A DNA stretch of 61,058 bases, the filler included, from Sluysia triapertura (lineage: Eukaryota): assembly GCA_046118255.1 (NCBI GenBank). It is 4 parts of 4 records of this genome, joined end to end, with 100 filler letters (N's around TTAATTAATTAA, not from the genome) between each part and the next. Parts side by side here need not be neighbours in the genome. Positions count along the whole stretch, not along the records: positions 49,453 to 61,058 come from JBJNIA010182857.1; 3 more parts are not named here. One strand, 5' to 3'. The notes below the pieces were generated by a model. It had not been told where the DNA came from. It was given only the letters and a program-made list of their open reading frames with translations, and made no database searches. Positions within the stretch are counted from its first letter, which is position 1. Each line of letters begins with the position of its first letter. This document shows, one piece after another, positions 1 through 61,058 of this stretch. Made by a program: the position numbers and the translations under genes.

Positions 1-65
1 TATTGTTAATGTCATTATCATCATAATTATCTTATTCACCGAGATTAATAGTATTACCGTTTAAC

Positions 66-91
66 ATTCATCATCATCATCATCATCATCA

Positions 92-125
<34 letters not shown>
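66..125. repeat. (ATC)n(ATT)n compound microsatellite
   Basis: Seen directly. Confidence 0.95.
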
Positions 126-127
<2 letters not shown>

Positions 128-412
128 TAATCACAATTACACCATCGTCATCTACATCATCATTACAATCATCAAAATGCACATTATGATTACTGTCATC
201 ATCATTATCATCATAATAATTAGTGACGCAATCATCATCAGTGCAATGCATTTTAAAACTCATTCGTATGTAAGCCAATGAATTTCGAATGTTTATAGTG
301 TATAATTGATGCAAGAGTTTATTAATTAAGCATTAGCCAATTGAATGTTAGTACGGTGTGTAAGTTAACATATTCCGAATAATCCAACGTACTCCTTTCT
401 TAAAAATACACA

Positions 413-700
413 TTGAAGCACAATGCGAATTGTGGTAACCTTATATTATGTCGACACACATCAAAGTACTATATAATAAAATTGTTTTGTTACATAAAAA
501 AGAGAGTAATAAATAATTATATGCAAAACTTATGGCAACACGAAACTGTAACATGTCTCATGCGTTACCTTGTCAATCCTTCTGCTAGTAATGTATTACT
601 TAAATATGTTAAAGTAATTCATGTTCCTTCATTTAGTGTCACTGTTTTCGAACCATGTAATGTAAATTCTCATATTTTTCAATATTTTTAACAGTATTAG
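413..700 (+). pseudogene. Possible ROQ-domain relic
   Basis: NNYMQNLWQH ([10 protein letters not shown]); ASNVLLKYV (SRKVLVLFV). Confidence 0.3.
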
Positions 701-3700
701 GAACACGTGCAGAGTATGCACCAGGTACGTTATTTCCTACTTTTATACCAATTTTCTGTAAATTTATGTTATACTAATGGGAATGAGCACAGAAAATGAT
801 CGGTAGATCAAGGGAAATAGTATTCTAATTTATCATTGTCGTAAATAAGCCTTAATCGAAATACAACTTATTTTTAAGACTTGTTATTTGTATTTAAAAG
901 CACTTCTACCTCTTATATCAGAGACGAGTAAACTTTGATCTTCAGAATAAATTTAAGCTTTACGTTAAGATTTAAAGTTAAGATTTAAAGAAATTTTACT
1001 TAACAGTCATAGGCGAAATATTCAGCAAATATTCAAACACACAAACTTAACTCGAAGACAAAAGGTTATAAGCTAACATTTTAATTATTAATGCCGGTAA
1101 CAACTATCGACATTTTTCTGAAATTATTTTATTATTTTATTTATTTTTACTATTATTATTATTATAACTGAAATAATTTGTTAAATTAAAAATAAAATCC
1201 TATCACATCTTATTTTAAATACAGCACATGATTTAATATTTTATTTATAACGTTATATGAAGATATTAAAGTTGTGAATTGTACTATAAACGTAAAAGAT
1301 GATATTACAAGTACGAATTGAATAAAGTTTTTATAGAAATATTTTAGGATATAATAAGAATGATGTAAACTGATGTTTAAAATGTATGAAAAAATGTGAA
1401 AAATGTAACATGAGAAGGTGTAAGAATTATGATATGTTAAGCTTGTAAATGTTTTCTACTGAATACTTTTATGTTCAGATTGGTAATTTATTTTTGGTTT
1501 ATTTGTTATTCAAATTAAATTATTAAATTATTTAATGTATAACTACAGCAAATAAGATATCGTTAGTGATACAACTATATTTTATTATAATTCAAATTGA
1601 AAGTAATGGAATTGACTTAAAATTCACACACAATTAGCGAATCTTTCGCCACCACAACGAATCGATGACATATGCTGGCGATAGGATATTTTAATTTAAC
1701 TAATATCTATTCGGAATAGGAGAAATAACTCTAACTCTAATCGAAACATATTACTGCCAGTTTTTGAAATGGATTGAGGTCTTAATTTACTATCTCTTTG
1801 TGTAGAATTATACTTGACTTCATACTACTAATTTAAAAGAAACCTTAGTATATTAGTGAATATGAGATATAGAAATATGAAGTTACTTTTTGAATTGAAG
1901 CTATTAAAATTACACTTATATATTTACCACCTCTGATTTTAACGGTGTTAATTGAAAGTCACAAGAATATCTAAACTATTTTAACTGCTACATACACAGC
2001 AATTAATCAGACGTTGAATAGAGACCACGTATAACGGAGTAAATTGAAATATGTGTAATAATATTACGTAAATAAAGTGTTTATTTATCTATCAAGAAAT
2101 AAAGTAATATTTATTAGTGTAGATATATTCATTAAGAAAAAAATTACATATTTGGAGGGATCATGAATATTTATTATAATTATTACTTTGTTATTCTAGT
2201 TAATTTTATTATTATTAATAGAAACACTTTAATAAAATCCAAACCAAGATACACTTTAAGATGCTTAAATACGTACTATTGTTTATCTTTATCCCACTGG
2301 GACAGAGATCAAGACGAATATCTTCAATACTATACAAGAATTTGCTTCATTTTTAAAATTTGTTTGACACTTTATTTGCCAAACGTTGTAAAATTGAATG
2401 ACACATCATTAATCCTCCTGAATTTCATAGGAAGTTACGATATCCACTTACAATAAATTACCGCCTTATCCTACAACATTACATCTGTTCTCAGCGATAC
2501 CGTATATGGTATGACTTATTACAATTATTACCACACTTAATTTACAATCAGAGAAATAACAATGAAATCCTATTGTTTTATTTAAGTTTAAATGAAAAAA
2601 ACAAACAAATAACTACTAAATGAATGTATGTAATAAATTATAATACGGCCAAACTAATATTAGAGAAGTAAAATTAATATTAAATAGATGAAATTGGTCA
2701 TATTATAAAAATAATGCATATTAAAATAGTAATTATTATATTAAACCTATGTTTTTTAAATATTTTATTGTAAGCTCTTTTAACTTTGATAGAGATATAA
2801 GTGTATATAGTAAGTGAAAAATCAAAAAATCACTTTTAAGTTATTACATTACTAAGTAACTAAATTTGTGAGTAATAATAGGTACAAACCAATATTAAAG
2901 GTAGGGTTTTAAGGAAATTTTTAATTCTTTATTTTCTTTTTTGTCCAGGTAATAAAATGTGTTTCAAAATAATTTTAATTCTTCAGTACCGTCTCAAATA
3001 TACAAAAATAAATTTTTACTTTTATTCTAATGCTGCATGATAATAATAATAATAATACTATTTTTTACTCAAAACAAAATATAGCCAATAGTTATTCAAT
3101 TTCCAATATAAATCATATTCATTATAATCAACTTCTCTTTAATTTAGTAATTAAATCATGTATTTGATTTTTTATTTTAGTTATCTAGCCGGTTTTCTCA
3201 ATATATTAATTAATTATAATTCTGATTTTTTTACTTTTATTCAATTCTGTTTTATTAGCATTTGCGTTTAATCCGTAGATATTTTTGTGCGCTAATTAAG
3301 TGTGACAGATTCCTATGTATTTCCTTTAAGCTTGTTATAAGTTTCAGATTTTTATTTGATTATTTAAAGGTTTTTCTAAGTAATTTCATGTATTAAATAC
3401 TGATCGTAATGTTTACATTTTAAAATTACAATTATTTCAATACGATAACAAGACGTTTATTTTATTACTTTAGTTCGAAATTACTTATATAGTAATAACA
3501 ATTATGTTTACGTAACTTTTACATAGCTTTTTACTTAAAAAAGCTGGTTATTTTACTATTTAAATTTAGGTTATTTTATTTAATAGTTCTTTAGAGACGG
3601 TAAAGGTTTGTGAAGAGTTGGTGCCGATATTTTTTTCTCTATATTCGTACAAAATTTAATTTAATGAAATGGATCCATTTAGATTATGCGTTTTGAGAGA

Positions 3701-4149
3701 TGCTTAAGAAATTGCTTGATTTAAAATTTATTTATATTTTTTGAATTTAATTTTTTATTTTTGATGTATTAAAAGCTGACTAAAGGCCTGGAAAATACAC
3801 TTGTTCAAAATTTAATGACAAGTACAGTTAATAAAAAAGCAAAACAAGATAATAAATATAAAATATAAAAAGAATATTCGAGACATAAATCGGATTATAA
3901 AGATGTTTGTTCAAACCGGACGTATATAAATTGGAATTAGATATATCAGTATTATAAGTGGCCTCTCCGAAAAAAGCAACTTCAATTTTATGCAATATTT
4001 TTTGTTTCTTTTTAGAATCTTTTAATGTCTTTGATAAAAGTCTTACTGATTTTCCTTATAAATTGCTAAAAATATAAAGTGCTGAGAAAGTATTTGCTGA
4101 TCTTTCAGAAATGATGCTAAATAATTGAATATATTTAACAAACTAATGT

Positions 4150-4600
4150 GATCCGATGTTGGTTGTAGTGTAATATTCATTGATCCAGTAATTGTTGGTA
4201 AATAATCAAAATTTCTTAAATTGTTTACTTGATTTTAACAATGACTCCAAATTCTGATGGTGGATAGTAAGTTGTATTTAAAGATTCTTCATATGAATCA
4301 AGAGTGCAGCTATTAGTTGATAATAATTTGATATTTTATTACATGAATCATGATGACACTTAAGATTTCTAAAATATTTTCGAATTCGCGTTGAGATTGT
4401 TCAATTAAATTTAGATCTTTGGTAATTTCGCATTATTAAGTACTTTGATTATTTTCAAAAGAATCGAAAATTGAGTAATTGTCATTCAATGTTTTTCCGA
4501 TCTTAAATAAAGCCTCAATATCATTGCCATAACCAATCAATGAAAATTTCGTCATTCAATATACGTCATCATCAGAACCAATCATTGAAAATTTTACATT
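4150..4600 (-). pseudogene. Possible ROQ-domain relic
   Basis: KIGKTLNDNYS ([11 protein letters not shown]); CEITKDLNLIEQSQREFEN ([19 protein letters not shown]). Confidence 0.35.
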
Positions 4601-4739
4601 TCTAATAAATAAAACGACTTTAGTAGCTTTTACATTAAAATTAACGTAATTTAAATATTTTTAATAATCAATCAATCAAATAATTATTTTTATATTAATT
4701 TTTTAATTTCTTTAGCATATTATTAGAGTCATTTCTTTG

Positions 4740-5180
4740 TTGATATTGTCGGAGATGTGCTTTACTATTTCGGAGATTATTCATAAATTTGACGCTCTCA
4801 GTACGTATAATATTGGCGGTTTAGTACGTTCATAGTATTTTCAAGTTTGATATCAACTGTTTTTGAAATTAAATTAATAAAGCTTATATTTTATATTAAT
4901 TATATCTGATAATCAGCAAACATTTGACAAATACTCGGATTCCATTGTATTAACGATTCAATCTGGATTTGTAAAGATTTTCTTTATTATTTTTCATTAG
5001 CTATCATACTACCAGCATCACACTCAAATCCCACTACATAATTGTTTGTTTTTTATTGATTGATTTAATTTTCCTAAATGATTAATGTAGGATTTATATT
5101 TTTGAATTTCTGAATTCCTCAATTTTAGTAATTCTTCAAAACGCAGTAATAACGTTAGATGATCAACACTTAGAGCAGCT
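4740..5180 (-). pseudogene. ROQ-domain relic
   Basis: KQLCSGI*V (QQLSSNLWA); MESEYLSNV (MQEEALKLV); ILYVLRASNL ([10 protein letters not shown]). Confidence 0.45.
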
Positions 5181-6149
5181 GCAATAAAATCAAAATTTTA
5201 TTTTTAATGGCAAAAGTTTGTATTTGATACAAAACATGAAATTGTCTAGAAAGATAAAAAATTAGAAGATTCAAACAGAAACGCATAAAAATCATTTTAG
5301 AATCATAAGGAAGCAATAGATATATACATATATAAATATATAACAATAAGTCTCAGAAAATATAAAATTAGTAAATTAAGAAATAGCATTTAATAAAACA
5401 AAAATATGATTAACAATAATTTTGATAAAGTACGATAAATTTTGATTGTAAGACTATGCGATTGTTAAAATGTATAATATTATGAAAATTGTTTTTGTAT
5501 TTTGAGATCACCACATGTGTTTCATATTCTTACGAAAGACATTCTTTCAGGATTTATGTAATTTTAATAGATAGGATATTTAACACTTTCTAATAATACT
5601 TTTATTTATGTATTAATTTACTTATTATAGAGTTTTATTTATTTATTATCAGATGCAATCCTTCAATCTGTTATCTAATTAGTCAATATTTCTATAATAA
5701 ACACAAGAAAAAACTGAATATTATCTCAATAAAACGTCTGACCAGCTTCATAATACAATAAATTTAAAACTCCTCCACAAATTTAATAAAATTATAAAGC
5801 ATTAATAAAACGTAATGCTTTAATATTAGAATTTTATGATGATTTTGTAGCTACCACACTAAGATAGGAAACAATAACAAAAAATTTAAGTATATTTTAT
5901 TAATCAAACTTAGGTAAGATGAAAAATATTATGGATAAAAAAAATTATGGATTTACAATTACTAATTTTTTGCGGAGTCGCAATATCTGAGAATGTCAGT
6001 ATCTATGTTGTGTTAATAAATTTTCGGTTTTGTTGTATTTAACTATCCAAATTTCTAATTGGATTCAGGAAATCAATAATTTCTCTAATTTATAACTATT
6101 TGTTTTTAGATAAAATCGATGAAAGAAATAATTGAGGTATGGAATATTT

Positions 6150-6370
6150 TTCATTTATTTCAGATTCGAGATTCGTCGGGTCATGACAAAAGTGCATTTC
6201 GACAGTAAAGAATGAATAAATCGAGTGGTTATTGTTGAACTGCTATGAATTTGAATTGTGTTTATTAAAAATGAGTTGAATATAGGGTGACTCGTAAAGC
6301 TGCTTTCTAAAATAAGTACATTTGTAAAGGTTATCAGACGAAAGGCATTATTAATATGTTTACACATACT
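6150..6370 (+). pseudogene. ROQ-domain relic
   Basis: INRVVIVELL...NIG*LVKLLSKISTFVKV ([10 protein letters not shown]...[17 protein letters not shown]). Confidence 0.55.
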
Positions 6371-6539
6371 TTACTATTATTATAATAAGTGTTTTATTTT
6401 TCTATTTCATCTCTTATAATATTTCTTGTTAGTCAAAAAATTGAGATATTAAATTTTATCTGTACTACACTTTTAAATCTAATAGTTTTTTTTACTAGGA
6501 TCAATATTTGAGAATAAACTCCTGATCATATTTATTTCA

Positions 6540-7290
6540 GCCTGAATACTTGGTATTTGATACTTAACTTTACTAAAATGAACTTTTATTTCGTTCACTA
6601 TCTTTGTTAATTTCATTTAAGCTTTCTGGGAGCATGATTCTACTATTTAAAATAATGGAAGTCAACTTGTCCTGCAGTCAGAATAGATTTAAAAAAATGT
6701 AATACATATCATTTATAATCACAAAAATTTTACATGTTCAAAATATTTACGAAAGTTACTAGGATTATCAGAATATAGTGAAGATACTAATTTTAGATTA
6801 GGTGTAACTCATACACTTGAATTGCCAAGATATATTTTTCGTCCATTAAATAGCATACAGTTCATAGATTGAGAAATAGAGACATCTTTTAATTTATCTA
6901 GCACCATTTTCAGTTTATTATGTTCTGGTTTTGTCATCTTATAAATCTCCTTAATAATAGCAATTCAATGATTACCTCTCGATTCAGAAATGTCTTGTAT
7001 TTACACGAATTCATAAACAACACTGGAATATTACAATTAAATTTATTGTTCGATGACTCTATCTGTTGTACCTTTAAATCTTGAAACTCTAATTCTGAGC
7101 ACAATGAAATTAATGTTTTGGGTTCTATGGAAATCATAAAGGCTCCAAGATCACCATTAAATTTTAACATGACTAATTGATTTAAATAATCATTTATTAA
7201 TTCATCATCAGTATATTCTGAAACTTTGAAGGATGAGTCGCTTTGAAGGATTAACCAATAAATTTCATGGTTAGCTTCATCTAAATAACC
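6540..7290 (-). pseudogene. ROQ-domain relic
   Basis: FLNREVIIELLLLR ([14 protein letters not shown]); QDKLTSIILNSRIMLPESL...RNKVHF ([21 protein letters not shown]...HKSHM). Confidence 0.4.
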
Positions 7291-7476
7291 TTTAAAAAGA
7301 AGTTTAAGTCTTACAAATCACTTTTGACAATTTTGTTATGATTTTCTGGAGTTATACATATTAACATCATGATTTCATTCTCATTTCGGCATCACTTTTA
7401 GTAATTTCTTTAATTTTGGTGCACTTAATTGTTGCATAATATTAGATATTACTATTACTACTACTACTACTACTAC

Positions 7477-7519
<43 letters not shown>

Positions 7520-7967
7520 TATTTATGTCTCGAAATTAGGACGTCTAGGCCCATAGCAAAAGCAAATAAAAATAAAAATCAATTAAAAAATAAAAAAATT
7601 ATTTTAATAGAATTAGTTAAAGTTAAAAATAAAAGGGTCAGTTATTTAATAAAAACGGTTCAATTAAAAAAATTTACACCGTTCAGAAATAACATTATTC
7701 ATCAATTGCTATTTAAATTAAAACTTTAAATAATGGCTATTATGTCTAAAAATCATTTTGTTGACTATATCTCAGTTAAAACATTTCAATTGTATGACCA
7801 ATTTCAGAATGGAAGAAAAAAAACACCTTTTAAAGTAGATTTGACATAAGAACGATGCAGGAGAGTGCTCGCATGTTTTATAATTATTATCGGGATGATC
7901 AAATGTCTTGCGAAAGGATAAAATAGTTAAACTAAAAGGTAAAAAGAATGTTATATTAGAGTGGATT

Positions 7968-8165
7968 TTAAGTAGTGTTCATGCTAGCGAAATGAAAGAT
8001 GAGTTTAATGAGTTTAACTGGATGTAGAAAAACTTTTTGAAGAGTTTGTAGCACACATTCAAATAAATTGAATCGAACAAAAGTTGCAATATTTTCGCGA
8101 CTAATACTTGAGGAATGTTCAATTTTATTAGAGCGAGTAAGAAGTGTGAAGCAAGCCCCTATCAA
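7968..8165 (-). pseudogene. ROQ-domain relic
   Basis: IEHSSSISRENIATFVRFNLFECVLQTLQKVFLHPVKLI aligns ungapped to [39 protein letters not shown] (11/39 identical by eye). Confidence 0.6.
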
Positions 8166-8639
8166 TCATGTTTATAAAAAAATTTCAGAATTTCGAGCAA
8201 AGTTTATTAATTTCGAATTCGACTAAGATAACCGAAACCGATTCAATAATTATAAACCAGGATAGATTTATTAATCTATTGAAGGTACTGACTTTTTCAA
8301 GAATTTATCTTATTGTTTTTTGTCTTTTTAAAAGTTTACAAATATCCTTATATATAAATCAAAAAATTTGTTAATAATAATCAATTGTGTATTTTAATCA
8401 CTTTCAATCTTGAGTGTTTAACATAGAGCGTTAAATCAAATTAAAAGAATCGAATCTAATATTAAAAATTGAAATAAATTCTTATAAAATTCGATTTACT
8501 GTTCTTGAGTTCATAATAACTCTCAGACGACTTGACGAACAATGTAATATTTCAAAATGCTACATGATATTCAATGTATATAAATTTCGACAAAATATTG
8601 ATGAATCTTATCTTATATATTACTTTGAAATAAATCATG

Positions 8640-8900
8640 ATACGGAGTTACTATCTATGTTCCATATTCAAGAGTCATCTAAAAGCACACTTTTATACCA
8701 TTTTCGGCCTATCTTACTTAAAAGTACATAATAACTCGCTCTTAACCCCTACTTAAACTACTTAAACGAATGAGTGTTAGATTATGATACTTTGCATATA
8801 TATCACCAATCAACAACGTTAATTTCACTATTTCAACGTTTAAAAGCTCCATGAATGACATTCATCACACTAGGTTGTCACTCCTGTCTTATATCTGGGA
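8640..8900 (+). pseudogene. ROQ-domain relic
   Basis: QESSKSTL (PQASKTSI); DYDTLHIYHQS ([11 protein letters not shown]); RLKAP*MTFITLG. Confidence 0.4.
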
Positions 8901-9735
8901 CCATTGTTGTGCAACAAGATCTAAGGACTCTTCTTGTAACGTCATGCAATACTGACTCAACAGCATAGAAAATTATCAAAAATAATTCAATAAGGCCGAA
9001 TTACAAACATAACTGAAAAATTACTACAAAAGGCGACGTATTTCGATTCAAGCATTCAATTGTTTAATTAGGTGTATTCAAAATATTATTTTATATTACC
9101 TATTCTTATCGAAATCAATGGAAAAATAGATTTTTAATTAATAAAATTAAAATAAAATTTAAAATATTTGTTTAAGAATTCGTTACACTTTTCGCATTTA
9201 TAAATTTTTCATATTTTAATAAGTATAATCAAATTGTCTTAAAATCATGATAGATGGAACCAACATTTTTCAGACCAATAGAATAAAAATCGTAGTAGAA
9301 AGCAAAACTTTAAATTATAAAATATTGTGTTGACTATGTGGAAAATGCCACTATATCTAACAATTTTATATTATGGCCGATTAATTTTTTAATTCCATTC
9401 TATAATTAATTTCACCCTTATTATTTTTCTTATTATTACATTATTCTTATTGTATGGCCAATTTCATCTATATGTTAATTAATTTCCTTGCCTGATATGT
9501 GTTTGACCATATTAAAATTCATTTACACATTCATATGCATTTGTTTCGTAGTTATATATGTTGATTTATATTTATTATTCTTCATTGCCGTTTCAATAAA
9601 ATCATATTGTTCTCTTCTCTTATTGTATTCTAATCTTATTTATTTTTGATTTTTGACAATTTAAAATATTGATCACAGTGATCGTAGGTCATACACAATC
9701 AAAATAAAATATAAATTTTGTTGCGACAAGAAATA

Positions 9736-10050
9736 TCAAATTTCCCTGGTGATTAATGAATTATTTCTTCCTACAACGTCACCCAATTCAAACAGCATTA
9801 CAAAAATAACACTTATTAAGCAGCCTTCAGTATTTAATATTTTGACCTGATAATATCTTATACGATGTGTAGTGTTCAACTCATTCATAAATACTAACTT
9901 CTTTGTAGGATGGTTTTTTAATAATTTCATAAAAATGCACATCTTTGTTTAGGATGTTATCGTCGCCAGTGTTGGTTTTTCAGTTTTTTTGTATTGTAGC
10001 AGAAGTTGACTTATTTGAGATGGGTGACCACTTTATAAACTATGATAATT
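9736..10050 (-). pseudogene. ROQ-domain relic
   Basis: ILNTEGCL (AVRARGCQ); VVGRNNSLITREI ([13 protein letters not shown]). Confidence 0.35.
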
Positions 10051-11249
10051 ATTGTGCATACTATCTGTTTAGTTTTGATAACGAATATAATCTCTTCAGT
10101 TGTTATTGTTTTTCGAATAACTTTAAATTACATGATAGTCATAACTATAAGGAACTTAAGTCCATTTCTCTTAATATTAAATTTATAAATCTTAACTTTA
10201 AAAGTAACAATAGTATAACTCGACCATCACACTATATTTGGGACTTTTATGATAAATTGGTTACTCGTTAAAAATTTTTATATATAATAATTGTAAGTTG
10301 TATTTATTTTAATTATTAATAAATTAAAATCAATTATTTTATTGTAAAGACGATTATTAAAAAAGAAACTTTTCTGTTATACGTGAACAATCTGCATTGT
10401 GTAAAGAAATTTATAAAGTTTCAGTTAACACTTTAATCTTTAAGAACGGAGACCAGTAAGAATTCACTTTTCGAGTTAAATTTATAAGATATATTAAGTA
10501 AATTAAAAGAGAAATAATAAAGAGAATTTAATTAAGATCACGAATTATTAGATTAATAATTAAAATTTTGAATCTCAGTCAGTTAAGAATCATAGAGAAT
10601 AAACTTTGAAGTAATTTATAAATATAAAGTTAACATTTATAATAACTGTAAACGATTAAAGTACTACTAGCACAATTTTAAAAGTTGAAAAATTTATTAA
10701 GGAACAGAACTTGAAAGTCTCCAAGTTTAACATTATCAGAAAAAGAATAAATTTCAAGAATTAAAGACTCAAACCGACTAAGAATTAAGACGTGCGATCA
10801 AATAAAACATAACTTTAAACGAGAATTTAATATTAAGCAAGAAAGAGATTCATAAGAAAATAAATAAATTAGATAAAGAATTATTTGATTAATTGTGAAA
10901 GTTCAGAGTTCAGTCAATAAAAGAATCATAAAGAATAATTTGTAAGAGTTAACGAATCCTTTAAGAGATATAAAGTTCAAGTTTGAAATAACTATTAAGA
11001 ATCAAAGTACTATTATAAAAAAGTTAAAAGACTTCATTATAAGGAGAATTCATAAATTTTGTAACTATCATTAAAGCACATTTTTAAAATTTTACGTACT
11101 ATTACCAAATCCTTTACGATTTGAGCCATCTTTTCAATCTAATATATCAATTATTTTAAATATAATGATAGTATTTATAAGATAATCATTCGGTAAATAT
11201 TAATATAATTTAAAAACCCGATTTATCATTAAATAATTCACTGCAGATG

Positions 11250-11480
11250 ATTACTAAAGAGAGCATTGATCAAATAATTTCAGATACATCTTATTAAGTA
11301 TACATATTTCTAATATTTCATATATAAGAGAATATCGAATAACTGCTAAACCTTCAAATTCGCACACATGATGCTAGAAAAATGGAGTTTGTGCTATAGC
11401 TACTAAACTGGTTAAATCATAATCTTCCATGACCTCTACACTTGCTGGAGAATATAAGAATATAACTTTAAAAAATATTT
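11250..11480 (-). pseudogene. ROQ-domain relic
   Basis: VIFLYSPASVEVMEDYDLTSLVAI ([24 protein letters not shown], ungapped); EFEGL...SLIYEI (TYEAL...SQIVQI). Confidence 0.55.
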
Positions 11481-12590
11481 TAATAGCATTAGTTAAACAA
11501 AAAATACAATAGAAATAATTTATTCAATCAAGAGAAAATATAATGAATAATAAAGTATAACAAACGTAGCATTATTAAAGGAATAAATATAAATAAATAA
11601 AGCTATTCAAACAAAAGAAAATCTAGTATTGGTATTCAATAAATAAACAAATATTTAGAATTCAATTTATTCAAGTAACTTGTTACCTTACGATATGTTC
11701 CAATACTAAATTAAAAATATTAAACCATTAAAGACTGACTTTAGATAATTGAACTTTAGATAGAAGGTATTAATAATTGACAGAAGATAATAGTTTTATT
11801 TAATTATTAATCATTAAATATTAAGGATAAATTATACGTCCGAAAATCAATAGATACGAAGTTTAAAAAGTTTAGTATAAATATTTATAACTGCTCTACT
11901 TATTAATTTTGAGTAACTTTGAATTAAATCTCAAACTGTACATTGATTTGATGAGAAATTTACATTGTTAGAAAGTGATAACAGAAAAGACATGACCGAC
12001 AACTCCGATTTTAAAAAATATTCGGTCAATTGAAATATCAATCCACATTAACTTACAGATTATCACTGTTTTAACTCTCTATTTGCACCTATCACATACA
12101 ACCTTCTTTTAGTTCAGCAAAAAAAGACCGTGATAATCACATTTGTATTTCTCGATTATTAAAGTTCAGCAAACATTATTCAGTTATGAATAATAAGAAT
12201 TATTTAAAATTATATTGTACGACACATTTACAACATCAAATAAATAAGAAAATTAAAAATAGAACACAATAAATACGGGATTTATAGTATAGTCGAATAA
12301 ATTATTATTCAAAATATATCAGTAAATTTTAAATAATTAAAACTGAACTAAAATAATTTAAAAAACCTTGAATAATTATATTTTTATTGAATATTTTTTC
12401 TCTGGTGAACTTGTAGAAAAATCACAATGAAATAAAACAATACTCTGTTCAAAGTTATAAATAGCTTTTTATGAATAATTAAATTTACTTAATAGTATAC
12501 CATTAAATATAACAAAATAATTACTTAATATATAATTAATGATGAGGATATTATTCATAATCATGAAAAGAATAATCTATAAACACTTAC

Positions 12591-12738
12591 ATTAATAACT
12601 CTGGCTGCTGTATCTTGTGTTTCTTTAGTTAGATCTACGTCATTAATGCTTACAATCTGATCATTCTTACGTAACCGTCCATCTAGATCTGCTTCACTAC
12701 CTTTCACAAGATCTAAGACATATAATCCAGGTTTATTT
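12591..12738 (-). CDS. PDZ-domain exon (LNX-like or MPDZ/PATJ-like multi-PDZ protein)
   Basis: TTTTTAG|A AAT AAA CCT GGA... = NKPGLYVLDLVKGSEADLDGRLRKNDQIVSINDVDLTKETQDTAARVIN|GTAAGT; open, canonical splice sites, PDZ 'A..DGRL...D.I..IN' motif. Partner exons not found. Confidence 0.88.
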
Positions 12739-15700
12739 CTAAAAATAAATCACATATTTAATAATAATAATAATAATAATAATAAAACGACGTTCAAAAA
12801 TATAAAATCAATTATTATTTAATTAATACAGTGAATTATAAGTATCGTTAATTTTTTAAAAATGAAATTTGATTCAAAAAGTAGTTTAAGGTTTTGAAAT
12901 GTAACTGCAGTATAAGACATTCGAGAATTAGATTTAATTATCCAGGTTTTATTGTCATAATACAATAACTTTTAATTAATATGTTTTAATTAATTCTAGA
13001 TATTCTTTATTTTATACATTATAATAAATCAAGACTTCCAAAATGTATTGGAAAGGACCTAAATTGATTACTTCGTTGAAAAAAACAATATTTTCTTTGA
13101 TTTTATTAGTTCTACTTCGTTTATATCGTATTGATAATTGAATTCAAAGAAAATTACATTGAGTCTTTTTTAAAAAAACAAGTTTGTGATATTTAATTAC
13201 TATTTTTAAAAAATATCTTTTAAAATAAAAAGCTATAGTTATAAAAAAAAGAAAATGTACCTAAAATAAAAATGATGAAAATTTGATTTAAATTATTTTG
13301 AATTAACTATTTCAGTGCTTTGCATATTATATAAATTTTAGTAATTAAATGTCGAGTTTTTGGATATTTCTTTTCTGTTTTTGCTTTGAATTTACTGCAA
13401 TGCGTTGTTTATAGTGGCTATGGAATTATATCTTAAAAAAATTGCTAAATATTGTCCACAATTCAAACTAATAAACTAGAACAAAAGTAGAAACTTTTAA
13501 AATGCACAAAAGTTCAGAAATATTAAACCATTTAGTGTCACGATCTTAGTTTTGTCATTTTACACCTATCAATCAATATTGTTCATAACAGATGGTTTGT
13601 ATTGTGTGTTTCATTTCTTTTCGATAAGTGAACAAATTTGGAAATCATCTGTCAGTTGAACACAAAAAATGTGGTATAATTTGTTTTACAAAATATAACT
13701 GTAATTTATATTTATTCAAATCGGAAAGTCATATTAATACACTTTTCGAGTTAGTATTTATTATACAAAACAAGATAAACTGATTAAGTGAATAATACAA
13801 ATATTTCAATAAAATTAAAGTTAAACAAATAACAGAAAAAGCACTAGCTGCATCAACGAACTCATGCTTGTAATAACTTTCTTGAAATATCGAATATTTA
13901 TAAAATTAATGTGATAAAAAGGTAAACCTTGTGTTGATTTGATATAATTTTATAAAGCTTGCAATTTAGTTGATTAATCAATCAAACTTCTTTTCATTTA
14001 ACTAGATAATATACATTTTAAGCGGATATTTATTGTTCTCATCAGAACAACTAAAATAACAATAATTATTGTAATAATGTAATATTATTTTTGCATAGTT
14101 ATAACTTTTCTTAAATAATAAATACATACATATATATACTTATTTAAACACACACACATATATATATAATCATATAATAATCTAATAATAAAATTTTACA
14201 TATAAATAAATGAAAATAGTATCATACATTGAAAAGATTATTTCTGTAATTTTTTAAAAATATCTTAAAAGTGCACAAAAGAATTCTAAGAAGCACATCG
14301 GAACTCAGTATACTTAATTAGCAAATTGATATGGTTACAGATTTTGCTAACATTGAAATGTATAAATAAAATTTAGATTAGATAAATTATATTATGGAAA
14401 ATTAAATGTATAGAATAGAATTATTTAACAATAGAAAGTCGCTCTACAATTGAATTTAACATTGAAGTAACTAAAAATATCGGTAGAAAACACTATATAA
14501 AGTTTGTATTTTGTTGGTTGTCATTTAAAAAAGCAAAAATTTACTTGAAATTATATTATTTAAATTAAATTATTTTAAATTATTATACATTGCATCACAC
14601 ATTAAAATACATTATATAAAATTAATAAAATCTTCAAATAAAATCATATTTATATATCAAAATTGTTGCTTCATTTTATCAAATAAACTTTAGTGTGCTA
14701 CGTGTTTATTTTTAAGTATTTTAAATTAACCAATTGCATGCAGCAATTCAAAAATACAAAAAAATTAACTGTATAATGATAATCGTTATTGGTATTGTTT
14801 TGAATAATTTAAAATAATCTCATTAATGAAAAGAAAAAATTGAAAAATGGGACATCGAAAAAAGTAATCTTAATTTGTTACACCTAAATACGTCTGTCTA
14901 TAAAGTAAAAGTTATTCTATTTTTAGAGAATTAAGTGATAAAACATTCATAAAACATTTAAAATACTTATAAAAATAAAATTATTTTGGTATGAACGTCT
15001 GAATGCTTTAAACATGCTCGATAATTAAAAGAAAAAGTAAAATGTAAAATCATTTTAAATTGATAGAAATAATATGAAGTCAAAAAAAATAATTATACAA
15101 ATTCAATATAGAAATATAATTGTATTTCAAACGATATGCAAACAAAAACGAATGCAAAACAAATGAGAATGCGTGTGATGGATGATTTGGTTATGTAATA
15201 ATAATAGTAATAAATATATTAATAATAGTGAATGTATAGCAAAATGAACGAATGAGATTTAGATATGTAATGTTAATAATAATAAAATTTAATGTGACTA
15301 TATGTTAATAAGAATCATAAAAAATTATTCTTCAACAAGAATAATAATATTTGTTATTAATTTTTTTTGTTAAAAGAAGAATTGAGGGATAAAGACCAAT
15401 ATAATGTTTTAACAAACAATTAAATTTTAATAATTAAGTTTTAACAAACGCAGTTCAACGATTATTTTATTTGTTAGGCACTTCTATCTCGAGCAGCTGA
15501 GACAGATATAAATATTTGATAGACAAAGATTGTCATCAAACAAAAAGTCTGATATCGAGAAAATAATTAAGTGATAATACTAATTAGGAGTGATAAAAAT
15601 AACTAACACTCAACAAGAGTATATACTTTAAGATAAGAGACGTATATTAATTAAAGAAATAACTTAACTTAGTTTTAGAAAAGTAATTATTCAAAAATAT

Positions 15701-16130
15701 CATTAAGCAGAATAAATACTATCTTAGCTATACAATATACTGGTGTCAAAGATGTAAATGCAATTTAATTGAAATCAAATCTTACGTATTTATACTACAG
15801 AAATCCCTGATAAAATAATTGATAAAATTAATAAGATCAAAGGGAATAATGAATAATACAAACAAAAGTCAATTTTATAAGGACTTTATTGATAATTAAT
15901 TTTAAACAATAGGTTACATGTATCTAGTTAATACTTCAACTCAATTCGAATCCCTTGGTAAAAACGAATGTTACTATTTCCCTTTGAATAAATAAGGTTA
16001 TACAATATATTAAATGTAACAGTTAAATATATTCAAATTTTATTCTTTATGCTATTGTTATTGTTGTCTAAGTCGTGCTTTATTTTTCGCGTTTTAATTC
16101 CACTTTAAAACAACTATTCCACAGTTTATA

Positions 16131-16230
16131 NNNNNNNNNNNNNNNNNNNNNNNNNNNNNNNNNNNNNNNNNNNNTTAATTAATTAANNNNNNNNNNNNNN
16201 NNNNNNNNNNNNNNNNNNNNNNNNNNNNNN
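16131..16230. other. Assembly gap with artificial six-frame-stop linker TTAATTAATTAA (same at 27496-27595 and 49353-49452)
   Basis: N44-TTAATTAATTAA-N44, identical at three sites. Confidence 0.97.
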
Positions 16231-16699
16231 CTTCAAATCAGAACATTTTGAATTTTACAATTTAAATGCCGAATAAGGGTTTAAGAATTTGAAGAATAAT
16301 ATTCATGTAAAATTCATTTGTCTTAAACCACCTAGACTGAATTTTAGCACTTACATATAACTCTTTATAAATAACTTAGCAAATCCGTGTGCGATTTGCA
16401 CAAACTTTTATCTAATGAAGATAAGCATTTAATTGCATCCATTCATCTAAATGATGAATATATGAAACATTTACATTTTGCTTTCAAAGGAAAATAAAAT
16501 AAGGTAAATATTTTTGAAATTCTTAAAATTGATCCTTCCACAATATTTGTGCTAACATTTCTTATATCTGTTAAACCAACTTTTTTAGTACTACGCGTAT
16601 TTATCCACCATAATTGCAACTAATCCAAGTTTCACTCTGTTACGAATAATGACTATTATTAAGTTCTTTACCATTTCGACCTCTTGCAATCGGTAGAAA

Positions 16700-17790
16700 C
16701 ACCACCGCTATATGAATATGCAACATTTTATCCTTTCATAATTGAATCCGAATAACAACCCTTGTCCCGCATTAATAGCTTGTATTTGCCCGTCTTGTAT
16801 CTCTGTTTCATGTTTTTTGCAACGTTCCATAAACAGACATAATAAAGTTGATATCTGTGGCATAATCAGGTTAAAAGTTAATGTGCTCCATAAAAATACA
16901 CTAGAGTATTGTTTGGACAGTTGGTGTGTATTTAAAACGTCTTCGATGAAACACAAAAACACTGAATCATTATTTGCAACGATCTATTCGAAAATCAATT
17001 ATTTCGTATCAAGATTACTATGGAAATAGTAAATCAGAAAAAATCTGTGTACGTTCCAAATTTCCCTAGATTAAGCTTTAAATGACTAATATTATCTAAA
17101 GTGTGACCTTTGTAATTTATATTTGTTAACATAAATTAATTCTTTGCTAATATGTATGAGTGCGTAAAACCAGTTTGGTAAAACTTTTCTACTCCAATAT
17201 ACAAGTTGTTAGGCTGTATATTAAACTCATGACCCGTTAAACTCTTGAAACATGACAAAAATAATGTTAATTTTCTTTATAGACGGCTGTAGAAGTGGAA
17301 ACTATATTTGAGAACGTAACACCAGAAATGACATAAGACTTGGTTAGCAAAGGCGGCAGAAATGCACCTACAAGACGTAAAATATCTGCTTCACATTGTA
17401 AACTGCACATCTAAATTTTCCAAAAATTCCTTTTGTAGTTTGACTGTTATAAATGTAAATTGTTTTTGGACTGTAAATTTTAAAATGATTCAACAAACAT
17501 TGAGTTAGAAATTTTAGATACCGCATTAAAACTCTATGCTGAATTATCTGTAAGTATTCTAACTATCGAATAATTATTAAATTTTAAGTAATTATTGATT
17601 AAATATCGTAATAATGCATCGCCGCTTGAAGAATCGAAAAGTGGATCTATTAAATCCGGAAAATATGGATTAGTAATTGTAACGACTGCAAAACCATCTG
17701 ATGAAGTTTGAGTTATGATGAAGAATAGGCAATGCCCATATTACTGCTACTTCTACTAGTCGTAATTCCAACAATAAGTTCATCTTTTTC
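16700..17790 (-). pseudogene. Roquin/RC3H-like intronless pseudogene (HEPN-N/ROQ/CCCH), best-supported copy
   Basis: In Roquin order: DALLRYL (NSALLQL); ILE*KSFTKLVLRTHTY*QRINLC ([25 protein letters not shown]); NNDSVFLCFIEDVLNTHQLSKQYSSVFLWSTLTFNLIMPQISTLL ([47 protein letters not shown]); GKYKLLMRDKGC...KG*NVAYSYS (SKYKTYMCRD...RGASCTFAHS). Confidence 0.7.
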
Positions 17791-17899
17791 CAAAAACTTG
17801 TCCAAGTAAATCAAAATTACTTCTATTTCATGGTTCGGTTTACGTAGTGTGTGAGTTTCGTCAAGCAATTCATTATTTTATTGTTCTACTTTATACAGT

Positions 17900-18230
17900 C
17901 AAGTTTTTCTCTCTCATGCAGAATCATGATAATTCTTTCTTTATTTTTTGATACCGAGCTACCTCATCAGCACAATCTCTTTCAATGTTTTCTAAAACAT
18001 CATTATTTTCTTTATAACGAAAACAATCGGTTTTTAATTTATCATATTCAGAATGTCGTAGTTGACTTAGATGAACTTTCCATTATTGACTTGCATTCCG
18101 CACTCTGTCATTTCTTGTATGTATGATGGTGTTTTAAACATTAAAGACACCTAAATACATTACTATTCACACCTAATATTCCATACTCATGAAAAACTTT
18201 CCTTACATTCTACGACTAAAATGCAATGTC
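17900..18230 (-). pseudogene. ROQ-domain relic
   Basis: ESSSKS/LRHSEYDKLKTDCFRYKENND...LENIERDCADEV ([28 protein letters not shown]...[12 protein letters not shown]). Confidence 0.4.
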
Positions 18231-19106
18231 AGCAAAACCAGTTTACTTTTAAAGAAATTTCATATTCTTTTAAAAGTTTATTTTAGAGTTTAAAGGTTTT
18301 ATATATTGAGATTTAAAAGCTATATATTTGGTTTAAGGTTTGTGTTCTTGTTATTGTAATTATTAATAAAATTTTAAGTAACAAGTTGAACCACCACAAT
18401 CATCAACATAATTAATATCATCAAACCATTATTATCAGCATAACTTTTATTATAAGTGTCATCATCGTTATTATTTTTGTTGTTAATATCTTCAATGAAA
18501 GCCAATGGATTTCAGTTATTATTTTAAATTCATTCACAGTCTTTATCAAGTATTTTTAATGTAATTTTAGCACAATTTTTATTTTTTAGTACGTTTTGTG
18601 ATTGAAATTAGTTTAATGGTTCTCCTTTTCAAAAATAATGATGACTTGGATACGACAGTGTAATGTGATGAAAGAAGTACTACAAAGTTATGTATTGTGT
18701 AATGTCAGCTCGAGAAAAGGTAGTTCAATTCGTGGCGATTACGTCAAATGTTCATTACAGTTTAGAAGAATTTTTAAATATAAAATAACCGTTTTTTTGT
18801 TACGTTCTATATAAATTTTATAACCCCGTGATGTTCTTTTTATATTATAACTTTAGTAAGGTCATTAACGTACAATAACGATAACGACAGCAAGTTCTTT
18901 AAAATTAATATCCATTTAATAGCATTTCTTAAAGAATGCTATTATTTCGAACAAAGCACAATAAAACCCAACCAAGATATAAATACAAATGATTTACACA
19001 TTGCCATTTAGCATAATAAAAACAGAGCTTTCACAACCTAAAAATAAAATAACAATAATAACTAAAATGAAAAATAAACATTTAGTTAAAATAATAATAA
19101 AAAACA

Positions 19107-19107
<1 letters not shown>

Positions 19108-19173
<66 letters not shown>
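19108..19173. repeat. (AAT)n microsatellite; similar tracts at ~7450-7520, 22268-22322, 23620-23685, 24525-24600, 31870-31940, 32113-32150, 42750-42797, 49283-49352
   Basis: Seen directly; these tracts generate the poly-I/N/L pseudo-ORFs in the ORF track. Confidence 0.95.
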
Positions 19174-19174
<1 letters not shown>

Positions 19175-20835
19175 GAATGAATGGTTTTTATATCTAATAA
19201 CGATAGAACTGGTAAGAACCTAGTGAAGCTTAAAAGAATAAATAATTGTAAAGAAAAACAAAAATAGCAATATATTAATTAATTTTATAGATCAAGGAAG
19301 TATTCATGGTATTGTAATATAAATAAAGAATTTTAGACATAATGTTCATTTTAAAAATAAACTCATTTTTAATAATGTTAAAATAATCATTCATCTTAAT
19401 ATAATTATTAAAATAATAATGCACAAAAAATTACAAAGATTATAATGCTTTAGTATCAATTTAAAATGAGATTACATATAGTATAAATTCAAAATTTAAT
19501 AACAAATAACAATCAAATTTCAATTAAATTTGTAGAAATAATCATTTAAAGTGAGACTCAATGAAGACAATATGAACTTAAAATTTATGAACATTAAACC
19601 TTACTATTATCTTAAAATAAGAATTAATAATAACAATATGAAATCAAACTTTAATTCGATCAAAAGTAACTTAAATTAAAGATTTGATAGAATAGATAAA
19701 ATTATATGCAATCAAAATATAAAAGCCTTATAATCGAATAAAATCGTACTAAACTGAAATTGAATAAAGTTACTATAAAATCAAATTTTAAAAACATTAG
19801 TAAAAACATAATTTAAAATAAAATTAATTAGCGGAAAACAACATACGATACTGAATTATTATTTATTAGTAAGAATGTATTTATTGAATAGCAATTATTA
19901 TATTATATATATTTATTATTAACAATATTATTAACAATAATTATTAATTGAATTATTTAGTAATCATGTTGTATTATGGAATATTAGCTTTAGTATTACC
20001 ATTAATATATTGAACTTAGTATAATCTTACTATTTACTAAATATTGGACTTTTTGGTACAAAAATAATAATAATGACGAAACAAAAAGGTCGTATTTGAA
20101 TTCGATAACAAACAGTATATATCCGTGGACTTTGGAGAACTTTTATGATAATTGCTGTTAAGGTAATAATTGTTTTCTGTTTGTAACTAATTTTATATTA
20201 ACAATTCATGTTTTTAATTAAAATAAAATTTGAAGTTTATATCAAGATTTTATTTATTTAATAAAAATGTTATTATATTTTTCTATTTATTTTTTGGTAT
20301 AAAATTTAATTAAAAAAGAATTAAAATGAACATTTAAGGAATATGGTAGTTATAAAATCAAAGTAGAATAAAATTTCCAGAAGGTTGCTAAGTAAATAGA
20401 AAATAAGATCCAGTATTGGAGAATGCAAAGATATTTAAATAAACATTTCACATTTTTTAGCTCTTTCATTTCAAACCATCGAAAGGAGTATACGAATTCA
20501 CACTTCTAGGTAAGGTAAATATAATATAAAGTACAAATAATACTTATAGAATAAGACAATAAAAGGAGTCTACATTGATAAGAGCCTGTACCTTCAATTA
20601 TGTCCAAGTAGTATTATAAGATTAGAATATTATTAGAAAAGTTAAGTTACTATTCAAGAATAATAATTTATAAAAGTAAAGAAATGTAGACGCTTACCAA
20701 AAACTAAGAGTCAAGAATCCATTAATTCTACAAAATACAAAAACAGCATTTAGACCCACTAAAAATTTAGAAAGAATATCCATACCCTACCATTTTAATT
20801 TTCATAGTATTAACAAGCCTAATATTAAGTACCAA

Positions 20836-20904
20836 ACGGAAAATGGACGGAAAATCGACGGAAAATGGACGGAAAATGGACGGAAAATCGACGGAAAATC
20901 GACG
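20836..20904 (+). repeat. 11-bp minisatellite ACGGAAAAT(G/C)G x6
   Basis: Six full units, variants G,C,G,G,C,C, plus a partial unit. Confidence 0.95.
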
Positions 20905-21789
20905 AGTGATTTTATTAATGTAAGTAATGATATAAGTTATAGTGATAATGAATTTATATTTTATACGCTCATTAAAGGTGGCTTTTCTGGAAAAGGTTTT
21001 TGATTTATATATCTTTTAAGCTATTTTATATGCTTTAAACTATTTTGGTGCATATATATACACATTTAAAGGTGTAAAGTTACGAATCATGATCGTAGGC
21101 ATGATAAAATATTTAATTCATTATTTCATCGAAATGGATGTGTATTTTTCATAAATGATTGGAGTAAATAATAAAAACATGTCAAATTAATGGATATTAT
21201 TTTTTGTTAAATGTCACTGCTTGGAATCATTAGAATAAATGAATCAGCTAAAGGATTATTTTGATAATAATTTGGAAAAATCGAGATATTTAGTAACAAG
21301 AAATTTTAATACAGAAATTAATGAACTGATTAATATTTATTAGTATTTAATATTGACAGTAATATCTGATAATTATTTGTTTGCCTTTTTAGAAGAATTG
21401 AAGATTAAAAATTAGGCTTAGTATATAATGAAAGAAGTATTCGAAAATGATAAATTTTACATATGATTCATTAAATAAATAGTTCAACACAACGTTGTCT
21501 TATTTTCTTTACAATGAAAAGATGTGAAATTTTTGTTTAATACAGATATAAAGAATAAAATGATGCAAAAAAGAAAAGTAAAGAAAGAAAATTATTAGAA
21601 ATGGAAAGGTATAAATGAAATGTTAAGTTTATTTATAAATAAAAAAAATGAAAATTATTTAAATAATGATAAAATTAATTCAAATGACATTTTAAATCTT
21701 TTGAAATTAAATGAAACGATAACACATATTAATTAATCAAAGATTACATTAGAAGTTCAAAAGAATAATACAAATGAATTTGAATTTGA

Positions 21790-22200
21790 AACAATGATTG
21801 AAGATAATTTAATAAGTACTGTGTCGAAAATGTCAAAAACAAGTTTTATTGAACTAATTCTAAGAATACTTATCAAAAAATTAAATTTCTGTTCAGTAAA
21901 AAAGATTTGGTTTCATCTGAAATAAAGAATATATAATTACACATAGGAATCAAGTATAACATTATCAAAATTGATTAAAACAGTTTCACAACATTTGCAA
22001 AAATCTGTAAAAAATAAACTCCATTTGAAATCGGTAATGTAGAAAATCCTATTAAAATAATAACTGAATTTAGAAAGCGATTTAAGAATCATTATTTATA
22101 AATCAATGAAGAAACAACCATAATTTTAAAATATATGGAATATAATAAGATATTACATGAATTCAAAAATGTACAGGGAAAAATTATTAATTGTATTTAA
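21790..22200 (+). pseudogene. ROQ-domain relic
   Basis: SKMSKTSFIELILR...KKIWFHLKIKNI ([14 protein letters not shown]...[11 protein letters not shown]); EIGNV...NEETTIILK. Confidence 0.5.
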
Positions 22201-22268
22201 TAATAATAATATATTAATTTATATTGTGCTCATATCTACCGCGAAAGTATTGAAAAGCACTAAAGGTA

Positions 22269-22323
<55 letters not shown>

Positions 22324-22799
22324 GAAATAAAATAAAATAACGCCTCTAAAAAATAATTTTAATAATTTGCGTATAATAATAATTTGGGTATAAAAATAAT
22401 GCTTAATATATTTTTAAGAAGTTTAAAAAATGCACAATTACGAATATTGACAACGATTCAACGAGGTTATAAATAAACGATTACTACAATTATTAACGAG
22501 TTCTACATTGTGAATCAAATCTGTGTTTAATTATTCAGTTGTTGTTTGTCGATGCTTCCAAGTTTTTATTTGTCGCGGAAGGGTCGAAATAAAATCTAAT
22601 TATATTTTCCGATAGAATAATTCTAGCCCTAAAATCCTTGTAACCTCTAATTTCAAATTAACTTTAATTTTTAAAGCATATGTACAATTAAATTATAAAT
22701 TGTAATTATTTATATTGCATTCTACTCATTTTTGTAATATATTTTCGTTTTTATTTTTTAATATTTTATTTTAAATATTCAAAGAAATTATTTAAAATT

Positions 22800-23190
22800 A
22801 GAGTTTAATCATTAGTGTAACATAGAATGGATTAAGTATAATTTATCTTATCACATTGAAATAAGAGTAAGAGAAGCTTTGGAAATCATTCAACTCGCAT
22901 TAAATCTTTAGAAGCTCTATTACGCTGTATCTGTGCCTTCAAAAATAGAATATAATGTGTTGATTACAGGCAAATCCAAATAGAAATTTTATATTTGCTG
23001 ATCCAAAGAAGAAAAACATCAGTTATTTATGAAATAACAGAATTTATTTAAATCACCAAATGCACTAAAAATTATTAAATATATTCCAAATTTAAGAAAT
23101 TTGTAATTTTATTGATTTTATATTCTTGTTCTTTTAATCCTATCAAATGAATTAAAACTTTCTTAAGTCTATTCAATAAATTCAGCATTT
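22800..23190 (+). pseudogene. ROQ-domain relic
   Basis: Single frame: VREALEIIQLALN ([13 protein letters not shown])...FMK*QNLFKSPNALKLLNIFQI*EICNFIDL ([31 protein letters not shown]). Confidence 0.65.
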
Positions 23191-23619
23191 TGTTAGTATT
23201 ATTTAATTAAAACGAACAACAAATATATGATACAAAATTAAAATTCAAAAATTATTTTTAAAATGAATTTTTCTCAAAAAATTAAAATTTAATTTACTCT
23301 ATAAAATTGTAGTTAAAATAAATTAATGAGCTATTTCAAATGAATATGTATGTTGCATTAATTATTCAAACAATGAATTTGTATTAATTTAATTAAATTT
23401 TCACAAGAAGTTTGTGTTTTACTAATAATATTATGAATATTGTATATTTTAAAGATATCTTATTAGTTTATTAAGATGTGATAAAATTAGAGTAAGAACA
23501 TACTATTACTATTATTAATGTGGTGATTCGAAACCTTCATGCATCATTTGCATAAATAGTGATGTGTTAATGTTGGAGTAATAATATTGGAGTAATAACA
23601 TTACTATTATTATTACTAA

Positions 23620-23660
<41 letters not shown>

Positions 23661-23789
23661 TATTATTATTATTATTATTATTATTTCAAACTTTACAAAT
23701 AAATCTTCATATTTATTTTGAGGTGAAACTAATAATTACACTTCATTAAAATTTGAAAATTTCAATTGAATTTTCAGTAGCATATTTAT

Positions 23790-24400
23790 TTCTTCCAGAA
23801 AATGATATATGGCTTATCATAAATAGTTTATAAGTTTTTAAGTAATCCTTCCGCACGTTGCTTTGAAATTCAAGCAGTTTTTGTTTCGAAGCCTATGAAA
23901 AAATAATATGAGTTTCTGAAATAAATTTTAGAACTCTGAATTCTGATGAATATAATGTGATTAAGGTTATTGGATTGGTCAATTGATTACAAGATAGATT
24001 CACAAAGTTATTTTGCTTTCAGTGCTCATGCAACACAAAACTAAATAACATAAATCATGCCCATTTGACTAAAACGAGTGTTTAACAGTGTTTTCTTGGA
24101 AAAAGTGTCTAACTTGAAGAGTTTGTTTTTGTTGATACAGTAAGCTCATTTTCAAACTCTAAAGCGTTTCGGATAAATCTATATCATCATAATTAATTTG
24201 CATAAATCTTTTATTTAAAATATGATTTAATGGTTTCTTCATGCCATGCTTTCTTGATTACAGAGAGATCATTCAAATCTTACTGAATGCTTACCAGCAT
24301 TTGTGTAAAAAATCTCCTTGAAAATATATGTTATCAAGTACAATTTGAACCTTTCCTAAGATCTTGATATAATTATCGATGAATGTGGAGAGTGTTTCCA
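23790..24400 (-). pseudogene. ROQ-domain relic
   Basis: LSETL*SL (LSSNLWAA); DLCYLVLCCMSTESKIT ([17 protein letters not shown]); NLNHII (SIGHVV). Confidence 0.5.
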
Positions 24401-24524
24401 TTAGAAAATACAGACTACAGTAAGGTTATGCCAATAAAAGACTATATAGGAAATTGACATATTTTATTATTATAATAATTAATTAATTAATTATTGTTAT
24501 AATTAACGTTATTGGTGTCATTAA

Positions 24525-24599
<75 letters not shown>

Positions 24600-25899
24600 A
24601 ACTAGTAGTAGTACTAGTACTAGTAATGGTGGTGGTTGTAGTAGTATAATAGCTTTTCGTTCAAACAATAATTTAAAACATATCTTATAATTACTTTAAA
24701 CATTATTTAAAATATTACCTAGTATTTTTTTGTACAATTAAGAAAATCTTTCTGAATTTATTGTCGATTTCAAGATAAGGTTTCAATTTAAATTACTGTA
24801 ACTGTTAATCATTTTACATTGCAAAATATTTGGTTTCTAAATTTTTGAATAAAGTAAAACCAGCACGTCTTGCTAGTTCGTAACTACCATGGGAATTGTT
24901 TTATTGTTATATGGTTACCTCAAAAATATTTAAATTTATTTAATATTTTTAGACTAAAACAATTATAATTTAATTTAACAATAAGTGAAAATCATACAAT
25001 AAATAGGCTTTTAATTGCATCGAAAGTGTTAAATTTTTTATTCTAAAATTTATAAACCGAATTTAATTTTTATCATATAATACAGTAATAAATAATAAAC
25101 AAACCCAATTTAGAATTAATCCATACAGTTGATATCCAAACAATCCATATAAAAAACATTACGTAAATTTAATTTTTAATAGGAGCTTTATTTAAAAGAT
25201 AAATAATTAAAATTAGGACACAATAAACCAAAATATAAATTGGCAATATTTTTTGAGCTTAACCAATATCCTGATTATAAAAACAACTACTATAATTACA
25301 AGTCGACATTCATTGTTAATTTGTATTATTATAAAAGACCGTTTTTAATTGGTTGACCACCTGTGATTATGATTAAAAGATTTAGATACATTTACTAAAC
25401 AAACTGGCACTAAAAAATACAACAGATAAAAATCACGAATTACTGCTTTATGAAAAAGAATTTTATAACTATTTTAAATCATTTAATACAAAATAAAATT
25501 ATAATTTTTATTATATAAATTTAATGTAAATTTTAAATTTTAAACATTCATATTTTCATATAATTAAATATTATTAGATTTATTAAAATATGAAGTATCT
25601 TTATAAAATTTTATTAAAGTGTGAGTTTTGCTAAGATTATATTTTAACCAAGAAATGTTAAGAAAACAAAACATCTGTTTATGAACAATTTTGGTATTGT
25701 GTGATCATTAAAGTCTTATTAGCATATATAAAACTAAAATAATTGAATTAATAAAATGAATGCATTTCAATTTTTATTTATTTATTAAAATAAATAAATT
25801 AATATGGATGAGTTAATAAAACCTGTGTTAGACAGTATGGCAAAGCACCAAGTAATTTTAGCATAAATATTATATGTTTGTTTCAGCTTTAAGTAATGA

Positions 25900-26380
25900 G
25901 AAAACTATAGTGACTTTGAAGATAATCTAATGAAATGTTAAATTTATTGAAATATAAATACTGTTGCGTTCTTACTCTTAACTTAACCATAAACAAACTA
26001 TATTTTAACATGGCTCGGTTACTCTTCAGGGCTTAAAATGTGCAGACAATATTTATAGAAATGTGACTTATAAAAACTCACACTTTGAATGATTCTTATC
26101 CGTAATTTATAATGGAAGCTTATTCGGCATTTAATTGAGTTATGTGATTTTAAATGAAGATATTATCCCTCATTAAATCGAGGTTTACAAATGGTTTATA
26201 AAATTAATTTTCCTTTTTTAAGATTTCACCCCTGGGAGCAAAGTCTTTTTTACCAATTTATAATAATTGAATTAGTTGGAAAATTATTTTTCAAAATTGG
26301 GCTACAAATGGCTGCCGATTGAAGTATAATTGTAAGTGTCTTGGTATTTAAACTAAAATTGAAGTTGCAGTTGTGAAACA
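25900..26380 (+). pseudogene. ROQ + CCCH-like relic
   Basis: NMARLLFRA* ([10 protein letters not shown]); RYYPSLNR...LRFHPWEQSLFY (RTYEALRR...[13 protein letters not shown]); FQNWATNGCRLKYNCKC (degenerate finger). Confidence 0.6.
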
Positions 26381-28039
26381 CTGACAAGACTCAGTATTTA
26401 TAATGATTCTTATCCAATCAATGTTCCGTGTGTTTCTTATTATTAATACGAAAAAATATTATATTTTATGCTACTTTTACGATAAGTAACTTATAAATTT
26501 AAAAATGTTGAAGATATATTTTAAAATTACTTTTTATTATCTATTTATTTTCATAAGTAGGTAATTTTTTGTTAAATTTTACTATTATTTTATTATTATT
26601 AAGTATCATTATTTTACTAAAAGGGGCTGTGAAATGAACCTAACAGTATTATAGTTCTTTCAAAACTTAACTTTCATCAGAATAAAATCTATTTGGCTCG
26701 GTTCCATTATGCGACTTAAAATACTAAATAGGCGTGCTTGTAACTATAACAACAGTACATATCACGTGCAATATTCAATAATTTCTATGTAAATATGTAA
26801 TTTTTAATTATGTAAATTAATTGTTAAATAATTTTCAACAATGTAAATATGTAATTTTGAAGAAAATATGTTATTTTTTAATAATTTTCAGTAATTTTTA
26901 AGCAATTTTCAATTTATGCGTGTAATATTTAAAGAATCATTTTATTATAATTAAAATGTATTTATTTTATTAAGAAAAAGTATTATTATTGTACTAATAC
27001 TATTAATTCATATTATTATTAAATCAATATATTTATAATCTACTGTTTTAAAAAGTTATTAAGTAATTTTCATCATGATCAGTTAATCATCAATAAGTGC
27101 AAAGTACAATAAATGCGTAGTAGTAGTATAAATATCTGAAGCTATTTAGTATCAAATCACACATTCATTAATATTTAGTTTTGTCAGATTAAAAAATGAT
27201 CAATGATCAATTATCAATGCATAAATTTGTATCTCATAAATATAGATCAGTTTTTATGAATATATTCTTACATTATCAATGCATAAATAATAATCATAAA
27301 TACATTCAAATATCATAAAATAATTACTTATTCAAGATTAAAAATAATAATTTATAATTAATTTTTATTAGGAATTTTATGTTAAAAAATTAATTGGAAT
27401 TGATAAAAAATTAATTGGAATTGGAATTTATTTATTTTAAAAGCCACAGTCGTCGTCAAAAGGTTAATATTATTTTTACTTTAAAATTATTAATCNNNNN
27501 NNNNNNNNNNNNNNNNNNNNNNNNNNNNNNNNNNNNNNNTTAATTAATTAANNNNNNNNNNNNNNNNNNNNNNNNNNNNNNNNNNNNNNNNNNNNTATTG
27601 AGTTGGAAATGTTTGAGATATGGATTGATTTGTTGTTGAATGTAGGTTGGTGAAGTGTTATAATTGTGTATTATTGTTTTACGAGATAAATTGTGTATTG
27701 TTTATGGTTGAAGAATATGGCTGTGAGTAAGGTTATTTTTGTAAGATTATTTTTAATCTTAGGTTATTGAAGTTGACCACTACAAATGGAAGTTAATTAT
27801 TATAATTATTTTTGCAGGGTAATGTCACTGCAATATTTTTCTTTGTAATGCTGTAAAAATAAATGATAATTTACGTCAGATTTTTCTACCTTATAGTAAA
27901 AGCGATGTACCTTATATTGTGGTAATGTTATTACAATTAAAATTATAATCTTTATCTTTATACATTACAGAATTATTGTTATCATATTTATTGTTATTAC
28001 ATTTATTATTTAATTTACTATAAAATTTCTTATTTAAAC

Positions 28040-28283
28040 TTAAATATAAGCCGTTATAAAACTGGTGCTTAAGGCATTCAAACATTTTGCTGTAGAAATA
28101 AATTTTAAAATAAAAATAGCACGAAAATTCTTTATTATATTCAATTAACTTTATAATCGTTGTTGACACACATAAAACGGATAAAACTAGATACATAATA
28201 CTTACAATAATTAACGTTAATATTCTTGGCCGAAGTCGAATCGCCACATGCGTCCATACTAATTTTTTAAATACAAATTTCAT
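28040..28283 (-). pseudogene. ROQ-domain relic
   Basis: LVWTHVAIR (NLWAAVRAR); SIMYLVLSVLCVSTTI ([16 protein letters not shown]); EFSCYF; MFECLKHQF (TYEALRREH). Confidence 0.5.
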
Positions 28284-28439
28284 AATAAAATTTTAAAATT
28301 GTAATTTGAAAACATACTTTATACGACAAAAATTTTTATAGAACAAGTGATATTTTAGAATACCCTCGGACACTCTATAAGCTTTACAGCGAGTAATATA
28401 ATCAACTTCATGAATTTTGAATGCATCTAAAACGAGAAC

Positions 28440-28737
28440 TTGATCCGTATGGATGTAATCATTTTCAAATCTTTTTTATTAAGTTTATTTATACCAATAA
28501 ATTTAAAAATGTTAGATTCAGAATAAAAAATATAATCAATTGCATAAGATTTAAGGATATTTGAATTAATGAGTTTATCCGTATGAACATATTCATTTAC
28601 AGATTTTTTCTTATTAATTTTATTTATACCAATAAATTTAAAATTATCAAAAATGTTAGATTCAGAATGAAAAATATGATGCACAAGATTTAATGATATT
28701 TGAATTAATAAGTTTATCCATATGAACATATTCATTT
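28440..28737. repeat. Diverged ~135-139-bp tandem duplication (two copies plus a partial)
   Basis: ATACCAATAAATTTAAAA at 28491 and 28626; GTTTATCC(G/A)TATGAACATATTCATTT at 28573 and 28712. Confidence 0.85.
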
Positions 28738-28779
28738 TGAGATCTTTTGGTTTCCATTACTTCATGATTTTCTATTAAT

Positions 28780-29260
28780 GAACATAGATGACGGTCAATA
28801 TTAATTAAATGTGAGAAAAATTTAACTTCGTAACCTTCTGCCAGACATTTGTGTTGATGGTATATTTGATCTTTCAAAAAATACCTTGTCCAAAATTTTA
28901 ATGTTCATTTCTTGGCGCAATTGTTGACAATACGATAGTAAATTTTTCATTGAGAATTCTTTAATAAAATTGGGTTCTCCAGACGATTGAAGCCTAGCTG
29001 TATCAAACACGGTAAATCATTTTTCGCCTTGAATTCTATTACTGGCCTTCTGAAATATTTTAATGTATTCTGTTTCATATTCTATTTGAAAATTTCTAAA
29101 AATACTGATGATTTAATAATGCTGCATCATTTATATCTTCTTGATAGTTATACATCGTTGTTGGAGCTAGTCCTTTATATCTTGTTTTATATGAAAACAA
29201 TACAACATTGTCTATATTTCGAGATACATCTACAAAATTCAGTTTATTTTTCATTCACTA
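28780..29260 (-). pseudogene. ROQ-domain relic
   Basis: YQEDINDAALL ([11 protein letters not shown]); FQKASNRIQG ([10 protein letters not shown]); SMKNLLSYCQQLRQEMNIKILDKVFFERSNIPSTQMS aligns ungapped to [37 protein letters not shown]. Confidence 0.6.
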
Positions 29261-31890
29261 TATTTCAATTTTCACATATTTTCAAAAACATTTAAAATTA
29301 ACATAAATTTTTATTATTTAAACAATTATTAGAAGGCATATAACAAAATTTATTTAGTACCCATAACAATATACCTATTATGGTTGATCATTTCATATTT
29401 TAAAATAATAAATTAATTTTTTTATTGCGTTTCAAATTTACAATTAAACTATTTGTGATAAAAATTGTATTTCAAAGTTTTATCAAAATATGTCATATTG
29501 AATGAAAGATTAAAATAAACTAACAAATCAATAACTTGTATTATATTCGCAAAATATGTACTATTTTACAAATTTTACTATTCGTAAATTTATATTTAAG
29601 CACAAAACAATTATTCTTAATCAGAAATTTGTAAGACAAATATGCCTGAACAAGTGAAACTTAAGTTTAACATAAAGCATAATAATTCTTCATTTATTAG
29701 TATGACTTAGCTAAGCCAAAAAATGCCACTTCTTTATCAAATGTACAATAGTATATATAAAAATGTTAAAATGTAATGTAAAGAAAAGAAAAATTAAAAT
29801 AGTATTTTCTATTCATTTTATTTAACATTTTTTAAACTTCAATTGAGAATATGCGTTAATCAAATTTGTAATTGAATCTGACAATTTTATTATTTGATTT
29901 GTGAGAATATTTTCTAGCATTGGTACATTCAATATTTCTTGATGTTAAGTTTCATCATTAATCAAATAAAATCTTTTCCACAATTCATTAAAATAGCACA
30001 GTAATTAGGTAATATTAGTTTATAACATAAATGTATTAAAGCAATATTATTTTTGATAAGAATGATTGAATTCTTAGTAGCAATAAAAATTAATTATTGA
30101 CTTTGTTTTGCTAATAAAATAGATCAACATACAAAATTATATAAGATGTATGCAAATAAACATTTTCCAAGATTCATTATTGCCGAATTATAAAATTAAA
30201 ATATTTTAGTAAAGTAGGTAAACGTGTGTGACTTTCTTCAGTGATTTGCTGTTTTGTTGGTTGTTGTGGTTGGTTTTGTTCGATTAAGCGTTATCGAATA
30301 AAATGTAAAGAAAACAATATGGAAAATACATTGAATTATGTTTAAAGTTAGTTTAGTTTATTTGTTGCAAATGATATGGATAAACTTGTTATAATGTAAT
30401 TTTTTTTATGAGGTTTGTGTATATGATTATTATGATTTATGTGATATGTAGATAGGTGTGAGCCGGGCCACCACACCTTACATATAATTACAATTAAAAT
30501 ATAAAATTTAACACTGAAGATGTATTAAATACAAACAAAAGAGACAAATAATTAATAATTATGTTAACAGATTATAATATAATCTTAAATATATATACAT
30601 ATATTTTAATAAATTGGTTTTTCTTCTGTAATTTAAAAGGAGAGATAAAAAGAAATTTATGATTTTGAGTATGAATTTACGTCCTAATAAAATAGGCGAT
30701 TCTTACAACAAAAAACTAACGAATAAATTGGTGAAAAATCCTCTAAGTGTTAAGTTAGCGGATTACAGTAGCGGATTAAATCCTCTTGGAAAGCAGCCCT
30801 ATAGGAATTTAAATGTTTTATTGATTTTATCTGATGATCGAATCTTTCGTAAATAGTGTTTAATGCATTCTTTATATACATATCCTTAGCCTTGTTAGTT
30901 AATATCTAAATTCTCAAGGTCCTAACTAATGCTATGCAACTTACGTCTTTGTACAATTTTCTCTAAATTTATTCCTTTGTTGCTGTATAATAAAGTTTAA
31001 TAAGTAATTCTCATTAATTGTTACAGTTTTTAACTTTTAATGTTTAACGTTAAATCTGTACTTTTATTATTGTTACACATAAGATTCTATTCGAATTCTA
31101 ATGTTTACTGTTGGGAAGTTTATATTGGATTATAGATTGTTTTAATGATTTTTTATTGTGTAATTACGGATTCTTTTTGATAATTATGTAACACAATTAC
31201 AAATATAAAACTAATTTAAATAAGATGTATTGATAACAATTTACGAGTAATTTATACAAAATTGTTTATTAATATCTATATAATTAACTGAGATTAAATA
31301 ACAGAAAATATGATAAAAAGGTGAATACCTCAGATAAATGATAATATAGAATGTTAATAAAGACGAATATTATGTTATAAAATGTTAAGCTGATTTTATT
31401 CGTAGATTAAGGCTCCTACTAAAAATATATTAGTTTCCTATGTTTAGCCTTGCTTAAGCAAGAAAACCTAAAAACAATATACCAAAGATTAGAGTAATTG
31501 CGACCTTAGCAGTACTCCTTTCAAAATTAGGCAAATAAATTTGACTAATATTGATTGAGGAGTGACCAATAATTTTAATGAAAGATATGACACCAAACAT
31601 TTTAATTGTTAAACTGTATTATCTCGGATCGCTACTTATTAGCTTGCGCTGTCTCTTGGTTACAAGTTCTTTGTCTTTATCTTCTTTGTTGTGAGACTTG
31701 GCACAATAATTACGTTTTTTATATTAAAAACAATGAAAAATAGACGACACGCCCTAAAATATATTATTTAAATTTAAATAATACTTTAAAATGTTTAATG
31801 TAATATGGGCATACGCTCTAAAATGGCAAATTAATACAATAGATTATTATTTGAAGAATTAATCATAGTTATTATTATTATTAATTATTA

Positions 31891-31940
<50 letters not shown>

Positions 31941-32110
31941 GGGTTTAAGTTTGTAACCCTGACAATAATTAATTTTAAGGGTTATCTCGAAGAAATCTTA
32001 TTAAATAAAGATACGCAATTGCAAGCTCTAATAAATCGCAACAATATCTTAGAGAAAGAATTGAAAATACTTGAAGAATCTACTACAGATTTACAAATAC
32101 AATTGTTAGA

Positions 32111-32153
<43 letters not shown>

Positions 32154-32899
32154 ATTTTTATTATTTGGATTATATCATTAATGGGTATTAGTTCTAAATT
32201 AATGTAATATTTATAAATTAAAAGGATATGTATTATATTTCTTGTTTTATTAACCGTCATTTTATGCTTTAGAAAAATAAAATAAATACATTAGATATAT
32301 TAGAATTTAATGAATATTTTAACAACGTTTTAATTGATTTTACAAATCTTAATTAAAACATTTTCAATTTTCAATAATTAATTTTTAAATAATTTTAATT
32401 TTGTTTATTGTCTCAATGTTATACTCAAGTTTTCATGTAACATTTGATTGTTTTATGTTATCGGAAATTGTAGGATTTATATTATTTGGGCCCAATTAGA
32501 CCTCATAATTATCCTATTTTTAGGAAGAAAATACTTTTTTTATACAAAGAAAAATGTGAATTTTTCTGATACAATTGATTAAAATGAGTTTTTAATACAC
32601 ATGCATTTTGTCCTATTGAATTATCACTATACGTTGCATAGTTAGAAGATTGGGAAACGGTGTGGTGGCTGCTTATCTCTTGATTTCTAATTTTATTACA
32701 AAATCAGCATACAATCAATTTTTAACCCCCAATTTAAATCACATATTCCTTAATCTTATACCTCACAAACTTTAAATCAATAAATTCAATAAAACATTTT
32801 ATCTTTAAACCATTCAAAAATAACGATATATTAGATAAATTCATCCTACACATCATCTGCAAACTCAATAAATTCATAATAATACAATATTAATACAAT

Positions 32900-33220
32900 T
32901 TATCACAACATAATCCAGGAATTCACCTCATATCCACACGTTTCTAGAACACCGAATACAGCAGTTAAGAGAAGAAAATTCATTCTGCAATGATCTACAA
33001 CTTAAACAATTTATATTTATACAATATTAAAACATTACTACAGCTTAATTCACTTCTTATCATGCATTTAGGAATCATTAAACATCGTGAAGCATTAATA
33101 TCTATGCAGTTTATAACATCTCTTAAACATTTATACATCAGGCATTTATATCCGATACGCGAATATCAGGTAATATGTTATTTATGCAAAGGTCGTGACA
33201 TAAGAAATCAGAGAAAATTT
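32900..33220 (+). mobile_element. gag-like relic with a frameshifted CCHC knuckle
   Basis: VICYLCKGR then H-K-K-S-E in a shifted frame (GGTCGTGACATAAGAAATCAGA); A/C-rich strand like the Gypsy element. Confidence 0.35.
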
Positions 33221-33449
33221 ATAAAGATTATAATTAAATTATTGATACATACAAAAGATTCAACAGAAGTTTAAACATATTTAATTCACATTATCTTATT
33301 TCTTAATATTATCATATATGCAAGCTCTATGTAAGAAAAGAGCTAACTATTAAATAAGATAAAGAAATAAAGCAAACAATTATTCAAAAAAGAAAGAATT
33401 AAATAAAGTAAAAAAAATAATAGTAATAGTAATAAAATTATTATTAGTA

Positions 33450-33620
33450 GCGCAATGCACTTCATCTTACGAATTTGATTGGAAAAGTACAATTATATCA
33501 AAAAACAGTGCACTAATGCATCAACAGTAAAAACATGATTATAATTTGTACCCTATTAGTACTTGTATAAGGAATGCATAGAATCGCTGGTTTTCAGTTA
33601 TCTTGAACTGCAAACTAAAA
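33450..33620 (+). pseudogene. Roquin-like RING-end/HEPN-N relic
   Basis: KNSALMHQ (VNSALLQL); YLYKECIESLVFSYLEL (YEEAKKCVEELALYLKPL). Confidence 0.4.
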
Positions 33621-34079
33621 CTATAATTTAAGCATTTGTTGTGGTGTTATATTCATAAATTACATAAATTACATTATTATTTATTGACAAATTTAATTCA
33701 AATTCTCTAAGAGGTGTTGAAAATCGTACGTTATTATAGAATTTTTCCCTCTAAAACATTTTATTATTAGATTAAATTTAAAACTTACAAAAGCTCGAAA
33801 AAAACTAAAATTGACAATAAAGACATATTTTTTTAATACTAAAATAAAAGCTAATTTCTTTAACATAATTTTCGAGTATGACCCACAGGTTGTTCATAAA
33901 TACCACTACTAAAAAAATATAAATATAAAATTCTACTTAAATAATAATAAATCACGATAGAATATAAATTTACCCGATGTCTATTTTGTTTCATTGATTT
34001 AGGTTGAACGATAATAGAGTTAACATTGTTGATGACAATTGTATCTTTTGACTAATTTGATGTCTAAACTAATTCATAA

Positions 34080-34870
34080 AGTTTCTAGTAACAAATTTAT
34101 TCTGTCAATATGGGTACCCAAATCTTTCGGTGGTTGATAAAGTTGTTACATTCATAGATCGCATGACAATATTTGCAATTATTGCCATAATCTGAACATT
34201 TTCCGGATATTTTAGCTGATACATACAAATCCCCATATTGTAAACTTCATTGTCATTTACATCATTTTGTTTATGATGAAAAATTTTGTCATCGGTGTAG
34301 TAATTGTTAAACTGGCCGAATTATGATCTATCATCTGATAACTCTGTCTTCAATGTTAACGCATTATTCGAAAAAAGGATTGTATCGATATCTATGGTAT
34401 TTGTAATAGACGATTTATAAAACCTTGGAATTGCGTTCGTACGGAACTTAACTTTTTCAACTAATGCATATATAATTTTATCTTGCTTTAAATTTTTGTA
34501 TGCGAGAAGATAGTTCTGAATTGAACTCGATGACATCAATCTTTTGTAACTTTCACAAATCATTACGAACCCCTTTGGTTTTATCAACTTAATACTACTT
34601 TCTTTAAATACATTATGCAAAACAAATGAAATGTTTGGTGCTGTTACTTTTGACTTTTGAAGTTTACAATCTAGAACTAATTTTTCATTTGTAGGTAAGC
34701 TTACCAAAACGATTTTTACATTTTGATTTACAAGTATGGTGTCTATGATTTGCGTTACGTTAACATCATAATTTCTGCCAGCAAAACTTGGTAACACATG
34801 AACCAGAAGATTAAAAGTTCTGTCTATATCAGTCTTGTTAATGACCGTTATGCTTTTAATACACGTTACG
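34080..34870 (-). pseudogene. ROQ + CCCH zinc-finger Roquin-like relic with a 158-codon open segment
   Basis: KVTAPNISFVLHNVFKESSIKLIK ([24 protein letters not shown]); after one stop and one frameshift YNMGICMYQLK/SGKCSDYGNNCKYCHAIYE forms a CCCH finger. Confidence 0.6.
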
Positions 34871-35354
34871 GATTACTCAATATTATTTCGAAATTTGTTT
34901 TTAATTTTTCAATAATTATAATATTCAATTGTTATTGTTTTTAATAGCTAGTTCGTACTTTGAAACTCATAAATATTTTTGACTTCGTTTCGTATATAGT
35001 GTATAAAGTGTGACTAACCAAAATGATTTCTCTATTATGACATTATAAAGTTATTTATACAATCATTACTAATCTGATGATTGGATAAACAATAAAGTGA
35101 TGAAAGCACAATATATTGCTTCTATTTTTCATCCTAGGTAGTACATTCTAAACACTAAAAATAAATTTGTCAAAGTAAGAAAACTTGAAGTTCTAAAATA
35201 ATATGAAAAATTCATAATAATAAGGAATATAAGAATTATTATTTCTAAAATTTCTATATGAAGAAAGCGTTTGAGTTGTTTGAATAAGATTAAAAATGAA
35301 TAACATTGTATGAGTTGTATGGGTAAATGTTGTAAAATGAAAAATTTTTTGCAA

Positions 35355-35426
35355 TCCTCGATAGTATAGTGGTTAGTATCTCCGCCTGTCACGTGGAAGG
35401 CCCGGGTTCGATTCCCGGTCGGGGAG
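35355..35426 (+). tRNA. tRNA-Asp(GTC)
   Basis: 72-nt cloverleaf: acceptor TCCTCGA/TCGGGGA, anticodon arm TCCGC-CTGTCAC-GTGGA, T arm CCGGG-TTCGATT-CCCGG; T6 Pol III terminator just downstream. Confidence 0.97.
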
Positions 35427-35428
35427 TG

Positions 35429-35434
35429 TTTTTT
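35429..35434 (+). terminator. RNA polymerase III terminator (T6)
   Basis: TTTTTT 2 nt after the tRNA 3' end. Confidence 0.8.
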
Positions 35435-35744
35435 AATTTTTGAAATCCTTAAATTACAAGGCGACATTGTCGCCCAAACTAAACAAAACAAAACTAAACG
35501 ATGTTATAACGATTCAATATATAATGTTTTGATTTTAATCCTATCAAAGTGTACTATAATGGAGAAAATATATTTATCGTTTGATCTGATCGAAATTTGT
35601 TGCTGTAAACTAGGACGGTGGTAGTAGAAACAGAAAAGTATGAATTGTAAAAATGGATTCGTGATTTTGAAAAATTCATAATAATAAGGAATATAAGAAT
35701 TATTATTTCTAAAATTTCTATATGAAGAAAGCGTTTGAGTTGTT

Positions 35745-35844
35745 NNNNNNNNNNNNNNNNNNNNNNNNNNNNNNNNNNNNNNNNNNNNNNNNNNNNNNNN
35801 NNNNNNNNNNNNNNNNNNNNNNNNNNNNNNNNNNNNNNNNNNNN
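35745..35844. other. Assembly gap (100 N, no linker) inside the tRNA repeat
   Basis: Seen directly. Confidence 0.99.
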
Positions 35845-35896
35845 AACAAAACAAAACTAAACGATGTTATAACGATTCAATATATAATGTTTTGAT

Positions 35897-35902
35897 TTTA
35901 AT
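35897..35902 (-). promoter_or_regulatory. Candidate polyadenylation signal (ATTAAA) of the SLC6 gene
   Basis: ATTAAA ~15 nt after the stop, followed by a GT/T-rich tract (GTTTAGTTTTGTTTTGTT) on the minus strand. Confidence 0.4.
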
Positions 35903-35916
35903 CCTATCAAAGTGTA

Positions 35917-36000
35917 CTATACCATTATCATTTCCAAGTTTTGCACAAATATTCTTTTGTTTCGGTGAATTCTTTTCGGTGTTATTAAATTTCTTATTCT
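35917..36000 (-). CDS. SLC6 transporter terminal coding exon
   Basis: TTTTATTCAG|RIRNLITPKRIHRNKRIFVQNLEMIMV*; phase 0 matches the upstream donor; 'R...LITP' is the typical SLC6 last-exon start; TAG at 35919-35917. Confidence 0.8.
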   Translation of the reverse strand, partial: RIRNLITPKRIHRNKRIFVQNLEMIMV

Positions 36001-37239
36001 CTGAATAAAATTATTTTATTGATAAATATGTTTTTATGACATTTTTAACTTCATTATTCAGTAATTTAAATATATATATTATCTAGTATTTGTATTTGCT
36101 TATTATGAATATATTAAATTTTCTTGTATTTCTGAATAATATATGGTTTCATGAAAAAGCTGAAATAAATATCTTTATAGTGGCAGACATCTGAAATAAT
36201 TAATATATTTCATTTCTTTTTTGCATTCTTTATCAATGTAAATTTTATACGATTCGACAACCAATTCGTTTTACCGAAAATTATATTTGTTGATTTTTTT
36301 AACTTTCAATATCTTATAAGTTATTAAATATGCTATTTGATATTATCCACTCCTTTCTTCGTTGAAATTATACTTAAAAGAATTTTGAATTTTGTTAAAA
36401 ATGTATTTATAAAGATCCTTAACTATTTTATAAAGTTTTAAATGTGATCAGGAGCTTCAAGGCTGTGAAATTAGAATTAAGGTAGTTATTAACTTATCAA
36501 GTTGTAGAAACGACAATTATACGTAACCGACCCTTTCACAAATTATTTTGCCGTAGGTTAAGCGTTAGAGATAACAGCATAATAATAAAATACAATATAA
36601 TAATTTTTATGTTATAAATTTAATTTAAATTAAGTTTATAAACTAAAGTTAATATAGGTTTACTTGAAAAATTATTCATAATTTTTATGAAAACCTAATA
36701 TTGAAAAATTTCACTGATATCCAAATATCTTTAGATTATTATTATTGTAATAATATTTAATTCTAAAAATATGCGAACGTTTACAATTTCGAAAATTTAA
36801 ATAAAAAATGCATTTTTGTGAAAAATTATTTAATCAAATCTTTTACTATGAAAAATTACAGTTATTATTATTATCATTATGATTTAATGATTTGTTAGAT
36901 GCTTTTTTATTACAGTTCTTCTTAATTGTAGTATTTTCGAATATGTTTTCTTGTTACATGTCGTTTTTTATATACGATTACTTAAGAAACTATTTTTATA
37001 CATTGTTATACTTTGGTAATATTATAAAATCTTTTGAAATTATATCAGTGTCAATAAGGCCGGTAGTTTTTGAGGTACTGCTCTGTTCAATTAAGTTAGC
37101 TACTAATGATAGACTTTATATATATTTTATTATTTTAGCAACAATAAGTTATAACAATAAAATAATGACATTATAGTTTTAAAAAATGTCATTAAGTAAA
37201 TATAAGCTTAATATGTAAACCTTTCACTAAATCATTTCT

Positions 37240-37613
37240 TAAATGTACTCGCGCAAACCCTTTGTTAAATTATTCTATGATTTGCGAGCTCCTTGTTCTT
37301 CTTGGTAACTATTTTTTCAAAAAGAAAATATTATATCTTGAAATAATTTTAATTGCATAGATTTTCATAACATAAAGCGACGAAGTCATACCTATCAACC
37401 AATGATGATTAAATTTGGAATATCCCGTCGCGAAACTAATTTTTTTGAACTTGAATGTACAATTACTCGAATAATCACGATAAAGCACGAAGTGTGTGAC
37501 GTGTTCTCGAGGCTTTTCAAATGCAATAGGTATTCCATTTTCGCCAATATTATAGTACACACATAGCGTTGTAGAAGTGATACATTTTTTGAAAATAAGT
37601 CGCAGTGACACAT
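37240..37613 (-). pseudogene. Possible ROQ-domain relic (SLC6 intron)
   Basis: RYVCTIILAK ([10 protein letters not shown]); SSKKLVSRRDI (DGSALSRKV); GC-richer, coding-like island. Confidence 0.25.
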
Positions 37614-37944
37614 TGCTAGTGCACTAGTTCTAGAGTGCTAGAGCCCCTTGTTAAATATTTCATAGCTCATAATTGGTTTATAACTTATTATCACAATTAT
37701 AGGATTTAAATTGGTGTATTACTTACACTGTTTTAAAAATTCAAAACTGCACAATGCTGTAGTAATTAAGTAATATTATAATATCATAAATCCAATCAAA
37801 TTATATCAATACTAATATTTTTAGTTTATCCTATTTTGTGAAATTAATACAGTGTTTAAAATTTTGTTGAAAAAAATAATATATATAAATGAGAATGTAA
37901 AACTTCTTTTATTCTCCCACTTTCTATCATTTTCTCAACCCTAC

Positions 37945-38220
37945 TTATTAAAAATTTTAGACATTTCCTCAGTGCTTTCGACAATCTAAATGTGGGAAAG
38001 GACCCGAAAGTTGGACCCAAATTTTTAACTCTGGTTCAGAATGAAGTTGTTCCTACAGCTGTAACAGAATCAGAAGGAACGGAATCTGACATTTTCGATG
38101 AATAAAAAATAATTGATACTTGGTTTGTATCTTTATTGAAGGAAAATAACTTTTTAAAGAACTTCTAGTATTTCTCCACTATCAAAAATGTATCAGGAAA
38201 TTTTCTCTTCAATTATAGAA
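37945..38220 (+). pseudogene. Possible ROQ-region relic (antisense in last SLC6 intron)
   Basis: KFLTLVQ (KLVTLVH); KNF*YFSTIKNV resembles KKIWFHLKIKNI of the 21790 copy. Confidence 0.3.
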
Positions 38221-38283
38221 TCTATATAAATTATTTATTAATTAAATTTAAAGTTTAATAAAATAATTATAATTTTAAAATAC

Positions 38284-38469
38284 CTGCTTTAAACTGCCCT
38301 GTTCTCTCGCAATACTTATTATCATCACTAGCGGTATAAAGACTATGCCTGTACAAGCCAGACCCCAGCCTAGTACAACAGACCACTTCGGATATTTGTA
38401 AATATTACGATTAAATCCTCGTTTGTATTCTAGTTCAGAGTAAACAACTGCACTCATTATAAATATGAT
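38284..38469 (-). CDS. SLC6 transporter exon (TM11-TM12)
   Basis: CAG|IIFIMSAVVYSELEYKRGFNRNIYKYPKWSVVLGWGLACTGIVFIPLVMIISIAREQGSLKQ|GTATTT; 186 bp; Y.YP.W...LGW motif. Confidence 0.95.
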
Positions 38470-38929
38470 CTGTAATTATTTAATTTATACGGGTTTTGTT
38501 AACACATTTTATAAGATACTTAAAAATTAAATGAAAATAAATTTATGCATATTATTTTTTTAGTTAACAACAAATTTAATCAAATTTTGCTAAATAGTGA
38601 TTAATAAAATTAAATAATTTAAATAATTAAATAATTAAATAATTACAGCTATATCTTTATTTTTTATCAAATTTTTGATGCTTTCAGTGTGTTTATGTAT
38701 GTCTTTTTACATTGAGATTAATTTCAGAATGAATTCTACAATTTAGATTTTTGAATGTAAAATAAATTCCTATTTGAAAAATTATAATGCATTGACAATA
38801 AAAGTAATAATGGAATTATTTATTTGGGTAGTTTTTTAAGATCTGCTGAATTTTATTTAAATACCAATAAAATTTAAAATTCAACTTATTTTTGATTAAA
38901 TAAACTATAGTGATATAGTAAAAGAATGA

Positions 38930-39200
38930 TTAGTTCGTTGCGTAGAAGGTTAAAAATAAACAAAAAATTACTTTATTTTAAGTAATTTCTTAACGTCAAA
39001 AATGTATTTCACTGACGAATGAAATATTGATCAATGTTGCAAAAATATAGGTTGTCGATTCCAATGTAACAAATTTCATACTAAATATAGTCCAATTTTT
39101 GTTGATAATAATTTAAATCCCAATTTTTGAAAAAAGAAGCATTACCTGACAATATGCTTATGGATTTATCGAATGAAGATGATTTCACTGGAAAAACGGA
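38930..39200 (+). pseudogene. Possible ROQ-domain relic (SLC6 intron)
   Basis: NIDQCCKNIGCRF ([13 protein letters not shown]). Confidence 0.3.
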
Positions 39201-39919
39201 AGAACGGAAGAAAAAACAATTAAACAAACAACAAATTAATATCATAGGATAAATAATTCTTTAATTTTTTTCATATTTTAATTGATGATAGTTATCAGTA
39301 TAATTAATAAGAATAATAATGATAAGAATAATGATAATGATTAAGAAGATAGTAATGATGATAACGTTGATGATTAAGAGGATAGTGATGATGATAATGA
39401 TGATAATATATATCAAATAAACCAATTAAAATTATTGTAGTAAACGAAAAGATGTTATTTGTTTAAATATTAATCGGTAAAGTCATAATTTAAAAATTTT
39501 TGAATTAAGCGACTGATGATTATGAAAATTGAAGAACTTTGAAAAAGACGCTCACGGCTGATCGTTATTAATGAACAAAGCTGCAGAAGAAATCCGACAA
39601 CACAAGGAAGGAAAGTCATCAAATCGAATTATCTACCAAAGTACTTTAAAAAAACAGACTCAGTAGCAGAACATAATTCAAATACTAATGTTGATCTCAA
39701 TGATAGGCAAAATGTTATTCAGGCCACAGAATGAATACCAAGAAAATCACCAGGAATGGACATTAGATTAATTAGTTATTTTCATTCAATAAATCCTAAT
39801 AATCCTGTCTTAATAATGTTGATGAATTACGGAACAATTACTTCTGAAGATTCGTACAGATGCGTCTATATTTAAAATACCTTTTAGAGAAAGTGATATG
39901 CATATTTTGGATATAAGTG

Positions 39920-40930
39920 GTAGTCAACTTTTACATGAAATCTAAATGTTATCAAAAGTTAGACATTCATACATCTTTCGGTATTACCGAACTTGTATTG
40001 AATTTCAACCAGTTGTTGAGCAATTAGTATATCCTTTTGGGTATTCTGTTTATGATTACATTGAGAACTGTTTGAAACAAAATAGCACTTCTGAAATTAA
40101 AGAAGTACTTGTAATAAAGATGACATCTAGTATTCTCTCAGCTCTATATTATTATTTGATAATGTCATGTACTCATAATGACATTAATGTTAAAAACATT
40201 TGGGATTTGATTGTGAATCCACGTCTAAGATTAGAAATAATTATTTTGTTACTTTTGTTTTATATAATTTTGAATCTGTATTGATTTATTTTAAAGACAT
40301 AAATAATGTCGTATCAAGGATATATTTTAATTTATTTTTTTTAATTTTTGATTTTTAATTTAAGTCTTCAAGTTTCAATTAAAAACGTTACGTCTCAAAG
40401 TATATGTACCATTTTAAAATCTTTAAAATCTATTAGTTTAACTTTATTTTAAAACTTAATGTTTTTAATTTAAATTTTAAAGTTTTTGTTCTTAAATATG
40501 TTTTAATCTTTGAGATCTATGAAGGCCTTTATCGATTTAAAATTAGAGTATATTGATAAAATGAGTATTACGATTATCCTAATTTTTAAAATGTATAAAA
40601 TTCATTACATTGATTTGAATTATATTAATAGTTTTAGAAAGATTGTTTCTTGATGTTTATTAGTTTCACGCAATATATTTATTATGTTGAATATTTGTTA
40701 TCATTTATTTTTCATAAACCTCATTATATAGTCTTAAAATACAATTCTCCTTATGCAATGGATTCAGACAATATTAACATGTATGTACTAGAATATGGCA
40801 GAATCATGGACGATCTACATGTGGACAATCAGAAGGCTGTTATAACTACTCATAAAGAAATACTATCAACTAACTTCAATATTATTCTGTGGCCCTGTAA
40901 TTCTGTACCATTTGGAACCACGACCAATTT
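39920..40930 (+). pseudogene. Protein-kinase (tyrosine-kinase-like) fragments, antisense within an SLC6 intron
   Basis: LHEI*MLSKVRHSYIFRYY...GYSVYDYI...KMTSSILSALYY...CTHNDINVKNI (subdomains III-VIb) and, ~500 bp on, SPYAMDSDNINMYVLEYGRIM (C-lobe-like); in-frame stop, no DFG seen. Confidence 0.55.
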
Positions 40931-42364
40931 AGAATGTCAGTTATTTATTTAATATAATTTACTATAACTATATGTCAAGAGTGATTAAAAATTCATTTTT
41001 TGTGGATAATAAATAAAGCAATGTTGTATTATTTTATTATTTTAACTAACAATGAATCTATTACGTGCCTTAAGTACCATTTCTATAATTATAATCGTTT
41101 GAAAATTTATATTAGAATAAATGATAAAGTTAATAGTAATGCAAGTAGTAATAACAATTCATTAATAATTAAACATAAAGATCATAATTTTAAAACCAAT
41201 ACAGATATATCCACGACAATAATATTTAACTAAAATAGTATATTCAAAGTTCTCTAATGATTCTGAATCTTCACATGAAATACGTTATAATTTTATTCAA
41301 AATATTCAATTATTTGTTTTATAGAGAGTCTATTCATAATGTTTAATTAACAATTAACTTACTCCAATCAATTCACGAAAAACAACAATTTCCAAGTTAA
41401 ATTAAATAGAATAAGGAATGATACAAATAAGATGAAAAGGGAAGATGATATAAAACGAATAAAGATTTTAAAATTAAAACCTCTTAAATGTTTAATTTAT
41501 CAATTTACGATTTTAAATTGAGAAAATTTTTTACATTGCAAGTAAAATTAATACTAATAAGAATAATAATAATTTCCAGAAACAACAACAACATAAATTT
41601 GAATTGTTGAAAATCGTAAATCGAAATCACAATCGATAGAATTTCCTATTTTCCGAAAATTTATGACTTTCGCGGTTTGAGATGATAACCAAACAATAAT
41701 AATAATAATGATGATATTGATGATAATAATAATAATATTAATATTTTAAGAACATATTTTCATTACATATGTTATCTAAGTGTTATGTTTGTATTTATAT
41801 TGATTCAATTTCAAAAGTTGTCTTGTGTCATCATATTTCCTCAATTTATACAGTTTTTGTGCAACTTCACATTTACCAATTAGTAATAAATGATTATAAT
41901 TTTTTAGCATTTTTATAATACAATAAAAGTTTAAGAGGTTTTATCATACTAAAAGAAATTAAAAGAAGAGCCATTTGTTTAGACAGAATAATTAAAACTT
42001 TACACAACTTCTACTTAATGCATGAATGAAACCACAATAAGAAAGAAATAAGATTTCATGAAATAATGAGGAGAAAAAATGGAAAAGACATTAATAGTTC
42101 ATGAATTAAATTAAATTAAGAATTATTACTTAACTTCTTTTATATTTTTTAAGGATCTCATATTTTTTGTTTCTACATGTAAAATTAATTACCTATGGAT
42201 GCCTTAAAATATTTCTTATTTTATTTTACATTGAAATAAATGATTGAATTGTGCATAGATTGGTTTATTTTCAAAGAACCTACTTTCTGTGTATGTTATT
42301 AAGTTTTTTTTGTCAAGGATTAAGCTCTATAAAATATACATTATTATCAAAGTGTATAACTAAC

Positions 42365-42465
42365 TGTCAAGTACAATGGAGTTATCAAGCCCCAAAACAC
42401 ATGCGGCATGTAACCCAGAGAATAGCCTAACATATCCTTGATGTCAGTCGAAAATTTATTAATAC
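42365..42465 (-). CDS. SLC6 transporter exon (IL5-TM11)
   Basis: TAG|(G)INKFSTDIKDMLGYSLGYMPHVFWGLITPLYLT|GTTAGT; 101 bp, phase 1/0; D..DMLG...W...TP motif. Confidence 0.95.
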
Positions 42466-42749
42466 CTAAATAAAATAAGAAATAATTTATCACATATATA
42501 AAATTGTAAAACGAATAGAAAAAAGATGCTTGAATTAATAGGAATTTATAATTATCTTTTATAATTAAGTAAAAGAAACTTAATTAGTAGTTTTGTGATG
42601 TGTATCCGTGATTTGTATCAGCTAGTTGTATTGTGTATTAATGTATGTGGTAGAAGCAAGTCAGTATGACTATCTAAATCATCCATGTCCAATTCAACAA
42701 AAGGAGTGTGCCGCAATCAAGATTCATATAATAAATAAATTTCATTTCG

Positions 42750-42797
<48 letters not shown>

Positions 42798-43936
42798 TCA
42801 CGTTTAATAAAATTTTAACTGAAATAAATTATTTTATGTACACATGAATTATACAGGGTTATTATTAGGTTATTATTTTCTGCACCAGTTTTTGATTTAG
42901 GTGCATCTGATTTTATCGTATGAATATAATCAATAAATAAATGACAGTATAATAGTCTTAAAAATCATGAATTTTCACTATCCTTCATGAGTGTTTTTTT
43001 AATAAAATTAATTAATAGTTCTTTTCAAATTGGCCAAAAAAATAAAAAAACCCAGGTTGGCCAATTTGAGAGAAATCACTGTATTTACAATAAATTTCTA
43101 ATTGGGAAATCAATGATTTATAATACAAAACATGTCTCATTTGGAATAATAGTTGTTTGTAGGTGTTCGTAGGTGCATCTGGTTCTACCTTTATTTTATT
43201 AAAAAGCCATCGAAATTCATAACGTTACGTTATTGAATGAAAATTCAATTCAAATTTCATTGTTGTTTTCATTATATTATATTTAATTGAATAATACATA
43301 ATTATTAAATAATTCAGTATGAGTTTAATTATTGAGTAAGGTTAGTGTGTCTTACCACCTACAATTAACTTTGCTTCATTTATTTTGGTATTATCGCTTT
43401 TTTATTACTGAAGATTATAAATTCTGACTTTTCTTCATTGATTTTCAAGTATTTATTTCCAAACAATTTTATCAATTCAGATACTAGTTCTTCTGTTCTT
43501 TGAATAGTATTTTCTATGTTGTTAATTTCAAATTCTGTATATATTTGCACATCATCAGCATATATATGGTATTTAAAACCACATGATTGAAACTACACTT
43601 GAAACATCATTGCTACATATATAATAAACAATAAAACATATTTTTATTTTATTGAAATTTTATAATTCTGATTTTTCATTGAAATTTATTTGATATGTAT
43701 TTTAAAGCATTTTGATCTCTCACATAAAATAATTACCAGGTTAAGTTGAATTCAACTAAAGTTTTTCTATTTTAAATTAAGTCTTTGACCACCGCAATCA
43801 ATTTCACAGATTTATTATTCATTAAGGACACTTTTTGTCACTGTACAATTTCAACTTTTAAATTTAAAAAATATAATTTTTGCCAATTCGAGGTCTTGTT
43901 GTATTTGATATATGACAAATAAAATATAAAAATTAC

Positions 43937-44036
43937 CGTAAAAGTAACACACCGCAATACATTGTAATACTGCGATAATTATTATAATTCTACTTCCGGC
44001 ATAATGATCGAATATCTGGAAAACATACATTCCTCC
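43937..44036 (-). CDS. SLC6 transporter exon (TM10)
   Basis: CAG|GGMYVFQIFDHYAGSRIIIIIAVLQCIAVCYFY(G)|GTAATT; 100 bp, phase 0/1. Confidence 0.96.
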
Positions 44037-45014
44037 CTGCAAACATATAGACAATTCAATTTACATAAAATACGTTGAATTTTAAAATGATTTTTAAAAT
44101 TGTATATCAATTAACATTAAACGTATTAATGATACAGATTGTAGAGTTAAATTGTATCGTAAATAAATTTTCTATTATTAGAATATATTACTGTGCTTTA
44201 GCATGCGTGAAGAAATATAATCTCTTACAAAGCTTTCTTTCAAATATTAAGCTTTCTTATACATCTAAAAATTTATTAATATATATATGTGAGATAATGA
44301 AAAATTTATGTACTTCAAAACATTTTCATTTAATGTATTACTTTAGCTACATTTAGAACGTTTTCAATCATGTCTTGTATGTAAGTTAAAGTAAAATTTG
44401 AAAATTTATATTTATATATAACCCATTTTATTATAAGTTCAAATATTTCATAATATTTTTAATTATGATTTTAATTAATTGTTTTTAAATTTTCATAAAT
44501 ATTTTTAATTAGTACTTTATAAAAATAATAATTTTTAATTGTAAAGTGTAATTATACAATTTAAAGAAAAAACAATTAGCTTTTAAAAATAATGGGAAAT
44601 TAATGATTTAATTATTAGAAAAATAAAAATGGATTTTTAATTGAGGAATTACTGTTCATAAAATAAATGTAAATTAATGAACTTCCCATAGATTTATTTC
44701 CATTAATACTAGTGTATTTTCGTTTAAAAGAATTTAAATAAGCACATTTTTTGCGAAAAATAACAACAATAACACTGAAAAACACGGAGAATTTCGTCAT
44801 CATCATTGGACTTAAAGGATTGGACAATTAATTTATAATAACAAGGAGTGTTTCGGCAAAGGTAGTTACCATATTTATGTGGTATGTCGAGTAGCGGATC
44901 TTTGCAATAATTATCTGTTTAAATCACGAGTGTTCTTGCTACAACAATTCTCATTTATGCTTGTCAGGGTTTCCTTACTTAAGTAGGCAAGGTTAGTCTT
45001 GCTTTTGTCACTTT

Positions 45015-45435
45015 TAATGATGTAAAAGAAACAGTTTTAAAACATCTTAACAAACTCAAAGACGATTTTCTGAATACCTTCCAGATCTTCATTTACATAC
45101 TGTCAGATGGATTGTTGAACCGTTAAATGTAAACTTACTGATACACTGAAAGATGCTCAAGGATTAGCAAAATCTTTTCTTGATCTTCGATGAAATTCTG
45201 AAGCGCGCATTGAATTTGATAATAAAGTACATTTGTCACAATTTGGGATATCCAAACCTTCAAAGGTTTTTAGAATTGTACACGAAGAAGCAATAAAAAA
45301 AAGTTATTGTCCTTTGCAACAGCCTACTTTTGTAAAGCGAGATTTTCTGTTTTAACAAAGAAGAGAAATCATTTGAATGCTGAAGTTTGTATTTAGATTA
45401 CTTTATCTTCAATTTGTCCAGATATTGTTGGTGTT
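45015..45435 (+). mobile_element. hAT (Buster/Charlie-type) transposase C-terminal relic
   Basis: VLKHLNKLKDDF..YLPD...WIVEP...FLDLR*NSEARIEF...LLSFATAYFCKARFSVL..KKRNHLNAE...LSSICPDI matches the hAT dimerisation motif 'LPF.TTYLCE..FS.L....K.RN.L'. Confidence 0.85.
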
Positions 45436-45699
45436 GCATTTATTAATTAATTAATTTCTAATTAATTTATGATTGATTTTTTCATATTTATTAAAAATTA
45501 AATTAATTAAAGAGAGGGTTAATGATAAAATTACTAAATCATATTTGGGTGGAGGGAAAGTACCCCGACCTTGGAGTTAAGGTGTACGATAATGATTTTA
45601 TAAATTTTGTAACATTCAATAAAAGAAAATAAAGAATTATATATAGAGTTAGATAGCGGTTTATAGACTAAATTTTAGAGTTATATTTCATTATAACCA

Positions 45700-46030
45700 A
45701 ATTTTCAGACTCAACATTTCTAAATGTTAGCAATTTAATTGTAAGATTGAAATTGTGGCTGGTGATGCTGATAGTTCCTTTTTAAAATGCACTAATGTTA
45801 ATTTAAATTCTGTATTAATTGAAATAATTAAAGATGAATTGTTAGACACGTTAAATTATTATGTTATAATTTTGTGTTTTAAAATTCTTAAGCAGTGCAT
45901 GGGTGCATTGAATGCTGTCGGATGATTTAGTGATATTGATCTAGTTAAGTTTGTATGTGACTCATTTGTTTTCCGCAAAACTTTCGAAAGGAGTAAAATG
46001 TTTTTGCTACTCATGGAGTAATTTTAATGT
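45700..46030 (-). pseudogene. ROQ-domain relic (in SLC6 intron)
   Basis: NHPTAFNAPMHCLRIL...FNVSNNSSLIISINTEFK ([17 protein letters not shown]...[20 protein letters not shown]). Confidence 0.45.
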
Positions 46031-46086
46031 CTTTCATTTCTATGATATATTATTGAAAATGTTCTTGATATAGACAAAAGTTACCT

Positions 46087-46174
46087 TCCATAATATATAT
46101 GGTAAATATTAGATACAGGCCTCAAGTGCCATTTAGAATAATGATAGTTCCGTGTTCGATTCCCGGTCAGTCCA
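46087..46174 (+). pseudogene. Decayed tRNA (Asp/Glu/Gly-like) or tRNA-derived SINE head
   Basis: CCGTGTTCGATTCCCGGTC (46150-46168) is 18/19 identical to the T arm of the tRNA-Asp; 46087-46110 loosely matches its 5' part; no intact anticodon arm. Confidence 0.5.
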
Positions 46175-46733
46175 TTTATTGAAGTCTAATTTGTATAATT
46201 ATGTATAAGATTAGCAGCAGTTGATGGAAACTGAATAAAAATTAGTCATAATTTGGATGAATAAAAATGAATATACAATGGACTAAGAATTTTAGATTTT
46301 GATGAAGAAAGGGTTGACAGATTGATTGAAATTAAAGATCAACGCGAAGAAATTATCCAAGAATCTTCGAATATATGGGATTTAATCGAAGAATTAGAAC
46401 TGTGCTCAAAATAATCCCAATTTAGCTAGGAATGATTTTGGTTGCACATAAACTTAATGAAGTCGACAAATATTTCAGAAAAATTTATTAATAATGAAAA
46501 TGTGTAAACCTGTGAAAGAAGTCTATGTTCGAAATGGTTTTATATTGAAGAATGAGTAAATAAATAATTCTTGTATTTATTTTCTTTATATAATCAAATA
46601 ATTATTTATTGCCTCTACTTTAGACTTATTTGCTGAACTCCACAAACTAATGTAACATTTTCTTAATTTTAAGGTTTATATTAAAACAATAAATAACACT
46701 AATTATAAAAATGTTTAATAAGCATAAACTTAC

Positions 46734-46871
46734 ATTGGTTACCATAGAAAGACCAATTAGAAAATTACACGAGCAAACAATTGCAATAAATATAGTTTTA
46801 TTTGTTTTATTACTCATCCAAATAGGAAATAAGTCACTCACTGCCGTTATAAATCCCTCAACTCCAACAAA
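46734..46871 (-). CDS. SLC6 transporter exon (TM8-TM9)
   Basis: TAG|FVGVEGFITAVSDLFPIWMSNKTNKTIFIAIVCSCNFLIGLSMVTN|GTAAGT; 138 bp, phase 0/0, continues the previous exon in frame. Confidence 0.96.
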
Positions 46872-48731
46872 CTAAATATTAGCTTTATTGTTTTATAATA
46901 ACAATTATAATATTTTATGTATATAAATAAATTATATTTAATAATCATAAAGAGGACAGAGAGATAAATTCTACCGCCATCTTGATATTTACTTTATTCA
47001 CAACAGAAGTAGTAGAACAACTAATTTACAGTGTTGTTTATAAATAAATAAAATCCGTAAAATTTTAATTTGAAAATATTATTAAAAAGAACGTATAGAA
47101 TTTTAACAGTTTTTTTTATTTATTCGTATATTTTAAACAAATTAAAATTTTTCATATTAACGATAAATTGATTTTTTGGTTTAGTTAATTTAACGAAATT
47201 AAATTTATTAAATTCAAGTAGATTTCCATTATATTTTTGTATAATTTTCATTAACAATAAGAAATTTATTATTATATTGTTAACGTTTTAAATATATAAC
47301 ATTCCACTGTTGGTAATTGAGGTTAGATAAATTATAAAACTAAAATTTAATCTGATATTCAGGAATTCCATTTATAAATTATACTCTTGTTTTAATTAGT
47401 AAGTTTTCTGATATTATAAATTTGGAATAATGTATATATACTAATTTTGGGATATTGTACGACACCATTTTTTTGAAAAAATAATTTTTAGTATAGTTGA
47501 CACCAATTTTGGGATATAAACAGTTTGATGTATGTGTTAGATTTGATATGTTGTTAAGCCAAGCGGATTGAATTAAATTTAAATGTATCTTAACGGTGTC
47601 ATTTAGAAATCTCGAAATGAGATTGATGTACGATTGAGGCTTATGCAGTCATAGATGACGTATTTCGTTTATGTAGTATATTTATGAAAATGTATTTGGT
47701 ACAAATTGAAGTTCATACTTTTCAGATTATGAAAACAAAATTTTATTAATATTTAAATACACTTCACAAAAGAACCGTTTTATTTTCCAGTTACTAGACA
47801 TAACTAATGTCGTTTTTTATAACTAGCACCTTCTTTCATTTCTTTCTAATTTGTATTATAGATAAAAATTAATCTCACCTCTCGGCCAGTTATAATCATA
47901 ACATGTACTTATAATCATAACGATATTCTTATAATCGTTTCCTAATCCATGAATTTGCTGTTTGTTTTTATTTTATATATACTTTTTGAACATGTATACT
48001 GATCGAATATAATATCTTGCTAGTTACGGTACTGAATAGTTATATGGTCGTAAATTTACTTTGTAAAAACTTCACGTTGGTCAAAATTTATTAAAATAAA
48101 TACTGTCATTCAGAAATTATATTCTAATGGTAATCATTTTTATTTCTGGTAAAAGACTCATTCCTTTATTAATACATAGTGATCGACTGACAAATCATTC
48201 GAATGTTTGACTCTATGTGGTCGTCCTACCCCAATAATTTTGAATCTTATAGTAATAAGAAAAAGTGTGTCGATCTTCGCGTTGTTTAAATAACTATTAT
48301 TATTTTAATCAAAAGTTTTTTATTTAGAAGTTTAGTGAACACTACAGTAAAAGAAATGGAAAAGTACACAATGCTAGTTGAGGTCATTAGCTTCAACCTG
48401 AAGTTTATAATGATTTAAATCAAAATATCGGAGCACGTGATATGACTATTTTATTTAGAAGTTTCAGTTACTAAAAGAAAAAAATTTAAATTCATCCCAA
48501 AAGTGGGACATTGGCAGACAATGGGTAGACCCTATATTATATTGTATTAAATTCATAATATTAATTTTATTTATTATTTTATGTACTTATTAAAAAATCT
48601 TTTCATTGGACGTTCTTGTTTTACATCTTATTGAATAAAATCGATAATATGTAATTTATTCATTTATTCTTTATTTTAAAACTAAATTTAAGTTATTTCA
48701 TAAATTAAAATAATTAATTATACGTACTAAC

Positions 48732-48969
48732 CTGACTGTCAAGACCAAGTAAAATAATCATAGCAAAAAACAATACTGCCCAAACAGAAACAAATGGCAT
48801 TTCATTAAGAGCTTTTGGATAAACAATAAAAGCAAGTCCGGGACCACTTGAAACAACTTTGTCAATAGGAATTCCAGTTTTGTGATGCATAAATCCCAAA
48901 GTCATGAATATAACAAACCCGGCAAAGAAACTGGTACCACTATTCACCAAGGAAAATAATATGCAATCC
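48732..48969 (-). CDS. SLC6 sodium/chloride-dependent transporter (GABA/taurine/creatine-like), internal exon (TM7-TM8)
   Basis: AG|G GAT TGC... encodes [27 protein letters not shown]...[14 protein letters not shown]...LLGLDSQ|GTTAGT; SLC6 signatures GPGLAF.YP and LGLDSQ; phase-2 acceptor, phase-0 donor. Upstream exons are not in the window. Confidence 0.96.
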
Positions 48970-49282
48970 CTTTATGAAAAAATATATTCAATGTTTAAAG
49001 ATTTTTTTAATAATAATCTATTATCATTTCAAATTCAAGTTTGTAATTTTTTATTTAATTGATTTAATTTAGGTAAAGATTAGATAAAACTCGAAGTAAG
49101 AAATTTTAGGTGTAAATAAATCTAATAACATACAAGTTATCTTAAAATAAAATAAAATATAACAAAAAATGAATAAAACGTCTAATTAAACTCAAAATAA
49201 GCATCTTGTACCTTTGTAAATTACATTTTCGTGGCGTATAGGACTAAGTGTCTCAATTCAATTCAATCAAGGTCAAATAAAA

Positions 49283-49352
<70 letters not shown>

Positions 49353-49699
49353 NNNNNNNNNNNNNNNNNNNNNNNNNNNNNNNNNNNNNNNNNNNNTTAA
49401 TTAATTAANNNNNNNNNNNNNNNNNNNNNNNNNNNNNNNNNNNNNNNNNNNNCAATGAATGAATTATTATGTGTTGATAAATTAGTAATAAAGGTTGATC
49501 TTAAGGCCTTTGCTGGCTATTATATATATGTGACTTATAAAATCTTTGATTTTCATAGTGTAAATATAAATCAAAAAATCTTTCGTTATTATTTTGTACA
49601 TAAATTTCATGAAATTTTTTGCGAACCTTCTCATAGAATCTTGTGTTATTATAAATTGCCCTGGTCTCTTAAAATACTTGTAAATAAACATAACATGAC

Positions 49700-50130
49700 C
49701 AGTGGTCAAAATGCAACAAAAGACCATGAGGCATTAAAAGGTCTTAAATTACTACACAATAATATAAAAACGAATAAAACTCTATTTAATCATAAGCAAT
49801 TAACGCCCTCCGCAAAGTGCCAGACCACTTCCATTCCTACAGAGACATTTGACAAGACATTTAGCAGGTATTTCTACCTTGATGTTCGGTGGTCGAAGAG
49901 GTATTTTGAATATCGATTCTTCACGAAAACTAATTGAGAATGTAAACGAAACTTGCCACGAATTTCAACCAGAACGAGGTACTAAAGTAATTGACAATTT
50001 CTATATTCCTATTTTAACTCATTGTGATGTTTTTTATTTTTTAGGATCAAACAGACTAGTAATGTCAATATAAGTATGCAAAATGTTTGCGGCTCACAAA
50101 AATTTTATAATCTCAAAAAATAAATGTTAT
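49700..50130 (+). pseudogene. ROQ-domain relic
   Basis: RDI*QDI*QVFLP*CSVVEEVF (SNLWAAV..QFLGPAMQEEAL); LPRISTRT...QFLY...CF (FPQASKTS...QLLY...CF). Confidence 0.35.
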
Positions 50131-51959
50131 AGTGCGTACACCTTCTTATTTTCTAAAGTATTTAAATTAAAATTTATTTATAATATGACATATATAATTT
50201 GTCAAAATTAAAGAACCCTACTTGTATAATTTTTAAAAACGAAAAAAATTTTTGCAAAGATCAATTTTATAGCAATTAAAGTAATCTTCTAACTGTTCGA
50301 AAATTTTTAGTTATGAAGAGCAACAAATTCCAAAATAATTATTTTTATAATATTAATGTCAATCTTATTAACCTACAAAATTGGTGTCATGAGTACAAAA
50401 GAATATGCCTGTATTTTGTATACATGGTCGAATCATGGGTTGTGGATCCTTCTGGTAATTTTATTTTAAAATGCATAAATTTTAATTTAATTTCTAAAAT
50501 TATATCTTAAATATATAAATAAGTATAACAAACTTTATAATATTCAATTTGTACAAACTATATTTTCACTGATAATTTTATAAATGTAAATAAAATAATG
50601 TATAAAGATATAAATATTTATAGAAATATTATGAAAGATATTTTAAAAATTCTTTTAACAACAATAATATACACAAATCCTCTGAACGTAATACCTACAA
50701 AATAACAACATTCACACCTTCATCCAATAATAATGTAAAATTTAATAACAGATTCAATCCTAACAATGTCCAACAAAATACTAATATTATATCCGTCACT
50801 GCACAAAACGTCGAAGCATCTCTTATTCTAAACATAAATGACAACAAGGACAAAAGAAATAAACAAGCCACCTACCTTCATTCGATTCAACATTTATCAA
50901 ACACAAAGCAAATAAAATAAAGTCAAAGAAAAAAATACTTAGGCAACAATACCAGTTTATTCCAAAATACGTCTACTAACAAAAGTAATAACATAAGCTC
51001 ACATAATAACATCGTCATACTACCAACAAATAAAGTACCACAATTCAAATTATTCAAAACAAATAACAAATCAACTTACAAACACAAAATACAAAATAAT
51101 ACATCTAATCTTATCAAACCTTCACAAAACCATACAAAGAATAAAAACAATTATATACATATACACAACAAACGCAACACAACCCTCGATATTCAAAACA
51201 AATAACAAATATCTTTATAAACATCAAACTCAAAATCATCTCATCAACTTACCGGATAAATACATCGCCACAAATTCCGTCCATAAATCCAATAAAATTT
51301 TAAGTTAAGGGATTGCTATTACGTCAGTCATATCTTTGAACTGTTCCATAAATATACGACAAGGTAAAAACAACACAATAAGAGTCCATTATACTACAAT
51401 CTACCCAGGGACGTAATATTAAATTACAACTTAGATGGTCCCCCAATACATATAAAATAAATGGTAATAAATCCTTAACTTCAAACAAGTTAATATGCCT
51501 AACAACATACCAAAATAACTGGCTAAGAATGTAAATAACAAAGCCAATATTCAAAATCAAAAACAATTGAGTACTCGTAATAGACAATCAACAACAGATT
51601 TTAGCCATCAAATCTATACAATTCAAAACAAGAAACTAAACAAAAAGGAATCTACTACTTCAAAAGCAATTCCAAACCACAATCTTCATTCTAATAATGC
51701 AACAATACCCCGTTCAATTCTAAAACAAAAAGAAATTTTGCCAAGAACATTAATTCATTCCACCACGGCATTTGAACTTCATGTGCATAGAGAGATGAAC
51801 ACATTCACCAGTAAGAAAACCCAAGTTAATCAAATTATACCTATAAAAATAAAAACGCCGATCACATCAAGTTATTACACAAACTAACTAACCACCACAA
51901 GGCATACTTCACTTATCAGGCGCAACCTCTACGTCTCCACTTAATATTTAATGATTATA

Positions 51960-54900
51960 ATATTTCACAGGGGGCAATTATTTCAATAAATCATCAACTA
52001 CCCGGTGGTACTGACGACGAACCTGAACTTCCACCACGTCGTCTCAATTTTTCTTGGATGACACTGGTTCTCCTAATACATGGTTTATGGTTGTTGAAGC
52101 CATGTTTAAAACCAGTGCAATCAAACATCAAACCGCCAAGTTTAACCACTTTTAAGTAAGCTTAGTCCAAAAATTCAAACGTGTATTGCCTCAAAGTATC
52201 CTTATGACGAACTCAAACAAATCGTCATACAGCAATACCGACCTAATTCTTTCAAGTCCAAACATTAGGTTCACTATCACCCTCGGAATTTTTCGCAAAA
52301 ATAAAACAGATCTAGCGCATTTTGGCTGTGATATCGATGAAAAAATATTATTGTTTCTCACAGTTCAAGGCATACTCGTTGGTACGCAGAATACCAAAAT
52401 TGACGAATTTGCCAAAATTGCCGATAACATTATTGCATTCTGGAATAAGAACCATCAAAAACCTCTATACACATTGAACGATTCTTTTTCCAGTAATCAA
52501 AAATTTACTGCAACAAATACCTAAAAACAAAATATTCTCCTACGAGTCGAAAATTTGACTAAACAAGTAGTAGACTTAACAAAAATTCTAATTTCAAAAT
52601 CAAGAGAACTCACCACCAAGGACAAATTCCCCCACATTCTTAACGAGTTCCTCTAACTCAAATAAATTTAATAGAAATAAAAAATCCTTCAATGGAATCT
52701 GTTATTATCACAACAGATTTCAACATGCTAAAACATGTTTATTAGGATGAAAACTTCCAAATAAACCGACAACCTTAACAATCAAAAACCTATGCGCACA
52801 TTTTCAAAAAAATTCTAGATGCATGGATGGCTGTATCCATTTCAAACAAAACCTTAACCCTCGATCAAAAAACTAAATTCGCCAACGGTCAAAGCGGCTA
52901 GACCGAAACATTTGGCAATCAATGGTATTTTCAGTGCCGCTAATCTCTACCGATTTCAAATATATCAAAAAGGGTTTTCTAATTGACACTGGAGCTGCCG
53001 TGTCTCTGATACCACAGACACGTTCATTTCTTACAGCAGCTAACGGAACAACCGTTACCTGCTATGGCTCCAGAAAACTACAATTCAAATTACCTCATTT
53101 CAACAAGGTCTTTGAATGGACTTTTCTAATTGCCGCAGTACAGCAACCGATAATTGGAGCCGATTTCCTAACCCACTATAAACTCCTAGTCGATTGCCAC
53201 AATAAAACTTTAACCAAGTCCTTCGAACAACTTAATAATATTAAAATTAAATTAGAGGATCTCAACAACAATAATATCACACAATATATACAACAAATTC
53301 ACCCAAACTTACTTCTCGAACAATTTAATCCAGAATACATTCCTAAATCAGAAAATTTTATCAAAACAGTACCCAAAGCGTGCAGACTAAGACGACGAGA
53401 ACTAGCACAAAAAATACGTTCTTAGCAGAGACAGAATTCCTTGAAATGGAAAGACAAGGAATAGTGCGACGCTCTTCTTCAAAAGAAAGATGAAACAGTA
53501 AAGATATGTAGTGACTACAGAATGCTTAATAAAGTCACTGTTCCAGACGCATATCCTATGCCACTTATAACAGACATCTTTCACAGATTTACTGCTTGCA
53601 CAATATTCTCTTCAATAGACCTGGCTATAGCGTACCACCAAATCCCAGTACATACTGAGGATATACCAAAAACAGCCGTAACAACTCCTTTCGGTCTAAG
53701 AAATGCAGCACAAACCTTCCAGCGTCACATCGATCAAGTTCTTCAAGGCTTAACTTTTACTACAGCCTCTATCGATGACAACATAATTGCTTCCAGAGGT
53801 TTCAAACAACATCAAACACGTATGGAACAAGTATTTCAAAGACTTTCCGACAATAATTTAATAATCAAAATCAATAAATGCCAATTTTTCAAAAATAAAA
53901 TCACTTTCCTAGGTCACAATATCTCTGTTGACGGGATAGAACCACTGCAAACCCGTACAACAGCAATAAGAGACTTGCCACAACCTAAAACTGTTACACA
54001 AATGAGAAGTTTCTTAGGCCTAGTTAATTATTGTCGACGCTTCATCCCGAAACTCTCAGAAATTATTGCACCATTAACAGTTTAATTATCTGGAAAGAAG
54101 AACCAACAAATCAATTGGAATACCAAATCTCTTGACTCTTTTGAACAAACAAAACAAGCAATTATGAAGATGGAACGTTTGGCATTTCCACAACAACATT
54201 TACCGTTCATCTTAACAACAGATGCTTCAAACATAGCAACCAGACCCATTGAATTTTACTCACACAAACTTTCTTCACAACAAACCAGATATTCGGCATT
54301 CGACCGTGAATTGCTAGCAATTTACCAGTCTGTGAAACACTTTGAGTATTTATTACTCCCAACACAATTGAGACTTAGAATAGACCACAAACCGTCGTTG
54401 CACATCTTCACGATGAAAAACCCCACTCCAAGACAACAACAGATATTAGCTACTTGTCCCAATTCAACTTCAATATAGAATTTATCCCAGGACAAGAAAA
54501 TGTGGTCGTCGACGTATTATCACGTGTAGGTCTAAACAGCATCGAATTCCAGTCAATATTCACTGTCGAAGAATTACAAAACAATCCACCATCTAGTCTA
54601 GAAATTGCCAAATTTTCAATAAAACCATCATTACACAATGGAATTTTCTACGACTACCAATTATCAGGTACTTTTTGACCAGTGCTAGGACAAAAGCTCC
54701 GAGTCAAAACCTTTGAACATATCCACAATATGACACACGCCGGAGCCAAGGCCACATATGAATTACTACATTCAAAAGTAGTATGGCCTTTAATGCGCCG
54801 AGACATCAAAAACTGGTGTAAAGCCTGTTTGACTTGTCAATCGGTGAAAATTCACAAAAAACAAAAAACCACAAACGCTTCACTTCCCCACAGGCCAACT

Positions 54901-55830
54901 CTTTGATACCATACACATGGACATAATCGGCCCACTACCACAATCCCATGGTTACACCTACATTTTAACTATACTGGACCGATACAGCAAATGGTCTGAA
55001 GTGTTTCCAATCAGATCAATTACAACGGACACCATATCCAGAATTCGAATAACCAACTGGATTTCACGCCTTGGTGTACCCAAAAGAATTATCACAGATC
55101 AAGAAACTCAATTCGAGTCTAGCCTTTTGAATAATCTACGAACAACTTCATACCATCCACAATCTAATCGTATGATAGAGAGATTCCATAGAACTCTCAA
55201 AAATTCCTTACGCGCGCTTTCAATAAATCATAACTTGGTTGAAGCGTTACCTTTAATCTTATTAGGCTAGCGTAATATCCCTCATTCTTCAACAGGATAT
55301 TCTCCAGCTCAAATCGTATTAGAAACCAATACTAGATCACCCTTTGAATTGTTTCAGCATGATAATGCATCAGAAAGAACATATTTACCTCTATTGCGGC
55401 AATATTTCAACACAACGAAAATCTTCAACACGCCACAACACGTCACAAGGAAAATCTTCACATTTATATACCTAAAATCATTTCAGACATTAAATTTGTG
55501 TGGCTTAAATTAGAAAATCCAAAATCTCTTCAACCAAGATACACCGACTCTTAGAAAGTCATCCAGTTCAATTGAAATAACAACACAGCTTCGATCGACA
55601 TTAACAGAAAATCTAAAAAAATTAAAAAAATCTAAAATAAAAATAAACTAGCTACAACCCTAGTTGAAGAAGATTCACAAACTATACCTATAAAGAAATC
55701 GGTAACCTTCTATAAAGCGGCTACTCTACTAATTAACAAGGTTTACACAAAATTCAATTAAACCTATCACATTCATCTTAATTTTAAACGTCTGTCGCTC
55801 CGCGTCTTCGAAGGGGGCTGATATGGTGGG
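51960..55830 (+). mobile_element. Decayed Ty3/Gypsy LTR retrotransposon (gag-pol)
   Basis: gag (PNTWFMVVEAMF; CYYHNRF...C), protease (FLIDTGAAVS), RT (DYRMLN, IDLAIAYHQ, TPFGLRNAAQTFQR, SIDD), RNase H (TTDAS, YSAFDRELLAI), integrase (HNMTHAG...CKACLTC; MDIIGPLP; IITDQ; IERFHRTLK); Gypsy order RT-RH-IN; many stops and frameshifts; purine tract GAAGGGGG at 55810. No convincing LTR pair. Confidence 0.95.
52922..55270 (+). pseudogene. Gypsy pol (PR-RT-RH-IN), fragmented
   Basis: ORF pieces 52922-53425, 53522-54085, 54164-54478, 54454-54678, 54682-54906, 54917-55270 tile the pol domains in order. Confidence 0.95.
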
Positions 55831-57192
55831 CAACCTATTACTTTTAACAATTTTATTAAAGATTTTATTTTAAACATAAAAAACCACGTACATTTATAAA
55901 ATATACATTTTCAAAAATTCATTAAAAACATTTTTTACATAATCCTATGCCAATATAATCAAAATTATGTTTCAATAAAACGCTTACCCTAAAAATCTAC
56001 AACTCACATTTTCAAATTCGCAATTCAATACAAACATAACTAAAATCATATCCTTTTCAACATTACGCAACAACCTTGTAGAATTCGTTAAAACCGTTTC
56101 TATATCTTATTTCTTTTCAGCTTCACAAAAATCAACTCCCATTTTTCAAAAAATTGTAAAACTACAATCTCGTAACATACAAACCATAATGACATTCAAA
56201 ACCATCAATTTACATTAAAAAATTCATCAAAAATATTTTATTCGTCATGTCATAACAATCCCACTACAACCACATTCGAATTTAACTACCAGACACCTTC
56301 AAATTAATTCAAACATTCTAAATTCATGATCTTTTATTATTTAATCTTCAACAGAAGACAATACTACTTAAACCTATCAAGAAAATAAATCGTATTTTTA
56401 ACATTGTAAATCATCTTGCCAACTTAGCAAAAGCTAGACTATAACTTATCTACTTCTCATACACCAAACTACACTCTTTTCAACGCAATTTTAAGTTACA
56501 ATCCTAACAGATAAACAGTACTTTCATTCAAAACTCCAATGCACATTTATCACTCATTTTAAACACTCATGTTATTTCAATACTCAAGCTCACCTTCAGT
56601 CAAAAACCTTAATTATCATCTAAAAATTCATTATAAACATTATACACCTTAACATACAGCGTTATAACCACAATCACACCATAAAACATCAACCATACAT
56701 TCAAAACTAATTTAAAACATCTCAAATCAGAAATGCCTAACATTATAAGGTAACAACTGTATTTTAAGTTTTAAAGATTTAAATATGTAAAAAATATTAA
56801 AGAATATAAGAAAAGTTTGTTTTAAAGAATTTAAGGAATTTATCTAATTATTTGTAATGAATAATAATAACACTATATTATTATTATTATCAACACAAAT
56901 TTTAATTTTGATCGATCATTTTCGTAGCTACCACTATCATTGGGTGATTTAATTTACATTTATAATAATTGTCACCATTAATAGTGGTTAGTGTTTACTT
57001 TCATAGCATAAGAAAGATTTTGCTCATTATTTTTATATATCTCTGGTTGAACAACCAATCCAGACACAAAGTAAATGTTATAGATACGAAAAATTTTAAA
57101 ACAGTAATTAGAATCTCAATTAGTAAAAAATTTTACAAAAACGACGATTTTGAAACTTGAAATTACAAACCTTTTTATTTAATAACAATTAA

Positions 57193-57750
57193 ATGTTATC
57201 AGACTTAAACATAGTCAAACATCAATTAAATATTAAAATTGATAAAAAGCATATCAACGAAGCCGATCCAACTGCTTTACTGTTAAGTAGAGACTTTCAG
57301 AATCATATAGCAGCATTTCTCAAATTAAATTATGATAGAAATGATAACAAACTATATAAAGATGTCGAAGTATTAATACCACAATTAGAAGAATCTGATC
57401 TAAGTTTGAGAAGTAGTAAAAAATCTAAAACAATTAATAAGCAAAATCAGAATTATCTTGATTTACGATGTTTACAAATTATTCGTGCGATAATTTAGAA
57501 TCAAGAAGTGCAATTTCCGACAGATTTGGAAAATCGTATAATAGATAATGAAGTACAAGAAGTAATTATAGCTATCGATCAAGTACAGAATAGTTTGGAT
57601 AAGCTAAAAGTATCAAATCTTTCTCAAATACATACGATTAATTCTATTGATTCCGTCAGAAAGGAAGTTATCGTGTTAAAATAAGCTATTTTAATTAATA
57701 GAAATCCTGCAATACAATCTAATATGTTGAAATTCTTCTTGAACTCAAAA
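57193..57750 (+). pseudogene. Inositol-1,4,5-trisphosphate-receptor-like coding fragment (armadillo/central region), with in-frame stops
   Basis: LLLSRDFQNHIAAF...LIPQLEES...LDLRCLQIIRAII*NQEVQFPTDLE...IDQVQNSLDKLKVSNL...VRKEVIVLK*AILINRNPAIQSNMLKFFLNSKK; recalls ITPR 'EVQCHLDKEGASNL...E.I.L..ALL.GGN..IQ' and invertebrate ITPR-like 'LD.KCLQ.LRA.IHN'; stops at 57496 and 57682. Confidence 0.7.
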
Positions 57751-57754
57751 AAAC

Positions 57755-58360
57755 AACATACCAGTTACATATAAAAATCAACCAATTTATTTAGAACCAG
57801 TTAAAAGAATAATATTACCAACTAATAAACTAAAACCAAAAATATTACATTGTTCTAACGTGATGGCACCAGAATACAAAATTGATGATAATTTATGGAT
57901 ATCATTACCTCACCACAGTCAAGTTAAAACTCCAGAAATAATTGGATTAACAGAATAGAAATCAAAATTAAAATTCAAAGCTACGAAAAATATTCCAAGA
58001 TGGGGAATATATTTAAATGAGGATATTTAAGCAGCTTTCCTATCAAAAGATCAAAAGTTTTAACAGAAATTGTGGATAAAACAGTAGTAGAAACAAATGG
58101 TAAAATAAAATTTGAATTATTATTAGGACCGGATCACTTTAAGAAAGTTTCACACAATACATTAAAACAAATTTGGGGAAGTTTTTTGGTATTGGGACAA
58201 GCATATTCAGGATTAATCGGAATATATATAATAATTAAAGTTATCGCTCTTATAATATCATAGATATTTTCGTTGGTAGGTATATACAAAATATCAGGCT
58301 TTACATGGAGACGAATAATAGGGTATTTTCCATTTTTACATCATCATACACATTCTCAGC
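57755..58360 (+). pseudogene. C-terminal part of a chuvirus-G / gB-like (class III) envelope glycoprotein
   Basis: NIPVTYKNQPIYLEPVKRII...HCSNVMAPEYKIDDNLWISLP...PEII...WGIYLNEDI / FPIKRSKVLTEIVDK...LKQIWGSFLVLGQAYSGLIGIYIIIKVIALIIS*IFSLVGIYKISGFTW; motif order matches recalled chuvirus-like G (LPV...FL.P.TRI...C...P.Y.I...W...P...GIY..ED...FP.....W..F..FG....G..GI + TM). Confidence 0.75.
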
Positions 58361-58363
58361 TAA

Positions 58364-59890
58364 ATGCTTTTAAGAAAACAAACAGAAGAGATAGCATTAC
58401 AAACAATTAATGTTGATACAGTAGAAGAAATAAATGAAGTAAAACAAGGTCTATATTCGTCAAGAAATTTGGTTTATATGATCCGTGCAAATAATAATTA
58501 TAATAGTGCAAAAATACCAATGGTAGAAATGAAAGTAAATGGAAGAATGTTAACAGAATTGGTAGATACTAGAGCAGTTGCTTCTTTAATCAAAATTAAC
58601 TAAGAAAGAACTTAATAATCTGTCTAAACAACATTCTTATTTAACAGGTGTAAGCGGAGGTGAAATCGAAATTCTTGGAGTATTAAAATTATATATGTGA
58701 AATTGGAAATAATAAAATTGAAATTAAATGTAGAGTAATGAGAAAATGTCCTGAAGATATGGTATTATGAATGGATGTGTTATCACAATTAAAAGGAGTC
58801 TTAGACTTTAATAAAGCAAGATAAATGGATAGTTATACTGATGGAGTACTTGATGATGATGATGATGTTATATTAGAAGAACCTCATTGGATATTAAGTC
58901 GAACTGAATATATTATACCAGGTAAAACAAATAGTCTCAGAAATAATCCGATAATGTTTATTGCATCAAAGAATAACCAATAAAAGTTGAATATTGGTAT
59001 AGCAGATTCTCTTTGTAGAATCAGCGATGAAAATATTCCAATAAGAATAATAAATTATACAGAAGAAAATAAATGGTTATATGCAGGAACGAAATTAGGA
59101 GAAACAGTAAATTATAAATTAGAGACTCAGATAAATTTAATATCGAATAATAATAAACAAAAACATAAGAATATTAAAGTACAAAGAAATATAGATACCG
59201 ACGACGAAGAAGATTATGAAGAAATATAAATTAAAAATAAGAATTTACAAAATATCAAAAGGAATTACTATATAAAGTTATTTAATATAGTAATTATTAT
59301 AGTTATTATTATAGAAGATTTGTAAAAGATTTTGCAAAAATTGCTCGACCTTTACTAATGCTGACTAAAAAGAATGTAACATTTAATGGACTGAAAAACA
59401 AACTAAAGCATTCAAACAATTAAAAGAAAAATTAACAACAGCTCCAATTTTAATGTTTCCAGATATGAACAAACTATTTATATTAACAACTAATGCTAGT
59501 AATTTTGCTGTAGGAGCAATACTGGGACAGAAAAATAAAGATAACTTAGAAGGAGTAATAGCATATGCAAGTAGAAGATTAAATAAAGCACACATGAATT
59601 ATTCTACAATAGAAAGAGAATGTCTAGCTGTAGTATATGCTTGCAAATTATTTAGACATTATTTACCATCATCTCAATATTCAGAAACTCCGGAATACAT
59701 AACAATATTGAGAAAAAATTTACAAGATGCTTGGAAACGCGCAGGTTTACAAATACGATATACTCAAGAAAATTACAAAGATAATTATGATAAAAAAGCT
59801 AAAGCACATAATTTTGAAATTGGAGATAAAGTATTAGTGGATTATCCAATTGCGAAACCAGGATACACTGTTTCAAAGTTTATGTTATAA
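58364..59890 (+). mobile_element. Second Ty3/Gypsy relic (protease, RT thumb/RNase H, integrase C-terminus) with large internal deletions
   Basis: IPMVEMKVNGRMLTELVDTRAVASLI (DTG->DTR); YYRRFVKDFAKIARPL...KLTTAPILMFPD...TNASNFAVGAILGQ...VIAYASRRL...YSTIERECLAVV...FRHYL joined directly to ...YDKKAKAHNFEIGDKVLV. Confidence 0.9.
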
Positions 59891-59929
59891 AATGTTTAAG
59901 AAAAGAAAAAATCAATTATATCACAGATA

Positions 59930-60090
59930 CTATAATTTATCTCAAGTGTCTTTGCACTGCAGATAATCGAAAACTTGTTTAAACCAATCAGATCGCTTAG
60001 AGTGCATCTTCGTTTCGTTCAACCAAAAGCTCAAAATCAGATGTTCAAAGTGAACCATCCCTTCATGTTACTTCTTGTTTATTACCTAAT
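59930..60090 (-). pseudogene. Possible ROQ-domain relic between two Gypsy relics
   Basis: MKGWFTL...NEDAL*AI*LV (ARGCQFL...[11 protein letters not shown]). Confidence 0.25.
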
Positions 60091-60229
60091 AATTTAAATT
60101 GAAAAGATATTAATGTTTATTCAATTTTATTTAGAGTTTTTAATTTGTTAACGTTTTAATAAATGAGTCAAACACCAAAAGTTTTATAATACTCAGAAAA
60201 TTCTTTCGATAAAGTAATAAGTAATGTAA

Positions 60230-60822
60230 TAATCCAAAGTTGGAGAATCCCAATATATAGACCATCATAAGGTTTGTAGAATTTATTACTGAAACCCTTT
60301 TTATATAATTGGGTATATAATAATATTAAATCACCTTTTTTAAATTTTATTGGATTAACCTTACTATCATAATATTGTTTACGAAACTCCTGGGAAAACT
60401 TTACATTAAATTTAGCTCTTGTCCATACTTCTTTCATTATCTGTAAATAATTGTCTTCTTCTAAATATTTTGATGAATCAAGTATTAAGGATAAATACAT
60501 ATATAATCTGGTTTCTCGAAAGTACATTAAATAAAATGGAAATTTTTAGTAGCTTTTAGTATGCGAATAAACAAGGTGCAATGATTTCATCCTAATCATT
60601 TTGTTGATCATTAGTATATGATCACTAGTAAATGTAATGTGTGATTAAATCTTTCGACTAAACCATCGGTTTGTGGATTGTAAGCAGATGTTGTTGTCTT
60701 AGTAATGCGGAAAACGTTTCATTTTTCTACCATTATTTCACTAGTAAAATGAGTACCTTATGCAGTTATTAATTTTTTAGGTGGCTCATATCTGAAAATA
60801 ATTTCTTCAATAAATAATTTTG
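60230..60822 (-). mobile_element. Gypsy integrase core/C-terminal relic
   Basis: IIFRYEPPKKLITA*GTHFTS...TTSAYNPQTDGLVERFNHTL and SQEFRKQYYDSKVNPIKFKKGDLILL...KFYKPYDGLY. Confidence 0.88.
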
Positions 60823-61058
60823 CTATTGTTGATGCTCTTTGCTCAGTGTAGTGAGGGCTTTTGAATAAATAAACGTATTGTTAACACAGCCGTTTCGAAT
60901 GGATGTAATACGGATTCGTATATGCTCATGTTCTCCCTTTTCAGCGTCGAAAGTGCGATAATAAGTAATCGTTTTCTTAGCATGAGTTAATGCTATTTCA
61001 AAGTCAGGTAAACAACGCAGAGACATGTTGTCCTCTTTTTGAGAACTAAAACTATTAT
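60823..61058 (-). pseudogene. ROQ-domain relic (truncated by window edge)
   Basis: CLCVVYLTLK*H*LMLRKRLL ([21 protein letters not shown], ungapped); TTLSKEHQQ (EALRREHDS); abuts the Gypsy integrase relic. Confidence 0.5.

Follow-up and report, generated by a model that had tools for sequence, protein, structure and literature searches.

A fragment of Sluysia triapertura DNA (positions 57752-59890 of the 61,058-nt stretch analysed here, hereafter the window) contains an envelope (env) remnant followed directly by the remnants of a Ty3/Gypsy pol region on the same strand. We consider it very probable that this is a dead, internally deleted Ty3/Gypsy copy with a chuvirus/gB-type env upstream of its protease, residing in a likely planarian host and descended from an element that likely encoded a (gag)-env-pol polyprotein. 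This env-before-protease layout is real but has already been published for planarian Burro elements.

The envelope remnant

The env remnant is split into two plus-strand pieces, which matched the Pfam profile PF24664 (Monjiviricetes_fusion) above its curated cut-off and at consecutive profile positions. Piece 1 (57752-58036) represents the C-terminal part of the ectodomain (profile positions 398-484, E = 6.2e-11) and is 25-42% identical to the matching polyprotein relatives; piece 2 (58036-58410) comprises the membrane-proximal region, a transmembrane stretch at about 58180-58300 according to hydropathy, and the cytoplasmic tail (positions 492-584, E = 1.1e-12), with 32-50% identity to relatives. 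The Pfam queries were 57743-58027 and 58021-58404, with stops read as X. Four of six stand-alone G proteins also matched the env region (E < 0.01), their best pieces scoring 33-37 bits, and the top score obtained with 30 shuffles of 50001-61058 was 26.6 bits. The original prediction had described the C-terminal half of a chuvirus-type glycoprotein, and both this identification and the quoted peptides, all recovered at their places by six-frame translation, were borne out. Judged by profile similarity, the segment is a remnant of a chuvirus-type (class III) fusion glycoprotein.

Fold searches based on a relative, P0014, further support a class III fusion protein for the family. The AlphaFold model of P0014 was poor (mean pLDDT 50, pTM 0.30), and the top Foldseek matches were chuvirus-like glycoproteins among viral models (best E = 3.9e-26) and herpesvirus gB in the PDB (best E = 1.6e-8), both with low TM-scores of 0.1-0.2. 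A sequence search of the PDB with P0014 returned weak Bcl-xL matches only, gB not being among them, and PF24664 clusters scored 0.95-0.96 in the Atlas.

The remnant starts abruptly at 57752, and about 400 N-terminal positions of the PF24664 profile are absent. Its frame is open to 58410 and that of the protease is open from 58364, giving a 47-nt overlap and, as had been claimed, no non-coding spacer. The frame change predicted at this junction is present; the one frameshift and stop originally described understate the damage, with further env stops at 57956-57958 and 58261-58263 and a frameshift near 58030, at the end of piece 1.

Protease-to-integrase remnants

Downstream of env, protease (PR), reverse transcriptase (RT), RNase H (RH) and integrase (IN) remnants follow on one strand in the order typical of Ty3/Gypsy elements (Metaviridae). 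The region 58364-58603 (+) contains the env-protease linker and the N-terminal half of an aspartic protease, assigned by alignment, by spacing and by RVP matches below the cut-off (E = 0.0023-0.009). The proposed Gypsy protease is thus placed directly after env as predicted but is weak when taken alone, its catalytic motif at 58565 being degenerate. Its frame is broken again near 58600 and 58697; downstream, the copy has a further break near 59384, and several stops lie between these breaks. The rest of the protease and then a domain intervening between PR and RT occupy 58608-59190 (+), where tblastn revealed 22-33% identity to P0005, P0010, P0015, P0075, P0077 and L001 across several stops and frameshifts. 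This region had no Pfam match of its own; the PR-RT domain is conserved, and neither the window nor L001 matched PF00692 there. In Burro elements, the intervening domain has been named dUTPase-like (PMC6431247).

Only the thumb end of RT survives (59313-59384, +; 52-58% identity to relatives), the fingers and palm being missing (about 71 codons here versus 312 residues in P0010). It is followed by the RT connection and the N-terminal half of RNase H (59387-59665, +; PF17919, E = 7e-36). Together with a PF17917 match (E = 2.7e-23), this indicates a Gypsy-type RT/RNase H, although the RT core itself is deleted. An internal deletion from mid-RNase H through the integrase core has removed the zinc finger and core, leaving 386 residues of P0075 without a counterpart and fusing the integrase C-terminal tail (59666-59890, +; match 59666-59869, 33-54% identity to relatives) in frame to the RNase H half. 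The RT, RNase H and integrase remnants predicted on this strand are therefore all present, although RT is reduced to its thumb end and integrase to its tail, with the palm and integrase core missing.

No LTR-like repeat pair was found in the window, as expected for a copy cut at both ends, and Pfam, homologue and relative-protein comparisons within the window identified no gag in the copy. The 2.1 kb that remain lack gag, cargo domains and LTRs; the copy is dead and unable to encode a working product.

Relatives with env and pol in one frame

We searched for relatives using env piece 2. A word-seeded protein search found nothing, but a full HMMER database scan yielded 71 matches, 19 of them at E <= 1e-10. 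Pfam scanning covered all 19 best matches, 14 of the weaker 52 and 3 cluster members. Among the 19 best matches, 13 contain a protease after env within the same protein; of the other six, five are fragments (96-199 aa) and one is a protein of 748 aa that stops shortly past the transmembrane stretch. Four proteins (P0005, P0010, P0075 and P0077) encode env, PR, RT, RH and IN together, and P0015 does so up to RH. P0010 (HBK71150.1) is an env-pol Gypsy polyprotein labelled as a protein of a Flavobacteriaceae MAG, a label that likely reflects animal DNA in a bacterial bin.

Similar organization was seen at the DNA level in three metagenome-contig loci (L001, L002 and L003). L001 has a single env-PR-RT-RH-IN frame of 3426 aa that is open at its 5' end, and L003 has one of 2693 aa with a zf-CCHC domain (zinc knuckle) before env. 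In L002, the only one of the three with this arrangement, a gag/ubiquitin-like frame ends at a single stop (3058-3060) and env continues in the same frame; this stop may be a mutation or a read-through site. Gag marks ahead of env were detected in P0009, P0020, P0079, L002 and L003. No LTR-like repeats were found inside L001-L003, and the contigs may end within the elements. L001 also contains a separate ORF past the polyprotein (10617-12107, +) with an RNase T-type exonuclease match (E = 1.4e-5).

The window copy is collinear with these relatives, matching them piece by piece and in the same order by tblastn. Between the WGxF and protease motifs there are about 131 codons in this copy, compared to 132-392 in 15 of 18 relatives measured (of the remaining three, two end early and one has no anchor). 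All seven env-pol relatives compared share 53-60% identity with the env-linked RNase H piece, versus 31% for the other Gypsy element in the window, and the env piece is 36-54% identical to most polyprotein envs versus 32-35% to stand-alone G proteins. Because the relatives are fused, the window is collinear with them, the spacing is similar and RNase H is this closely related, a chance adjacency of env and protease is very unlikely, and these sequence comparisons point to an ancestral link. An RNase H tree was uninformative on placement, with none of its branches starred and without a proper outgroup.

Scans of viral contigs found no relative. Contigs from two runs matched 49500-61058 in 13,456 and 870 records, mostly less than 95% alike; one of these runs, X1, may come from the source sample. 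Summed depth, which is not a copy number, was far greater over env, PR and RH than over 56834-57605 and fits a large repeat family. None of the 16 contig matches listed, out of about 14,800, bridged the env-protease junction in another copy.

Several relatives carry additional features. Extra signal-plus-transmembrane units follow the integrase in P0005, P0010, P0075, P0077, L001 and L003, and L001 has another at about residues 1582-1776; the tails of P0075 and L001 are homologous (E = 6e-11). These post-integrase units have no counterpart in the window and are not mentioned in the passages on Burro and errantiviruses in PMC6431247 and PMC13524379. A simple pattern also detected 3-7 protease motifs per polyprotein in P0077, P0009, P0005, P0011 and L001, some of them after the integrase.

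Host context and neighbouring elements

The window includes an SLC6 transporter gene in five exon pieces (38290-48971, -), closest to Schmidtea mediterranea slc6a-2. The exon at 48714-48971 is 80% identical to this protein and at most 68% identical to the other 119 matches listed; over all five pieces, 181 of 294 positions are identical to S. mediterranea, compared to 45-53% for seven named non-flatworm proteins, and one further protein also reached 62% over two pieces. The host is likely a planarian, an assignment that derives from this one gene. GC content is about 0.16-0.30 outside the elements, and a tRNA-Asp(GTC) gene (35355-35426, +) adjoins an assembly gap.

A second decayed Gypsy element lies upstream (50500-56800, +, with coding remnants at 52156-55350). 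It has PR, RT, RH and IN matches, belongs to a distant lineage without an env match, and its extent is marked by a strong negative GC skew. We considered whether this upstream Gypsy (52877-55350) and the env-bearing element are one and rejected this, as its RNase H shares 31% identity with the env-linked RNase H and 25-32% with those of env-pol relatives. On the other side, the end of an integrase core and C-terminus from a different env-pol-type relative (60246-60870 to the window end, -; at most 60% identical to P0010) sits tail to tail with the studied element. It was likewise rejected as an inverted part of the same copy, with its tail 31% identical to the plus-strand tail.

Immediately ahead of the env break lies a nearly open frame of 186 codons (57193-57750, +) that we left unassigned. 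As a gag candidate it had no Pfam match and no homologue, and comparison with 79 proteins and three locus ORFs gave no match under E 1.9. In the Atlas it scored under 0.9, with a weak endonuclease lead, and one contig matches 57412-57750 and then diverges.

Proposed expression and alternative explanations

From hydropathy and general knowledge of polyprotein topology, we propose that in intact relatives a single round of translation would yield the (gag)-env-pol chain. Ahead of Env, an internal signal sequence would direct the ectodomain into the ER lumen, where host signal peptidase would cut before it and release the Env N-terminus; the transmembrane stretch would then bring the chain back to the cytosol, leaving Pol attached to the Env tail on the cytosolic side. 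The element's protease, initially tethered to this tail, would cut itself, RT and integrase loose. Of 11 polyproteins with a recognizable Env start, 5 had a hydrophobic run before it that exceeded the hydropathy threshold, and a membrane stretch after the ectodomain was predicted in all 12 polyproteins examined. After insertion, the copy lost its 5' part, RT core and integrase core and collected stops and frameshifts. The original prediction had posited an enveloped, potentially infectious Gypsy ancestor with gB/chuvirus-type env upstream of pol in perhaps a single polyprotein; the intact relatives show this layout and thereby support it, and such an ancestor may have been infectious.

We read the loss of frame at the junction as, most likely, a further product of decay, since the relatives are in frame here and the copy has many other breaks. 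The overlapping frames could instead mean that env and pol of the same element were separate, with programmed frameshifting within 58364-58410 setting the Env:Pol ratio. There is no stop between the frames over these 47 nt, and the single gag-env stop of L002 suggests that recoding may exist in the group, but env and protease lie within one protein in 15 of the 18 relatives measured, at least four further frameshifts and several stops interrupt this copy, and inspection of the overlap by eye revealed no canonical slippery heptamer. We regard programmed frameshifting as improbable, and give the same low credence to its extension, that the planarian family is a compact, single-protease env-pol branch with a programmed junction frameshift producing Env in excess over Pol. 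We know of no earlier recoding signal between env and pol, so that, if true, the junction frameshift would be the first.

The surroundings do resemble a transposon graveyard, with the other Gypsy element (about 52900-55350), the 57193-57750 piece and the inverted integrase (60246-60870) forming a pile of fragments in which an integrated chuvirus G fragment might have landed beside an unrelated Gypsy pol. Yet the env piece has its closest relatives among env-pol polyproteins and not free G proteins, order and spacing agree with these relatives, and they are also the proteins that the RNase H piece matches; chance neighbourhood is largely refuted already and is, in our estimate, very improbable. 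A fusogen or restriction gene domesticated by the host from env is harder still to credit: no point in its favour was found, and the loss of about 400 N-terminal profile positions, together with two stops and a frameshift, refutes it for this copy. We thus retain the decayed env-pol Gypsy copy as the explanation for this locus.

Relation to published elements

The order of env before pol is unusual, as originally predicted, but it is not new, being in print for planarian Burro (PMC6431247) and across phyla (PMC13524379). Burro/GYPSM1 are giant Gypsy-like planarian elements whose env lies in frame, with gag before it and pol after it (Arkhipova and Yushenova 2019, PMC6431247, which cites the earlier work of Grohme 2018 and Jurka 2007). 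As described there, Burro has an Env homologous to mononegavirus fusion glycoproteins placed in frame before PR, as do the relatives of the window copy, a domain called dUTPase-like between PR and RT, at the position where the window has a conserved domain, and a planarian host, which is likely here too from one gene. Decaying Burro fragments with stops and frameshifts have also been described in Dugesia japonica (PMC6431247). In contrast to giant Burro elements with cargo (BCL2, ubiquitin-like, ankyrin and BIR), the 2.1-kb window copy lacks that part of the element, and weak marks occur in relatives only (Bcl-2 in P0014, E = 0.00096; ankyrin in P0077; ubiquitin-like in L002, E = 0.0047). Burro env-pol is described as one ORF, as in the relatives, whereas in the window copy the frame is broken at the junction. 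A single protease follows env closely in the copy, as in P0010, P0015 and L003, whereas several relatives have 2-7 protease motifs. This likeness to Burro was judged from the published description.

GAG-ENV-POL errantiviruses with HSV/gB-type env have further been reported in Platyhelminthes, Nematoda and Bryozoa (Chary and Hayashi, eLife 2026, PMC13524379), with nine Platyhelminthes elements listed, six of them in S. mediterranea, at up to 215 copies. They carry a gB-type env upstream of pol, as in the window, and GAG-ENV-POL elements are reported there not to be one clade; by eye, the S. mediterranea ectodomain rows resemble our database relatives. That survey concerns intact elements, whereas the window copy is decayed and lacks the Env segment that the survey's supplement gives. 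The words 'polyprotein' and 'in-frame' are absent from its main text, although its figures may show frame structure. Two other systems are more distant: nematode metaviruses (Sacco et al. 2022, cited in PMC13524379) have a flipped env/pol order in a Gypsy element but belong to another phylum, and mosquito BEL/Pao elements with chuvirus G (Dezordi et al. 2020, PMC7642597) share the glycoprotein family but have a BEL/Pao rather than a Gypsy pol.

Taken together, the element works like a Burro-type GAG-ENV-POL errantivirus and most likely descends from one; with gag, cargo, LTRs and the RT core gone, strict Burro membership is beyond what this copy can establish. How the membrane-spanning Gag-Env-Pol chain is cut, and whether particles spread between cells, are questions for the group that a copy without gag, RT core and integrase core cannot address but that L001 and L003 can. 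As a fossil, the copy itself adds one more genome, probably that of a planarian, to those carrying the enveloped flatworm retroelements already in print.
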